DNA of 57,679 bases, taken from contig JAUSJM010000029.1 in NCBI GenBank assembly GCA_030647265.1, positions 1-57,679 on the forward strand. The letters are read 5' to 3'. The stretch's first letter is position 1, and each line of letters begins with the position of its first letter. Of this stretch, positions 1-57,679 are shown one piece after another. Both the position numbers and the translations under genes were made by a program. The stretch comes from a bacterium (lineage in GTDB: Bacteria > Patescibacteriota > Microgenomatia > Daviesbacterales > UBA10151). The notes under the pieces were generated by a model that was not told where the DNA came from, did not search any database, and was given only the letters and a program-made list of their open reading frames with translations.

Positions 1-176
1 CCATAATTTTGCAGGGGGTGAAAGTGGGTCGGGGAGCGGTAGTGGCAGCGGGAGCGGTGGTGACCAATGATGTACCTGAGTATGCCATTGTAGGAGGAGT
101 GCCAGCCCAGGTTATTGGTGAGAGAAAGTTAAAGGATTTACATTATAAATTAGGTCGAGCCAGATTGTTCCAATGA
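1..176 (+). CDS. hexapeptide-repeat (left-handed beta-helix) acetyltransferase, C-terminal fragment; 5' end lies outside the window
   Basis: The frame starting at nt 3 translates to ..[53 protein letters not shown]. The G/V/A hexad repeats followed by [17 protein letters not shown] are typical of the LbH acetyltransferase C-terminus. The TGA stop at 174-176 overlaps the next ATG (ATGA). Confidence 0.75.
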
Positions 177-781
177 AAATATTTTTTTCAAGTGCTTTCT
201 TAAGGAGTAAGACGGGCAGGTTGCTGTCCGTGCTTTTTATACTGGGGTTAGTTTATTTAATTATCCCCGGTCCCGGATCTGTGGAAGATTTTACGCCCCT
301 GCCTAATTCTGTAAGATCGGATTTGGATGGAGATACCTGGCAAAATCCTAATATCGCTGCCTACTATGCTGATTTTAGACGGGATTACGTAACTAAATTT
401 TACAAAGATCAGTTTACTAGAATGCATCTTTTTGGATGGTTTTTACCGCCTCTGAAAATTAACCATCCTCCCGAGTATGCTCGCTCTTATGTTAGGGACC
501 AACAGGAGAGCACCTTTTTGGAAGAGTACACATACCCTTTAAGAGAATCAATTTTTGTCAACGGCTATGAACCACTGGTAGAAAATACCATGAATAAAAA
601 AGCACAGTTAGCAGGATTTGTAGGCAACCACATTTGGTATAAGGAGAATCCATATGAGTCTAAGGCCACTTTGAGATATTATCCTTCTTCTGTTGTGGCA
701 CGCACGATTGTTTATCTTTTGATTTGGCTCTCGGCCATCTGGTTTTGGAAACTTGCTCGGAGGTCTTGGAAGGAGAGGTAG
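173..781 (+). CDS. hypothetical membrane protein with N- and C-terminal hydrophobic helices
   Basis: 202-aa ORF, translationally coupled to the upstream gene through an ATGA overlap. Hydrophobic segments are [15 protein letters not shown] and [15 protein letters not shown] recognise no family motif. Confidence 0.55.
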
Positions 782-783
782 GT

Positions 784-2214
784 ATGTCGAAACTATATTC
801 AATTTGCCGGCAATATTATTTTATTCTGTTGATCATCCTGGCAGTATTTATCCCTCTTTATCCGAAGTTTCCTTTACTTAACGTTTCCGGAACTTATGTG
901 GCTATAAGGTTAGAAGATTTTTTGATTGGGGTGTTTTTCCTTCTCTGGTTTTTCTTGAATATCCCCCGCTTAAAGGTACTGCTTAAAGAGAACATTTACC
1001 TGGCATTTTTATTATTTTGGGCTATCGGTGGACTGTCTTTGCTCTCCGGGTTTTTGATAACCCATTCTCTGTCGCTTCATCTTGGTTTGCTGCACTGGTT
1101 CAGAAGGGTAGAGTATATGTCTTTATTTATCATGGCAGCTACCTCTTTATCTTCTTTGAAGCAAGTGAAGTGGTTTGTAACTACCTCCGTTTTTACCGCT
1201 TTAGCGGTTGTAGTGTATGGCTTTGGGCAGATTTGGCTGGACTTCCCGGTAATCTCCACTACCAACAAGGAATTTTCCAAAGGGTTAGTTTTATACCTTA
1301 CCAATGGAGCTAGAGTAAATTCCACCTTTGCTGGACATTATGATTTAGCGATCTACCTCTCGCTCGTCTTAGCTCTACTTGCCGGTATGTTTCTCTTTTA
1401 TCGGAAATTTATTTTCAGAACTCTTATTATTTTCTTCGGAGCCTTAAATTTTATTCTCTTGGGTTTTACCGCTTCTAGAATTTCTTTTGTTGCCGCGTTG
1501 GTAGGACTAGCGGGGGTTTTTTGGTTAAGTAAGAAAAAACTGGTGGTGATAGGGCTGATTTTTTCAGCTTTGTTGATTGTTGGCTTGGTACCTGATCTAA
1601 GGCACCGGTTAGTAGCCACGGTGACAGTTAACCTTATGGGAGGAGGAGGTCCTAAATATTCTCCGCCGCCTGGAACAGTAACGATTTTTACTCCCAAAAG
1701 CAGTTTACCTAAAGAGAGTTCTCCTGTCGCTTTGTTATCTGCTACAAAAAGTGGAGCCATTGCTGTAGACACTGTACCGGGCGAACCTATCAACACCACC
1801 GAGTTGGGAGTGTACCGCTCTTTTGGCATCAGGCTGAACGTGGAATGGCCGAGGGCCTGGGGGGCTTTCTTAAAAAATCCGCTCTTAGGAACTGGCTATT
1901 CATCGTTGACTATCGCCACGGACAACGATATTTTAAGATCTTTGGGCGAAGTTGGTCTTTGGGGAACTCTATCTTTAGGGCTAATCTTTTTTATTATCTC
2001 CAAGAAAATGCTTCTTGCTTTAAAGAAAGGAGTAAAAACAGAAAAAACCTTTGCCATAGTAATACTCTGCATGATAGTAGTGATGTTTATCTCTGCGACT
2101 TTTATTGATGTTTTGGAAGCTTCTAAAGTGGGGGAATTCTTCTGGCTTGTCTTAGGCGTTGGTTGGGCTGTGGTAACAAATTTTGGGAGAAGGTCAGATG
2201 ATGAGACTGTTTAA
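784..2214 (+). CDS. O-antigen ligase/polymerase-like (Wzy_C-type) polytopic membrane protein
   Basis: The ATG at 784 follows GGAGAGGTAGGT. The track ORF from 724 would overlap the previous gene. The protein has many TM helices and the TASRISFVAALVGLAG segment typical of Wzy_C proteins, plus a Gly/Pro-rich loop. Confidence 0.7.
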   Translation: MSKLYSICRQYYFILLIILAVFIPLYPKFPLLNVSGTYVAIRLEDFLIGVFFLLWFFLNIPRLKVLLKENIYLAFLLFWAIGGLSLLSGFLITHSLSLHLGLLHWFRRVEYMSLFIMAATSLSSLKQVKWFVTTSVFTALAVVVYGFGQIWLDFPVISTTNKEFSKGLVLYLTNGARVNSTFAGHYDLAIYLSLVLALLAGMFLFYRKFIFRTLIIFFGALNFILLGFTASRISFVAALVGLAGVFWLSKKKLVVIGLIFSALLIVGLVPDLRHRLVATVTVNLMGGGGPKYSPPPGTVTIFTPKSSLPKESSPVALLSATKSGAIAVDTVPGEPINTTELGVYRSFGIRLNVEWPRAWGAFLKNPLLGTGYSSLTIATDNDILRSLGEVGLWGTLSLGLIFFIISKKMLLALKKGVKTEKTFAIVILCMIVVMFISATFIDVLEASKVGEFFWLVLGVGWAVVTNFGRRSDDETV

Positions 2215-3700
2215 TATCTTTAAAAAAAACCTCAAAAGAGGAGAGTTTTATTTAGTGGTAATTCTGGCAGTGGGTTTTTTTGTGAGGTTGTACAAAATTG
2301 ACAACCCCATTGCTGACTGGCATTCCTGGAGGCAGGCAGATACAGCCTCGGTGGCAAGAAATTTTTACCAAGAAGGCTTTAATCCTTTTATACCTAAATA
2401 TGATGACTTAATCGGGACAGATAAAAATTATATTCCCAATAAGGAGAGATATAGACTTGTAGAGTTTCCCATTTATAATTCCCTGGTTTATTTTGCTTAC
2501 CTTCTAAAGGGAGGTGTGGATGAAAAACTGGCTCGCCTGGTTTCAGTGCTGATGTCACTAGGTTCTACTCTTTTCCTTTATCTAATAGTTAAAAGGTATT
2601 GGGGAGTTTTTACGGCACACCTTTCTGCCCTATTATTTGCCATTTTGCCCTTTAATATCTATTTTTCCCGGGTAACTTTACCAGAACCAACTCTAGTATT
2701 TTTTTGTTTAGGGATGGTCTATTTTACTGATCTCTGGATCAGTAAAAATAACCGAAAGTTATATTTTGTGAGCATTTTCTTTACTGCCATGGCTTTCTTA
2801 GTTAAGCCTACTGCTATCTTTTATTTTTTACCGCTGGTTTATTTATACTATCTTAAGGAAGGTAAGTGGTGGCCAATTCCACGCCGCTACCTTTTCTTTG
2901 CAACTTTAGCCTTTGCTCCTCTCTTACTTTGGAGAGTATGGATCAGCCGGTTTCCAGCTGGTATTCCTCCCTCCGGGTGGCTTCTGGATGGGGACAACAT
3001 CAGATTTAAACCTGCCTTTTGGAGGTGGATTATTGGAGAGAGATTAGGCAAGGAGATATTAGGAGCAGCTGGTATAGTGCTTTTCTCTTTAGGGGCTTTA
3101 ATTAAATCCTTGCCTTGGGAAGGAAAGTTTCTTCATTTATTACTTTTATCAATGCTGGCATATTTGATAGTTTTTGCCACCGGAAATATCAGGCATGATT
3201 ACTATCAAATACTGATTATCCCTATTTTGGCAGCTTTCACAGCCCGTGGATTCACCTTACTTTTTAAAGGAGCAGACAATTTACTGCCCCGTTTTTGGAC
3301 CATCCCCCTGGCCTTACTTCTTCTGTTTTTGACTCCTTATTTTGGATGGCAGGAGGTAAAAGGGCTATACCAGATAAATAACGGGGCTATTGTGGAAGCA
3401 GGGCAAGAAGCTAATAAAATCTTACCTAAACGTGCAGTGGTCTTGGCTCCTTATAACGGCGATACTGCTTTCCTTTATCAAATTAACAGATCGGGACTGG
3501 CGATGACAGTTTTGCCTATTGAGAAGCTAAAAGAAATTTTTGGTATTACGCACTTCGTTTCTGTAAATTATGACGACCGCACTAACTGGATAACGCGTCA
3601 TTATGAGGTTTTAGAAGCAAACCCAAGATTTGTGATTGTGGATTTAACTAAAGGTAAGCTCCTGGATAAAAATGTTCCCGACCCGGAACCGGAAAAATGA
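2198..3700 (+). CDS. GT39/GT83 (ArnT / PMT-like) polyprenyl-phosphate-sugar dependent glycosyltransferase
   Basis: ATGATG at 2198 is preceded by GGGAGAAGG. The N-terminal WHSWRQADTASVARNFYQEGFNPFIPKYDD motif and about 10 TM helices are typical of the ArnT/PMT_2 family. Confidence 0.75.
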   Translation: MMRLFNIFKKNLKRGEFYLVVILAVGFFVRLYKIDNPIADWHSWRQADTASVARNFYQEGFNPFIPKYDDLIGTDKNYIPNKERYRLVEFPIYNSLVYFAYLLKGGVDEKLARLVSVLMSLGSTLFLYLIVKRYWGVFTAHLSALLFAILPFNIYFSRVTLPEPTLVFFCLGMVYFTDLWISKNNRKLYFVSIFFTAMAFLVKPTAIFYFLPLVYLYYLKEGKWWPIPRRYLFFATLAFAPLLLWRVWISRFPAGIPPSGWLLDGDNIRFKPAFWRWIIGERLGKEILGAAGIVLFSLGALIKSLPWEGKFLHLLLLSMLAYLIVFATGNIRHDYYQILIIPILAAFTARGFTLLFKGADNLLPRFWTIPLALLLLFLTPYFGWQEVKGLYQINNGAIVEAGQEANKILPKRAVVLAPYNGDTAFLYQINRSGLAMTVLPIEKLKEIFGITHFVSVNYDDRTNWITRHYEVLEANPRFVIVDLTKGKLLDKNVPDPEPEK

Positions 3701-4893
3701 AAATTTTAATGTTAACTCCGTACCTACCTTACCCCCCTTCCTCCGGGGGTCAGATCCGTTCTTATAATCTAATCAAGCAGCTTTCAAAAGAACACCAAGT
3801 TACTTTGTATTCCTTAATAAAACATGACGAGGAAAGACAGTATATCCCCCAACTGGAGAAGTATTGTCAAAGGGTGAAGGTTTTTAAACGGGCGGAAAAA
3901 CCCTGGACACTGTCTAATATTTTAAAGACCGGTTTTAGTTTGTACCCTTTTGTGGTGATTAGGAATCTATCAAAAGAGGAAAAAAGAGATGTTACAGAAC
4001 TTTTAGCAAAAGAAAAATTTGACCTGATCCACGCGGAAACTTTTTATGTCTCTCCTCATATCCCCCAAACTACCGTACCAGTTGTTTTAGTAGACCAAAC
4101 AATTGAATATCAAGTTTACCAGCATTATGTGGAAAATTTTAGATGGTGGTTTTTAAAGCCACTCCTCTGGATTGATGTTTTAAAAGTTAAATATTGGGAA
4201 ACTTATTTTTGGAAAAAGGCAGCCCGGGTAGTAGCAGTTTCTGAGTCCGATGCAAAAAAGATGAAGGGTTTAGTCAAAGGGTTGGATGTGGCAGTGGTCC
4301 CCAATGGGGTGGGAGAGGACCTCATGGAAGAAACACCGCTGCATTACTCAAAAACTATCTTGTTTTTAGGAAACTATGACTGGATGCAAAACAATGAGGC
4401 AGCAAGGGTTTTAGCAAAAGAAGTTTTTCCTAAAATCCTGGAAAAGATGCCGGAAGTAAAACTTTTAATAGCCGGTCAACATACAGAAAAGGTGGCAGAT
4501 CTAAGGTCAAAAGATATCGAGCTTCGGGATTTAAAGATTGAGGATATTGAAGGGGTAAAAAAAGTTTGCCGGGAGTGTGGGGTTTTGGTGGCTCCCCTTT
4601 ATGGTCCGGGGGGAACAAGGTTGAAGATTTTGGGAGCTATGGCGGCTAAACTACCTGTAGTGACAACTCAGATAGGTATTGAAGGAATCGGGGCATCTAA
4701 CGGGGAGACAGTTTTGTATGGGGACACCCCTTCGGGACTGGCTGATTTGACGATAAAGCTGCTTCAAAATAGGCAACTGTATAAAAGTATTGCTCTGAGT
4801 GCGCGTAAACTTGTCGAAGAAACTTATTCCTATCCGGCAATTGCTGACAAGTTAGACGGGATTTATCAGCAGGTGAGGAATAAGCAAAGATGA
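3697..4893 (+). CDS. GT4-family glycosyltransferase (group 1)
   Basis: MKILMLTPYLPYPPSSGGQIRSYNL N-terminus and a C-terminal GPGGTRLKILGAMAAKLPVVTT (E/GxxxK-type GT-B motif). ATGA overlap with the upstream gene. Confidence 0.85.
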   Translation: MKILMLTPYLPYPPSSGGQIRSYNLIKQLSKEHQVTLYSLIKHDEERQYIPQLEKYCQRVKVFKRAEKPWTLSNILKTGFSLYPFVVIRNLSKEEKRDVTELLAKEKFDLIHAETFYVSPHIPQTTVPVVLVDQTIEYQVYQHYVENFRWWFLKPLLWIDVLKVKYWETYFWKKAARVVAVSESDAKKMKGLVKGLDVAVVPNGVGEDLMEETPLHYSKTILFLGNYDWMQNNEAARVLAKEVFPKILEKMPEVKLLIAGQHTEKVADLRSKDIELRDLKIEDIEGVKKVCRECGVLVAPLYGPGGTRLKILGAMAAKLPVVTTQIGIEGIGASNGETVLYGDTPSGLADLTIKLLQNRQLYKSIALSARKLVEETYSYPAIADKLDGIYQQVRNKQR

Positions 4894-6017
4894 GGATAGT
4901 AATTGACGCGCGATTTTGGTCGGAGTCAGGGGTGGGTCGGTATGTCAGAAACTTAATCTATGAACTACAAAGGCTGGATGACAAAAACGAATACCTGATC
5001 CTGCTTTTAAAAAAGGACTTTCAAGAAGTTGCCTTTAATAAAAATTTCCATAAGATTTTGGCTGATTTTAAATGGTATGGACTGGGTGAACAGGCAAGGT
5101 TACCGTTACTTTTGAGAAAATTGCAACCTGACTTAGTGCACTTTCCTCACTTTAATGTTCCTGTTTTTTATCACGGTAAGTATATTATTACTATTCACGA
5201 TCTAATCCACCAGCATTTTCAAATGAGAAGGGTCACAACTCACAATCCATTAGTTTATCAATTGAAAAAACTTAGTTATAAAAAAGTTTTTTCTCATGCT
5301 GTTTTAAAAGCTTTAAAAATTATTACTCCTTCGGATTTTGTTAAATCTCAGTTAGTTGGGGAGTGGAAGATAGGAAAAGAGGAGATTGTTGTGACCTATG
5401 AGGCAGTTGACAGAGCGATGGTCAATTTAAGCAAAGGATATAAAGTTTCAGATTTTTCCAAGTTATCCCAGAAATTTAAATTTTCCAACCCCTTTATTTT
5501 TTATGTAGGGAATGCTCATCCTCATAAAAATGTTCTCCAACTGATTAAGGCTTTTAAAATTTTAAAGGAAAGCTTTCCCAAGCTTTCCTTAGTCCTTTCT
5601 GGTCCGGATAACTATTTTTGGCAACAGGTAAAAAAAGAATCGTCTGGAAAAGATATAATTTTTACCGGACCAGTAACTGATAGAGAACTTATTGCTCTTT
5701 ATAAAAATGCCCAGGCTTTTGTGACTGCTTCTTTAGAAGAGGGATTTGGTATACCGATTTTAGAAGCCATGGCGTGTTCTTGTCCGGTGATATCCTCTAA
5801 TAGAGGATCTTTACCGGAAGTGGGAGGCCAGGCTGCTCTTTATTTTGATCCAGCTAACACGGAAGACGCAGTAAAAAAGATCAGCTCGATATTGGAAAAT
5901 CCTAAACTTAGAAAAGAACTGATTCAAAAAGGAAAAGAAAGGGTAACTCTCTTTAGCTGGAAAAAACTAGCTAAACAAACCTTAGAGATCTATCAAAAAG
6001 CCGGAGGAGGTTCTTAA
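4890..6017 (+). CDS. GT4-family glycosyltransferase
   Basis: EEGFGIPILEAMACSCPVISSNRGSLPEVGG is the EX7E-type GT4 signature. ATGA overlap with the upstream gene. Confidence 0.85.
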   Translation: MRIVIDARFWSESGVGRYVRNLIYELQRLDDKNEYLILLLKKDFQEVAFNKNFHKILADFKWYGLGEQARLPLLLRKLQPDLVHFPHFNVPVFYHGKYIITIHDLIHQHFQMRRVTTHNPLVYQLKKLSYKKVFSHAVLKALKIITPSDFVKSQLVGEWKIGKEEIVVTYEAVDRAMVNLSKGYKVSDFSKLSQKFKFSNPFIFYVGNAHPHKNVLQLIKAFKILKESFPKLSLVLSGPDNYFWQQVKKESSGKDIIFTGPVTDRELIALYKNAQAFVTASLEEGFGIPILEAMACSCPVISSNRGSLPEVGGQAALYFDPANTEDAVKKISSILENPKLRKELIQKGKERVTLFSWKKLAKQTLEIYQKAGGGS

Positions 6018-6925
6018 CTGTTTTTTTCAGCTGCCCGAAGTTTGCTGCTTCTAGCTCGGGGGTTTTGATTAATCTCTTCCTCTGTGGGAACAAGAGGCTT
6101 ATGAGTAAGAATAGTGATCGAACTCTTTTGTTGTTCATATTTAAAGAAATTCTTCACAATCCGATCCTCCAGTGAATGAAAACTTACCGCGATCAGTCTT
6201 CCTCCCGGGCGTAGAACTTCTACTGCTTGAGGTAATGCTTCCCGAAGGTTATTTAGTTCATCATTGACAGCAATTCTTAGGGCTTGGAAAACCAGGGTTG
6301 CCGGGTGGATACTATTATGAGTTCGGTATTTTACAGAAGAGATGATTTGGGAAAGTTGGTTGGTAGTGGTAATCTTTTTTCTTTCTCTCTCCTCAACTAT
6401 TTTTTTGGCAATGGCTTTAGCAAAAGGCTCTTCCCCATACTTTAAGAAGAGCTCTGCCATTTCTTTTTCATGAAGACCGTTGACCAGGTCTGCTGCTGTC
6501 ACTTTCATTTCCGGACTCATCCTCATGTCTAAAGGAGCCTCTTTGCTGAAACTGAAGCCGCGGTTGGTCTCATCAAACTGATGGGAAGAAACTCCTAAAT
6601 CAAAAAATATGCCATAAATTTCAGTTTTGGAAAACATGCCGACAATCTCTTTAAGATGGGTAAAATTATCCTGGTAAAGAATCAGATTTTCTGAAACCAC
6701 CTGCAGATGGTCTTCCTTGTTGGTAACCTGAAGATTATATTTTTTAGCTACCTTAGAGATAGCTTCAGGATCCTGATCTATTCCTAAAACATTTCCACCT
6801 CTCTTTAAGATCTCCTCAGTATGCCCTCCTCCTCCCAGAGTACAGTCTATATACCAGGAACCTTTCCTGACATTAAGATATTCGAAAACTTCCTTAAGCA
6901 TTACCGGAATGTGATATTGGTCCAT
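6014..6925 (-). CDS. rsmH: 16S rRNA (cytosine1402-N4)-methyltransferase RsmH (MraW)
   Basis: MDQYHIPVMLKEV..DCTLGGGGHTE..FDLGVSSHQFD..HSLEDRIVK are RsmH hallmarks. I prefer the ATG at 6925 over the TTG at 6940 in the track ORF. Confidence 0.9.
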   Translation of the reverse strand: MDQYHIPVMLKEVFEYLNVRKGSWYIDCTLGGGGHTEEILKRGGNVLGIDQDPEAISKVAKKYNLQVTNKEDHLQVVSENLILYQDNFTHLKEIVGMFSKTEIYGIFFDLGVSSHQFDETNRGFSFSKEAPLDMRMSPEMKVTAADLVNGLHEKEMAELFLKYGEEPFAKAIAKKIVEERERKKITTTNQLSQIISSVKYRTHNSIHPATLVFQALRIAVNDELNNLREALPQAVEVLRPGGRLIAVSFHSLEDRIVKNFFKYEQQKSSITILTHKPLVPTEEEINQNPRARSSKLRAAEKNS

Positions 6926-6931
6926 GAGAGT

Positions 6932-6941
6932 ATTGTACAAT
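6932..6941. promoter_or_regulatory. palindromic ATTGTACAAT giving a TACAAT -10 hexamer on both strands, for rsmH and the divergent GT4 gene
   Basis: The rsmH ATG (6925) and the GT4 ATG (6949) are separated by only 23 nt. TACAAT reads at 6936-6941 on the + strand, 7 nt before ATG 6949. It reads at 6937-6932 on the - strand, 6 nt before ATG 6925. Confidence 0.4.
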
Positions 6942-6948
6942 GTAAGGG

Positions 6949-8010
6949 ATGAAAATTGCTCTTGTTCATGATGATTTAGTGCAGTGGGGAGGGGCAGAGA
7001 GGATGCTGTCAGCCTTATCAGAGACTTTTCCCGAAGCTCCTATTTATACTTTAGTTTATGATGAAAAGAATCCTTTTCTAAAGGATCAGTTTAAGAATAA
7101 AAAAATCATCACTTCTTTTCTACAAAAGATTCCCGGTTGGAGAAGCTTTTTTAAAGTCATATTACCCCTCCATCCTTTAGCTTTTGAGCAGTTTGATTTT
7201 TCTGAGTTTGATGTAGTGATTTCCCAAACGACCCGTTTTGCCAAATCCATCCTAACCAAACCCCAAACAAAGCATATCTGTTATTGCCACACACCCCCCA
7301 GATTTTTATGGAATTTCTCAGGTGAAAGAGCCCCAACACTTTTCAGTCCCTATTTTAACTTCTTGAGAAGGTATGATTATCTATGCAGCAGAAGAGTGGA
7401 TCTTTGGGTAGCAGGCTCAAAAAATGCCCAGCAAAGGCTCAAGAAAGTTTATGGGGTTGAGTCCTCCGTCATTTATCCTTTTGCAGATTTGGGAAATTTT
7501 AACGATTTGAAAACATTTGACGGAGGGTATCTGCTGGCTATCTCCAGGCTTATTAGTTACAAGAGGGTGGATTTGGCAGTGAGAGTGGCAAATAAGATGA
7601 GAATTCCTTTAAAGGTAGTGGGAGCGGGTTCGGAACTCGGAGCTTTGCAAAAGATTGCCGGGCCGACGGTGGAATTTTTGGGGCAGGTGGATGAGAAAAC
7701 GAAACTGTTACTCCTTTCCGGGTGCAAGGCGCTGGTAGTGGGTGGAGAGGAAGATTTCGGTCTGACTCCACTTGAGGCTCAAGCCTGCGGAAAACCTGTG
7801 GTAGCTTATGGAGAAGGCGGAGCTTTGGAAAGCGTTATTGGAGGAGAAACGGGATATTTATTTCAGCATCAGACTGTAGAATCTTTAATCTCGGCCTTGG
7901 AGACTCTAGACAAAAGAGGGTATAATGAGTTGAAGTGTCGGACCGAGGTAGGGAAATTCTCCCGCCAGAACTTTTCCAGACGCTTTCAGGAAATAGTTAA
8001 TTCTTTATGA
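6949..8010 (+). CDS. GT4-family glycosyltransferase
   Basis: MKIALVHDDLVQWGGAERML N-terminus and EEDFGLTPLEAQACGKPVVAYGEGGALESV C-terminal GT4 motif. Confidence 0.8.
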   Translation: MKIALVHDDLVQWGGAERMLSALSETFPEAPIYTLVYDEKNPFLKDQFKNKKIITSFLQKIPGWRSFFKVILPLHPLAFEQFDFSEFDVVISQTTRFAKSILTKPQTKHICYCHTPPRFLWNFSGERAPTLFSPYFNFLRRYDYLCSRRVDLWVAGSKNAQQRLKKVYGVESSVIYPFADLGNFNDLKTFDGGYLLAISRLISYKRVDLAVRVANKMRIPLKVVGAGSELGALQKIAGPTVEFLGQVDEKTKLLLLSGCKALVVGGEEDFGLTPLEAQACGKPVVAYGEGGALESVIGGETGYLFQHQTVESLISALETLDKRGYNELKCRTEVGKFSRQNFSRRFQEIVNSL

Positions 8011-8753
8011 CAGTTACAACCCAAGATCAGAGTCTAGCCTTAGAGAACCAAGCTTTGGGCTTAGAATCAACGATCACTCTAGCTCCTCCCAGGAGTGAAT
8101 TTTTTCTAATAAGCTATAACTTTCTAAAAAGGGTGTTGGATATCCTGGGGTCTGGGGTAGGAATAGTACTTCTCTCTCCTATAATGATCCTCACAGCGCT
8201 ACTTATAAAACTTGATTCTCCAGGGCCTATTTTGGCAGACATCCCTACCCGGGTGGGTAGGGGAGGGAAGCCTTTTAGAATGTATAAATTCAGATCGATG
8301 TTTGTGGGGGCGCACGAGATGCTCCATAAGGATCCCAAATATAAGGACTTGTTAAGAAAGTACCAACAGAACAGCTACAAGTTGAGTATAGATGAGGACC
8401 CCCGTGTCACCCAGGTTGGGAAATTTATTAGGAAAAGCTCCATTGACGAGTTGCCGCAATTATTTAATATCTTTAAAGGTGAGATGAGTCTTGTTGGGCC
8501 TAGGGCTTATTACCCTTTTGAGTTGGAAGAACAACAATCAAAGTATCCGAAGTCACGGGAATTTGTTAAAATTATTTTATCTTCCAAACCGGGACTGACG
8601 GGCGTGTGGCAGACCTCAGGGAGGTCGGAGATCAACTTTGACAAGAGGGTAGAGATGGATGCCCGTTATATTTTAAGAAGGTCAATATTTTATGACCTGT
8701 GGATCCTTTTAAGTACAATACCTGCGGTTTTATTGGGCAGGGGAGCAGTCTAG
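8007..8753 (+). CDS. polyprenyl-phosphate sugar phosphotransferase (bacterial sugar transferase family, WbaP/EpsL-like initiating enzyme)
   Basis: KRVLDILGS..LDSPGPILA..GKPFRMYKFRSM..DELPQLFNIFKGEMSLVGPR..PGLTGVWQTSGRS are all canonical motifs of this family. Confidence 0.88.
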   Translation: MTVTTQDQSLALENQALGLESTITLAPPRSEFFLISYNFLKRVLDILGSGVGIVLLSPIMILTALLIKLDSPGPILADIPTRVGRGGKPFRMYKFRSMFVGAHEMLHKDPKYKDLLRKYQQNSYKLSIDEDPRVTQVGKFIRKSSIDELPQLFNIFKGEMSLVGPRAYYPFELEEQQSKYPKSREFVKIILSSKPGLTGVWQTSGRSEINFDKRVEMDARYILRRSIFYDLWILLSTIPAVLLGRGAV

Positions 8754-8756
8754 AAG

Positions 8757-10661
8757 ATGCCTCTTATAAATTTAAACAAGAGACTAAATACTATGGATAA
8801 AACTGCCTCTTTCCGAGGTCGGGGTGCTAATCGAAAAAGATTTCCTACCAGATTGGTATTCATTTTGTTGATTTTAGTTATCGCCATTGGCTTGCCGGTA
8901 AGAGGAATTTACCTTTCTGCTAAACAATTAAGCCGCAGCAGTAAAATACTCGTGGCCGGAGCCAAACAGGAGAATTTAGATCAGGTTAAGGAAGGGATTG
9001 TGGCTACCAAAGCTGCTGTTGACGGGCTAAACGGTTCTCTAAACTTTCTTATTTGGCTAAGACTTGTTCCTTTTATAGGGGGTTACTATGATGATATGGC
9101 CCAGATTTCTCGGGCTGCAGGTTATGAACTGGAAGCTGCTAAACTCATCTCTGACTCTTTGGATCCTTACAAAGGAGAGTTGGGATTGACCGGGCAGCCT
9201 AAAGAGGGACAGGATAAGATTGCCCAGGCTACCAAGATCTTAGATAAAATCTTGCCCAATATTGATAAAATTGAGCCTTTATTAAATAAAGCCAGGAAAG
9301 AGGTTGAAGGGATAGACACCGGTAAATACCCGGAAACCATCAAATCCACCAAGTTAAGAGGGAGGTTGGAGGAGGTAAAAAACTTGATTATTGGGGCGGA
9401 CTTGGCTTTTTCCGAGAACAGATCACTTCTCGAGGCTGCTCCTTCTATTTTAGGAGAGGGAACGCCTAAAACTTACCTGCTGCTTTTTCAAAATGATAAA
9501 GAAATCCGGGCTACAGGTGGATTTTTAACAGCCTATGCCTTTCTAAGGTTAGACAACGGCAATCTTACCACCACCTCTTCAGATGATATCTACCGTTTGG
9601 ATGAAAGGCTTTTAAAAACCTGCCTCACTAAAATTTGTCCTCTCACTCCTCCCGCTCCTATTGTTAAATATCTCCCCGAAGCCAATGGTAAACCCCGAAG
9701 TGCTTGGTCGATGAGGGATTCTAACATTTCTCCTGATTTTCCAACTTCGGTTGGAGAGTTTGAAAGGATGTATAACATGTTAGGAGACAAAGTCCAGTTT
9801 GACGGCATTATTGCCATCGATACCCAGGTGGTGGAAGAGCTTATTGCTGTCACCGGCCCGATTGATGTTTTTGGCACAAACTATAGTGCTGACAAGGATA
9901 AAAGATGTAACTGCCCCAATGTAATCTATGAGTTAGAGCATTATGCTGAGGTGGCATCCAAAGGAGAAGAAGATAGGAAGGCGATTTTAGGAGCTTTAAT
10001 GCAGCAGCTGATAGCCAGGCTTTTGGGTTCCGGGGCTGATAAAGTACCAAGCCTTCTGACTGTAGGGGCAAAGATGGCAGAGGACAAGCATGTCATGTTT
10101 TTCATGCATGATCAAAAGGTCCAACAGGCTTTTAGCAAGCTTGACTGGACCGGGGAGATTGAGACACCTTCCGGCGACTACCTTCATATTAATGATTCCA
10201 ACTTTGCCGGGGGTAAATCTAACCTTTATGTTGATGAGAAAGTTACTGATGAGGTAAGTATTTCCTTAGGTCAGGTTAAACATAAGCTCACTATTGAATA
10301 TAAAAATCCCCAGCCTTTTAACACCTGGTTGAATGGAATACTGCGGGATTATGTGAGGGTTTATGTACCTATTGGGTCTGAGTTATTATCTTCCAAAGGT
10401 TCTGATGATCCGGTGAACAAAATTGATGATGAGGCTTTAAATAAAACCTACTTTGAGGCTTTTGTGGTGGTTCGTCCCCAAAACTCGAGAACTTTATCTT
10501 TGGAATACACTACTCCCCTGAAGGTTTCTGGGAAGGACTATTCCCTCTTCATTCAAAAACAACCGGGAGCCAAAGATCATAAATATGTAGTGAAGGTAAA
10601 TGGTTCCAAAAAATCAGAGTTTGATCTAACTACAGATAAACAACTAAACCTCTCTTTCTAA
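8757..10661 (+). CDS. DUF4012-like membrane-anchored extracytoplasmic protein
   Basis: One N-terminal TM helix. LLFQNDKEIRATGGFLTAYAFLRLDNG and DSNFAGGKSNLYV match my memory of DUF4012 proteins, which often sit next to glycan clusters. Confidence 0.65.
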   Translation: MPLINLNKRLNTMDKTASFRGRGANRKRFPTRLVFILLILVIAIGLPVRGIYLSAKQLSRSSKILVAGAKQENLDQVKEGIVATKAAVDGLNGSLNFLIWLRLVPFIGGYYDDMAQISRAAGYELEAAKLISDSLDPYKGELGLTGQPKEGQDKIAQATKILDKILPNIDKIEPLLNKARKEVEGIDTGKYPETIKSTKLRGRLEEVKNLIIGADLAFSENRSLLEAAPSILGEGTPKTYLLLFQNDKEIRATGGFLTAYAFLRLDNGNLTTTSSDDIYRLDERLLKTCLTKICPLTPPAPIVKYLPEANGKPRSAWSMRDSNISPDFPTSVGEFERMYNMLGDKVQFDGIIAIDTQVVEELIAVTGPIDVFGTNYSADKDKRCNCPNVIYELEHYAEVASKGEEDRKAILGALMQQLIARLLGSGADKVPSLLTVGAKMAEDKHVMFFMHDQKVQQAFSKLDWTGEIETPSGDYLHINDSNFAGGKSNLYVDEKVTDEVSISLGQVKHKLTIEYKNPQPFNTWLNGILRDYVRVYVPIGSELLSSKGSDDPVNKIDDEALNKTYFEAFVVVRPQNSRTLSLEYTTPLKVSGKDYSLFIQKQPGAKDHKYVVKVNGSKKSEFDLTTDKQLNLSF

Positions 10662-10663
10662 TG

Positions 10664-10669
10664 TATAAT
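10664..10669 (+). promoter_or_regulatory. TATAAT -10 hexamer 10 nt upstream of the recO ATG
   Basis: The sequence aTGTATAATcctctttaggATG would leave a leader of about 3-4 nt. Confidence 0.3.
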
Positions 10670-10679
10670 CCTCTTTAGG

Positions 10680-11321
10680 ATGCCAGTATTTACTACGGAA
10701 GGGGTTATTGTTAAAAGGTTGAACTTCGGGGAAGCGGATAGGATTCTTACTGTAGTTACTCCTTTTAAAGGAAAGATTAGGGTTTTAGCCAAAGGAGTAA
10801 GAAGGATTACTTCCAGGCGTGGTGGTAATGTTGAGCTTTTAAACAGGGTAAAGATGCAGGTTTTTAAGGGGCAGGGGATGAATATCTTAACCGAAGCCGA
10901 GTCTTTACAAACCTTTCCCAAAATTAAGGGTGACCTGATGCTTTCCTCCTATGGATCTCATCTGGCTGAGATTGCTGAAAGATTACTTCCGGAAGAACAG
11001 ATGAACCCCGGAGCTTATGAGCTTTTGGCAACAATACTGACTCTTTTGGAAAAAGCTCCCCGCCAGATTTTTATCAGAGCTTTTGAAGTTAAACTGCTCA
11101 CCTTGCTTGGTTTTTGGTCCTTGGATCAAATTGGGGAAGTGGGGGAAGTTAAAGGAGTTTTAGAAAAACTACAAAAAGGGAGTTGGGAAGAGATAGGGAA
11201 ACTGGAGATTGGTAAGAATCAGGCTCTGGAACTGGAACGCATCTTGAGATATTATATAGAGAAGATCCTAGAGTCTCCCTTGAGGAGTCTCGAGGTGATA
11301 AGAAAGATAAAGGAAGGTTAA
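10680..11321 (+). CDS. recO: DNA repair protein RecO
   Basis: The N-terminal OB-fold signature TEGVIVKRLNFGEADRILTVVTPFKGKIRVLAKGVRR is typical of RecO. The recO-glyQS synteny is common. Confidence 0.8.
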   Translation: MPVFTTEGVIVKRLNFGEADRILTVVTPFKGKIRVLAKGVRRITSRRGGNVELLNRVKMQVFKGQGMNILTEAESLQTFPKIKGDLMLSSYGSHLAEIAERLLPEEQMNPGAYELLATILTLLEKAPRQIFIRAFEVKLLTLLGFWSLDQIGEVGEVKGVLEKLQKGSWEEIGKLEIGKNQALELERILRYYIEKILESPLRSLEVIRKIKEG

Positions 11322-12728
11322 ATGAGTACAGATAGTAATTTGCTAGACAAGATAGTGGCTCTTTGTAAGAGGAGGGGATTTATTTACCCTGGATCAGAGA
11401 TCTATGGAGGATTAGCTAACACCTATGATTTTGGACCTTTGGGAACAGAATTTAAAAGAAATTTAATTAACTATTGGTGGAAGACCTTTGTCGCCAACCG
11501 TGAGGATATGTATGGGTTGGATACATCCATCCTTATGAGCCCCAGAGTTTGGGAAGCTTCCGGTCATACAGCCAACTTTACTAATGTCTTGATTGACTGC
11601 ACAAATTGTCAGTTAAGAACCAGGGCCGATCACTTAATTGAAGATGCTCTGCCGGATAAGGGTAATGTGGAAGGGTTGCCGCTAGAAGAACTGGATAAGA
11701 TTATTGCTGAAAATAAGATTAAGTGTCCTAAATGTGGCAAAATAGCTTGGACCAAGGTCAGAAAATTTAACCAGCTGTTTGAAACTCAAATTGGGATTAT
11801 TACTTCCGGTAAAAACACGGCATATCTTAGAGGAGAGTTGGCTCAAGGTATGTTTGTTGATTTTAAGCAGATTTTGGATAGCATGCACCCCAAGTTACCT
11901 TTTGGTTTAGCCCAATCAGGAAAAGCTTTTAGGAATGAGATTACCATGGGTAAGTTTACCTTTAGGACTTTAGAGTTTGATCTGGCGGAGTTTGAATATT
12001 TTGTCAAACCTGAGGAATGGGAGAAGTGGTTTGAGTATTGGAAAGGTACAATGTGGGAGTTTGCAAAGGACCTAGGTTTAACCCCAGAAAAACTTCGTTG
12101 GAGGGCTCATTCCAAAGAAGAGCTTTCTCACTATTCTAAGAGAACCGAAGATTTAGAATACAAGTTTCCTTGGGGATATAAGGAGATGTGGGGTTTAGCT
12201 TATAGAACAGATTTTGATTTAACAAATCATATGAAACAATCTGGAGTAGATTTAAGGTATGTGGATTCCAGTACTGGAGAAAAGTTTATTCCTCATGTTT
12301 TGGAACCTACCTTTGGACTGTCCAGATTAGTAACAATTCTTCTTATGGATTCTTATTGGGAAGACACAGAAAAACAAAGAGTGGTTCTAAAACTCCCAGC
12401 AATTCTTGCTCCTTTTAAGGCTGCTGTTTTTCCCCTGCTTCCTAATAAGCCTGAGTTGGTAGATAAAGCCAGGAAGATCTATATTGACCTAAGGAAATAT
12501 TTTATGGTAGCGTGGGATGACAGGGGAAATATTGGTAAAAGGTATGCTGCTCAGGACGAGATTGGCACACCTTTTTGTGTTACTATCGATTTCCAAAGTT
12601 TGGAGGATGAGGCAGTAACAGTCAGAGATCGGGATACAGCCAAACAAGAAAGAGTAAAAATTAGTCAATTAAGTGATTTTTTAACTAATAAGATAAATGG
12701 AAAAACTATTAATACCTCCAGGAACTAA
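11322..12728 (+). CDS. glyQS: glycine--tRNA ligase, homodimeric class II type
   Basis: LCKRRGFIYPGSEIYGGLANTYDFGPLG, the class II motifs (FRNEI.., GLSRL) and an anticodon-binding C-terminus. Confidence 0.93.
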   Translation: MSTDSNLLDKIVALCKRRGFIYPGSEIYGGLANTYDFGPLGTEFKRNLINYWWKTFVANREDMYGLDTSILMSPRVWEASGHTANFTNVLIDCTNCQLRTRADHLIEDALPDKGNVEGLPLEELDKIIAENKIKCPKCGKIAWTKVRKFNQLFETQIGIITSGKNTAYLRGELAQGMFVDFKQILDSMHPKLPFGLAQSGKAFRNEITMGKFTFRTLEFDLAEFEYFVKPEEWEKWFEYWKGTMWEFAKDLGLTPEKLRWRAHSKEELSHYSKRTEDLEYKFPWGYKEMWGLAYRTDFDLTNHMKQSGVDLRYVDSSTGEKFIPHVLEPTFGLSRLVTILLMDSYWEDTEKQRVVLKLPAILAPFKAAVFPLLPNKPELVDKARKIYIDLRKYFMVAWDDRGNIGKRYAAQDEIGTPFCVTIDFQSLEDEAVTVRDRDTAKQERVKISQLSDFLTNKINGKTINTSRN

Positions 12729-13005
12729 TGTTCACTGTGAAGGACGGAATGTTATATTTTCCCACGATGTTCGTGATGGTCATGAGTATTACGATGTATT
12801 CTGTTTTAGAGTGACAGATGGTTCCCCTTCTCGTGCGTTGGTGAGGTTGCAAAGGCTATTAAGAGCAGCACAGAGGCAAGAGATTGAAGAAACTCGCAGA
12901 GGAACTAGTCTCTTGCCAAAAGAAATTAGTCCACAGACAAAAGAGTCTCCCCAATTACCAATTCTGGAACTGGTTGGTTCAAGGTAAATACCATTATTAA
13001 GACAT

Positions 13006-13830
13006 ATGCATATTCTATTAAAAAGAAAGTTTACTTTAATTTTGGTTTTCATAATTGCTTTACTGTTAGCTGGTAGCTTTGAGGCTTACCAGAGAATTAC
13101 TACAAACAGAAGTGTTCAGACTCTTGAAGAAGTAGATTTGGCTTTTGATGCTGAGGGGCCTTATGCTTTGCTTTTTCCAAGAAGAGATGGGAATGCTTTG
13201 GTTTTAAATATTAAAAGGACAGCTTCTTATGACAGTATTTCCTATGAACTGGCTTATACCTCGGAGGGGATTGACCGGGGGGTGATGGGGAACATTGATA
13301 CCAAACAGAAAAAGGGTGAGTATGATCAGGAAATCCTCTTTGGAACCTGCAGCAAAAATGTTTGTAAGTATGACAAGGGAGTAGAAAACGGTACTCTAAC
13401 TCTTCATATTAAAAAAGGGAACAAAGCTTACAGGATGAATACCCAATGGCATCTTCAACAGCCTGATTTAGCTTTGGGGGTATTAAGTTCAGGAGACAGG
13501 CATCTTAATTACAAAATTGCTTCAGGTTCTTCTGATCTTTCCCTGATTAAGTACACCATTATTAATGACCTTTCCGGGGCTCCTAAACTTCCTGACGGAA
13601 AAACTGTTCTGGGTAAGGTTTATGCTGTGAACAGTCCGGAATCTAAAACTTTACCTTCAGGAACAGTTACTATTGAATTAGCTGAAAATCCACCAACTGA
13701 GAGTAAGATAGCCAAGTTTGATGAAGTACGAGCCAAATGGGTGGAATATGAGACTAAGATCTTAGAGAGTACCATGACAGCTTCTGTAGATTCAGGCGGA
13801 GTATTAGCTGTTTTAATCCCCAAAAAGTGA
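13006..13830 (+). CDS. hypothetical membrane-anchored extracytoplasmic protein
   Basis: 274-aa ORF with an N-terminal TM helix (FTLILVFIIALLLAGSF). No family recognised. Confidence 0.55.
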   Translation: MHILLKRKFTLILVFIIALLLAGSFEAYQRITTNRSVQTLEEVDLAFDAEGPYALLFPRRDGNALVLNIKRTASYDSISYELAYTSEGIDRGVMGNIDTKQKKGEYDQEILFGTCSKNVCKYDKGVENGTLTLHIKKGNKAYRMNTQWHLQQPDLALGVLSSGDRHLNYKIASGSSDLSLIKYTIINDLSGAPKLPDGKTVLGKVYAVNSPESKTLPSGTVTIELAENPPTESKIAKFDEVRAKWVEYETKILESTMTASVDSGGVLAVLIPKK

Positions 13831-13842
13831 TTTCTTTTTTTT

Positions 13843-13928
13843 GAGCTCGGGGTCCTGCCGCTCGCCAGCCCCATGATCTACCCACTGCGCTAACAAGCGC
13901 GGGGCCCCATCATGGGGCGCCCCGGCTC
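13843..13928. other. GC-rich nested stem-loop element; candidate structured RNA or complex terminator, strand unresolved
   Basis: By my count 62 of 86 nt are G/C. The outer stem pairs GAGC-(T)-CGGGG (13843-13852) with CCCCG-GCTC (13920-13928). There is a perfect 10-bp stem between GCCCCATGAT (13868-13877) and ATCATGGGGC (13909-13918). An apical hairpin is GCGC-TAACAA-GCGC (13887-13900). Confidence 0.35.
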
Positions 13929-13986
13929 GCGTCACCCCTCGCTGTTTGATATTTCCTAATCTGGGTAATTTGTGAAAACTGAAGTC

Positions 13987-14029
13987 TTGACATGGTGTGA
14001 AAAATGGTTCACTATGGTTAGAGATGGTG
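13987..14029 (+). promoter_or_regulatory. putative mraZ promoter overlapping four phased ATGGTK direct repeats (candidate MraZ operator)
   Basis: TTGACA at 13987-13992, then 17 nt, then CACTAT at 14010-14015. The repeats are ATGGTG (13992), ATGGTT (14004), ATGGTT (14014) and ATGGTG (14024), spaced 12/10/10 nt and lying about 55-90 nt upstream of mraZ. Confidence 0.5.
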
Positions 14030-14082
14030 AAAAGAGAGGGAAACCTCTTTACAATATTCCTGCCCAGGAAGGTTAAATTTCC

Positions 14083-14514
14083 GTGTTTCTGGGCGAATAC
14101 TACACCACTTTTACAGGACATAACCGGGTAATTTTACCTAAGAAGTTCCGCCAAGAGCTAGGGGGAAAAAGAGGAGTTGTTTTAAGTAGGGGGTTGGAGG
14201 GTTGTATCTGGGGTTTTAGCTTAGAAGAATGGCAAAAAGAGGCTAGTAAGCAGTTGGAAACCCCGGTGACAGAACGCTCAGGAAGGGATTTAAGGAGATA
14301 CCTCTTTTCAGCTGCAGAAGAGGTAAGGCTGGATGACCAGGGAAGGTTAGTAGTTCCAGGAAACTTAAGAGAGTATGCCCAGCTCAAAGGTGGGGTGGTA
14401 ATAATTGGGGCTGGAGATCATTTTGAAATTTGGGAAGGAAAAGAATGGGAGAAGCTGCTTAAGGGTTTAACTAAAAAGGAGAAACTTGATGAATTTGGTA
14501 AAAATGCTTCGTAA
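14083..14514 (+). CDS. mraZ: transcriptional regulator MraZ
   Basis: FLGEYYTTFTGHNRVILPKKFRQEL, and a second half with LDDQGRLVVPGNLREYA, give the duplicated SpoVT/AbrB-like MraZ repeats. GTG start preceded by AGGAAGG. Confidence 0.9.
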   Translation: MFLGEYYTTFTGHNRVILPKKFRQELGGKRGVVLSRGLEGCIWGFSLEEWQKEASKQLETPVTERSGRDLRRYLFSAAEEVRLDDQGRLVVPGNLREYAQLKGGVVIIGAGDHFEIWEGKEWEKLLKGLTKKEKLDEFGKNAS

Positions 14515-14586
14515 AATTATGATTCTAAACTCAATACTTAAACTTTGGTTAGCGCCGATTCGCTAACTGAGGTTTTTAGATTATCT

Positions 14587-14922
14587 ATGAAAAGATTAAG
14601 AAGAGAGGATTTACATACTTCGGATTCTGCTATTGAGCGCCGGAAAAAGATCTTTAGGGTTTTTAAGGTAGGGCTGGTGTGCCTCTTTGCTTTGCTTTTT
14701 ATAGAGATTTGGCTTTCCAGTAGGCTGGCAACATATGGTAATAAAATCCAGGAGCTCAAAACTGCTCAGGCAGAGTTAAAACTAGAAAATCAGATCTTGG
14801 AAAATTCCATTGCCGAACATACCTCTTTAATTTCACTAGAGCCTCAGGCTACCGCTTTGGGCTTTACCACTATAAAAACCATCGAATACATGAAACCCCT
14901 AAATTTAGCCGCTGCTTTTTAA
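14587..14922 (+). CDS. FtsL-like cell-division protein (bitopic, coiled coil)
   Basis: The gene sits between mraZ and ftsI. It has a single TM helix (VGLVCLFALLFIEIWL) followed by the coiled-coil QELKTAQAELKLENQILEN. The call rests on position and architecture only. Confidence 0.5.
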   Translation: MKRLRREDLHTSDSAIERRKKIFRVFKVGLVCLFALLFIEIWLSSRLATYGNKIQELKTAQAELKLENQILENSIAEHTSLISLEPQATALGFTTIKTIEYMKPLNLAAAF

Positions 14923-14991
14923 CTCTACAACTTACTTGCCTTCAAAGCTTATTAGGACTTACTATGGTTCTAGCCTAGGAAAGCTTAATTT

Positions 14992-16776
14992 ATGAGGATC
15001 ATGTTTTTGAAATTATGTTTTGTGATGATTTTGGGAGCAGTATTGGTGAGGCTTTTTTATTGGCAGGTGATACGTTTTGATGACCTTTCGGTTTTGGCAG
15101 ATCAGCAGCATCTCACTACCCAAAATATTGAAGGATACAGAGGATTGATCTTCTCCTCCGACGGAGCGATACTCGCCTCAAATAAACCCACCTTTTTGCT
15201 TTATGGTTTGCCGCAAGCGATAAAAGATAAAGAAGAGGTCTCATCAAAACTTGCTAAAATGGTTACAGCTGCCCATTTTCAAAAGTCCTTAGAGCAAAAA
15301 AAACGCCAGCAAATTCTGGCAGTAGAGGAGAGCTCTCCCTCAGCTTTCCCTGATTCCCAGCCTGATCCTAAAGATGTTTTAGACCTTCAGATGAAGTATA
15401 AATCTCAGCTTTCTCAAGACCTTCAGTGGGTAAGTTTAGAAAAGGGATTAAGTTTAAACACCAAAAAGCAAATCGAGGATTTAAACCTTTTAGGTATCGG
15501 GTTTGACGGGGAGATGAGCCGTTTCTATCCGGAGGCTTCTATGTCAGCAAACCTTCTGGGGTTTGTCGGTTCTGATCAGCTAGGGAAGCAAAAAGGTTAC
15601 TTTGGGGTGGAAGGTTTTTATAACGGGCAGCTTAAGGGAGTGGGAGGGGTTCTGACAGAAGAAAAAGATGCTCAAGGATTGCCTATTTTAATGGGAAGAT
15701 TTGTTAAAAAAGACCCTAAGCAGGGGAGGGATGTGGTATTGAACCTGGACCGGGCAATACAATATTTAGTAGAGAAGAATTTAAAGGAAGGGGTTAAAAA
15801 ATACGGGGCCAAATCAGGATCTGCTGTGGTGATGGATCCTAAGACTGGGGCAATTTTAGCGATGGCCTCTTTCCCAAATTATGATGCCAACAACTTTGCT
15901 GATTTTTCCAAAGATTATTACCGTAATCCGGTAGTAGCAGACACCTACGAACCGGGATCTACTTTTAAAGTCTTGGTGATGGCCTCGGCGATTAATGAAA
16001 GTTTAGTTAAGCCTGATACGGAATGCGATGCCTGTTCTGGCCCGGTGACTATCGCTGACTACATAATCCGTACTTGGAACAATAAATATTACTCCAATAC
16101 CACCATGACTGATGTTTTAGTACATTCGGATAATACCGGGATGGTTTTTATAAGCAGAAAGTTAGGATTGGAAAAGATGTACAAATATATTGCCGATTTC
16201 GGTTTTGGAGCTGTCACGGGAATAGATCTGCAGGATGAGACCAGTCCTGATATTCGGAACCGGGATGATTGGAAGGAGATTGATTTGGCAACATCTTCTT
16301 TTGGACAAGGAGTTGCTGTGACTCCCATTCAAATGGTCAGAGCCGTTTCGGTGATTGCTAACGGGGGGTATCTTATGGAACCTCAGGTTGCTAGGGAAAT
16401 CAAAGATGGTGAGAAGATAACAGAAATAAAACCTAAGATTGTTGGCAGGCCCATCAGTTCGGAAACAGCTAAGGTAGTAACTGAGATGATGGTTCAGGCA
16501 GTGGAAAGGGGGGAGGCTAAAATCTTTGCTCCTATGGGTTTTAGGATAGCCGGGAAAACCGGGACAGCTCAGATTCCGGTGGCGGGGCATTATGATCCCA
16601 CCAAAACCATTGCTTCCTTTGTCGGTTTTGCTCCGGCTGATAACCCCAAATTTGTGATGCTGGTAAAATACACTGAACCCTCCTCTTCCATCTTCGGAGC
16701 AGAAACAGCTGCTCCTACCTTTTTTGCCATCGCCAAAGAACTTTTACCCTACTTTAATGTAATACCATCAGAGTAA
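14992..16776 (+). CDS. ftsI: penicillin-binding protein, class B transpeptidase (FtsI/PBP2-like)
   Basis: N-terminal TM helix, then the STFK (YEPGSTFKV), SDN (HSDNTG) and KTGT (AGKTGTA) active-site motifs in canonical order. Confidence 0.9.
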   Translation: MRIMFLKLCFVMILGAVLVRLFYWQVIRFDDLSVLADQQHLTTQNIEGYRGLIFSSDGAILASNKPTFLLYGLPQAIKDKEEVSSKLAKMVTAAHFQKSLEQKKRQQILAVEESSPSAFPDSQPDPKDVLDLQMKYKSQLSQDLQWVSLEKGLSLNTKKQIEDLNLLGIGFDGEMSRFYPEASMSANLLGFVGSDQLGKQKGYFGVEGFYNGQLKGVGGVLTEEKDAQGLPILMGRFVKKDPKQGRDVVLNLDRAIQYLVEKNLKEGVKKYGAKSGSAVVMDPKTGAILAMASFPNYDANNFADFSKDYYRNPVVADTYEPGSTFKVLVMASAINESLVKPDTECDACSGPVTIADYIIRTWNNKYYSNTTMTDVLVHSDNTGMVFISRKLGLEKMYKYIADFGFGAVTGIDLQDETSPDIRNRDDWKEIDLATSSFGQGVAVTPIQMVRAVSVIANGGYLMEPQVAREIKDGEKITEIKPKIVGRPISSETAKVVTEMMVQAVERGEAKIFAPMGFRIAGKTGTAQIPVAGHYDPTKTIASFVGFAPADNPKFVMLVKYTEPSSSIFGAETAAPTFFAIAKELLPYFNVIPSE

Positions 16777-16783
16777 CTTTAGC

Positions 16784-16821
16784 TTCCCACACTCCATGTG
16801 GGAACTTGAAGATTTTTGATT
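16784..16821 (+). terminator. hairpin after ftsI (weak intrinsic-terminator candidate)
   Basis: TTCCCACA (16784-16791) pairs with TGTGGGAA (16797-16804) around the loop CTCCA. The T-run (gaTTTTTgaTT) starts only 9 nt later, so this is not a textbook terminator. Confidence 0.3.
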
Positions 16822-16841
16822 AATACATCGTGATGCTGAGT

Positions 16842-16850
16842 TGATATAAT
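16842..16850 (+). promoter_or_regulatory. extended -10 (TGaTATAAT) 7 nt upstream of the murE ATG
   Basis: TGATATAAT lies at 16842-16850 and the ATG at 16858. The predicted transcription start falls on or next to the start codon. Confidence 0.35.
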
Positions 16851-16857
16851 ACCTTTG

Positions 16858-18078
16858 ATGGTAAGTAAAATTAGAAAACTTATTCCATATCCAGTTATTA
16901 ACTTAGGTAAGCATTTACCAGAGGCGGTACTGGCTAATATTAAGTATAATTTTCCCGGGAGGAAGCTTCGAGTCATTGGGGTGACCGGGACTGACGGGAA
17001 AACTACTACTGTCAACATGATCTACAAAATGCTTCAGAATGCTGGTAAAAAAGTCTCTATGATTTCCACCATTAATGCTGTTATCGGGGGCAAAAACTAT
17101 GATACGGGTTTTCATGTTACCAACCCCGGACCTTCTGATACCCAGAAATACCTCAAGATGGCCCAAAATCATGGTGATGAATTTGTGGTACTTGAGGTAA
17201 CTTCCCATGGATTAGTCCAGTTTAGGGTTTGGGGAGTACCCTTTGAAATTGGGGTGATTACCAATATCACTCATGAACATTTAGATTATCATTTAACTTT
17301 TGAAAATTACCTGCAGGCTAAGGCTAAGCTGATCATGGGGGTAAAATATGCCGTGCTCAATGCTGATGATCCTAGCTTTGAGATGTTAGCAAAGATAACT
17401 TTAGGGGAGATAGAAAGCTTTGGTTTAAATGGAAAAGCAAAGGTAAACTGTAAAAACTTTCCTTTAAAACTTAAAATTCCGGGAGAGTTTAATTTACTAA
17501 ATGCTTTGGCAGCAGCATCTGTGGGAAAAATTTTAGGATTGGAAGAAAAAGTGATCAGAAAAAGCCTGGAAAGTTTTACTGGACTTGTGGGAAGAATGGA
17601 AGAAATTCCTAACAAGAGGGGAATAAAAGTGGTGGTGGATTTTGCTCATACCCCCCATGCTTTAGAACAGGCCTTGAGAGCTTTAAGAACTCACACCAAG
17701 GGAAAGTTGATTGCTGTTTTTGGTTGTGCCGGGGAAAGAGACCGGGAAAAAAGACCGATGATGGGAAGGATCTCAGCTAAGTTTGCCGGTATTACAGTCT
17801 TAACCGATGAAGATCCTCGTTTTGAGGATCGAGATAAAATTATTGAGGAGATTATGGAGGGAGCTGTTAAGGCTGGAGCCAGATTGGGTAAAAATTTATT
17901 TACAGAAGTTGATCGGGAGAAAGCTATTGAACTGGCTATCTCTTTAGCTGCTAAAGGAGATACTGTAGGTATCTTCGGGAAGGGCCACGAAAAATCCATG
18001 AATTATAGAGGAGTGGAAAAACCCTGGTCTGATCAAAGAGCAGCTTTAAAAATTCTAAACCATGGATCAAAAGTTTAA
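16858..18078 (+). CDS. murE: Mur ligase, MurE-like (UDP-MurNAc-L-Ala-D-Glu : diamino acid ligase) with a very short N-terminal domain
   Basis: P-loop VIGVTGTDGKTTT and a TDEDPRFED motif resembling the MurE DNPR region. The gene follows ftsI. It is only about 406 aa, with about 45 aa before the P-loop. Confidence 0.75.
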   Translation: MVSKIRKLIPYPVINLGKHLPEAVLANIKYNFPGRKLRVIGVTGTDGKTTTVNMIYKMLQNAGKKVSMISTINAVIGGKNYDTGFHVTNPGPSDTQKYLKMAQNHGDEFVVLEVTSHGLVQFRVWGVPFEIGVITNITHEHLDYHLTFENYLQAKAKLIMGVKYAVLNADDPSFEMLAKITLGEIESFGLNGKAKVNCKNFPLKLKIPGEFNLLNALAAASVGKILGLEEKVIRKSLESFTGLVGRMEEIPNKRGIKVVVDFAHTPHALEQALRALRTHTKGKLIAVFGCAGERDREKRPMMGRISAKFAGITVLTDEDPRFEDRDKIIEEIMEGAVKAGARLGKNLFTEVDREKAIELAISLAAKGDTVGIFGKGHEKSMNYRGVEKPWSDQRAALKILNHGSKV

Positions 18079-18649
18079 ACTTCTGGCCACCCAACTGGGT
18101 GAACACCGCCTGAAATTTGATGTTGATATCACAGAGCACTTAAAAAGTGGCTTGGGAGGCCAAGCTGAGGCTTTTTATATTGCTACCAGTATCAGGGAGT
18201 TGGTGAAAGCTTTAGAAGACTGTCAGGATTTACGGATACCTGTTTTAATTATCGGTTTAGGAAGTAAGGTAGCTATCTCTGAAGCTGGTCTTAAAGGGTT
18301 GGTGATAAAAAACCGCAGCGATAGCATGAAAATCTTTGGTATTAAGGGTAAGGTTTCCAAGAAGGGGATAGGGATTGAAGAGGCTTTTTTGGAGGCAGAA
18401 TCCGGGGTGACTCTGGCCAGGTTGGCTGAGTATGCTACTTCTCAGGGTTTAGGAGGCTTGGAAGTTTTCCGTTCTAATTTGGGTACACTGGGCGGATCTT
18501 TATACATTACTCCAGCCTTAAAAGAGAAGATTCATCAGGTAAAGGTTTTTACCAGCTCAGGAGAAGTGGAAAACGTAGAAGTTCCTGATTTAAAAAGAGA
18601 AGATATTATCCTCTCAGTAGTCTTCAAACTCCAAGCAAAGAAGCCCTAA
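18062..18649 (+). CDS. MurB-like FAD-binding domain protein lacking the C-terminal substrate-binding domain
   Basis: LGGQAEAFYIATSIRELVKALEDCQDLRIPVLIIGLGSKVAISEAGLKGLVIKN aligns by eye with the MurB N-terminus (GG.A...v.....el......a.....p..ilG.GSN.l..d.g..G.vi). The ORF ends at about 195 aa, where MurB domain 3 would begin. Confidence 0.6.
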   Translation: MDQKFKLLATQLGEHRLKFDVDITEHLKSGLGGQAEAFYIATSIRELVKALEDCQDLRIPVLIIGLGSKVAISEAGLKGLVIKNRSDSMKIFGIKGKVSKKGIGIEEAFLEAESGVTLARLAEYATSQGLGGLEVFRSNLGTLGGSLYITPALKEKIHQVKVFTSSGEVENVEVPDLKREDIILSVVFKLQAKKP

Positions 18650-18690
18650 TACCTTGCCTTCTAATCGAGAAGAACGTAGAATAACCCCAC

Positions 18691-19875
18691 ATGGAGATTG
18701 GCAAACACCCCATTTGGGGAAAAGTGAGCAGTTTGAAAAAACCCGCCCATTTCTTACGTTTTTTCCTGGCCCGGAAAATAGCAGGCCTTTATCCCCGCTC
18801 CTCATTTATCGGTATTACCGGTTCAGTGGGAAAAACTACCACTAAAGAAGCCTGTCTGGCAGTCCTGTCCCAAAAATATCCTACTCTGGCTACTTATGAA
18901 AATATTGATCCCATCTTCAATATTCCCTCCACCCTTCTGAAGCTCCGTCCCAAGATTAAAAAAGTCATTTTGGAAATGGGGATAGAATATCCCGGAGAGA
19001 TGGATTTTTACCTTTCTTTGGTCAAACCCGCCACTGCTATTGTTACCCGTTTATCTTTTGCCCACAGTGAGTTTTTGGGAAGCCTGGAAGAAATTATTAA
19101 AGAAAAGTCTACTTTAGTAAGGCAACTGCCCAAAAATGGTTTTGCTATCTTGAATTGGGATGACCTACATACCAGGAAACTGGCAGGGGAGACTGAGGCC
19201 CAAGTAATTTTTTACGGAACTAACTCCAAACATTGCCATCTCTGGGCTTCCAATATTCAACTGGGACAGGGCTTTACCTCCTTTGAATTAAATTATGGTG
19301 TGGAAAGAGTTCAGGTAGATTTAAAGCTCTTAGGGGAACATTTTGTCCTGGCTGCCTTGGCTGCTGCTGCTTTGGGTCTGACCTGTGATATGAGCCTGAC
19401 TGCTATTAAGAAAGGTTTGGAAAAAATGGAAACTCCTTCCCACCGCTTGCAGCTAGTAGAGGGAATGGACGGATGGTCTGTTTTGGATGATACTTACAAC
19501 TCTTCTCCGGCAGCGTTGAATGAGGCACTACATGTTTTAAGCGAACTGCCGGCCAGAAGACGCATTGCCATATTGGGAGAGATGAAGGAACTGGGTATTT
19601 ATTCGGAACGTTTACACCGTATGATTGCCCAGGAAATTTACAAGCAGAAGATAGATTTGTTATTATTAGGCACAGGGGAAACAAAGTTTATCTCTGACGA
19701 GCTGCTAAAGCTGGGGTTTCCGGCGGAAAGGATGGAAGTCAACCTTTCCAACTCCCAGATGGTTTCTAAAGTTCTCCATATATTAGGCAAAGGGGACCTG
19801 ATTTTAGTCAAAGGCTCCCGGGCGGTAAAATTAGATGAGGTAGTAGCCAGAATAAGTAAAGAAAAAAGACGATGA
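18691..19875 (+). CDS. murF: UDP-MurNAc-tripeptide--D-alanyl-D-alanine ligase
   Basis: GITGSVGKTTTKE P-loop, DDTYNSSPAALNEAL (the MurF DDxYNANP motif), and position before mraY. Confidence 0.85.
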   Translation: MEIGKHPIWGKVSSLKKPAHFLRFFLARKIAGLYPRSSFIGITGSVGKTTTKEACLAVLSQKYPTLATYENIDPIFNIPSTLLKLRPKIKKVILEMGIEYPGEMDFYLSLVKPATAIVTRLSFAHSEFLGSLEEIIKEKSTLVRQLPKNGFAILNWDDLHTRKLAGETEAQVIFYGTNSKHCHLWASNIQLGQGFTSFELNYGVERVQVDLKLLGEHFVLAALAAAALGLTCDMSLTAIKKGLEKMETPSHRLQLVEGMDGWSVLDDTYNSSPAALNEALHVLSELPARRRIAILGEMKELGIYSERLHRMIAQEIYKQKIDLLLLGTGETKFISDELLKLGFPAERMEVNLSNSQMVSKVLHILGKGDLILVKGSRAVKLDEVVARISKEKRR

Positions 19876-20900
19876 TCGAACTTCTGGGACTGATTTTGAT
19901 TTCCTTTTTTGTGACCAGCTTTTTGTTGATCCCCTTTATAGACCTACTTTTTTATCTGAAGAGATCTCCCCGTTTTAATCCGAATTTCAGGAAAGTGGTA
20001 AAAAAAGTCACCGATACCTCTACTCCCATCCATAACCAACTTTTGGCAGGGAAGGATATTAACACTCCGGTGGGCGGGGGGATACTTATTATTCCCGCGG
20101 TCATTGTTCTAAGTCTGGCCGCTTTGCTTATTAGCCGCCACCGGGTGAACTTGGAAATAATAGTGCTTTTTTTAACCCTTATCGCTTTTGGGCTAATCGG
20201 CTTTTTGGATGATTTCCGGAAAATTTTTGTTTCTTTTTCCGGAAAGTACGCCGGAATTCGGGGGAGGTATCTTTTAGGGTTACAAACGGTGATGGCCCTT
20301 TTTATCTCTCTTATTCTCTATTACGTTGTAGGGTTAAATAACATTTTTATTCCTATTGTGGGAAACGTTGTTTTGGGATGGTTCTATATTCCCTTGGCAG
20401 TGTTTGCCATTTTGGCTTTTTCTAACGCTTTTAACATCTCTGATGGTTTGGACGGACTTTCTACAGGTCTTTTGACAATCTGTCTTTTTGCTTTTTTGGC
20501 TCTGGCTAGTTCAACTTTAAATCAGGATATGGCTATCTTTGCCGGAGTGTGGATAGGAGCTTTGATTGCCTATCTTTACTTTAACGTTTTTCCGGCCCGG
20601 GTTTATCTGGGGGATGCCGGAGCTTATGGGTTTGGAGCAGCCTTAGCGGTTTTTGGGTTGCTCACCGGGAAAATTTTAGGGTTGGCAGTAATTGGAGGAG
20701 TGTTTGTGGTAATTATTCTTTCTTCCCTGCTGCAGATTCTTTCTAAGAGGTTGTTGCACCGGAAGCTGCTGCCTGTTACTCCCATTCATATGTACCTAAA
20801 GTATATCGGTTGGGAAGAACCCAAAGTGGTCATGAGGTTATGGCTTGCCGGAGCCATCTTTGCCATCCTCGGTCTCTGGCTCGCCCTTCTTTCCAGATAA
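19872..20900 (+). CDS. mraY: phospho-N-acetylmuramoyl-pentapeptide transferase
   Basis: NAFNISDGLDGLSTG and YLGDAGAYGFG motifs, about 10 TM helices, and an ATGA overlap with murF. Confidence 0.93.
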   Translation: MIELLGLILISFFVTSFLLIPFIDLLFYLKRSPRFNPNFRKVVKKVTDTSTPIHNQLLAGKDINTPVGGGILIIPAVIVLSLAALLISRHRVNLEIIVLFLTLIAFGLIGFLDDFRKIFVSFSGKYAGIRGRYLLGLQTVMALFISLILYYVVGLNNIFIPIVGNVVLGWFYIPLAVFAILAFSNAFNISDGLDGLSTGLLTICLFAFLALASSTLNQDMAIFAGVWIGALIAYLYFNVFPARVYLGDAGAYGFGAALAVFGLLTGKILGLAVIGGVFVVIILSSLLQILSKRLLHRKLLPVTPIHMYLKYIGWEEPKVVMRLWLAGAIFAILGLWLALLSR

Positions 20901-20909
20901 GTAGTAGGT

Positions 20910-21656
20910 CTATTTCTTGTCGTTTGGCAGTAGATATAAATTTTTAACTTTATTTGCGTAGTCTTTAATTTTAGCTAAGGCTATCTTTTGCTTTTCGTCT
21001 GAATCAGTTATGAGATTATCTAAAAGAGAGTTTAAAAAGGTAAAATCAGAAGTATCTGGTAAGGATTCTGGTCGTTTACCAGCAATTCTCTGAACATCTT
21101 GATATAAAGCTCTGAGATAATTAGCATGGGTGTCGTTCCAACCTCCTCGAATAATTGCCTTAATTAAAATAAAGGCCATTGTAATTGTTTGATTCATTGT
21201 TTCTTCAAGTGTCTCGTTTGTTTTGGCATCTTTATCCATAATCCATTCTCCTCGTGGTATTTCATCTGTACCGTGAAGAAAAATAGCATCAGGCCTTATA
21301 TTGGTTTGTGAATGTTTGGATAAATAGAAGTCTACGTGATAAAGTCCATGATCTGTATCAAAAATAACCAAAGAATATTTACCACCAAGAGGGGCATTCT
21401 GTGGAGGCTCGCTTTTTATTAAAATTTTACCAATTTTAGAAAATATCTCATCTCTTCTGGTGATAACATCATTAACTCTCAAGTCGTCAAAAGTGAACCA
21501 CATATCCATGTCGCTTAATTCGTCTCGATATCCATTGGTACCGCTACCAAACTGATGGATAGCAATTGGTTGTTCTTCTTTGAGGGTTGAGATGACCTTA
21601 GCAAATAACTCTCCTCTCCCCTTTATTTTTTCTTGTCTAAATTCTGCAAGTTCCAT
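20910..21656 (-). CDS. nucleotidyltransferase, ANT(6)/AadK-like (Pol-beta-fold NTase plus helical C-terminal domain)
   Basis: FGSGTNGYRDELSDMDMWFTF matches the GS-x-N-x(3-5)-DE-x-SD-x-D catalytic motif, with a third acidic strand at HVDFYL. The C-terminal helix carries RGGWNDTH (Rx6H). I chose the ATG at 21656, because the track ORF extends to 21779 and would overlap ftsW. Starts at 21728 or 21779 cannot be excluded. Confidence 0.6.
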   Translation of the reverse strand: MELAEFRQEKIKGRGELFAKVISTLKEEQPIAIHQFGSGTNGYRDELSDMDMWFTFDDLRVNDVITRRDEIFSKIGKILIKSEPPQNAPLGGKYSLVIFDTDHGLYHVDFYLSKHSQTNIRPDAIFLHGTDEIPRGEWIMDKDAKTNETLEETMNQTITMAFILIKAIIRGGWNDTHANYLRALYQDVQRIAGKRPESLPDTSDFTFLNSLLDNLITDSDEKQKIALAKIKDYANKVKNLYLLPNDKK

Positions 21657-21751
21657 ATTAGAAGTATAACAAGAAAATCCTATATTAAAAACTAGATGAC
21701 TCTGCTGTATCTTTGGAAGAGTTCCCATTAGGCGATCATTTGGGTTAAAAT

Positions 21752-22912
21752 ATGATTGTGAAAAGATTGTTTGCCTCAAGAAAGCTTTCTCCGAAGCGTC
21801 TACCCCAGCCTACAACTCATCAGGTTTTTGCCCAAAAACAAAAAGTGGACCTGGTGTTGCTCGGTCTGGTAGTCTTTTTGTCCCTCTTTGGACTGCTAAT
21901 GGTTTATGATGCTTCCCAATTTGAAGCCTTCCGGGATTTTGGCGACAAATATTACTATATTAAACAACAGGTTTTTTGGGTGGTTTTAGGTTTTGGGGCT
22001 TTGGGGTTTTTCAGCTTTTTTGACTACCACAGGCTACAAAAGCTGGCCATCCCCTTTTTTCTTTTCTCTCTGCTGCTCCTTTTGATGGTCTTTGTCCCGG
22101 GGTTGGGAGTAAAAGCCGGAGGGGCTCACCGGTGGCTCCGTGGTCCCGGTTTTAATATCCAACCGGTGGAGATCATTAAGCTTTCCTCGGTAATCTTTTT
22201 TGCCAGCTTTTTCAAGAAAGGAATAAAATCCTTACCCTTTATATTCTTAGTGGGTTTGGTGGCAGGAATTATCGGATTGCTGCAGAAAGATCTGGGGTCA
22301 GCAGCAGTTTATGTGCTGACCTCTTTTGGAATCTATCTGGTGGCGGGAGCGCCTCTTTGGCAACTGGGGGGATTTTTAGTAACCGGGATTGTAGGTTTTA
22401 TAAGTTTTGTCTTGATTGCTCCTTACAGAAGGCAAAGGATCTTAGCCTTTTTAGATCCCTTTACTGATCCCCAGGGTTTTTCCTATCATATTTCCCAGGT
22501 TTTAATTGCCCTGGGATCGGGAGGACTGTTTGGCTTAGGGATTGGCCAGTCCCGGCAAAAGTTTGCTTATATCCCTGAGGTAACTACTGATTCGATTTTT
22601 TCCGTCATCGGAGAGGAGTTTGGATTTTTGGGAAGCCTTATTTTAATAGGCGTCATTACTTATTTTATTCTGAGGGGTTTTAAGATTGCCGAGCGGGCTT
22701 CAGATAATTTTGGGAAATTTTTGGCGGCCGGACTAACTATTTGGTTGGGAGTACAGGCGGTGATTAATTTGGCTGCCATGGTGGCTTTAATGCCGTTAAC
22801 AGGTGTGCCCTTACCTTTTATCTCTTATGGGGGCTCGGCTTTACTTGCAAATTTGGTGGCAGTTGGTATATTACTAAATCTGTCAAAGCAATCTGACCCG
22901 GCAAAAACATGA
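21752..22912 (+). CDS. ftsW: SEDS-family peptidoglycan glycosyltransferase FtsW
   Basis: FtsW/RodA motifs (QPVEIIKL, IPEVTTDSIFSVIGEEFGFLG, PLPFISYGGSA) within the dcw context. Confidence 0.9.
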   Translation: MIVKRLFASRKLSPKRLPQPTTHQVFAQKQKVDLVLLGLVVFLSLFGLLMVYDASQFEAFRDFGDKYYYIKQQVFWVVLGFGALGFFSFFDYHRLQKLAIPFFLFSLLLLLMVFVPGLGVKAGGAHRWLRGPGFNIQPVEIIKLSSVIFFASFFKKGIKSLPFIFLVGLVAGIIGLLQKDLGSAAVYVLTSFGIYLVAGAPLWQLGGFLVTGIVGFISFVLIAPYRRQRILAFLDPFTDPQGFSYHISQVLIALGSGGLFGLGIGQSRQKFAYIPEVTTDSIFSVIGEEFGFLGSLILIGVITYFILRGFKIAERASDNFGKFLAAGLTIWLGVQAVINLAAMVALMPLTGVPLPFISYGGSALLANLVAVGILLNLSKQSDPAKT

Positions 22913-24051
22913 AGATATTAGTTACCGGTACTCATTTTACTCCTGCCCAGGCAGTCATAGAAGAGCTGCAGAAGTGGAATGGAACAAAAATTGTCTACAT
23001 AGGGAGAAAATTTACCCGGGAAGGGGATGACTCTTCCTCTGCAGAATCTCAGGTTCTACCTAAAATGGGAGTAAAGTTTTTGCCTTTGACTACCGGGAGG
23101 TTGCAGAGAAAGTTTACAATTTACACCATCCCCTCAATTTTAAAAATTCCCTTCGGTTTTTTTCAGGCCCTTTATTTTTTACTGAGGGAACAACCAGAAG
23201 TGGTTTTGTCCTTTGGGGGTTACGTGGCAGTACCAACTGTCTTTGCTGCCTGGCTGCTCTCTGTACCGGTGATTATCCACGAACAAACACTAGTCTCTGG
23301 CTTGGCTAATACCATCTCCTCCTGGTTTGCTGATAAAGTAGCGGTCTCTTTTCCGGATAATACTTTAGCAAAATCCAGATCGGTTTTAACCGGCAATCCC
23401 ATGCGTCAAGAACTGATTTCGACTGACGGCGTATCTTTCCATGAGCAAGAGATTAAAGAGGTAATAAGCCTGGTTCACAAAGAAGAGCTGCCCCTGATTC
23501 TTGTTACCGGCGGTAACCAGGGCTCCCATGTTATTAATGAAGCTTTGGGTGAGGTCTTGGAGGAGCTGACAGAGCAGGCCTTAGTGATTCATCAGACAGG
23601 AGATTCTAAATTTCAGGATTTTGCCAAATTGGAAGCCAAAAAGAACGGCTTAAAGCATCCCCAAAGGTATGTCGTTAGAAAGTGGATTGAAGGCTCCGAT
23701 ATGGGAAATATTTTTAAAAATGCCGGCCTGGTAGTAGCCAGAGCCGGAGCAAATACATTGCTGGAGCTTTCCTATTTCCAGGTTCCTGCTCTGGTTATAC
23801 CCCTGCCGTATATCTCCCGGGACGAACAAAATATCAATGCCAAATTTTTCCAGAGGGCGGGATTGGCCAAAATTTTGCCTCAAAGTGAGTTGTCAGGGAA
23901 AAGATTGTTGGAAGATATTACCCAGATGTTAAAAGATTTACCAGAGTTGAAGCGGGAAGCTTCCCGGGCTAAAAGTTTAGTAATTCCTGATGCTGCTAAA
24001 AGGCTGGCTTTGGAAACACTAACTCTGATAAGGCAAAGGGAGATAGCTTGA
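22909..24051 (+). CDS. murG: UDP-GlcNAc:lipid I N-acetylglucosaminyltransferase MurG
   Basis: GT28 architecture (N-terminal GTHFTPAQAV, LVTGGNQGSH, ARAGANTLLELSYFQVPALVIPLP). Lies between ftsW and ftsQ. Confidence 0.85.
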   Translation: MKILVTGTHFTPAQAVIEELQKWNGTKIVYIGRKFTREGDDSSSAESQVLPKMGVKFLPLTTGRLQRKFTIYTIPSILKIPFGFFQALYFLLREQPEVVLSFGGYVAVPTVFAAWLLSVPVIIHEQTLVSGLANTISSWFADKVAVSFPDNTLAKSRSVLTGNPMRQELISTDGVSFHEQEIKEVISLVHKEELPLILVTGGNQGSHVINEALGEVLEELTEQALVIHQTGDSKFQDFAKLEAKKNGLKHPQRYVVRKWIEGSDMGNIFKNAGLVVARAGANTLLELSYFQVPALVIPLPYISRDEQNINAKFFQRAGLAKILPQSELSGKRLLEDITQMLKDLPELKREASRAKSLVIPDAAKRLALETLTLIRQREIA

Positions 24052-24824
24052 AGAAAAAACTTTTTTTAGGATTACTTATCCTTTTAGCTGTAGTTTTCTT
24101 GGCGATCTCCCGCTTCAATCTTTTAAGTGTAACTTCGGTGGAGATTCAGGGCAGTTTAAGTTGCGCTCCACAAAATGACATCATTTCTTTCTTAAACTTA
24201 AAAGGGGTGAACATTTTTGTCATTAATGAGGAAGAGTTGAGGAAAAAAGCTGCTCAAAAATTCCCTTGCCTACAAACCCTTCAACTTGAAAGGAAACTCC
24301 CTAGAATAATAGTGGCAGTAGTCAGGGAAAAAGAGCCTTCAGTAAATGTCACTTCCTATGTTCTATCTGAAGGGTTGACGATTGACTTAAACTCTCCCCT
24401 ATCTTCTCAGGCATCACTTTTGGATTGGTCCTTTTCAGCTTCATCAAGTGACGTTTGGTTGGCTGATAAGGGCGGTAAAATCTTTAAACAAGAGACAAGA
24501 GCAGATTTGCCCACTCTTTTTATTAATGAGCAAACAATCAAATTGGGTCAGAACTTAAACCAGGGTCTTTTTGAAAGCTTGACCCTGGCCCTTGATAAAT
24601 TTAAAAAAATAAACTTGCCCGTCACCCAGCTGAAGGTACTGGGAAGCGTTTTACTAACTAATACTCAACCTAGAGTAGTTTTATCCCTGGCCAAGGATAT
24701 GTCCAGGCAACTCGCCTCTTTACAACTAATCTTACAGAAAGCTAAAATAGATGGGAAAGCAATGGATACAATTGATCTGCGTTTTGATAAACCTGTAGTG
24801 GTATACTCCCAAAAACATGAGTAA
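24048..24824 (+). CDS. ftsQ: FtsQ/DivIB-like cell-division protein
   Basis: N-terminal TM helix, a POTRA-like segment (VTSVEIQGSL...), and position between murG and ftsA. Confidence 0.6.
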   Translation: MKKKLFLGLLILLAVVFLAISRFNLLSVTSVEIQGSLSCAPQNDIISFLNLKGVNIFVINEEELRKKAAQKFPCLQTLQLERKLPRIIVAVVREKEPSVNVTSYVLSEGLTIDLNSPLSSQASLLDWSFSASSSDVWLADKGGKIFKQETRADLPTLFINEQTIKLGQNLNQGLFESLTLALDKFKKINLPVTQLKVLGSVLLTNTQPRVVLSLAKDMSRQLASLQLILQKAKIDGKAMDTIDLRFDKPVVVYSQKHE

Positions 24825-26136
24825 AGACAAAGTTTTATGTGCTGTTGATGTCGGGTCCTCCAAGGTTGCCACCTTAATTGCCTCCGTGGGAGAAGACGAT
24901 AAAATTAACCTCATCGGTGTTTCTGCTACCGTTTCCCGGGGGATTAAGAAAGGGCAAATTGTCGATATTGAAGAAGCGGTAGCAGCCATTACGGAGAGCA
25001 TCGAGGCAGCGGAGAGGATGGCCGGGTATTCCATCTCCTCCGTTTATGCTTCTATCGGCGGACCTCAAATTGAGAGTACCAACTCTCATGCGGTAGTGGC
25101 GGTGGCCAAGCCGGACAGCGAGATTGAGGAAAATGATATTTTGCGGGTCAACGATGCCGCTCGGGCTATTACCTTACCTTCTTCCAAGGAAATCTTGCAT
25201 GTTATTCCGAGGACCTATACTGTGGACGGACAGGAAGGTATCCGGGATCCGATCGGTATGACCGGTATCAGGCTGGAAACCGATACCCATATTATTACTG
25301 CTTCCTCGACAGCTATGAAAAACCTGGTGAAGTGTATGGGGTTGGTGGGAGTGAGTGCAGAAGAGCTGGTTTTTGGAGGGGTAGCTTCTTCACATGCCGT
25401 GCTGACGGATACCGAAAAAGAGCTGGGAGTGGTGATGGTGGATATCGGAGGGGAAACTACGGATGTGGTGATCTTTGTTGACGGGGCCATTGCCTGGTCC
25501 TCGGTCATTCCGGTGGGAGCCCGTCACGTCACCTCGGATTTGGCGGTGGGTCTTCGAATTTCCCTGGAATCGGCAGAAAAGATTAAAGTCTTCTTAGGTA
25601 AGGCGGTCAAAACTCCGGCTTTACCGCAGATTCAAGAAGGAGAAGAAAAACTTTTACTGCACCGCCAAACGACTCCCGGGGGCAAGGCTCCCAAAGAAGA
25701 ACCTTTGGATGTAAGAGGCTTGGGGATAACCGAGGAGATGCAAAAAATCTCCCGGAAAGCGGTAGTAGATTCCATTGTCAGGCCGAGAGTAAGAGAGATT
25801 TTCGAGCTGATAGGTAAAGAGATTAAAAAGAGCGGTTTCGGTACCCAGATTCCCTCCGGTTTGGTTATCTGCGGCGGTGGAGCTCTGACGGTAGATATCT
25901 TGGAAACTGCCAAGCACAGCCTGGGTTACCCTGCCAGAGTAGGGAAGATTGAAGGGTTAGTAGGACTGGTGGATGAAGTAGATTCACCTCTTTTTGCTAC
26001 TGCTGCCGGGCTGATCTTGTATACTGCCCGTTCCGGTTCCGGACAACAGTTTGCCTTACCGATATTAGCTAGAAATCTGCTTTTAAAGGATGTTATCTCC
26101 CGAGGTATCAGCTTAATCAAATCTTTCCTGCCCTAG
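24817..26136 (+). CDS. ftsA: cell-division protein FtsA
   Basis: Actin-fold motifs AVDVGSSKV, VDIGGETTDV and ICGGGAL, with a C-terminal amphipathic tail. Confidence 0.9.
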   Translation: MSKDKVLCAVDVGSSKVATLIASVGEDDKINLIGVSATVSRGIKKGQIVDIEEAVAAITESIEAAERMAGYSISSVYASIGGPQIESTNSHAVVAVAKPDSEIEENDILRVNDAARAITLPSSKEILHVIPRTYTVDGQEGIRDPIGMTGIRLETDTHIITASSTAMKNLVKCMGLVGVSAEELVFGGVASSHAVLTDTEKELGVVMVDIGGETTDVVIFVDGAIAWSSVIPVGARHVTSDLAVGLRISLESAEKIKVFLGKAVKTPALPQIQEGEEKLLLHRQTTPGGKAPKEEPLDVRGLGITEEMQKISRKAVVDSIVRPRVREIFELIGKEIKKSGFGTQIPSGLVICGGGALTVDILETAKHSLGYPARVGKIEGLVGLVDEVDSPLFATAAGLILYTARSGSGQQFALPILARNLLLKDVISRGISLIKSFLP

Positions 26137-26153
26137 ACAAAAGAATAAATACT

Positions 26154-26162
26154 TGTTAGAAT
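26154..26162 (+). promoter_or_regulatory. extended -10 (TGtTAGAAT) proximal to ftsZ
   Basis: TGTTAGAAT lies at 26154-26162, 19 nt before the ftsZ ATG. Confidence 0.35.
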
Positions 26163-26181
26163 CTGCCAAAGACAGACAACC

Positions 26182-27330
26182 ATGTTAATTAAACCTGACG
26201 TTCAAAGATTTGCTAAGATCAAGGTAGTAGGTTTAGGTGGTGGCGGGTGTAATGCTTTATCCTCAATGATCTCCCTGCAGCAGATTCAAGGTGTGGAATT
26301 TGTGGCTATTAATACCGATGCCCAAGCCCTTTTAGCAAACCAGTCTCCTACCAAAGTACAAATCGGTGAAGCTTTAACTCGGGGATTAGGATCAGGCGGA
26401 CAACCGGAGATTGGCCGCCAGGCAGCAGAAGAATCAACTCAAAAGATAGAAGATGTTATCCAAGATGCGGACATGGTTTTTCTAACAGCCGGTATGGGAG
26501 GAGGGACAGGTACGGGAGCTATTGCCATAGCAGCCGCCATCTCTAAAAAGGTAGGAGCGCTGACAGTGGCAGTTGTAACAAAGCCTTTTAACTTTGAAGG
26601 CACCAGGAGGATGATCGTAGCAGAAGACGGTATTGAGGAGTTAAAAGACAAGGTTGATGCTTTAATTGTTATCCCCAACCAAAGGCTTTTGGAAGTAGTG
26701 GATAAAAATATGACCTTAAATGAAGCTTTCAGACTGGCCGATTCTGTTTTAGGACAAGGAGTGCAGGGAATTTCCGATCTTATCGTGATGCCGGGTCTGA
26801 TCAATGTTGACTTTGCTGATGTTCGGTCCATCATGTCCAATGCCGGTTCCGCTCTGATGGGTATCGGCAAGGCAGGAGGAGAGAATAGGGCTGAGGCAGC
26901 TGCCAGGATGGCCATTGCTTCACCCCTTTTGGAAGTTTCCATCGAGGGGGCAAAGGGTGTACTCTTTAATATTGTCGGTGGGCCGGATTTGACTATGGAT
27001 GAGGTGGACAAGGCTGCCAAGATCATTGCCGCTGCCGCCGATCCTGATGCCAACATTATCTTTGGAGCTACTATCAAGGAGGATCAGATAGACCAGTTGG
27101 TGATTTCAGTGATAGCTACCGGTTTTGATCAAACCAGAGCCAGACTAAGGGAGTTTGCTGGTTTAGGGATGAACCAGCCTGCTCCCATGGTTTTTGCTCA
27201 AGCTACTCAGCAGGCACAAGATGATTCTCAAGTACAAGCTACTGATGATGGGGAGGGAGTAAAAGAGGAAGAAGAGGATGATGATAACAGCAGACTAGAT
27301 ATTCCGGCGTTCCTGCGCCGCAACAACTAA
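26182..27330 (+). CDS. ftsZ: cell-division GTPase FtsZ
   Basis: GLGGGGCNA, the tubulin signature [15 protein letters not shown], and an acidic linker plus the C-terminal DIPAFLRR peptide. Confidence 0.97.
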
Positions 27331-27839
27331 CTACTTTTAGGTGGTTCTGAGATCAGGGCAATATTTTTGGGGCCCTGAAAGAGAAAAGTTACTCTTTGGT
27401 ATTTTATGCCATTTTCCTGATAAAATTCTTCTATCTTTTGAATTAAGGCATCTCTGCCTAAAGCCTCTTCTTTAGACCAAAAGTTACAGCAAGGGATTAA
27501 TATTACTGGCCTAATTTTGGCAGAATAGACTACTTCTTTTAAAGCTTCATCAGGGTGGATACCAACAATGAGATCATAATAATCTGCCATCTCTGCTTGA
27601 TATTCTTCAGCTCTATTGGGAACTCCTACTAGGGTAAAACTTCTGGGATCAACTACTTCACATTCAAAGTTATACTTTTTATTTAAGATCCTACAAAGCA
27701 TTCCTTGGCCTCCTGCCACATCAGCAATCCTGGTAATTTTTCCATGGTAATTTTGGGAGATATATTCTGCCACCACATCAAATCTTGCAGGATCTCCATG
27801 GAATTTATGTCTGCCAATTTTCCCTGCCTTTGTACTCAT
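27327..27839 (-). CDS. small class I SAM-dependent methyltransferase-like protein
   Basis: Motif I is [11 protein letters not shown] and the acidic motif II is EVVD. It also carries [11 protein letters not shown] and ILIPCCNFW. From memory, this arrangement resembles Trm44-type 2'-O-methyltransferases. ATGA overlap with the upstream kinase gene. Confidence 0.5.
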
Positions 27840-28357
27840 ATATTTTCTTTAATCCATTCTTCCAAATTCATCTCCTGGTTATAAAGTATGGGGTTTTCAT
27901 TAGTAGCCGGCTCCTCCCACATTTTCAAAGCACTGTTCATAGTTTCATCCTCCAGGTGTCCTCTTTCTTTAGTCTGCTGGTTTTCCGATCTCCTCCTTTT
28001 GATTTCTTCTAGAGGGGTATTAATGTAAATTAATTTGTAATCAACCCCTAAACTTTGAGCTATATCTCTGGCTGTTTGTCTCTCACTCTTTTTTAAATTA
28101 CCTATATCTAAGATTATAGAAGAGCTTTCTCTCAGAAACTCCTTTAATCTTTCATAGCCTTCTGAGTAAACTTCATTCCAATCTTCCTGAGTCATAGTAA
28201 CTGGGTCATAGCCTTTTTCACCCATAACATTGTCCATAGAGACTACTTTAAACCCAAAACGTTTCACCAACTCACGAGTTAAAGTTGTTTTCCCTGAATA
28301 TGGGAGGCCACATAAGATATAGAGTACAGGTTTAGCCATAAGATGATTATACCCCAA
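27836..28357 (-). CDS. P-loop kinase (AAA_33 / polynucleotide-kinase- or zeta-toxin-like)
   Basis: Walker A CGLPYSGKTT, a Walker-B-like IILDIGN, and an Arg-rich lid KRRRSENQQTKER. Confidence 0.65.
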   Translation of the reverse strand: MGYNHLMAKPVLYILCGLPYSGKTTLTRELVKRFGFKVVSMDNVMGEKGYDPVTMTQEDWNEVYSEGYERLKEFLRESSSIILDIGNLKKSERQTARDIAQSLGVDYKLIYINTPLEEIKRRRSENQQTKERGHLEDETMNSALKMWEEPATNENPILYNQEMNLEEWIKENI

Positions 28358-28369
28358 GTTTGATAGGAC

Positions 28370-28561
28370 TTAATTTTGGGAAATAGGGAAAAGATTTCTG
28401 TCAGCACCTGAATCCAAAAGGGCATCAATAATGCGGCTTTGATTACCGTGTCCGGTTGATAATCTGATAGGAATATAAGGAGTAAACACCTCGCCTATTT
28501 GCAAATTTGTACTTAGGTCAATTACTGGCCTAGGAAAATATGAAAAACCTATCTTTGCCAT
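28370..28561 (-). pseudogene. retropepsin-like aspartic protease, N-terminal fragment only
   Basis: The ALLDSGADRNLF (DSGA) active-site motif is followed by a stop 9 codons later. Intact single-domain retropepsin-like proteins continue for about 70-90 more residues. Confidence 0.4.
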
Positions 28562-28743
28562 TATGGAGAATAATAACCGTTTACTGGCAGAACATGATGG
28601 AATATAAGGTCTTTATTTTTTGATAACTTACTTACCTTTTTGTCCAGTGATTTAATGTCCGGTGCAGAAGCCATAACCTTTTTCCTATCAGGAGTTAAGG
28701 CAACCCATTTATTTGTATACTTGATTAGTATTTTACTACTCAT
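28561..28743 (-). CDS. DUF5678-like small protein
   Basis: KYTNKWVALTPDRKKVMASAPDIKSLDKKV matches my recollection of the DUF5678 pattern (k.kGkWVAl..d.kvva.g.d...l). It shares one nucleotide with the downstream ORF. Confidence 0.45.
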   Translation of the reverse strand: MSSKILIKYTNKWVALTPDRKKVMASAPDIKSLDKKVSKLSKNKDLIFHHVLPVNGYYSP

Positions 28744-28989
28744 AAGTTCTATTATACTCCTTAAATCAATAGATAAGTAAATATCCAGTAAGGAAGTAAT
28801 AAGGAATTACTTTCAGAGACATCGAGAATCGAGACAAGTTGGTGGTTTAAATCTTTCAATTTTTGTTTACCAAAGAATTGGTTGAATGTTATGCGGGTGC
28901 CTTAGATGTGTCAAGCTTAACTTTTACTTTCTTATCTAACCTCGGGGGTTAGATGTTTGGTTCTCCAGCTGGTTTCAAGAGAAGTTTTT

Positions 28990-28998
28990 TGCTAGAAT
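28990..28998 (+). promoter_or_regulatory. extended -10 (TGcTAGAAT) 9 nt upstream of the ileS ATG
   Basis: TGCTAGAAT lies at 28990-28998 and the ATG at 29008, leaving a predicted leader of about 2-3 nt. Confidence 0.35.
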
Positions 28999-29007
28999 TA
29001 CTCCAAG

Positions 29008-31938
29008 ATGTCTAGATTTAAGGCTGTCTCGTCACAAGTTGATTTTCCAGCCTTAGAAGATGAAGTTTCTAAGTTTTGGAAAGATAACAAGGTTTTTGAG
29101 AAATCTGTGGAACAGAGAAGTCCTGATAACTTATATACCTTTGTTGATGGTCCTCCTTTTGTCAGTGGCCTCCCTCATTACGGCCATCTTCTGACCTCTA
29201 TTGCCAAAGATATGATCCCCAGGTATCAAACTATGCTTGGCAAAAGGGTAAGGAGAGTTTTTGGTTGGGATTGTCACGGCCTTCCTATAGAAGAGAAAGT
29301 GAGTAAACTTTTGGCTGTAAAAGATAATATTGATTTAGAAAAAAGGATAGGTATTGAAAAATATGTTCAGGAGTGTCGCAAGTACGTCCAGAATTGTACT
29401 GATGAATGGCGCTGGTATGTGGAGAAGGTGGGAAGATGGGTAGATATGGATCATGCTTACTACACCATGGATTTACCTTTCATGGAGTCCGTCATCTGGG
29501 GTTTTAAGAAAATCTATGAGAAAGGACTTATTTATAAAGGAAAGAGAGTCTCTCTTTTTTCAACTGATACATCCACTCCGGTTTCCAATTTTGAAGTAGC
29601 GATGGATCCAGACAACTACCGTGATGTAGAAGACCTAAGCATTTTTGTGAAATTTGAGATTGAAAAATCTCCTGGGTTTTTAAAAATAAAAGAAGTAGAA
29701 AGTAAGCCTGTTTATTTGGTAGCCTGGACCACCACACCTTGGACAATTCCTGCCAATTTTGCTTTAGCTGTTCATCCAAAACTAAAATATGTTTTGGTAG
29801 AGTATGACAGCGAGTACTTTATTGTTGTAAAAAGCCGCCTCCGTTATACATTTGCTAAACCTACTAAGGAAGTAGGTAGAGGTAAAGAGAAAGAAGTTAG
29901 TGTTCTTAAAGAGTTCGAAGGAAAGAAGCTGAACGGAGTTATATATAAGCCAGTTTATGATTTCTTTGTAGATCAGAAAGCAACCAATGATTTTAAGGTC
30001 TATTTATCAGAGGATGTAACAACTGACGAAGGTACAGGCGTGATCCATATCGCTCCGGCTTTTGGTGAAGTCGACTTTCAACTTGGCCAAAAATATCATT
30101 TAAGCGGTCTTTCTGATATTGATAACGAAGGTATAATGGCAATTGGACCATGGAAGGGGGTTTATTTAAGAGATGCATCACCTTTAATTGCTGAAGATTT
30201 AGTAGAGAAGGGAAACTTGCTTCGTTCAGAAACATATTGTCATCGCCTGCCTTTTTACAGAGGGGAGAATCCGCTAATTTACATGGCTCAAGATGCCTAC
30301 TTTATTAATATTCAGGCTATTAAGAAGAGAATGTTGGAGCTAAATGAGAAGATTAGTTGGATTCCAGCTCACTTAAAACATGGCAGATTTGGCCAGACTT
30401 TGGAAACTTCTCCTGATTGGTGTATTTCTCGTAACCGCTATTGGGCAACGATTATGCCTTTATGGAAAAGTGAATATGGGGAGGAAATTGTGATGGGGAG
30501 TATTGAGGAGATGATGCAATATACAGATCAAATAACAAAAAGAATGGTAGAGGGGAAAGAAAAGTATTTCTTTGGTATGGAGCCCATGGATTTACACCGC
30601 GATATTTGTGACAAAATAGTTTTTACCAAAGATGGGAAACAGTACAGAAGAGTACCTGAGGTTTTAGATTGCTGGATGGATTCTGGTTCGGTGCCTTTTG
30701 CCGAATATCATTATCCATTTGAGAATAAGGAAATTTATGAAAGATCCCGTCCTGCAGATTTTATTATTGAGTATACTCCTCAAGTACGAGCTTGGTTTAA
30801 TGTCCTACTTAGAGTTGCAACCATTTTATTTGACGACACAGCCTTTTTGAATGCTGTATCCCATGGAACAATTGCTGGCACTGATGGGAGGAAGATGAGT
30901 AAATCGTTTGGTAATTACCCTGATCCAAAATTAGTGCTGGAAAAATATGGGGCCGACGCTTTAAGGGTCTATTTTATGGGTTCTCCTATTATGAAGGGCG
31001 GAGATATGAATTTCTCGGAAGAGGGGGTAGCGGAAAATTATAAATTCTTGCTTGTTTTTTGGAACACTTATAAATTTTTCACCGATTATGCACTTTTAAA
31101 TGAATGGAACCCAACTGAGGTTGTAAGGAGAGACGAATTAAGTATATTAGATAAGTGGGTACTTGCTAGATTGAATCAACTAATCATTGACCTTCATAAG
31201 GCTTTTGGCGCATATGATGTGATTTCAGTGACAAATGCCCTTAAAAAGTTTACTTTAGAAGATCTCTCTACTTGGTATATTCGTCGTTCCCGAAATAGAG
31301 TTGATCCATGGGTGGACCAGAAAGCGAGGGAAGTGACGTTATCAATCATGCATGAGGTATTATTAACTCTGGTGAAGCTTGCGGCTCCACTTGTTCCGTT
31401 TATCACGGAAGAGATGTATCGTAATTTAACTGGAGAAGAATCTGTTCATCTCTCTGACTACCCTCAAGCCGACAAAACCCTTATAGATAAAAAACTGATC
31501 GAGGATATGGTAAAGGTGAGGAGGTTGGCAGAGCTTGGACACAGTCAGAGGAAAGAAGCAGGGATTAAACTCCGTCAGCCGCTACAGAAGTTTACTTATT
31601 CCTTGTCTGAATCTTTAAGCAAAGAGTTGGAGCAGATTTTAGCGGAAGAGTTGAATATCAAAGAGATTGAGTATCAAAAGTCCTCAAAGGATATAGTATC
31701 AGGAAAAATGGATATAAAAGTTACTCCCCAGCTTCAAGAAGAAGGAAATACCAGAGAACTTATTCGCCAAGTACAGCAGCTTCGAAAAGAAGCAAGATTA
31801 ACTTTGAAGGACCGAATTAATATTTTTCTTCCTGAAACACCCAAGAGGAAAGATCTACTTGAAATGCTACTTCAGCAAACCAATACTGATAGTATAAGCT
31901 TCGGAGAGAAACTGGAAATAAAAGTTATCTCAGCATGA
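29008..31938 (+). CDS. ileS: isoleucine--tRNA ligase, type 2 (eukaryote-like)
   Basis: FVDGPPFVSGLPHYGH (HIGH region of the PPFATGLPHYGH type), WCISRNRYWAT, and KMSKS (GRKMSKSFGN). There is no C-terminal Cys cluster. Confidence 0.95.
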   Translation: MSRFKAVSSQVDFPALEDEVSKFWKDNKVFEKSVEQRSPDNLYTFVDGPPFVSGLPHYGHLLTSIAKDMIPRYQTMLGKRVRRVFGWDCHGLPIEEKVSKLLAVKDNIDLEKRIGIEKYVQECRKYVQNCTDEWRWYVEKVGRWVDMDHAYYTMDLPFMESVIWGFKKIYEKGLIYKGKRVSLFSTDTSTPVSNFEVAMDPDNYRDVEDLSIFVKFEIEKSPGFLKIKEVESKPVYLVAWTTTPWTIPANFALAVHPKLKYVLVEYDSEYFIVVKSRLRYTFAKPTKEVGRGKEKEVSVLKEFEGKKLNGVIYKPVYDFFVDQKATNDFKVYLSEDVTTDEGTGVIHIAPAFGEVDFQLGQKYHLSGLSDIDNEGIMAIGPWKGVYLRDASPLIAEDLVEKGNLLRSETYCHRLPFYRGENPLIYMAQDAYFINIQAIKKRMLELNEKISWIPAHLKHGRFGQTLETSPDWCISRNRYWATIMPLWKSEYGEEIVMGSIEEMMQYTDQITKRMVEGKEKYFFGMEPMDLHRDICDKIVFTKDGKQYRRVPEVLDCWMDSGSVPFAEYHYPFENKEIYERSRPADFIIEYTPQVRAWFNVLLRVATILFDDTAFLNAVSHGTIAGTDGRKMSKSFGNYPDPKLVLEKYGADALRVYFMGSPIMKGGDMNFSEEGVAENYKFLLVFWNTYKFFTDYALLNEWNPTEVVRRDELSILDKWVLARLNQLIIDLHKAFGAYDVISVTNALKKFTLEDLSTWYIRRSRNRVDPWVDQKAREVTLSIMHEVLLTLVKLAAPLVPFITEEMYRNLTGEESVHLSDYPQADKTLIDKKLIEDMVKVRRLAELGHSQRKEAGIKLRQPLQKFTYSLSESLSKELEQILAEELNIKEIEYQKSSKDIVSGKMDIKVTPQLQEEGNTRELIRQVQQLRKEARLTLKDRINIFLPETPKRKDLLEMLLQQTNTDSISFGEKLEIKVISA

Positions 31939-33005
31939 GTAAAACAAGTTTTCTGCCTGACCTTCTCATCACTGTTCCGGTAATACTCTTACTCTCCCTG
32001 GGAATTTTGGTTATTTATTCCTCAGATCCCAAGCTGGCTTTTCAGCAGGCGCTTTATGCTTTAGTAGGCCTGGGAGTTTATGGCTTTTTAGCCCAGATAG
32101 ATGTGGAAAATTTTAGTCCGTCAATAAAGTATCTGTATGGGGCTGTTTTGGTCCTGCTGATAATAGTTTTTTTACTGGGAGTGGAAACCAGGGGGTCTCT
32201 GAGGTGGATTCCTCTGGGGGTTTTTCAACTTCAGCCCTCGGAGTTTGCCAAGCCGGTATTGATTCTTCTTTTGTCCTACTTTTGGTCCCGGAATTTACCG
32301 ACCTGGAAAAATATTGGCAAAAGTTTTTTGCTGATATTACCCGTGCTGCTTCTTGTCTTTAAGCAGCCCGATCTTGGTACCACCCTTACTTTGGCAGCCA
32401 TTTGGCTGATAATTTTGGTGGGCTCTAACGTTTCTTTGTTTAAAATATTAGCCCTGAGCGGATTTTCCTTAATTGCTGGGCCTTTGGGCTGGGTTTTTCT
32501 TAAGGATTACCAAAAATCAAGAATTTTAAGCTTTCTTTCCCCGGAAAAGGATCCTTTAGGTATCGGATATAACGTTATTCAAGCTACCATTGCCGTCGGA
32601 TCGGGGGAATTTTTAGGCAGGGGGTTGGGAAGGGGTACCCAATCAAGGCTTCGCTTTTTGCCTGAGTTTAGAACTGATTTTATGTTTGCTTCCATTGCTG
32701 AGGAGTTTGGGTTGGTGGGATCAATGATAGTGCTGGTGCTGTGGGGGATAGTATTGGCCCGGGGTTTTCTGGTAGTGGGTAGATCAGTCAGCCGTATGGC
32801 GACGCTGACAGTTTTAGGGACTTTAGGGATGTTATTTTTCCAGATTACGGTCAATGTCGGGATGAATATCGGTTTGATGCCTATTACAGGAATTACCTTA
32901 CCACTTCTCTCCTATGGAGGAAGCTCAGTTATTGCTACCCTGATCTCTTTAAGTTTCATATCTTCAGCTGCCAGGTCGAGTAGAAGAAACTCACTCTTAG
33001 ATTGA
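31935..33005 (+). CDS. rodA: SEDS-family protein RodA-like (second FtsW/RodA paralog)
   Basis: QPSEFAKP, LPEFRTDFMFASIAEEFGLVGS and LPLLSYGGSS. It lies outside the dcw cluster and overlaps ileS by ATGA. Confidence 0.8.
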   Translation: MSKTSFLPDLLITVPVILLLSLGILVIYSSDPKLAFQQALYALVGLGVYGFLAQIDVENFSPSIKYLYGAVLVLLIIVFLLGVETRGSLRWIPLGVFQLQPSEFAKPVLILLLSYFWSRNLPTWKNIGKSFLLILPVLLLVFKQPDLGTTLTLAAIWLIILVGSNVSLFKILALSGFSLIAGPLGWVFLKDYQKSRILSFLSPEKDPLGIGYNVIQATIAVGSGEFLGRGLGRGTQSRLRFLPEFRTDFMFASIAEEFGLVGSMIVLVLWGIVLARGFLVVGRSVSRMATLTVLGTLGMLFFQITVNVGMNIGLMPITGITLPLLSYGGSSVIATLISLSFISSAARSSRRNSLLD

Positions 33006-33037
33006 CACTGGAGCTTGATCAAGGTAAAATTCCCTGT

Positions 33038-33343
33038 ATGCAATACGCGGTAGTACAAATTGGCTCAAGACAGTATTTGGCAAAGCCGGGAGAAGTTATC
33101 GAAGTTGATAAGTTATCAACTGAAGGAAAAACTCTTCTCGTAGATCAAGTTTTGCTCGTGGTTGACGGGGTAAAAGTCGAAGTGGGTAAACCCAATCTTT
33201 CAAAGAAGCTGACCTTTGAAGTGTTAGGAAATATTAAAAAACCTAAGGTCAGGGTGGCAACCTACAAAGCTAAATCAAACTTTAGGAAAGTTCATGGGCA
33301 AAAAAGGGAGATGACCCGGATCAGACTTGTGGAAACAAAGTAG
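33038..33343 (+). CDS. rplU: 50S ribosomal protein L21
   Basis: MQYAVVQIGSRQYLAKPGEVIEVDKL is the canonical L21 N-terminus. I prefer the ATG at 33038 over the TTG at 33002. Confidence 0.9.
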   Translation: MQYAVVQIGSRQYLAKPGEVIEVDKLSTEGKTLLVDQVLLVVDGVKVEVGKPNLSKKLTFEVLGNIKKPKVRVATYKAKSNFRKVHGQKREMTRIRLVETK

Positions 33344-33345
33344 TG

Positions 33346-33374
33346 TTGACATATATTTTCACAAGGAGTATGGT
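33346..33374 (+). promoter_or_regulatory. sigma70-type promoter with conserved spacer cassette (TTGACA-N6-TTCACAAGGAGTAT) upstream of rpmA
   Basis: TTGACA at 33346-33351, a 17-nt spacer, then TATGGT at 33369-33374. The spacer contains TTCACAAGGAG, which is identical to the giant-adhesin promoter. Confidence 0.45.
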
Positions 33375-33390
33375 GGGGTAAAATAAATCT

Positions 33391-33639
33391 ATGGCACATA
33401 CAAAAGCAGGCGGTTCAACTAAAACAAATAGGGACTCTGTTTCCAAGAGATTGGGAGTGAAACATTACGGCGGGGAAGTAGTGGAGTCGGGAAATATTAT
33501 TATCCGCCAGAAGGGAAACCACTTTTTCCCAGGTTCTGGTACCAAACAAGGTGATGATTTTACGATCTACGCCATAGCTTCCGGAAAGGTGGAATTTGCC
33601 AAGAAAAAAGGTCGCCGTCTAGTTGAAGTACATGGATAG
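33391..33639 (+). CDS. rpmA: 50S ribosomal protein L27
   Basis: MAHTKAGGSTKTNRDSVSKRLGVKHYGG..IIIRQKG is the canonical L27 sequence. Confidence 0.95.
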   Translation: MAHTKAGGSTKTNRDSVSKRLGVKHYGGEVVESGNIIIRQKGNHFFPGSGTKQGDDFTIYAIASGKVEFAKKKGRRLVEVHG

Positions 33640-34483
33640 TACCGATCAGATTTTTGAACTGGATATTAATCTTCTCGAACCAAATCCGCTGCAACCGCGT
33701 GGTTTAATCACCCCCGAATCTTTAGCCGAACTGGCGGATTCTATCAGGGAGCATGGTATCTTAGAGCCTCTGGTTATAGCTAAGACTCCAGCCGGATTTC
33801 AGATTATTGCCGGGGAAAGACGCTGGAGAGCATCAAAACTGGCAGGACTAGTGAAGGTGCCGGTAATCATCAGAGAGACCTCCCCTCAGGGCATGCTGGA
33901 AATGGCCATAGTCGAAAACGTCCAGCGTCAGGATTTAAACCCCTTGGAAAGAGCTCAGGCTTACAGGAGACTTATGGATGAGTTTAATCTGGCTAATGCG
34001 GAAATTGCCCAGAGGGTAGGAAAGAGCCCGGCTTATATCTCCAACACTATCAGGATACTTACTTTACCTGATGCCCTAAAAGATGCTCTGATGTCCGGTG
34101 CTACTACCGAAGGGCATGTTAGGGCTCTCGCAGCTCTGGAAGACCCCCATCTGATCATTGAGGCTTACAAAGAGGTGCTAAGGAAAACTTTATCGGTGCG
34201 GGGAACGGAAGAGCTGGTGAGGAAAATGCGTTCCCATCATGGGATTGTTTCCAGGAAGGCTGATAAAAGTGCCATGCATATTATTAATGAAGAGATAGAA
34301 CAGATTCAAAAAGGTATCTCTTCTACCCTTTCTTCCAAGGAAGAGCCGGCGGCAGTAAAATATGTCTTAACCGGGAACTATGCCAAGTTGGAGATAAGAT
34401 TGCCGGGAAATCCCAACGATACTTCGGAAAAAGTGCGCCGGGTTTATGAGGCTATCAACACTCTCTATAAAAGTCCCTACTAA
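33632..34483 (+). CDS. parB: ParB/Spo0J-family partition (or Noc-like) protein
   Basis: LLEPNPLQPRG, ILEPLVI, IIAGERRWRASKLAG (ParB box) and an HTH (NAEIAQRVGKSPAYISN). The ATG at 33632 overlaps the rpmA end by 8 nt. Confidence 0.85.
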   Translation: MDSTDQIFELDINLLEPNPLQPRGLITPESLAELADSIREHGILEPLVIAKTPAGFQIIAGERRWRASKLAGLVKVPVIIRETSPQGMLEMAIVENVQRQDLNPLERAQAYRRLMDEFNLANAEIAQRVGKSPAYISNTIRILTLPDALKDALMSGATTEGHVRALAALEDPHLIIEAYKEVLRKTLSVRGTEELVRKMRSHHGIVSRKADKSAMHIINEEIEQIQKGISSTLSSKEEPAAVKYVLTGNYAKLEIRLPGNPNDTSEKVRRVYEAINTLYKSPY

Positions 34484-34505
34484 CCTTATTTAATCACTCT
34501 TAGCT

Positions 34506-35096
34506 TTAGTCCGTGCTAAAATCAATGCCGATGAAGGTAAACTTTTGAGGCGGCCAATACCTGAGCCAGGCTTGACCGACCAATAAACTTTTATTAACCG
34601 GTCCCCATTCCCGGGAGTCGGAACTTCCCCCCCGGTTGTCTCCCATCACTAAATATTGATTTTCCGGAATAACGACCTCTTCTTCCTCCCGTAAAAACAT
34701 TCCCCCCTGGGTTGTGGTCCCGGGGTGAAGATAGGGCTCTTTTAGCTGTCGTCCGTTGATAAAAACATGACCATTTTGAATTTTGATGTGTTCCAATGGT
34801 AAACCGATAATTCTTTTAATAAAGACCTGGTCTAGGTTACGGGGATTTTGTAAAATAACCACTTCTCCCCGCTGGAACTGACCCAATCTTAAGGCTAGTT
34901 TGTTGGTAATAAGGTAGTCGCCATCATGGAAAGTAGGATACATAGAGCTTCCGGAAACTTTATGAGGTTCAGCTACAAAGAAACGGATGATCGCCAAAAT
35001 AGCGATAACGATGGCAATAAATTCAATGAATTCTATTAGGCCATCTTTTAATTTAGACCAGCCGGTTCTTTCCTCTGGGATATATGCCGGTTCCAT
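34506..35096 (-). CDS. lepB: signal peptidase I
   Basis: S26 motifs VSGSSMYPTF, KRIIGLP and GDNRGGSSDSREWG, with an N-terminal TM helix. Confidence 0.9.
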   Translation of the reverse strand: MEPAYIPEERTGWSKLKDGLIEFIEFIAIVIAILAIIRFFVAEPHKVSGSSMYPTFHDGDYLITNKLALRLGQFQRGEVVILQNPRNLDQVFIKRIIGLPLEHIKIQNGHVFINGRQLKEPYLHPGTTTQGGMFLREEEEVVIPENQYLVMGDNRGGSSDSREWGPVNKSLLVGQAWLRYWPPQKFTFIGIDFSTD

Positions 35097-35123
35097 AACA
35101 ACTCATTATCTCAGATTTTCAGC

Positions 35124-35152
35124 TTGTCTGGCAAGAGCTAGGATGGTAAAAT
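35124..35152 (+). promoter_or_regulatory. promoter for tRNA-Val
   Basis: TTGTCT at 35124-35129, a 17-nt spacer, then TAAAAT at 35147-35152. The mature tRNA 5' end is 8 nt downstream. Confidence 0.45.
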
Positions 35153-35160
35153 GAGCTGGC

Positions 35161-35234
35161 GGGCTCATGGCTCAGTTGGTTAGAGCGTTGCATTCACATT
35201 GCAAAGGTCCCAGGTTCGAATCCTGGTGAGCCCA
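35161..35234 (+). tRNA. tRNA-Val (anticodon CAC)
   Basis: Hand-folded cloverleaf: acceptor GGGCTCA/TGAGCCC, D arm GCTC-AGTTGGTTA-GAGC, anticodon arm TTGCA-TTCACAT-TGCAA, T arm CCAGG-TTCGAAT-CCTGG, discriminator A. No encoded CCA. Confidence 0.9.
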
Positions 35235-35310
35235 CAAAAAATAGGTTTTTCAGTTTTGATATAGATAAGCCTTCTTGTATTTTTTCCATCTTCAGGTTAA
35301 CATTTTATCC

Positions 35311-35592
35311 ATGACCAATGATGGTATTATTAAGATTGGTGATGAGATGGTAAAAGTCTTAGAACCCGTCTATAAACAATTAGATAGAATAGAGGGTAAA
35401 GTGCAACGAATTGAGGACAAACAAACGGCTCTAGCAGCTGACATGAGCCAGCTTCAGGATGAAATGGGATCAATTAAAGACGACACTGCTAATATAAAGG
35501 ATAATCTTTTAAAGGGTGAGAAAAAACATGTAATAGAACACAATGAAATCCGAAAACACATAGGAATGCAGCCTTGGGCCTATTCTAAATAA
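35311..35592 (+). CDS. hypothetical coiled-coil protein
   Basis: 93 aa from the ATG at 35311 (the track ORF starts at a TTG at 35275). It is heptad-like and charged (LDRIEGKVQRIEDKQTALAADMSQLQDEMGSIKDD). No family recognised. Confidence 0.4.
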   Translation: MTNDGIIKIGDEMVKVLEPVYKQLDRIEGKVQRIEDKQTALAADMSQLQDEMGSIKDDTANIKDNLLKGEKKHVIEHNEIRKHIGMQPWAYSK

Positions 35593-35655
35593 GTCCCACA
35601 AGATTTGGCATACTTCTAGTATGAAAATTCCGGAAAAAGCTAAGCCTGATTTTTA

Positions 35656-36300
35656 ATGAACAGTGAAGTGATTTATCTAGAATATCAGAAACCTGCTTTG
35701 ACTGAAGAGGAAACTAGAACTATCTGTCAAAGATGTGGAGGGTTGTGTTGTAAAATCAGTACTTTTGGTAAAATGCTGGCAGAAAGCTATCCTTTACTAA
35801 GATCAGTAGTAAATGATTCACCAATGGTCAGAGAGTATGAGCTAGCTCCCATAGAAGAAAATTCCCATTTAAAAGTTTCAGAATTCTTAAAGCCAGGGCC
35901 TATTTCTACATTAAAACAAAAAGAAAATGGAGACTGTATCTTTTTAGGTGAAGATGGGTGTACTATACATTCTGTTTGCCCTCATGATTGTAGGTTATGG
36001 CCAGAAATTGTAATTGGGTTTGATCTTCCTGTAGCAGTAGTAAGAATACCTTTAGATGTTGAGGCTTGTTTGTTATCTCAAGTCTTAATTGGCAGTATGG
36101 TTTTATCAAAGGACGGTAACTTACAAAATAACCCTGAGGCAAAAGAAAGATACTGGGCATCAATTTTTGACATGCCCCCTCTAAGAGGCAGGTCAGATAC
36201 AGAAGCTTCTAGGCAAGCTGCTACAATTCAATTAGTTTTTCGCTACTGCAAACCTCGCTTAATTAATACTTCTCGTCACATTGCTTATATCCCCAGCTAG
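35656..36300 (+). CDS. YkgJ-family Cys-cluster (CxxCxxCC) zinc/iron-chelating domain protein
   Basis: CQRCGGLCCK near the N-terminus and CIFLGEDGCTIHSVCPHDCRLWP later. This is the UPF0153/YkgJ pattern. Confidence 0.6.
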   Translation: MNSEVIYLEYQKPALTEEETRTICQRCGGLCCKISTFGKMLAESYPLLRSVVNDSPMVREYELAPIEENSHLKVSEFLKPGPISTLKQKENGDCIFLGEDGCTIHSVCPHDCRLWPEIVIGFDLPVAVVRIPLDVEACLLSQVLIGSMVLSKDGNLQNNPEAKERYWASIFDMPPLRGRSDTEASRQAATIQLVFRYCKPRLINTSRHIAYIPS

Positions 36301-36379
36301 AATAATTATCTTTGATTTAACGGATAGTGATAGGAGTAGAGTATTTGATTTATAGTTAACAACACTTCTTAATGATTTT

Positions 36380-37861
36380 TTAGGGATTTAATAATTCTAC
36401 AATCCTGTTCCCAGCTTCGTAAGCCTTATTTATCTTTTCATCAGCTGCAACGTTACTTTGTATTGCAGTAAAAATTCTGTTTCCATAAGTTGCTTCTAAA
36501 TTTAACGCATCACTTAATGTCCTAATCCTTGCTAATAAGTCATTAGGAATAGATTCTAGAACATTTTGGTTATGCAGAACCATTGAAAGATAGTAAGCAA
36601 GATATGGGAAATTTTCGCCAAAACCAGTATAGATAGCCATTTGCCCATATTGTCCTTCTCCTCCACCCCAATTACCAGTAAAGTCATACTCTCCAGCAAA
36701 CATTTTTACAGTTTGACCTAGATAAACTGATCCAAATCCTACTTCTTCTGGTTTTCTCATAAGGGGGTTGTTACCAAATAGGCCAGCATAACTAAGCATC
36801 CCCAATGCTCTTAGTTTATCAAGTAAAGGTCTGTCTCCATTGTCCCAATGGAAATCTCTGTCATTTTTTCGATTTATTGTAATTGAAAAAAAAGTTTGAT
36901 TAAGTTCTGGAAGGAGGCGTCTTATATGATTCCAGTTAGCGATTGTAATAGGATAAACAGATGGGTTTATTCTTACCTCTATTACTCCTTTATCATTTCT
37001 TGATAATTGTACGTACGAACCTCTTTGGTATTGGGACATATTTAGGATTGCCAGCCTTTGCCAAAAAGCAGGATATTGATAAGGAGCATTTTCAGGAAAA
37101 TGAAATTCAGCTCCCACAGTAGGGAATTCGTATAAATCTGGAATTAATTCAGCGATATCTGGATGAGGTCGAGGTCTTTCTCTTTCTATTTTATGAAAAA
37201 AGTTTCGAAGCCTTAAAGTTTGGGATAGACCTAAATCTCTTGTTTCTTTTGGTACAACAGGATCTTCACTCACCGCTTCGGCCATATGAAACACGCTCCC
37301 TTCAAAAGAGCTATCTTTTTTAAGAGAACCTCCTGAAATAATATACATAGCTATAGCACTGGCAATTGCGTCACCGCTCCTCTTATCCCCAAGCCGAGTT
37401 AGGTGGGCTGCAGATTCAACAGCCCTGATAATTTTATCTGTGGTGTCAACGGGACCGAAAGCCTCTAATTTTATATGCCGGACAATACCGCCGAGAATGA
37501 AAGCAATCCGCGCAGCCTGATCTTCGTCAATATCACGGTACTTTCTTATGGCAGTTGTAACTGATGGTCGCGCAAAGGGATCTGAAAAGTGAGCACGATT
37601 GACTCTTTTATTAAAGAAGAATTCATCGCTTGAAGCCGGTCCAAAAAAAGATACACGTTGACTTTTAAACTCTTCAGTAAGTGGATATAAGGTTTCTGAA
37701 CGAAATTTCCAGTCTCCATTGTTAAGCAAGAAGTATCCGTTGCACCTCATGGCAAAAAGAAAATCTTGGTCTGGTTGTGTTAAGCCTTCCTCGCTAAAGA
37801 GAGGGGTGTTCCCAAGCCTTGCCATAACAGAGGAATATAAACCTTCTTTTGTGGTTCTCAT
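36380..37861 (-). CDS. hypothetical 493-aa cytoplasmic protein; C-terminal half possibly a GS/GCS2/amidoligase-like carboxylate-amine ligase fold
   Basis: A long uninterrupted ORF. FPTVGAEFHF and GVIEVRINPS resemble the G-x-E-x-E-F and E-x-R beta-strand motifs of glutamine-synthetase-like ligases. This is a weak, by-eye assignment. Confidence 0.55.
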   Translation of the reverse strand: MRTTKEGLYSSVMARLGNTPLFSEEGLTQPDQDFLFAMRCNGYFLLNNGDWKFRSETLYPLTEEFKSQRVSFFGPASSDEFFFNKRVNRAHFSDPFARPSVTTAIRKYRDIDEDQAARIAFILGGIVRHIKLEAFGPVDTTDKIIRAVESAAHLTRLGDKRSGDAIASAIAMYIISGGSLKKDSSFEGSVFHMAEAVSEDPVVPKETRDLGLSQTLRLRNFFHKIERERPRPHPDIAELIPDLYEFPTVGAEFHFPENAPYQYPAFWQRLAILNMSQYQRGSYVQLSRNDKGVIEVRINPSVYPITIANWNHIRRLLPELNQTFFSITINRKNDRDFHWDNGDRPLLDKLRALGMLSYAGLFGNNPLMRKPEEVGFGSVYLGQTVKMFAGEYDFTGNWGGGEGQYGQMAIYTGFGENFPYLAYYLSMVLHNQNVLESIPNDLLARIRTLSDALNLEATYGNRIFTAIQSNVAADEKINKAYEAGNRIVELLNP

Positions 37862-37875
37862 AAAATTTTTGAAAG

Positions 37876-38118
37876 CTATCGTCTTATGGGGACAGGTTCG
37901 CGTGGCACTATTTCCGGTTTTCGTCTTTCAGGAGAGGTAGGATGGGTGGGCTCAGGGACATGTGTGGGTATTTTTATTGGATAGGGAATGTAGGGATGTT
38001 CTCTTCTAATTGGTTTCTCATCTGGGATTCCTGGCCTTGCCATTTTTATAACATCACCCTGTAGATGTTCAGATGGGTCAACTTGGATTTGTTTTAGCTG
38101 AAATTCGAAATCTATCAT
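37876..38118 (-). CDS. hypothetical 80-aa Pro-rich, probably disordered protein
   Basis: The ORF ends 14 nt upstream of the 493-aa gene and is preceded by its own promoter-like element. The C-terminal 50 aa are about one third Pro (PYIPYPIKIPTHVPEPTHPTSPERRKPEIVPREPVPIRR). Confidence 0.4.
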   Translation of the reverse strand: MIDFEFQLKQIQVDPSEHLQGDVIKMARPGIPDEKPIRREHPYIPYPIKIPTHVPEPTHPTSPERRKPEIVPREPVPIRR

Positions 38119-38151
38119 ATATTAATCAGAGTCAGGTTAATTCTTATCAGA

Positions 38152-38179
38152 ATTATAGTAAAATTTTGTGAAAATACAA
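38152..38179 (-). promoter_or_regulatory. promoter for the 80-aa/493-aa gene pair
   Basis: Minus strand: TTGTAT (38179-38174), a 16-nt spacer containing TTCACAAAA, then TATAAT (38157-38152). It lies 33 nt before the ATG at 38118. Confidence 0.4.
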
Positions 38180-38201
38180 TAGGGGTTTTGTATAACTTTA
38201 G

Positions 38202-40760
38202 TTAACGGATATTAAGGAGGGAAGAATATTCTGTTCCATCATCCAAAGTAACTTTCAGAAGGTGGGTACCTACTGTTAGGGTGGGCGTGGAAGTGGAGAG
38301 GTTAAAAACATACTGGTTAGTTAGGGAATCATATCTAAAGAGATTGTCAGTGTTGGATTTACCACTGGGCAGAGCTGGGACATCATCGACAAACAGCTGA
38401 GCTGCTGCTGTAGAGACGAAGTTTCCATTATTATCTGTTAACTGAAATTTAATAGGAATACTACTGGTTTTCTTAAAGATTTTACTGTCCATTTGAGGAG
38501 ACAGTTGGAGGTCTCCAAAAAGATAGTTGATTGAGTAGAAAATTGATGTAGTTACCAGGTTACCAGCCAGATCTTTTGTGGAAACACTAAAAGTATGAGA
38601 ACCCGGAGTAGAGGTATCAAGAGGATTTCCTGAGGGAGTGGTGCTAGTGGTAAACTCTTCATCTATTCCAGACAAATTATCAGATATAGACCAATCGGCA
38701 GTTACCGGCTGGTTTAAGATATAGACTGCTCCTTCTGCTGGAGTATTAACGGAGATCTCGGGAGGAATTTTATCAATTTTAAAATGGCTGCTTTGGGTGG
38801 CTTCCTGGTTCTCTGCTTTATCATAAGCTTGATAAATAATTTGATGTTCACCTTCATCTTCAATGTTTAAGGAATCTTGATATTCATTCCAATCATTGTT
38901 ATTTAAGGTATAAAGGATGTATTCTAAGCCTACTCCTCCCAAGTTATCTTCAGCAGCTAAAGTTACTGAAACAGGAGAGCGGTACCAGTCATCCTGACCC
39001 TTTTCTCCTTCCAAAGTAATACTTGTAGTAGGGGCCATAAGATCCTGAACCTCACCCATTAAGGCAAAGTGGGAGAGGTGAGAAGTTGGGGCAGAAACAG
39101 TTTTACCTATTTTATTTAAGGTACTGTCAAGCGGTTCCCAAAAACCTGTGAAGGTATTGTAGAGATAAATTTTTAAACTGTCTTCATTAATATTAAACAG
39201 GTCCTGGAGAGAATAATGGAGGGTGATAGTAATGGGATTCGAGAAGGAAGTAATTTTTTCTCCGCTGTCTTTAAAGGCTTCCAGGAAAAAGGAAGGCATA
39301 ATACTGGAGATGATTTCAGAAGCTTTCTCAAAAGGTCCTGTTTTATAAGAAAGATTAAAGGGAGTAGTAGATGATCCAGAAGGGACAAAGATTGTGGCAG
39401 AGCCAGTAGCTAAAGTTCCTCCAGTGGTGGGAATAGTTACCACTTTAGGTTGAGAGGCAGGTAAAAATAAGTTATAGCTTGAAGAACCAGTCCTGCCTTC
39501 ACTATTCCAGAGGGTCCAGGGATCAGGGTTTGCTCCTTCCCAACCCAGGGGATCTACTAAACCAAAGGGATAATCATCAGAAAAGACACCGTTATTGTTA
39601 TTATCAGCAAAGACAGAAAAATGGATATGGGGGCCGTTGGTCTTTCCAGTCATTCCTACCTTTCCAATCTGCTGACCTAAAGATACAGGAACAGATGTTT
39701 CAGGAGTAGAAACTGCTAGATCTTCACTGCTTAAGTGTTCATACCAGGTTTGGTAACCATTTTCATGGTCAATTTTAATCATATTTCCTGCTCCACCAGA
39801 GTTTTGCCAGGGTACAAAGGTAGCTAGACCCCCAGCAGCAGCTAAAACTGGAGTGTTTAATTTAACTCCATTTTTTAGACTATAATCATAACCACTGTGG
39901 GATCTATAATACTCATTGGTGGTTTCACCAGTATATTTTAAAACAGGGGGGTCACAACAAAAATTCTGCAGGGGGTACTGGTGGTCAAACCAGGAATAAG
40001 GATTTAACCCAGTCTCTTCAAAAGTCTTCCCCATCCCTCTATAATCCCAAGGCAGATCTAGGAAAGGCTGAGGTGAATCTAATGAAGTCACCTTAATATT
40101 ATCAAATAGAATATTTATTTTCCCAAACTTACCAGTCCAGGAAGCTAGAGTCATAAACCCTGACGCAACATCATTCTGGTTATCATTAACATCAAACAAC
40201 TTACTGTTATCGACCCACACTTTAATGTTGTTTCCAATGACTTCAATTTTAAAGTGGTACCATTGATTGTGGTTTAGGGGGAACGATGTGTTGTTGCCGA
40301 GAATTATAGATGAGTTAAAACTTATATATGGCTCTTTCCAATATACTTTTTGGAGAAAGATTTGAGGTGTGCTGAGTTCTCCGATACCATGTTCACCACT
40401 GCCATGCCTTATGGTTAATTCATAGCTGCTTTTTCTCAAAGTGTCCATTCTAAACCCTATTCCGCTATCGATGCCATCCAAATTGTTTAGATCTGCTTCT
40501 AGACGAAAATTTTTCCAATTTTCTTCTCCTGCTTCTATTCTTCCTGGATGATTAATTAGCCCATACTCCTTACTCACAAGACTGTCTTGATCAATATACC
40601 AGTTAGCATATTTAATCCTCCAACTGTTCAAATTACTGGAAAAATCTTCATAAAACAGGACTGGTTGGTTTAGAGAGGTTGCTTTTGCTGACGGAATAAA
40701 AATGATGAAAATAGGAACATTAAATATAACGAGAAGTAAAATTTTTATAAAGATAGACAT
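38202..40760 (-). CDS. secreted multidomain M23 (LytM-type) metallopeptidase with an N-terminal ConA/LamG-like (DUF1080-like) domain and C-terminal Ig-like/OmpL47-type domains
   Basis: Signal peptide ..IFIPSAKA. WYHFKIEVIGNNIKVWVDNSKLFDV is lectin/DUF1080-like. The M23 motifs are HSGYDYS.., IDHENGYQTWYEHL and GMTGKTNGPHIHFSV. YTLNNNDWNEYQDSLNIEDEGEHQIIYQAYDKAENQE is an OmpL47-type Ig-like motif. Confidence 0.85.
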   Translation of the reverse strand: MSIFIKILLLVIFNVPIFIIFIPSAKATSLNQPVLFYEDFSSNLNSWRIKYANWYIDQDSLVSKEYGLINHPGRIEAGEENWKNFRLEADLNNLDGIDSGIGFRMDTLRKSSYELTIRHGSGEHGIGELSTPQIFLQKVYWKEPYISFNSSIILGNNTSFPLNHNQWYHFKIEVIGNNIKVWVDNSKLFDVNDNQNDVASGFMTLASWTGKFGKINILFDNIKVTSLDSPQPFLDLPWDYRGMGKTFEETGLNPYSWFDHQYPLQNFCCDPPVLKYTGETTNEYYRSHSGYDYSLKNGVKLNTPVLAAAGGLATFVPWQNSGGAGNMIKIDHENGYQTWYEHLSSEDLAVSTPETSVPVSLGQQIGKVGMTGKTNGPHIHFSVFADNNNNGVFSDDYPFGLVDPLGWEGANPDPWTLWNSEGRTGSSSYNLFLPASQPKVVTIPTTGGTLATGSATIFVPSGSSTTPFNLSYKTGPFEKASEIISSIMPSFFLEAFKDSGEKITSFSNPITITLHYSLQDLFNINEDSLKIYLYNTFTGFWEPLDSTLNKIGKTVSAPTSHLSHFALMGEVQDLMAPTTSITLEGEKGQDDWYRSPVSVTLAAEDNLGGVGLEYILYTLNNNDWNEYQDSLNIEDEGEHQIIYQAYDKAENQEATQSSHFKIDKIPPEISVNTPAEGAVYILNQPVTADWSISDNLSGIDEEFTTSTTPSGNPLDTSTPGSHTFSVSTKDLAGNLVTTSIFYSINYLFGDLQLSPQMDSKIFKKTSSIPIKFQLTDNNGNFVSTAAAQLFVDDVPALPSGKSNTDNLFRYDSLTNQYVFNLSTSTPTLTVGTHLLKVTLDDGTEYSSLLNIR

Positions 40761-40896
40761 AACATTATATTTAATCTTATGAGGTATCTTGTCAAGATAG
40801 AGATGGGAATAAAGGTGTTCCAGACGAGCAACTTCTCAATTTCTTTAGAGGATTATTGTTAATGACACTAAATGTCTTATTTGTTAAACTACTCCT

Positions 40897-42153
40897 GTGG
40901 ATAAGATTATTTTAAAGAATTCCGTTTGGTTACTGGGTGCTCAAGTTTTAACTAAGGTTGTCGCCTTTTTTTATACATTTTTTTTAGCGCAAAATCTCAG
41001 TGTAGGTAATAATGGAATTTATTTTGTAGCACTTTCTTATTTTTCAATACTTTCTTCATTTGCCGATTTCGGGATTTCGAGATTTCTAATCAGGGAGATT
41101 TCCCAAAAAAAAGAAACGGCAACATCATATATTCTATCAGCAACGTTGCTTAGAGTTGCCATCGCCTTCCTTATTTTTATCTGTTTGTCTATAGTTCTTT
41201 TAAGTTATGATCATAATCAAGTTAGAGTAACACTTAGCATAATAGCCGTATTTGCAATTATTCCCCAAATTATTGGAATTACGTTGGATAATGTTTTTGC
41301 TTCATTGCAGAAGTTTCATATTTCAGCGTTGGGTATCTTAATTTTAAATATCTCTAATGCGATTATCGGCGTTTTCTTTATTAAGTCCGGTTTTGGTCCT
41401 TTAGGAGTTGTGACGGCTCTTTTACTTTCTCAAATAGTTTTTGTTTTAGCGCTTTTTGTAATGTTTAGAAAAGAACATGTTGTAATTGAAAAAGTTGTTA
41501 CTAAGAAACAAATAAAGGAAATACTTAAAGGCTCTATACCTTATGGGTTGCTTAGTATATTAGGACTACTATATTTTAGGATAGATATCTTGTTGTTATC
41601 TTATATAAGAGGTCATGAGGAAACAGCTTTTTATGGACTTTCTTATAAATTTTTAGAAGCTGTAATCTTTATTCCTAGTGCGTTTGGGGCAGCACTTTTC
41701 CCTTTTTTAGCAGAATTTCAAACAAAGTTAAAGCAAGGTATAACTTCTACTTCTGATCTAAAAAAGTTTTACTATAAAAGCCTTCTCTTTATGGGGGTGT
41801 TAGGTGTTGTAACTTTGATTGGTTATATTTTTGTTTTACCAATTGTAATTAGGTTATTTTTACCTAAATATTTGGCATCCATACAAACAATAACTATTTT
41901 AGCATTCACTATCCCTTTCATGTTTATTCATAACCCTGGAGTCCAAATTATTTTATCTACGGACAAATATTTAAGGCTTGTTATATTTCTTTCGGTAATA
42001 ACTCTAGCTTTTAATTTAGTATTTAATTTTATCTTAATACCTCAATATGGGTATATTGGAGCAGCTTGGGTGACGGTTCTATCAGAGATATTTTCTTTCC
42101 TGGTTTTTTATTGGTTACTAAGAGCAAAATTTTTTAAAGAAGATGAAAAATAG
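40897..42153 (+). CDS. Wzx-like oligosaccharide flippase (MOP superfamily polysaccharide biosynthesis protein)
   Basis: GTG start, about 12-14 TM helices, and the typical N-terminus NSVWLLGAQVLTKVVAFFYTFFLAQNLS. It sits next to GT2 genes. Confidence 0.75.
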   Translation: MDKIILKNSVWLLGAQVLTKVVAFFYTFFLAQNLSVGNNGIYFVALSYFSILSSFADFGISRFLIREISQKKETATSYILSATLLRVAIAFLIFICLSIVLLSYDHNQVRVTLSIIAVFAIIPQIIGITLDNVFASLQKFHISALGILILNISNAIIGVFFIKSGFGPLGVVTALLLSQIVFVLALFVMFRKEHVVIEKVVTKKQIKEILKGSIPYGLLSILGLLYFRIDILLLSYIRGHEETAFYGLSYKFLEAVIFIPSAFGAALFPFLAEFQTKLKQGITSTSDLKKFYYKSLLFMGVLGVVTLIGYIFVLPIVIRLFLPKYLASIQTITILAFTIPFMFIHNPGVQIILSTDKYLRLVIFLSVITLAFNLVFNFILIPQYGYIGAAWVTVLSEIFSFLVFYWLLRAKFFKEDEK

Positions 42154-43081
42154 TTTAGCTATTGTTGTTGTTAACTGGAATACTGGTAATATTTTAACTC
42201 ATTGTCTTAACTCAATAAAAAAATATTCACCTTCAATACCTTATGAAGTTTATGTTGTAGATAATAACTCTTCAGATAATACCGTTGAAATCATAAAAAA
42301 GAAATTCCTTTGGGTAAAGTTAATTGTTAATAAAGATAACTTAGGTTTTGGAAAAGCGAATAATCAAGTTCTAAATAAAATAAAAGACGAATATGTTTTT
42401 ATACTAAATCCTGACATAGAGTTTACTACAAGCACGGTTTATCATTTACTAAATTTTTTAAAAGAAAATTCAGATGTAGCAGCCTGTGCTCCCATAATGC
42501 TTAATAAGGATAGGACGATTCAATCAAAAGGTTACTATCACCGCTTTCCTTCTTTAGCCCAAACATTGCTTTTTTATACTGATTTATATAAAGTAAGCAT
42601 TAAAAATAAAAATCTTGTTGAGCAATTTTGGGAAAATAAAATTGATATTAAAAATAATTTTGAAGTTGACCAAATACCTGGAGCATGTATTTTTGCCAGA
42701 GTTAATAAATTAAGAGAGGTCGGTTTTTTTGATAAGAGATACCCCCTTCTTTTTGAGGACGTAGATCTCTCCTATAAACTAAAACAAAAAGGAAGCAAAT
42801 TATTTGCTGTGCCAAGTAGTAAAGTTATTCACCTAGGTGGTGAATCTTTCAAGAAGCTGGAGGAGTCTGATGTCCAAATTATATTTTTTAGAGGACTGTT
42901 TATTTTTTTCAGAATACATAAGAATATACTTGAGCAACTCTTGGTAAAATTAATTATTTTACTGAACTTAATTTATTTGATTACATTAGTTAGTATAAAA
43001 CGGATAATCAAACCTACAGAAGATAAAAACCTGTTTATAAAAAATAAATGGAAGGTTGCTAAATGGTTGCTAGTATCATAA
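42143..43081 (+). CDS. GT2-family glycosyltransferase
   Basis: AIVVVNWNTGNILTHCLNSI..VVDNNSSDNT..GFGKANN..FEDVDLSYK give the GT-A DxD plus ED motif pattern. Confidence 0.85.
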   Translation: MKNSLAIVVVNWNTGNILTHCLNSIKKYSPSIPYEVYVVDNNSSDNTVEIIKKKFLWVKLIVNKDNLGFGKANNQVLNKIKDEYVFILNPDIEFTTSTVYHLLNFLKENSDVAACAPIMLNKDRTIQSKGYYHRFPSLAQTLLFYTDLYKVSIKNKNLVEQFWENKIDIKNNFEVDQIPGACIFARVNKLREVGFFDKRYPLLFEDVDLSYKLKQKGSKLFAVPSSKVIHLGGESFKKLEESDVQIIFFRGLFIFFRIHKNILEQLLVKLIILLNLIYLITLVSIKRIIKPTEDKNLFIKNKWKVAKWLLVS

Positions 43082-44043
43082 TTCCCAGTTGGAACGGTTT
43101 GAAACATTTGAGAAAATGTTTACCCTCAATATCATCACAGACTCTTCGAGGTGTTGAAGTAATAGTAGTCGATAATGGCTCTGAGGACAGTTCTGTATCC
43201 TACATTAAAAAGTCATTTCCAAAATTTAAAGTTATAGAACTATCTGAAAATTTGGGTTTTGCTAAAGCTGTAAATCTAGGAATTAAAGAGTCTCACGGGA
43301 AATACATAATCTTGATAAACAATGACACAAAGCTTCAAGAAAAGGCTATAGAGTATCTTGTTAAAGCAGCTAATAATCATCCAGAAATAGGATTTGTTGC
43401 CTCTAAGATGCTTAATTTCTTTAAATCTGGAGTAATAAACGCAGTTGGTGGTTATATTGACGCTGTTGGTCATGCTAATAATTTAGGAATGGGAGTTAAG
43501 GATACTAAAAGGTTTAATAAAGCAGGTTATGTTTTTATAGCAACAGGAGGAGGTGGTCTCTTTAAGAGAGAAGTGTTTGATAAAGTAGGTCTATTCGACG
43601 AAGACTATTTTGCTTACATGGAGGATGTAGATTTATGTTTTCGTGCCCAGCTTGCAGGCTTTAAGGGTTGGTATGAGCCCAAGGCGATCATTTATCATGT
43701 TCATAAGGCTACTTCATCTCGAAACCCAGCATTTCTCGAATACTTGCAGTTTAGAAATATGACAATGACTGTAATTAAAAACTTTCCGCGAAATCTACTT
43801 CTTAGAGATTGGAATTGGTTCAAAGCATTTTTGGTGAATATTAATACAGTTAGATTTCTTGCCAGTGAAGGGTATTTGTTGTCAGCATTAAAGGCTGAAT
43901 GGTATATATTAACTAACATTAGGAAGTTGCTTCAAAAAAGAAAAAAGATTCAGAATTCAAAAAAAGTACCAGATCAATATATTATCGAAAATATTTTGCC
44001 AAAGAAAATAACATTTTTTGGTTTCTTAAAGCCTGGAATCTAG
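43063..44043 (+). CDS. GT2-family glycosyltransferase
   Basis: IIIPSWNGLKHLRKCLPSI..VVDNGSEDSS..GFAKAVN..MEDVDLCFR. Confidence 0.85.
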   Translation: MVASIIIPSWNGLKHLRKCLPSISSQTLRGVEVIVVDNGSEDSSVSYIKKSFPKFKVIELSENLGFAKAVNLGIKESHGKYIILINNDTKLQEKAIEYLVKAANNHPEIGFVASKMLNFFKSGVINAVGGYIDAVGHANNLGMGVKDTKRFNKAGYVFIATGGGGLFKREVFDKVGLFDEDYFAYMEDVDLCFRAQLAGFKGWYEPKAIIYHVHKATSSRNPAFLEYLQFRNMTMTVIKNFPRNLLLRDWNWFKAFLVNINTVRFLASEGYLLSALKAEWYILTNIRKLLQKRKKIQNSKKVPDQYIIENILPKKITFFGFLKPGI

Positions 44044-45201
44044 TTGGGCAACAGCTACTGTGACCCAAACTAAGATCCAGGGGTAGAAAAGGGAGTTAAC
44101 AAAGAGGCTGTGGGCTAGAAGGCCTGGGAGGGCAGAGAGTAAAATTAGTCCCCAATTGTTTTTATTTTGATAGTTTTTAAAAGCTAGGTAAATCAAGCTG
44201 AGTAAAAAGAGTCCATATGAGAGTAAACCTAGTATTCCTGTAGTGGAAGCTATAAAGAGGAGGCTGGAATCATTACCAGAACCCCCTCTGCTTTGAATAA
44301 AAGAATCTGAGGCCAGGTGATATTGCTGCAGGGCATATCTGTAGCTGTTAAAGCCCACTCCTAAGAAAGGATGACTCTCAAAAAGTTGCCTTCCCTGTTT
44401 CCAGGAGGAAACCCTGTATTCTGCTGATTGTTGTCTGTTGATATTTCTTGACTGGGCTATCGTCTGATTATAAAAGATAAGGCTGAAGATAAATCCAACA
44501 GTAAGTATCACTGCCAGAAGCCCTGTTCTCCATGATCTTTGAAGGATAGCCAGGGTAAAGAAGCTTACTCCCAGCATGATAGCAGAGCTTCTGGAAAAGG
44601 TAGTAATCAGGGCCAAGTAAGTGATAAGAAAAGCTATTTTCTTCATCTTGGATTTTAAATAAGAATTTCCCTGAATCAGAAGAAGTGTCAGGACCAGGAA
44701 AGCTCCTAAAAAGTTGGGATCTAGGAGGGTAGAAACGGTTCTCAGGTAATGGGGGTCCCATCCTTGGGTTGTTAAAAAAGAGAGGTTGGGAAGAAAGATT
44801 AGCTGAAGCAGCCCTAAGATAGCCAGAACAACTCCTGAGGAGATTAGAACAGAGGAAGTTTTGAGAGTGGGGAAAGCTCCTGAAAAAATGACCCACCCCA
44901 GCAGGATAAAAGCTAAGAATCTCAAAGTGTAAGCAAAGCTGAAGACAGTTTCCGGGAAGGTAAGCTTAAGAGGAGAGAAGATTAGAGAGATGATAGCAAT
45001 CAGGGAAAAGATCAAAGCGGTGATAATCCAAAGGGGAGGACTTTTTAGCTTGAATCTTAGTTGAACCAAAGCTAAAATATCCAGGAAAACTACCACCAAA
45101 TCCAAAAGGGTGAGACCGGAGGCTTGTCCCAGAGGGAGTTTAAAAACTTGCCCAGCAATCAGTCCCAAAAATAATAAGAAGCTGGGTAAAATTTCTATCA
45201 T
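44026..45201 (-). CDS. Wzy_C-type (O-antigen ligase / O-oligosaccharyltransferase-like) polytopic membrane protein
   Basis: About 10 TM helices, FSRSSAIMLGVSFFTLAIL (Wzy_C core) and an extracytoplasmic loop HPFLGVGFNSY. Its ATG lies 1 nt after the stop of the upstream gene. Confidence 0.7.
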   Translation of the reverse strand: MIEILPSFLLFLGLIAGQVFKLPLGQASGLTLLDLVVVFLDILALVQLRFKLKSPPLWIITALIFSLIAIISLIFSPLKLTFPETVFSFAYTLRFLAFILLGWVIFSGAFPTLKTSSVLISSGVVLAILGLLQLIFLPNLSFLTTQGWDPHYLRTVSTLLDPNFLGAFLVLTLLLIQGNSYLKSKMKKIAFLITYLALITTFSRSSAIMLGVSFFTLAILQRSWRTGLLAVILTVGFIFSLIFYNQTIAQSRNINRQQSAEYRVSSWKQGRQLFESHPFLGVGFNSYRYALQQYHLASDSFIQSRGGSGNDSSLLFIASTTGILGLLSYGLFLLSLIYLAFKNYQNKNNWGLILLSALPGLLAHSLFVNSLFYPWILVWVTVAVAQLDSRL

Positions 45202-45202
45202 C

Positions 45203-45985
45203 TTAGGGGGTAGGTGTAGGAGTGGGGGATTGATAAACTACTTTTCTGGTGATTTGAGTACTATTTCCCGCTGCATCTGTCGCTATAACCACAATATCAT
45301 TATCCCCGTCATTTAAATTAACAGTTTGAGAAAAACTTCCACCGGAATTAACAATCACCCTGTTACTGTTAATGGTCACGGTAATCTCTTTACTGGCATC
45401 AACACTACCGGAGACGGTAACCTTTTTATCACCGCCATTAATAGTTTGATTATCCTGAGGCTCTTTTAAATCAAGCTGGGGTTTTTCACTTTCATAAGTT
45501 ATATGAATAGCCGGAGAAGATAAACTTTTATTACCCTGATCATCAACAGTTTTTCCAAAGATATTGTTGGTGCCAAGGTTAAGAAAAATTTCATCGGAAG
45601 TAAAGCTACCATCGTCGGAGGCTGTAGTGGTATTTTGGAGATTATCATCAATATAGATCTCCACTTTAGACTTAGGGACAGCATAGCCATGAACTTTAAT
45701 AGTGGCAGAGTTGGTAGCTTCGAAGGGAATGTTCAGGACCGGGGGGGCTAGGGTAGCGTTGTCAGAAACGGATTGTTGGGGAACAGGGGAAGATTTAAAC
45801 CTGTTAAGAAAGGTTAACCCCCCGATAAAGTTGGGCAGAAACCAGGTAAAAAGAAAATAAGTTAAAAAAGAAACCAAAAGAATTACTACATAAAGTTTTT
45901 TCTTAGCCCGTTTTTCCTTATTCCTGAAAGAAAATGGTCTATTCGAAGAAAAGCTTTGCTTATATTGTTGTTTGTACTTTTTCAT
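45203..45985 (-). CDS. membrane-anchored Ig-like (Big-type) domain protein with a TPTPTP tail
   Basis: Lys-rich N-terminus plus a TM helix (LYVVILLVSFLTYFLFTWF). It has two Ig-like modules (..ATIKVHGYAVPKSKVEIYIDD.., ..VTVSGSVDASKEITVTINSN..VVIATDAAGNST). Confidence 0.6.
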   Translation of the reverse strand: MKKYKQQYKQSFSSNRPFSFRNKEKRAKKKLYVVILLVSFLTYFLFTWFLPNFIGGLTFLNRFKSSPVPQQSVSDNATLAPPVLNIPFEATNSATIKVHGYAVPKSKVEIYIDDNLQNTTTASDDGSFTSDEIFLNLGTNNIFGKTVDDQGNKSLSSPAIHITYESEKPQLDLKEPQDNQTINGGDKKVTVSGSVDASKEITVTINSNRVIVNSGGSFSQTVNLNDGDNDIVVIATDAAGNSTQITRKVVYQSPTPTPTP

Positions 45986-46028
45986 AATTTGAGCGAAGCG
46001 AAAATTTCAAGCTTTGCTTATAATTTAG

Positions 46029-46100
46029 AGCCGGTGGACGGAATCGGACCGTCGCTCTTGCGCTTACGAAGCACCTGCTTTGCCACTAAGCTACACCGGC
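46029..46100 (-). tRNA. tRNA-Thr (anticodon CGT) with a non-canonical T-loop
   Basis: Hand-folded: acceptor GCCGGTG/CACCGGC, D arm GCTT-AGTGGCA-AAGC, anticodon arm GGTGC-TTCGTAA-GCGCA (one G.A), variable AGAGC, T arm GACGG-TCCGATT-CCGTC, discriminator T. No encoded CCA. Confidence 0.85.
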
Positions 46101-46117
46101 TTCTAGGTTGTATTTTA

Positions 46118-46708
46118 TCAGTTCTGCTCTAGTTTTCCCAACACCAGCAGCCTCTTTAAAGTAGTGCCGGGCGGCCAGCAGGTCATAAGGGTGATTACCG
46201 GTTCTGAACCTTTGTTGTTAAGATAAGAGACTTCAGAGGGGTCAACCAACTTTTTCTCAGTGACAACATAGGTAAACTTCTGTTTTTGGTAGAAAAGGTC
46301 AATTTCATCTCCTGCTTCTAACCTGTGGAGAAGGTAAAAAATGGAATTATACCTATTAGCCTCAAAGAAGTTGGCGGAAGAATGGGCAAAGATAAAAATA
46401 TTTCCTGTCTCTCCCGGTAGAGCTGTTCCCTTAGCCTGAGCCACTCCCTTGCTTAAAGCTATTTGGTATTCCCTCTCATTGTAAGGGTCAACTCCGGGAA
46501 TCACCTTGGCATTAGCCCTAATTTTAGGGATAACGATACCAAACTCTTCATCTACAGGCTGGATGGTCTGGGAATTAGGAGAAACAGGGGCAGTGGCAAA
46601 GCTTAACTCTTCTTTTAAAGGTGAGTAGAAAGTGAGCCCCAAAATAGTCGAGGCAGCAGCAAGGAGGATCAAACCGGAAATGATCAGAAGGTTAGGAAGT
46701 TTAGGCAT
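46118..46708 (-). CDS. sortase-family transpeptidase
   Basis: N-terminal TM anchor, catalytic His (IFIFAHSS), the TLxTC motif (ITLMTCWPPG) and a downstream Arg (LKRLLVLG). Confidence 0.85.
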   Translation of the reverse strand: MPKLPNLLIISGLILLAAASTILGLTFYSPLKEELSFATAPVSPNSQTIQPVDEEFGIVIPKIRANAKVIPGVDPYNEREYQIALSKGVAQAKGTALPGETGNIFIFAHSSANFFEANRYNSIFYLLHRLEAGDEIDLFYQKQKFTYVVTEKKLVDPSEVSYLNNKGSEPVITLMTCWPPGTTLKRLLVLGKLEQN

Positions 46709-46709
46709 G

Positions 46710-47663
46710 CTACTTCCGGGACTTTTGGTAGCGGTAAAAGGCTCCCAAAATCAGCAAGATTCCTAAAGCAATAAGAATGTTATTCAAACTAAAGAGGCTT
46801 CTCCTTCCATTACTTGGGCTTCCCTGAGGGATGTCTTGACCCGAGTCTGAGGCATTCTCTCCCAGAGTTTTTCCCTCACTGCTTTTAGTGGCTTCCTCTC
46901 CCAGGATTTCCCCTTGGGAAAGGGAGGATTCACTAATAGGAATTGCTCCTGCTCCCGGGGTAGGGGTAGTGTTGACAACTGTCGTGGTAACTATTTTAGT
47001 CTCACTGTCTCCGATGATCCCTGAGCCGTTTCCAGCCCCGTCAAAGGCCCTGATAGCAAAGTAATAGGTTTTGCCACATTCTCCGTCAACCAAGCTCGAT
47101 CCTTCCTGGTTAGAACCGATCCACACTGTGGCTACCCTGGTACTCCCGTCGGCAGTAAAGTTAGTGTTTTCCGAACGGTAAACTTCAACTTTGGATGTTT
47201 TGCCCCCATCATCAGCAGTTTTAAACTTAATTTTATACTGGCAGGCAGTTTGTTCTTTGCTGTAGCTAACAGGAGTGTCTGGACCGCTGGTTTTGTATTC
47301 TACAGTCACCTCTTTCTGGGCATCTTCTGAACCATCTGTAGCTTTGACTTGGAAGATGTAGCTTCCTTCTGCTGATAAAATTGATGAATCTACCTGGCAG
47401 CTGTCAGTATCCCCTCCTGCTATTAAGTTGATATCAGAACCAAACTGAGTAAAATCACTGTCAGAGGGCCCTTTCTTATAGCATTTGACGGTAATGGGGT
47501 TGTTTTGGAGATCCAAGGCTACAAAGGTGATATTAAAGCTGCTTTGATTAGTGGGGGTTTTAGGTTGTTCCACTCTCAAGGAAAGGTTGGCAGCATAAGC
47601 CAGCTGAGTGATAAACAGAGAGGCAAAAAGTAGGGAAATGGTTTCTATAAATCTTTTAAGCAT
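46710..47663 (-). CDS. secreted FN3/Ig-like domain protein with a C-terminal anchor or sorting-signal-like tail
   Basis: Signal peptide ..ITQLAYA. FN3-like YYFAIRAFDGAGNGSG. The tail is SPSNG-RRS-LFSLNNILIALGILLILGAF-YRYQKSRK. It overlaps the giant gene by 8 nt. Confidence 0.65.
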   Translation of the reverse strand: MLKRFIETISLLFASLFITQLAYAANLSLRVEQPKTPTNQSSFNITFVALDLQNNPITVKCYKKGPSDSDFTQFGSDINLIAGGDTDSCQVDSSILSAEGSYIFQVKATDGSEDAQKEVTVEYKTSGPDTPVSYSKEQTACQYKIKFKTADDGGKTSKVEVYRSENTNFTADGSTRVATVWIGSNQEGSSLVDGECGKTYYFAIRAFDGAGNGSGIIGDSETKIVTTTVVNTTPTPGAGAIPISESSLSQGEILGEEATKSSEGKTLGENASDSGQDIPQGSPSNGRRSLFSLNNILIALGILLILGAFYRYQKSRK

Positions 47664-50600
47664 TTCTCCTCCTTAAAACTAATCCATAGCTGAATAATCC
47701 AATTCCTGATATTAATAAAAGGGAAGCTAAGGCTACCCAGACAGTTTGGGCTCCACTGGAAGGTAGGGCAATGGAGGCTCCCAGGACTTCCTCTTGCTTT
47801 TCATTGATAACATTAAAACCGGTACTGCCGCTTGAATTTAAAGCTACATTAACATCTGTACTAACAAAGTAAGCTGGGTCTGATTCAATATTAGCGTATG
47901 TTGTATCGCCTGTAGCAGTACCTTGAGCCCAGGCCAAATCTTTATACAGCCCCGGGTCTACACTTGTATCAATATCAGCAATATAAGTTAAGGTAATAGT
48001 CTCACCTGTCTGCATATCACCTAAATTCCAGATTCCGGGTGAGGCATAAGTTGGCTCTGAAACTACCAAACCTAGATTAAGGTTGGAGCTTGCTGTCCAT
48101 GAACCCAATCGGTATTTAAAACCTGCCGGCGGCAGATCAATTAAGGAAACATTTTCTAAAGGACTGCCTGTCAGTGTTAAGGTTAAAGTATAAAGCACAC
48201 TTGATCCTGCTGACACATCTACTCCTGTTTTGTTGTTTGCTTTGGTTAAAGTTAAAACAGGCGGCAGTACCTGATTTTCAAAGGTACAGGTGGTTTCTGA
48301 GCCGTTTCTGACACTAATTTCTATTGAATTGGTGGTACCTGTTTGTTCATTCTCTTCCCCTTGGAAACAGGACCAGCCCAAAAGCTTGTAACCTGCCTGC
48401 TCATCTTCTGAAATTGTGTAAGAACCTCTTGCCAAGCTTTTATCCCCTCCCATTGGGATATTTTGATCACCATCTGCTATATCATATGTCCAACCCTGGG
48501 CATTTCTGACATCTCCCTCATCATCAGTATCCCCATCACCATTATTATCAATATTCTTTAAAATTGTAATGGAACCATCATTTTGAGTATTGATAAAAGT
48601 ACAATTAACTGTTTCATCCTTGCCTACTTCTATGCCATCAACGCTGTCTGTTCCGTCATATGTTCCCCGTGAGGATTCTTCTCCTGCAGAGCAGGATGCT
48701 GAAACAATATGATAGCCCTCCTTGCTTCCTTCAACAGCCGTATACTCACCTGTTTTAATATTGCCTGTTTCAGTATTCCCATTTTCATCTGTTGTTGGCA
48801 GGGAAGGATTACTGGTATCTTGCCCTGTTCCGTCAACATCCATTACCCAGTCCGCTCCCGGGATCCTGTCATCAGTTGTTTGCAGATCTCCATCCTCATC
48901 TATAAGTTTTTGAATGATTATTCTTCCTGTATCACGAGAGTTACAAAGAGTAATCGAACTCTGATTATCTGTTGAAACATTGATGGACTCGGGCAAGGTT
49001 TCTTCTTCCGGTTCATCACAACTTCCGAAATCGCTGTTATTGTCATACCAACCTGTGAAAGTATAGCCTGCTATATCGTTTTCAGATACAGAATAAGATC
49101 CTGTTGGTAAAGGATCGGCAACTGATCCCATCAGATGCTCCGGTGTTTCACTGTCTATTCCCCACCTGAAACCAAGATCATTGGCTTGATCATTTCCACC
49201 ATCAAACTCGCCATCCCCGTCAATATCCACCTCTTTATTAACCTGTAAAGAACCTGTATCACGGGTATTGGTAAATGTACAAACCAAACTATCACCAGGG
49301 TCAATTGCAATTTCCTGGCTTTCAGTTTCACCGTACTCAGTTTCGCCGCATATAAGACCCGTCACATGATAGTTCTCCTGCTGCTGTTCGGAAATTGTAT
49401 AAGTACCTGCAGCCACTTCCTGTGTTGAGCCTGTTTGGAAGCTACCGGCAGAATCTATATCATAAAACCAATCTGTTGCGTCTGATACATCCACAGTCCC
49501 GTCTCCATCACTATCAACATCCTTTTTCACGGTAATCGTTCCCCGTCCTTGGTTTCCAAAATCCCGACCAGTAATTTCTGTACCAGATCCAATTGTTAAA
49601 ATATATGTGCCGTTTGCCTGGCGACCCAAGCCCCCGTAAGTGGCATCCGGTCTGGTTTGAGTCCAACCTGTTTGTGTGACTTCGCTGACTATATAAATTC
49701 CGGGCTCCAAGCCATTAAAAGCATAATTACCGGAGTCATTCGTTATAATTACACAAAGTTCTCCAACTATGGTTCCACTGCAAACAGGCGGGTTAATGTC
49801 ATTTTGTCTATCCAGTGTAATAGTCCATCCCGGTAGATTAGGATCCGTAGTAGTATTATCTCTTTGGTGATCACCATTTAAGTCATTAAACTTTTTACCA
49901 GAAATTTTGCCTGGTTGATCATCATTGGTAATTGAACAGGTTTTTTCATCCCCAACACCTAGTGTGATAGTGCCATCGGTTGCACAATCTGTACCCCAAT
50001 CAGAAGCAGTATAACCGGAAGCGGTTGACTCAGAAACAGTAAAAGATCCTGCTGTTAAAGTATGGGTGCCCCATGATGAAAGTCCTCCATCAATATAAAC
50101 ATTAAAGTCATCCTGGGTAGCTGTTCCTCCATTATCATTAGGAAGATATTTTACCAAGGTTAGGGTTGGAGCAACATCATCATTTGTGATTGTACAAGTA
50201 ACATTTTCAGCCAAATTTAATGTGATTATATTTTCATTCTGATCTCCCCCATCACAATTCCAATCGCCTTCTGTATAGCCATCTGGACCAGATTCAGAAA
50301 GATTATATTCAAAATTGGCTGTGACAGGATGAAAAGTCGAAGAATTGCCGCTATCACTAAAGCCGTTACTGTCACCATCAGCGGTTAATATCCATGCAGA
50401 AGGGGTGGCTGTACCACCATCGTCATTGGTGACTAGTTTAACTAACTTAAGAGTTGGAGCTATATCACTATTGGTAATCTCACAAGAAACAACGTCCCCA
50501 AGACCAATATTAACAGAAGAACCTGATACAGATGCTCCACCATTTTTTACACAACTCCACGAAGAATCAGAATAGCCAGTTAGTCCATCTTCAGAAAGAG

Positions 50601-53600
50601 CATAAGTTCCTGCGCTAAATGTAGAATCACTGGTAACCCCACCTAATCCAGAAATAGTAGTCAGTCCAGTGGCTGTCAGAGTCCAATCACCTGCTGAAGC
50701 AAGACCTCCATAGCTGTTATCTACAATTTTGGTTAATGTTAAAGATGGAGCAATGTCATCATTTGTAATTGTACAAGTTTTATTATCACCTGGTGCTAAA
50801 GTAATAGACCCATCAGGTGCACAATCTTCGCCCCAATCTGAAGCAGAGTAACCTATAGCAGCGCTTTCAGAAGCAATGTGAGCTCCAGCACTTAATGTTT
50901 TAGCTGCACCACTGGAGGTCGCTACACCATCAATCCTTAGGTTAAAGTCATTAGCATCTAATGTTCCCCCGTTGTCATTAATAACTGTTTTTACCAAGGT
51001 TAAAGATGGAGCAATGTCATCATTAGTCACAGTACAAGTTTTAGTTTCACCTAAAGCAATAGTTCCTGAGCAATCGGTAGAATAATTCGGAGCATAACCA
51101 GAAGAGCCAACTTCAGTTACAGAATATGTTCCTGGTTCAACTACAGTATCAGTACCAGGAGTATCCTCACCGCTAAAAGATCCTCCTCCCACAACTCCAC
51201 TAATTGTCATTGTAAAATCGGAAGAGTTAGCAGTACCATCATCATCATTTACTACATGCTTAATAACTTTAAGGTGGGCGGGTTTGTCGTTGTTGGTAAT
51301 AGTACAGGTCTGAGTACCGCTATTTGATACTACAACCCCAGTGCAGTTATCATATGAGGTGTCATAACCAGCCACAGTAGGCTCAGTTACTGTATAAGTT
51401 CCAGCATCTACAGTTAAATCATTCTGCCCATCAGCTTCAAAATTAGTAGCAGTACCACTGTTAACCTGGAATGAGAAATCTTGAGCCTCCAAAGTCCCAC
51501 CATTATCATTTAAAACCACTTTTTTAACTATTAAAGTTCCTTGCTGATCATCATTAGTTATAGAACAAACTGTGCTTTGTCCAAGAGCTATGGTGATCTC
51601 ACTGCTGCCATTAACTGTCACACCATTGGTACAAGACCAAACACTTGCTGTATATCCAGAAGGTCCAGCTGATTCAGACAAAGTATAAGTACCCGCATCA
51701 AAGGAAGCATCGCTTACAACATCAGCAGAGCCTGCAGCTCCTGGCCCAGAAATTGATGTTGGACCAGTCGCAGTTAAGGTCCATTCTGATTCTGCAGCTG
51801 AACCACCGTTATTATTTGTCACAATCTTATCTAGTGTTAACGAAGGAGCATTATCATTATTAGTAATAGTACAAGTAGCTGATTGGCCAAGACCCAGGGT
51901 TATTGTATCCCCTTCTTGAGTTCCACCTTCACAATCCCAAGCTGAAGCAGTATAACCAGAAGGTCCAGACTCACCCAAAGCATAGGTGTCTGCTTTAAAG
52001 CTTAAACCGCTATCAACTGGTGTAGTTCCGCTCAGACTTGTGGGTTCGGATAATGCGCCTGTTGCAGTTAAAGTCCAATCTGCTTCTGAAGCTGTTCCTC
52101 CATTATCCTTAGTTAATGTTTTTCTCAAATGCAGAGAAGGAGCATTATCATTATTGGTAATAGTACAAGTGGCTGAACCTCCATTAGTGATTACGAGATC
52201 AGAACAGTTATCATAGGAAGTGCTATAACCAGTAACAGCTGGTTCGGTTACATTATAAGTTCCGGCATCAACAGTTAGATCGTTTTGTCCATCTGATTCG
52301 AAAGATTGTGCAACGCCTGTGTTAACCGAGAATGAAAAGTCTGAAGCAACTTTTGTTCCACCATTGTTATTAGTAACAACCTTTTTAATAATTAAAGTTC
52401 CTGCCTTGTCATTATTTGTAACCGTACAGGTTTTAGTTTGGCCAAGGGTAATTGTGCCACTGCAGTCAGTTGAATAAGTAGCAGTATAACCGGAATCTGA
52501 ATCCTCACTAACGCTATATGAACCGGGCTCTAGGGTTACTGTAGTCCCGGGAATACCTACACCTGGGAAAGAAGGATTGCTCACATTAGTTCCAGTAATA
52601 TTTATTGTGAAATTTGAAGCTGTCTTTAGGCCACCATTATCATTTGTAACCTGCTTTATAACTGTTAAGGTTGTTTGTTGTTGTCTATTTGTAACATACA
52701 CATGGGTTGTTTGGTTTGCAGTAACTGTTACGGAGAGACCGCTTACATTACCTGAGCCACCCTGAGTTGCGCTAATGCCATAAATACTGTAACCCGAAGG
52801 AAGAGTACCTTCAGTAACTGTATGGCTACCTGCTGTAATATTGCTGTATGTCACTGTTCCGCCATCAGTGAAAGTTTGTGAATTAGCTCCATCCAGCTCT
52901 GCTGTAAAATTCTGAGAGATATCTGTTATATCTTCACCGCTAGGACCCTGAACATCTTTATGAACTACGATTGTTCCCTGTTGAAGGCTATCGTTAAACG
53001 TGCAGGCAATATCGTCTCCTGCATCAACTACAATACCTGTCATAGAATTCCCACTTATAGTACCCACGGAACTTCCACCATTATCCACACATGAAGCACT
53101 ATCCAAACTCCAACCGCTTGGTACTGTTTCAGAAATAGAATATGTTCCGTTCTCTACACTGTAACGCTGGCTTGTTCCGCTTCCGTTAATGGAAAAAGTG
53201 TAGTTACTTGTACCGCTTATACCAAAATTAAAGGTTGTACCATCATTTGGGGTAGCTACTTTAGTAACAGTAATAAATCCTCCTGTTGGTTCACCTACAC
53301 AATCTGAAGGATCAGAATTTGGCTGTCCTGAGGGGAAGGAACATAAATTAAGTAAAACATATTGGGTGCTTCCGAAATTGCTCGGATTTAAAGCACAAGT
53401 CCCGACTGTATCTTGAGGGTAAGCTGTACCAGCGGAAAAAGGATCTTCATTTGCCTGTGCAGCACTACAAGAGGTTCCAGAGGCAGAAATTGAATTTGCC
53501 GGCTGACCGCATCTGTCTGACTTTGTATCTCCACAGGAGTAGAGAGTGAAGCTGCTAAACTCCATTAAATCAGTTGTAGAGTTCGGCAAAAGACTGTTAC

Positions 53601-54555
53601 AAAGCGCATAATTTGCTTTTCCGTCACTATCAGTATCCCAAAGGGTACAAGCATCGTAAGTATTGTTTCCTCCTCCATATATCTCATCCCAGTTAAATTT
53701 AATTAATAGAGGGGAGATAGTTTTGTCAAAACACATTTTTGTGAGATCTTTTTGTCCTGGCTGATCGTTTGCTCCATCTACATCTGAGGTACAAAGCAAG
53801 CTATCAGTAAAGGTTGTTGAAGCTACAATATTTCCTGCCTCATCTTTAACCTCCACATTATAATTTGGTCTGTAATTGCCATCTAATTGATAAGAATAAA
53901 TAAACTCACCCTTATCATTTGTTGTGACTTTAGTTTCAAAATTAACCGCTGGATCATCAGATGAAGAAATTATTAAAGTGTAATCAGTATTGGGTAGAAA
54001 CTCTGTCCCGGAAACTATAACTGTATCTGTAGGAGCATAATCTCCTTTATCAGTTGTTAAAGAAGCACTGGAAACATTTGTAGGATTAAGATCTAAATTT
54101 AAAGAATCAGCATCAGTGTTTTCAATAATGGAGGCCTCAAGATGTCCACGAGCGGGTTCAGAAATTGGAGATGAACTTACTTCCGGAGAAGCAGTCACTG
54201 AAGGAGCGGGTGTTTCAGATGGCGGAGCATTTGATTGATTAGTATTTTCTGTTGAAGAGGAGGAAGGAGTATTTTCAGGTTGGGTTGTCGGAGCAGGAGT
54301 TTCTGTAGGAGTAACAATTTCTGCTGGTGTTGGTTCTACAGTAGGTTCAGAAGTGGGGGTGGGTTCTGAGGTAATAGTTGGTGTTACCTCTGTAGGAGTA
54401 GGGGTGGTTTGTTCAGTACTGGAAGTAGCTTCTTGGGCTGAAGCTGTAGTGGGGTTTGCTAAAAAGAGGTAGGCAGGGGCCAGGGACTGGAAGATCAGTA
54501 TAAGGCTTGTGAGTAGGGCAAAAGCTTGTTGGTATATTTTAGATTTTAAGTTCAT
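47656..54555 (-). CDS. 2299-aa sortase-substrate-type surface protein (giant adhesin)
   Basis: Single uninterrupted ORF. Domain order: signal peptide; a T/P/S/E-rich linker (about 54150-54435); a Cys-rich region; 12 tandem units of about 94 aa (..LTLxKxVxNDNGGTAxxxDF..CTITNDD, prealbumin-like/SpaA-type); an SdrD-B-like unit (ISGKKFNDLNGDHQRD..PGWTITL); 4 units with DxDGDG; a DUF11-like unit; then LPSSG plus a hydrophobic stretch plus RRRNA. Confidence 0.9.
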   Translation of the reverse strand: MNLKSKIYQQAFALLTSLILIFQSLAPAYLFLANPTTASAQEATSSTEQTTPTPTEVTPTITSEPTPTSEPTVEPTPAEIVTPTETPAPTTQPENTPSSSSTENTNQSNAPPSETPAPSVTASPEVSSSPISEPARGHLEASIIENTDADSLNLDLNPTNVSSASLTTDKGDYAPTDTVIVSGTEFLPNTDYTLIISSSDDPAVNFETKVTTNDKGEFIYSYQLDGNYRPNYNVEVKDEAGNIVASTTFTDSLLCTSDVDGANDQPGQKDLTKMCFDKTISPLLIKFNWDEIYGGGNNTYDACTLWDTDSDGKANYALCNSLLPNSTTDLMEFSSFTLYSCGDTKSDRCGQPANSISASGTSCSAAQANEDPFSAGTAYPQDTVGTCALNPSNFGSTQYVLLNLCSFPSGQPNSDPSDCVGEPTGGFITVTKVATPNDGTTFNFGISGTSNYTFSINGSGTSQRYSVENGTYSISETVPSGWSLDSASCVDNGGSSVGTISGNSMTGIVVDAGDDIACTFNDSLQQGTIVVHKDVQGPSGEDITDISQNFTAELDGANSQTFTDGGTVTYSNITAGSHTVTEGTLPSGYSIYGISATQGGSGNVSGLSVTVTANQTTHVYVTNRQQQTTLTVIKQVTNDNGGLKTASNFTINITGTNVSNPSFPGVGIPGTTVTLEPGSYSVSEDSDSGYTATYSTDCSGTITLGQTKTCTVTNNDKAGTLIIKKVVTNNNGGTKVASDFSFSVNTGVAQSFESDGQNDLTVDAGTYNVTEPAVTGYSTSYDNCSDLVITNGGSATCTITNNDNAPSLHLRKTLTKDNGGTASEADWTLTATGALSEPTSLSGTTPVDSGLSFKADTYALGESGPSGYTASAWDCEGGTQEGDTITLGLGQSATCTITNNDNAPSLTLDKIVTNNNGGSAAESEWTLTATGPTSISGPGAAGSADVVSDASFDAGTYTLSESAGPSGYTASVWSCTNGVTVNGSSEITIALGQSTVCSITNDDQQGTLIVKKVVLNDNGGTLEAQDFSFQVNSGTATNFEADGQNDLTVDAGTYTVTEPTVAGYDTSYDNCTGVVVSNSGTQTCTITNNDKPAHLKVIKHVVNDDDGTANSSDFTMTISGVVGGGSFSGEDTPGTDTVVEPGTYSVTEVGSSGYAPNYSTDCSGTIALGETKTCTVTNDDIAPSLTLVKTVINDNGGTLDANDFNLRIDGVATSSGAAKTLSAGAHIASESAAIGYSASDWGEDCAPDGSITLAPGDNKTCTITNDDIAPSLTLTKIVDNSYGGLASAGDWTLTATGLTTISGLGGVTSDSTFSAGTYALSEDGLTGYSDSSWSCVKNGGASVSGSSVNIGLGDVVSCEITNSDIAPTLKLVKLVTNDDGGTATPSAWILTADGDSNGFSDSGNSSTFHPVTANFEYNLSESGPDGYTEGDWNCDGGDQNENIITLNLAENVTCTITNDDVAPTLTLVKYLPNDNGGTATQDDFNVYIDGGLSSWGTHTLTAGSFTVSESTASGYTASDWGTDCATDGTITLGVGDEKTCSITNDDQPGKISGKKFNDLNGDHQRDNTTTDPNLPGWTITLDRQNDINPPVCSGTIVGELCVIITNDSGNYAFNGLEPGIYIVSEVTQTGWTQTRPDATYGGLGRQANGTYILTIGSGTEITGRDFGNQGRGTITVKKDVDSDGDGTVDVSDATDWFYDIDSAGSFQTGSTQEVAAGTYTISEQQQENYHVTGLICGETEYGETESQEIAIDPGDSLVCTFTNTRDTGSLQVNKEVDIDGDGEFDGGNDQANDLGFRWGIDSETPEHLMGSVADPLPTGSYSVSENDIAGYTFTGWYDNNSDFGSCDEPEEETLPESINVSTDNQSSITLCNSRDTGRIIIQKLIDEDGDLQTTDDRIPGADWVMDVDGTGQDTSNPSLPTTDENGNTETGNIKTGEYTAVEGSKEGYHIVSASCSAGEESSRGTYDGTDSVDGIEVGKDETVNCTFINTQNDGSITILKNIDNNGDGDTDDEGDVRNAQGWTYDIADGDQNIPMGGDKSLARGSYTISEDEQAGYKLLGWSCFQGEENEQTGTTNSIEISVRNGSETTCTFENQVLPPVLTLTKANNKTGVDVSAGSSVLYTLTLTLTGSPLENVSLIDLPPAGFKYRLGSWTASSNLNLGLVVSEPTYASPGIWNLGDMQTGETITLTYIADIDTSVDPGLYKDLAWAQGTATGDTTYANIESDPAYFVSTDVNVALNSSGSTGFNVINEKQEEVLGASIALPSSGAQTVWVALASLLLISGIGLFSYGLVLRRRNA
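49920..53290 (-). repeat. in-frame tandem array of 12 domain-coding units with a period of about 260-305 nt
   Basis: Unit junctions (C-T-I/V-T-N-D/N-D) recur near 50181, 50461, 50761, 51021, 51291, 51555, 51861, 52151, 52411 and 52690. Exact DNA repeats include the 26-mer gttaaagatggagcaatgtcatcatt at 50738-50763 and 50999-51024, and the 20-mer gaaggagcattatcattatt at 51842-51861 and 52146-52165. Confidence 0.8.
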
Positions 54556-54603
54556 TTAAAACTTTAGGCAGAATATTTTTATATATAGGGTAGTTTACTT
54601 TAA

Positions 54604-54632
54604 TTAATACTCCTTGTGAAGCTATTTGTCAA
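54604..54632 (-). promoter_or_regulatory. sigma70-type promoter of the giant adhesin operon with the TTCACAAGGAGTAT cassette
   Basis: Minus strand: TTGACA (54632-54627), the 17-nt spacer AATAGCTTCACAAGGAG, then TATTAA (54609-54604). It lies about 48 nt upstream of the ATG at 54555. Confidence 0.45.
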
Positions 54633-54705
54633 GTAGCATTATAGGGTTTGATATATTTATTCTAAAAACCTTGTTGACTTTTTAAGATTATGATAAGGTA
54701 AAAAT

Positions 54706-54969
54706 ATGAGTAAAAAGGAAATGATAGCGATATTAATTCTAAGCTTACTAGTCACCTATTTAACTCCTGCTGTAGAAATTTTAGTTACAGGATGGTCTTT
54801 ATCTGGTGGAGAGGAAGGTTTACCATTGAGATTCCATAAATCTTTTTTTTCTGGGTATGGACAGTATGATCTTAAAATATTCTTGTTGGATAGTATATTT
54901 TGGTTTATTCTAATACTTCTATTTTGGAAATTTGTCCTTAAAAGGTCTTCAAAGTATGCAAAAAAATAG
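54706..54969 (+). CDS. hypothetical small membrane protein (two TM helices)
   Basis: 87-aa ORF with hydrophobic segments IAILILSLLVTYLTPAVEILV and IFWFILILLFWKFVL. No family recognised. Confidence 0.4.
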   Translation: MSKKEMIAILILSLLVTYLTPAVEILVTGWSLSGGEEGLPLRFHKSFFSGYGQYDLKIFLLDSIFWFILILLFWKFVLKRSSKYAKK

Positions 54970-55509
54970 TTAGTTCTTTTGATCGTGGGCTACCAACACC
55001 ACCTTCTCTACTATCCCAACGTTACCAGCCTTGTCCTCTGTTTTAGCTTGTACTTTATAAGTTCGTCCATCGCTATCATTACCGTTCCTCCAGGCTTCCA
55101 GGGGAACGATTTGGTTAAGATCATCAAAAGTTAAGTTATAAACATGGTATTCGTCGTTAACTGATAAGTTCTTAGAAGCTAAGCCTGAAATATTATCTTC
55201 AGCCGATCCGGAGATTGTGACATTAATCATCTGTTTATCCGGGGGCCAAATAATATCGGAAGAAACATTGAGTGCAATAACAGGAGTAGTTTTATCTATC
55301 TTAATCTCCAATTCCTGGGGTATTTCCTCATTTCCTGCCTTATCCATAGACCTAAACTTTAGTTTAGAAATGCCCTTTGTGGAAATAGTAAAGGGATTAG
55401 TATATGTCTTAACAGTTTGCCCATCATCTAAGGTGTACTCAGTTCTTAATATTCCTGATCCACTGCTGTCATCCTTGGTAGTAAACCTTGTGAAAATATT
55501 TGTCAACAT
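54970..55509 (-). CDS. Ig-like/OmpL47-type domain protein without a signal peptide; possibly a 5'-truncated remnant
   Basis: TEYTLDDGQTVKTYTNPFTISTKGISKLKFRSMDKAGNEE and YKVQAKTEDKAGNVG are Ig-like surface-domain motifs. There is no N-terminal signal or TM segment. The annotated ATG lies inside a promoter-like cassette. Confidence 0.45.
   Translation of the reverse strand: MLTNIFTRFTTKDDSSGSGILRTEYTLDDGQTVKTYTNPFTISTKGISKLKFRSMDKAGNEEIPQELEIKIDKTTPVIALNVSSDIIWPPDKQMINVTISGSAEDNISGLASKNLSVNDEYHVYNLTFDDLNQIVPLEAWRNGNDSDGRTYKVQAKTEDKAGNVGIVEKVVLVAHDQKN
55478..55506 (-). other. third copy of the TTGACA-N6-TTCACAAGG cassette, overlapping the first codons of the 179-aa ORF
   Basis: Minus strand: (A)TGTTGACA-AATATT-TTCACAAGG-TTTACTAC. 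TTGACA is at 55506-55501 and TTCACAAGG at 55494-55486. Confidence 0.3.
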
Positions 55510-55606
55510 ACTTATAGGTTAAAGGGCTTCCAGTCTGTTCTTTTCTTTCTTGATCCTTACTAAACCTTAAGATGCTCTTCATAGAAAAAGATGAGAATAT
55601 AGGGAG

Positions 55607-56641
55607 ATGAGAAAACTTCTTTTGATAATAGGGGTAATTTTGTTGGGTTTATTAACAGTTTTGGGTTGGAGGTTTTATGGGCAAGCAAAGAATCAACCTG
55701 GGTCTACTACAGTAAACCTGCCTGCTTCTCTCCAGCAGGCTAATCCTTTAATGATCTCTGAGATGAGGAAAGGAAGCTACCCAGGAAGTAGTTTGATTAT
55801 TGAACAAACTTTGTCCTCGGGTATTAATTATACTCAATATATAGCTTCTTATTATTCTGATGGTTTAAAGATCTATGGTTTACTGACTGTTCCTGAGGGA
55901 GAGAAACCCAAGAATGGCTGGCCCGTGATTATCTTTAACCATGGTTATATCCCACCTGATCAATATAGGACAACAGAAAGGTATATAGCTTATGTTGATG
56001 CTTTTGCCAGAGCTGGATATGTTGTTTTTAAACCGGATTACCGGGGAAACGGTAATTCGGAGGGTAAACCGGAAGGAGCTTATTATTCACCAGCTTATAC
56101 TGTGGATGTTTTAAATGCCTTATCTTCAGTAAAAAAACTTCCCGAGGTAAACCCTAATAAAATTGGTATGTGGGGACATTCCCTGGGAGGTAATATTACC
56201 TTAAGAAGTTTAGTTGTCTCATCTGATATAAAAGCAGCTGTCATTTGGGGTGGAGTAGTGGGAACCTATGATGATTTAATGAATAACTGGCAAAGAAGGG
56301 TGCCTTATACCCCTTCACCAAGGGAACTGACTTTGAGAAACAGAAGCAGGCAGGAGTTAATTTCCAAATATGGAACACCTTCTTCCAACCCAAGCTTTTG
56401 GAACTCCCTAGACCCGAACTACAACCTACAGTATGTCCAATCTCCTGTCCAACTGCATGCTGGGGAAGAAGATGAAGAAGTTCCCTGGCAGTTCTCTCAA
56501 GGTCTAGATGAGAGATTAAAAAAGATAGGAAAAACAGTGGAATTTTATATTTATCCTGAGGCAGACCATAATATTTCAGAACCCTCGTTTGACCTAGCCA
56601 TGCAAAGATCAGTCAGTTTCTTCGACAAGTATTTAAAGTGA
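55607..56641 (+). CDS. membrane-anchored alpha/beta hydrolase, S9 prolyl-oligopeptidase/dienelactone-hydrolase-like
   Basis: N-terminal TM helix, nucleophile elbow GMWGHSLGG, acidic GEEDEEVP and ADHNI, in Ser-Asp-His order. Confidence 0.8.
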   Translation: MRKLLLIIGVILLGLLTVLGWRFYGQAKNQPGSTTVNLPASLQQANPLMISEMRKGSYPGSSLIIEQTLSSGINYTQYIASYYSDGLKIYGLLTVPEGEKPKNGWPVIIFNHGYIPPDQYRTTERYIAYVDAFARAGYVVFKPDYRGNGNSEGKPEGAYYSPAYTVDVLNALSSVKKLPEVNPNKIGMWGHSLGGNITLRSLVVSSDIKAAVIWGGVVGTYDDLMNNWQRRVPYTPSPRELTLRNRSRQELISKYGTPSSNPSFWNSLDPNYNLQYVQSPVQLHAGEEDEEVPWQFSQGLDERLKKIGKTVEFYIYPEADHNISEPSFDLAMQRSVSFFDKYLK

Positions 56642-56647
56642 CTGATG

Positions 56648-56718
56648 AGCGGGATACCAGAATCGGACTGGCGGCTCTACCTTGGGAAGGTAGCGTATTA
56701 CCACTATACAAATCCCGC
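56648..56718 (-). tRNA. tRNA-Gly (anticodon CCC) with a non-canonical T-loop
   Basis: Hand-folded: acceptor GCGGGAT/ATCCCGC, D arm GTAT-AGTGGTA-ATAC, anticodon arm CTACC-TTCCCAA-GGTAG, variable AGCC, T arm GCCAG-TCCGATT-CTGGT, discriminator T. No encoded CCA. Confidence 0.85.
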
Positions 56719-56773
56719 AAGCTAGCGGAATTATTATATGGGTAGTGTACTGCTAATTCAAGTTATGACAACT

Positions 56774-57448
56774 CTAGCGGGGGATCTTTAGGATTGTTCC
56801 CGGTTCTATTATATCAGGATTGGTGATGTTGTTAGCTTTAGCAATTTTATCAAAAGCCAGAATATCCCCATAAGCCCTGCCTGCTATTTTAGACAGCCAG
56901 TCTCCTTCTTCTACTGTATAAGTATCTCCCTCAATTTTATCTCCCCAGATAGTGCTGTTTGTAGCACCTCCTGTTCCTGTTGAACCGGCTAGCTCAGCCT
57001 TCTCTTCTTCAACTTTCGGAATCTCCAGAATTTGTCCTACACCGATTATATCAGCATTAACTAATTTATTTACTGCAGCAATCTGGGCAAATTTCCAACC
57101 GTCTTTATAATAAGCCTCAGCGATCCTAAAGAGGGTATCTCCAGTTTTAACGGTGTATTTACCGGGAAGATCTTCCGGTTTAACATCTTTTTGAGTTTCC
57201 TCAGCAGTTGTTTCCTGAGCAGGCCCTAAAGAGGGTTCAGATTTTTTCAGGTAATTAAAAACCAGCACTCCGGCTACCAAAATAATCAGCAGTCCTAAGA
57301 TCAAATTTAGGTATGATTGGTTAGAATTAACCTCGGAGCTTATTTTATCAATAAAAGATTGGCTTGATTTTCCAAGGATTGGAGAGTGGCTGCTTAATTT
57401 ATAAGATGGCACACTACGCTTTTTAGCTACTTTTTTAGTTCTTGGCAT
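56774..57448 (-). CDS. membrane-anchored protein with two LysM peptidoglycan-binding domains
   Basis: TM helix LILGLLIILVAGVLVF. The two LysM repeats are YTVKTGDTLFRIAEAYY..IIGVGQILEIP and YTVEEGDWLSKIAGRAY..IIEPGTILKIP. Strong SD (AGGAGGTGAA). Confidence 0.85.
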   Translation of the reverse strand: MPRTKKVAKKRSVPSYKLSSHSPILGKSSQSFIDKISSEVNSNQSYLNLILGLLIILVAGVLVFNYLKKSEPSLGPAQETTAEETQKDVKPEDLPGKYTVKTGDTLFRIAEAYYKDGWKFAQIAAVNKLVNADIIGVGQILEIPKVEEEKAELAGSTGTGGATNSTIWGDKIEGDTYTVEEGDWLSKIAGRAYGDILAFDKIAKANNITNPDIIEPGTILKIPR

Positions 57449-57493
57449 TTTTCACCTCCTAACTTTTTTTAGGCAGGAATTCTCAGTGGCTAC

Positions 57494-57522
57494 TATTTAA
57501 CTGATTTGCTTCCCTTTGTCAA
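57494..57522 (-). promoter_or_regulatory. sigma70-type promoter of the LysM gene
   Basis: Minus strand: TTGACA (57522-57517), a 17-nt spacer, then TAAATA (57499-57494). Confidence 0.45.
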
Positions 57523-57679
57523 GTGCATGTGCAGCCCTCTTAAACCAATTTAAAAACGTCCTCCCTTACCAAAGTTAAAATGTCCCCTTAGCACTTAAGC
57601 AGTAATTGGTTAAAATACATCATGCCTATGTGGATATGCATGATCAACTTAATGAAAAAGAGCAGTGTAAGTTTAAGAT

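Follow-up and report, generated by a model that had tools for sequence, protein, structure and literature searches.

The locus described here raises the question of whether a tightly packed run of surface-protein, sortase and glycan genes forms one self-contained module, as the original prediction proposed, or consists of separate units. It was analyzed within a window of 57,679 nt (the whole stretch of DNA under study), which also carries the dcw cluster, IleRS, RodA, and ParB and thus represents chromosomal backbone. The predicted coordinates of all listed genes were exact, and their family assignments were upheld by Pfam. The features, including two gene sets designated M1 and M2, are as follows:

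35161-35235, plus strand: tRNA-Val(cac), a backbone marker flanking M2 on the Wzx side
40897-45985: M2, in which IgL and Wzy_C (minus strand) converge on the GT2 and Wzx genes (plus strand)
40897-42153, plus strand: Wzx-type flippase (Pfam Polysacc_synt, 96 bits)
42143-43081, plus strand: GT2a, the second, variable GT2 glycosyltransferase (Pfam Glycos_transf_2, 78 bits)
43063-44043, plus strand: GT2b, the conserved GT2 glycosyltransferase (Pfam Glycos_transf_2, 100 bits)
44026-45201, minus strand: Wzy_C, a WaaL-fold membrane glycosyltransferase of 391 aa (Pfam Wzy_C, 57 bits)
45203-45985, minus strand: IgL, an Ig-like membrane protein of 260 aa (Pfam Glucodextran_B, 78 bits, with Big_13 and Big_6)
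46028-46100, minus strand: tRNA-Thr(cgt) (ARAGORN, Rfam), a backbone marker and the M1/M2 boundary, directly upstream of IgL
46118-54555, minus strand: M1, comprising the giant SpaA-repeat protein, P317, and the sortase
46118-46708, minus strand: membrane-anchored sortase of 196 aa (Pfam Sortase, 83 bits)
46710-47663, minus strand: P317, a type I membrane protein of 317 aa (AlphaFold model; no known family)
47656-54555, minus strand: giant secreted fibrillar protein of 2299 aa (Pfam)
47656-47678, minus strand: giant protein/P317 coupling junction (sequence reading)
46118-56641: variable slot, holding M1 and three small genes
56647-56718, minus strand: tRNA-Gly(ccc), bounding the variable slot at its far end

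Within M2, the Wzy_C gene starts 1 nt after the IgL gene, and the 3′ ends of the convergent GT2b and Wzy_C genes overlap by 18 nt. The GC content is 0.31-0.33 at Wzx versus 0.40-0.44 in the flanks. When orthologues from Daviesbacteria and other Microgenomates, the source of the named Wzy_C and sortase orthologues, were compared, 35 of 42 loci had a convergent Wzx orthologue no more than 6 kb from Wzy_C, and a GT2b orthologue abutted or overlapped the Wzy_C 3′ end, typically by 26 nt, in 35 of 64; clear orthologues of GT2a were present only in the relatives L089 and L094. The predicted Wzx/GT2/Wzy_C glycan set is real and conserved, and M2 is probably a Wzx-dependent glycan module, found as a conserved unit across Daviesbacteria. 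An initiating phosphoglycosyl (priming) transferase is absent from M2, the nearest Bac_transf gene lying at 8007-8753, as are sugar-nucleotide genes and a chain-length regulator.

The AF2 model of Wzy_C (pLDDT 90.6) had WaaL as its top Foldseek match (7tpg; E 2e-7, TM 0.60), so the structure comparison proposed at the outset yielded a predicted fold closest to that enzyme. Wzy_C was then aligned to 7tpg and E. coli WaaL, with reference residues taken from PMC3643930. Beyond the fold and the Pfam Wzy_C domain, it shares with WaaL the equivalents of R215 and R288 of the E. coli enzyme, and both conserved arginines are kept and invariant (R204 and R263). In contrast to WaaL, the position of the catalytic H338 is occupied by an invariant Asp: Asp311-Ser312 replaces the His-Asn of the ligase motif H[NSQ]X9GXXG, the spacing of which is preserved (D311-S312-X9-G322-x-x-G325). 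The setting also differs, as the Daviesbacteria host lacks a lipid A-core acceptor. A loop motif, GWDPHY[FL]R, is invariant in Wzy_C orthologues and has no WaaL counterpart in the alignments made. Asp311 could serve as the catalytic base of a polymerase, a ligase or an O-oligosaccharyltransferase alike.

In gene make-up, M2 resembles the Wzx-dependent wall glycopolymer clusters of monoderms, namely tuaA-H of B. subtilis (TuaE/TuaB) and sscA-E of S. aureus (SscD/SscE). A Wzx-like flippase, a 12-TM Wzy_C/RfaL-like protein and glycosyltransferases are likewise combined in one locus, in cells with no outer membrane. Unlike those clusters, M2 contains none of the priming, sugar-nucleotide and chain-length genes, and its constant partner is a conserved Ig-like single-pass membrane protein. 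The S. aureus Wzy_C homologue SscD, which is TuaE-like, has been proposed to be a polymerase partnered with a flippase (PMC11841062). Given the WaaL fold, the His-to-Asp replacement, the lack of any other Wzy candidate beside Wzx, and the analogy with SscD, Wzy_C is most likely polymerase-like. The GT2 enzymes would extend a lipid-linked sugar, with the priming enzyme encoded elsewhere, and Wzx would flip the lipid-linked glycan to the outer membrane face. There, the WaaL-fold enzyme would most likely polymerize it, as TuaE/SscD, the alternative being transfer to an acceptor; IgL may be an accessory subunit or that acceptor.

IgL consists of a basic cytoplasmic N-terminus, one TM helix, an invariant TLAPPVLNIPFEAT segment, two Ig-like domains and an SPTPTPTP tail. 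It lies upstream of and co-directional with Wzy_C, immediately or nearly so, in 46 of 47 Daviesbacteria loci, and the genes of O-oligosaccharyltransferases often adjoin those of their targets (PMC3643930). This arrangement, a Wzy_C-family gene following an exported or membrane protein gene in the same orientation, is shared with PglL, PglS, and TfpO, and could suggest that IgL and Wzy_C are a cognate target/O-oligosaccharyltransferase pair like pilin-PglL, ComP-PglS or PilA-TfpO, with IgL as the glycoprotein and the giant adhesin uninvolved; the invariant T-L-A-P-P segment, located just outside the membrane, fits such a role. We nevertheless regard this explanation as unlikely. The Ser/Thr/Pro tail is not conserved, being unique to the IgL of the window in the orthologue alignment; an intervening gene separates IgL from Wzy_C in 30 of the 46 loci; and the constant Wzx and GT2 pairing suits a polymer pathway equally well. 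Moreover, there is no pilin-like target, and Wzy_C lacks both the catalytic His common to WaaL and PglL and, in the Pfam search, the PglL_A motif, which speaks against the PglL/PilO-type enzyme originally considered.

The link between the two gene sets was then examined. The spacing in the window is very tight, with 17 nt between the sortase gene and tRNA-Thr and 42 nt between tRNA-Thr and IgL, so read-through transcription from M1 into M2 is possible. A check of the conservation of this neighbourhood had been suggested. No match to the sortase, P317 or giant protein was found in any of the 32 Wzy_C-anchored loci with 5 kb or more of sequence upstream, and only three of 69 sortase-anchored loci contained a Wzy_C-like gene, 4.6-9.3 kb away and with weak scores. 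Upstream of IgL, the scanned Daviesbacteria loci carry tRNA-Thr(cgt), tRNA-Gly(ccc) or both, and in 22 of 35 loci scanned tRNA-Val(cac) lies beyond Wzx, beside the SPase I-ParB-L27-L21-RodA-IleRS backbone. The gap between tRNA-Gly and tRNA-Thr is 10.5 kb here; among relatives it spans 1 nt to 8.8 kb. The M1 triad was never present in this gap in relatives, and in the other genomes checked it lay away from both tRNA genes. M1 thus adjoins M2 because it fills the variable slot between the two tRNA genes, and the single self-contained module of the original prediction resolves into two units, each strongly conserved independently and adjacent only here.

These counts bear directly on the one-apparatus explanation, in which Wzx and the GT2 enzymes supply a glycan, Wzy_C as a PglL/PilO-like O-oligosaccharyltransferase glycosylates the Ser/Thr/Pro tract of the adhesin, and the sortase then anchors it. 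The tight co-directional packing in the window is consistent with it, as are the frequent T+P-rich N-terminal tracts of giant-protein orthologues (32 of 58 reach at least 50% T+P over a 50-aa stretch of their first 300 aa) and the finding that a Wzy_C/flippase polymer of S. aureus affects the trafficking of sortase-substrate precursors (PMC11841062). The layout of L089 is also alike, with a big protein, a small FN3 protein, a sortase, tRNA-Thr, IgL, and Wzy_C in order; its sortase cassette is not orthologous to M1 (40 bits versus >260), and sortase cassettes may be locally favoured at the tRNA slot. Against the near-absence of M1-M2 adjacency elsewhere, the occurrence of TP-rich tips in lineages without a linked Wzy_C, the missing His and PglL_A motif, and the lack of a priming transferase in the module, we consider one apparatus very unlikely. 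The TP-rich tip is a plausible O-glycosylation target; that the Ser/Thr-rich tract is O-glycosylated is speculation.

M1 in turn is built around the giant protein, which comprises a signal peptide, a T/P/S/E-rich tip, a Cys-rich N-terminal domain, about 17 SpaA-type prealbumin-fold repeats and a sorting signal. Among the profile searches suggested earlier, SpaA (SpaA_2 ×12, E 1e-161; SpaA_4 ×4; SpaA), Sortase and Wzy_C gave matches, while SdrD_B, like Cna_B, scored under its cut-off on the giant protein and DUF11 had no Pfam match. The C-terminus reads ...VLGASIALPSSG, followed by about 26 hydrophobic residues and RRRNA, which confirms the anticipated cell-wall sorting signal (VLGAS..LPSSG + TM + RRRNA), the sole one within the window. 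Orthologues of 0.7-3.1 thousand aa, ending in VLGAS..LP[AS]TG + TM + RRK, are encoded upstream of the sortase across Microgenomates. The T/P/S/E-rich tract, first described as a linker, is present, but it occupies residues 41-135 and hence lies at the distal tip, away from the wall anchor.

P317 contains a signal peptide (AYA|AN), two beta-sandwich (FN3/Ig-like) domains, a disordered linker with GEILGE, and a C-terminal TM segment with KSRK; no LPXTG motif or sorting signal is present. Its earlier label "FN3-like" is borne out by the AF2 model (pLDDT 80.8), which shows the two beta-sandwich domains and a C-terminal TM helix, but not by any Pfam or NCBIfam family, and Foldseek returned only generic tandem FN3/Ig matches. 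The giant and P317 genes overlap by 8 nt (ATGCTTAA), and the codons of the RRR tail (AGG AGG AGA) resemble a Shine-Dalgarno sequence immediately 5′ of the P317 ATG. Of 78 informative Microgenomates loci, 75 have the P317 gene immediately before that of the sortase. In-frame fusion of P317 with the giant protein accounts for 32 of these 75 (about 40%) and makes the LPXTG signal internal; in the 43 loci where P317 is separate, the giant gene adjoins it in 42, and the 8-nt overlap recurs in 23 of those 42 relatives. The P317 family comprises 517 cluster representatives at E ≤ 1e-30. An independent library revealed an internal LPXTG in 92 of 93 long representatives; after it come a TM stretch, basic residues and a further hydrophobic segment with an AxA site at its end. 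M1 is probably a surface-fibril cassette, found as a conserved unit across Microgenomates.

The sortase gene starts 1 nt after the P317 gene, and its product passes the general NCBIfam sortase model but reaches the cut-off of none of the class A-F models (best, class C, 64 bits versus a cut-off of 160). Its nearest PDB sequence relatives are class C and class A enzymes, the best matches being of pilus type. An alignment of 29 orthologues showed His109, Cys177 (in TLMTC), and Arg186 to be invariant, and the proposed pairing with an LPXTG-type substrate is supported by the cognate substrate encoded beside the sortase. A sortase-assembled pilus, in which the enzyme polymerizes subunits and P317 is the base or terminator, is highly improbable, since the class and PDB matches, the SpaA-type domains typical of pilins and the conserved lysines K35 and K136 of P317 are set against a class C score far under the cut-off, a sorting signal on one protein only, a multi-repeat protein of 1.3-3.1 thousand aa that is unlike a pilin subunit, and a 1:1 giant-P317 gene fusion that misfits many shaft subunits on one base.

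The closest known systems to the M1 fibril cassette are Gram-positive sortase-anchored fibrillar adhesins (LPXTG, CnaB/SpaA-type stalk repeats, adjacent sortase gene). As in these, the substrate begins with a signal peptide, carries prealbumin-fold repeats in tandem and ends in a three-part sorting signal, and a neighbouring gene encodes a membrane-anchored sortase with a His/Cys/Arg triad. M1 differs from them in its unclassified sortase, in the LPSSG motif with Ser at position 4 and the conserved VLGAS element before it, in the obligate third gene, of no known family, between substrate and sortase, in the sorting signal made internal by P317 fusion, and in the distal N-terminal position of the TP tract. 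The giant protein would be exported via Sec and retained in the membrane by its C-terminal signal, after which the sortase, as expected from its family, would cut the LPXTG-type motif and link the protein to peptidoglycan precursors. P317 would be a dedicated membrane-tethered partner coupled 1:1 to the giant protein, translationally here and as a single precursor in many lineages, from which sortase and signal peptidase would release the two parts. M1 and M2 both function at the cell surface, and the locus probably represents two independent cell-surface modules juxtaposed by local rearrangement on a Candidatus Daviesbacteria chromosome.

The open reading frame list reproduced each gene coordinate of the original prediction, which had proposed one integrated glycan/adhesin supercluster, and its family calls (sortase, Wzy_C, Wzx, two GT2 and Ig-like) were confirmed by Pfam and NCBIfam. 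We divide these genes into two modules. M1 (46118-54555), also called the triad, encodes a giant SpaA-repeat protein, a 317-aa membrane protein named P317, and a sortase. M2 (40897-45985) encodes a 260-aa Ig-like membrane protein, named IgL, and a Wzy_C protein, whose genes converge on GT2 and Wzx genes.

Genes and tRNAs of the two modules and their borders
47656-54555, minus strand, giant gene, 2299 aa (ORF list)
46710-47663, minus strand, P317 gene, 317 aa, overlapping the giant gene by 8 nt
46118-46708, minus strand, sortase gene (Pfam/NCBIfam), 1 nt beyond the P317 gene
46028-46100, minus strand, tRNA-Thr(cgt)
45203-45985, minus strand, IgL gene, Glucodextran_B/Big_13 (Pfam)
44026-45201, minus strand, Wzy_C gene (Pfam Wzy_C), 1 nt beyond the IgL gene
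43063-44043, plus strand, GT2 gene adjoining Wzy_C, Glycos_transf_2, with an 18-nt 3' overlap with the convergent Wzy_C gene
42143-43081, plus strand, second GT2 gene, Glycos_transf_2
40897-42153, plus strand, Wzx gene, Polysacc_synt, 95.8 bits
35161-35235, tRNA-Val(cac), beyond Wzx
56647-56718, tRNA-Gly(ccc), on the far side of M1

The remainder of the window is ordinary chromosome with a dcw cluster (MraZ, MraW, PBP, Mur ligases, MraY, FtsW, MurG, FtsA and FtsZ), IleRS, RodA, L21, ParB and signal peptidase I, and peptidoglycan synthesis genes are present. Relatives that carry names, at 46-57% identity for the Wzy_C protein and 50-63% for the sortase, belong to Candidatus Daviesbacteria and other Microgenomates. 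An Rfam scan of the window detected three tRNAs and nothing else. Promoter and terminator scans returned 41 and 10 sites, compared with 36.9 and 12.2 in shuffled sequence, and the definition of operons by these scans was dropped because neither count exceeded that of shuffled sequence.

The giant protein possesses the tandem CnaB/SpaA prealbumin-fold stalk domains typical of LPXTG surface proteins (12 SpaA_2 domains, 526 bits, E 1e-161; four SpaA_4 domains; SpaA; Pfam). Its C-terminus reads VLGASIALPSSG, followed by a hydrophobic stretch and RRRNA, which gives the three parts of an LPXTG sorting signal: LPSSG (codons 47725-47739, minus strand), 26 hydrophobic residues and the RRRNA tail. Position 4 of the motif is Ser in the window and Thr in all motifs matched across 83 loci of the genome scan (LPATG in 46, LPSTG in 10, LPGTG in 8, plus others); in the library representatives it is mostly Thr, with a few carrying Ala or Ser. 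The LPSSG of the window is an outlier among orthologous substrates. The T/P/S/E-rich tract described in the original prediction as a linker is present, but it forms the N-terminal tip of the protein (residues 41-135; T 24%, P 21%, S 17%, E 14%).

The sortase was recognized by Pfam (PF04203, MEROPS C60; 83.3 bits, cut-off 26.6) and by NCBIfam (TIGR01076; 57.4 bits, cut-off 39.35). The aligned His, Cys and Arg, whose lack was to count against the original prediction, were found: H109, TLMTC177 and R186 are invariant across 29 orthologues and align to PDB sortases. No assignment to classes A-F was reached with the NCBIfam models, where the best score was for class C (64.2 bits, cut-off 160) and classes D, E and F each stayed under their cut-offs. 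M1 also does not show the combination of a class C sortase with two or more sorting-signal pilins that marks a sortase-assembled pilus: the giant protein is the sole sorting-signal protein in the window and the class C cut-off is not reached. Judging from family knowledge, the giant protein would be exported via Sec and retained by its sorting signal, and the sortase would cleave the LPXTG-type motif and transfer the protein to peptidoglycan.

To survey the conservation of M1, a sortase alignment was searched against GTDB genomes, one for each species, which gave 261 relatives; 80 loci with 10-kb flanks were kept and annotated with HMMs derived from the proteins of the window and from homologues of these. 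The nearest sortase homologues on long contigs all showed the order giant SpaA-repeat protein, Pfam-less protein of 311-323 aa, sortase, and shared the same 8-nt overlap between the first two genes. A P317 homologue lay immediately upstream of the sortase in 75 of 78 loci with enough upstream sequence. In 43 of these 75 it was a separate gene, adjoined by the giant gene in 42, and the 8-nt overlap (ATGCTTAA) was seen in 23 of the 42 relatives with split genes. These results show that M1 is a conserved unit. Just ahead of the P317 start codon, the codons of the RRR tail of the giant gene read AGG AGG AGA (47656-47678, minus strand), which look as if they double as a Shine-Dalgarno-like ribosome-binding site of P317.

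In the other 32 of the 75 loci, about 40% of the Microgenomates loci, an in-frame fusion joined P317 to the giant protein's C-terminus. Examples of the fused reading frames are L018:2917-9996, L033:2254-10014, L074:1537-10002, L081:640-10005 and L086:2791-9981 (handles of homologous loci in relatives; 27 other loci, with cluster representatives P0364, P0367, P0370 etc.). One of the fused loci, L086, comes from a single-cell genome, so that assembly errors do not account for the fusions. In the first half of the fused junction, VLGAS-LPATG is followed by a TM segment, KK(R) and another hydrophobic segment that closes with an AxA signal-peptidase-type site; the second half consists of the P317 domains, (V/I)LG, a TM segment and KKRK. 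The state tracks taxonomy: fused in Roizman-, Shapiro- and Woesebacteria, split in Davies-, Levy-, Chisholm-, Collier- and most Gottesmanbacteria.

In an independent search, a P317 profile matched 517 proteins at E ≤ 1e-30 among 1.84 billion cluster representatives. Among the best 150 of these 517, the 144 new ones were checked; 93 of the 144 exceeded 450 aa in length and had the P317 module at the very C-terminus. An internal LPXTG motif stood 300-500 aa from the end in 92 of the 93, which repeat the arrangement of the fused loci: LPXTG, TM segment, basic residues and a further hydrophobic segment with a terminal AxA site.

P317 itself, labelled “FN3-like” in the original prediction, matched no family, while its AlphaFold model (pLDDT 80.8) does contain two beta-sandwich domains and a C-terminal TM segment. 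A fold search for its relatives gave generic tandem FN3/Ig matches only, with TM scores near 0.25 that stem from domain orientation. A degenerate xPxxG sorting motif before the P317 TM helix was considered and rejected, as it occurred in four sequences and was not general across 33 more; the only recurring element there is (V/I)LG.

A tie between the triad and protein O-mannosylation genes was likewise rejected, since just 3-5 of 83 loci have such genes close to it. In one MAG (L006:10625-20591 and L007:10643-20245), the triad is followed by a CAP-domain protein, sugar-nucleotide genes, GT2-GtrA and PMT_2; this GT2-GtrA is polyprenyl-phosphate sugar synthase-like, and the layout is that of protein O-mannosylation systems. 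Triads with 47-57% sortase identity were also present in MAGs titled “uncultured Gammaproteobacteria”, “Pseudomonadales” or “Bdellovibrionales” (L011, L012, L016, L022-L024 and about 30 other loci), titles which appear to be mislabelled.

A sortase family near-ubiquitous in Microgenomates has already been reported (PMC6744442). What the present analysis adds is that this sortase nearly always travels with a giant LPXTG fibril protein and an uncharacterised partner, and that the partner is often fused to the fibril protein, so that the sorting signal comes to lie mid-precursor. The literature searched contained no description of the triad, the P317 family or internal-LPXTG precursors, which is no proof of novelty. 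M1 differs from known sortase/LPXTG systems in having an obligate, often fused third component. We tentatively propose, as a reading that is possible though somewhat short of probable, that M1 is an undescribed three-component sortase system, nearly universal in Microgenomates, in which P317 is the obligate partner of the giant adhesin and the system is the main attachment candidate. Since many lineages make one precursor with an internal LPXTG followed by a TM hairpin and a signal-peptidase site, the sortase in this proposal would be a polyprotein-processing protease as well as an anchoring enzyme, and fused precursors would be split by sortase together with signal peptidase.

M2 was surveyed in six Wzy_C orthologue neighbourhoods and 80 metagenome loci obtained with the Wzy_C alignment, annotated in the same way as the M1 loci. 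In 46 of the 47 informative loci, the IgL gene preceded Wzy_C on the same strand; the two were immediate neighbours in 16 of these and separated by one gene in 30. A convergent Wzx lay within 6 kb of Wzy_C in 35 of 42 loci, and the orthologue of the GT2 gene at 43063-44043 abutted or overlapped the Wzy_C 3' end in 35 of 64. The convergent overlap is kept, typically at 26 nt in relatives (L109, L111, L122 etc.) compared with 18 nt in the window (44026-44043), and the second GT2 (42143-43081) is variable among relatives. M2 is therefore a separate conserved unit, and the Wzx and GT2 components of a Wzx/Wzy-dependent glycan pathway are present in it and conserved in relatives. GC content is 0.31-0.33 over the Wzx and GT2 genes (40001-44000) against 0.40-0.44 in the flanks, which fits an exchangeable glycan cassette.

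The original prediction had also suggested that the module which builds the glycan could be self-contained. This part did not survive, because no initiating phosphoglycosyl transferase is encoded within 40.9-46.0 kb and none of the related loci yielded an orthologue of the Bac_transf gene of the window. The nearest Bac_transf gene lies at 8007-8753 and MraY at 19872-20900. The window holds a second glycan cluster (2183-10661) with PMT_2 (a GT-C enzyme), three GT4-type glycosyltransferases, the Bac_transf priming enzyme and DUF4012; no other source nearby could supply M2 with a priming transferase. An 852-aa secreted protein (38202-40760, minus strand), in which a 3-keto-disaccharide-hydrolase-like (lectin-like) domain is joined to an M23 peptidase, may be a peptidoglycan hydrolase; its orthologues adjoin the same glycan module in the relatives L089 and L100.

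The Wzy_C protein exceeded its Pfam cut-off (57.3 bits, cut-off 31.7), and its AlphaFold model (pLDDT 90.6) has the WaaL (GT-C_B) fold. The only strong PDB match in Foldseek was the WaaL O-antigen ligase 7TPG (7tpg_B, E 2e-7, TM 0.60), with SEDS polymerases far behind, and 7TPG was also the sole PDB sequence match (profile E 8.6e-6). The comparison with PglL/PilO and WaaL suggested in the original prediction could not discriminate WaaL, PglL and Wzy by fold, as the PDB holds WaaL and distant SEDS proteins only. The catalytic His is H338 in E. coli WaaL, H349 in PglL and H324 in PglS. Three functionally important residues are common to WaaL and PglL, namely R215, R288 and H338 of E. coli WaaL, and R224 and R298 of N. 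meningitidis PglL are the counterparts of the two Arg (Schulz et al., PMC3643930). In alignments to E. coli WaaL and 7TPG, R204 and R263 of the Wzy_C protein, invariant in 32 orthologues, correspond to R215 and R288, and the aligned loop contains no His. There, the His-Asn of H-N-X9-G-x-x-G is replaced by the invariant D311-S312-X9-G322-x-x-G325 with the spacing kept. No Pfam match to the PglL_A motif (PF15864) was obtained at E ≤ 0.01. Thus, the WaaL fold and both Arg are retained, and, because D311-S312 stands at the His-Asn position in a loop without His, the protein is a WaaL-fold enzyme without one of the features that define ligases and O-oligosaccharyltransferases.

Because the enzyme is constantly paired with Wzx and GT2 and no other candidate for a polymerase is present, a TuaE/SscD-like role is favoured. 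From this context and the missing ligase His, the Wzy_C protein is most likely a repeat-unit polymerase of this type, an assignment that we hold loosely. The S. aureus Wzy_C homologue SscD has been proposed as a polymerase acting after the flippase SscE (PMC11841062). The enzyme could instead be a ligase or a protein-glycosylating enzyme which uses the Asp as catalytic base, and IgL could be an acceptor; IgL is its constant neighbour, but the TPTPTP tail of IgL is not conserved. That tail was missing from 4 of 4 aligned orthologues, and its candidacy as a conserved O-glycosylation acceptor of the TfpO/PilA kind was rejected. Family knowledge suggests that Wzx would flip a lipid-linked glycan and that the WaaL-fold enzyme would use it outside the membrane.

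The adjacency of M1 and M2 was then assessed from both sides. Sortase, P317 and giant-protein matches were absent from all 32 Wzy_C loci whose upstream sequence extends for 5 kb or more. Of the 69 sortase loci with 3 kb or more of sequence downstream, three had any Wzy_C-like gene, 4.6-9.3 kb off and scoring 44-118 bits compared with about 500 for orthologues. Linkage of M1 and M2 is thus not conserved. In Daviesbacteria (L104, L119, L126, L138 etc.), tRNA-Thr(cgt) and tRNA-Gly(ccc) lie upstream of the IgL gene, and tRNA-Val(cac) lies past Wzx beside an SPase I-ParB-L27-L21-RodA-IleRS backbone. Both upstream tRNAs were present in 27 of 35 loci scanned, no more than 90 nt apart in 13 of the 27 and 0.4-8.8 kb apart in the remaining relatives (full range 1 nt to 8.8 kb), with no triad inside the gaps of those relatives. 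The gap in the window measures 10.5 kb (46100 to 56647) and contains the triad and three small genes; the triad was not seen near tRNA-Thr or tRNA-Gly in other genomes checked. According to this synteny, M1 is next to M2 in the window because it sits in a variable slot between tRNA-Thr and tRNA-Gly, and we consider it probable that M1 and M2 are two independent modules that have become juxtaposed.

One relative, L089 (Wzy_C 54% identical), has the same layout: big protein, 245-aa FN3 protein, sortase, tRNA-Thr, Ig-like protein and Wzy_C, with GT2-GT2-methyltransferase-Wzx and then an M23 peptidase on the convergent side. Its sortase scored 40 bits against the triad-sortase model and no P317 or giant-protein match was found, so that it was rejected as a true replicate of the supercluster. 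The weak sortase score, a big protein with a C-terminal TM segment and no LPXTG, and a sorting-like signal (GEVLGLSATGS plus TM) on the small FN3 protein indicate that L089:3-3793 is a paralogous cassette in the same slot rather than an inherited supercluster. Because of this cassette, it is not strictly true that the neighbourhood, whose absence from every relative was to count against the original prediction, is conserved in none. The gene string and families of the proposed supercluster are confirmed and its interpretation is partly supported, while its status as a conserved single entity is not supported. One integrated glyco-adhesin machine in which M2 glycosylates the giant protein is very unlikely, and glycosylation of the TP-rich tip of the adhesin by the Asp-variant Wzy_C module in this lineage is no likelier and perhaps less so.

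M2 differs from known Wzx-dependent glycan modules in its Asp-variant WaaL-fold enzyme and Ig-like partner. It provides a clean, conserved case of an Asp-for-His WaaL-fold enzyme in a bacterium without an outer membrane, which could help to tell polymerase and ligase chemistry apart within this fold. CPR/Patescibacteria are generally regarded as living on other cells, and little appears to be known of the hardware by which they attach, apart from the type IV pili of Saccharibacteria. M1 offers a concrete candidate for the main surface fibre of Microgenomates and may widen the known range of sortase action. If the three-component reading is true, M1 would be the foremost candidate for the means by which these episymbionts attach to hosts or surfaces.
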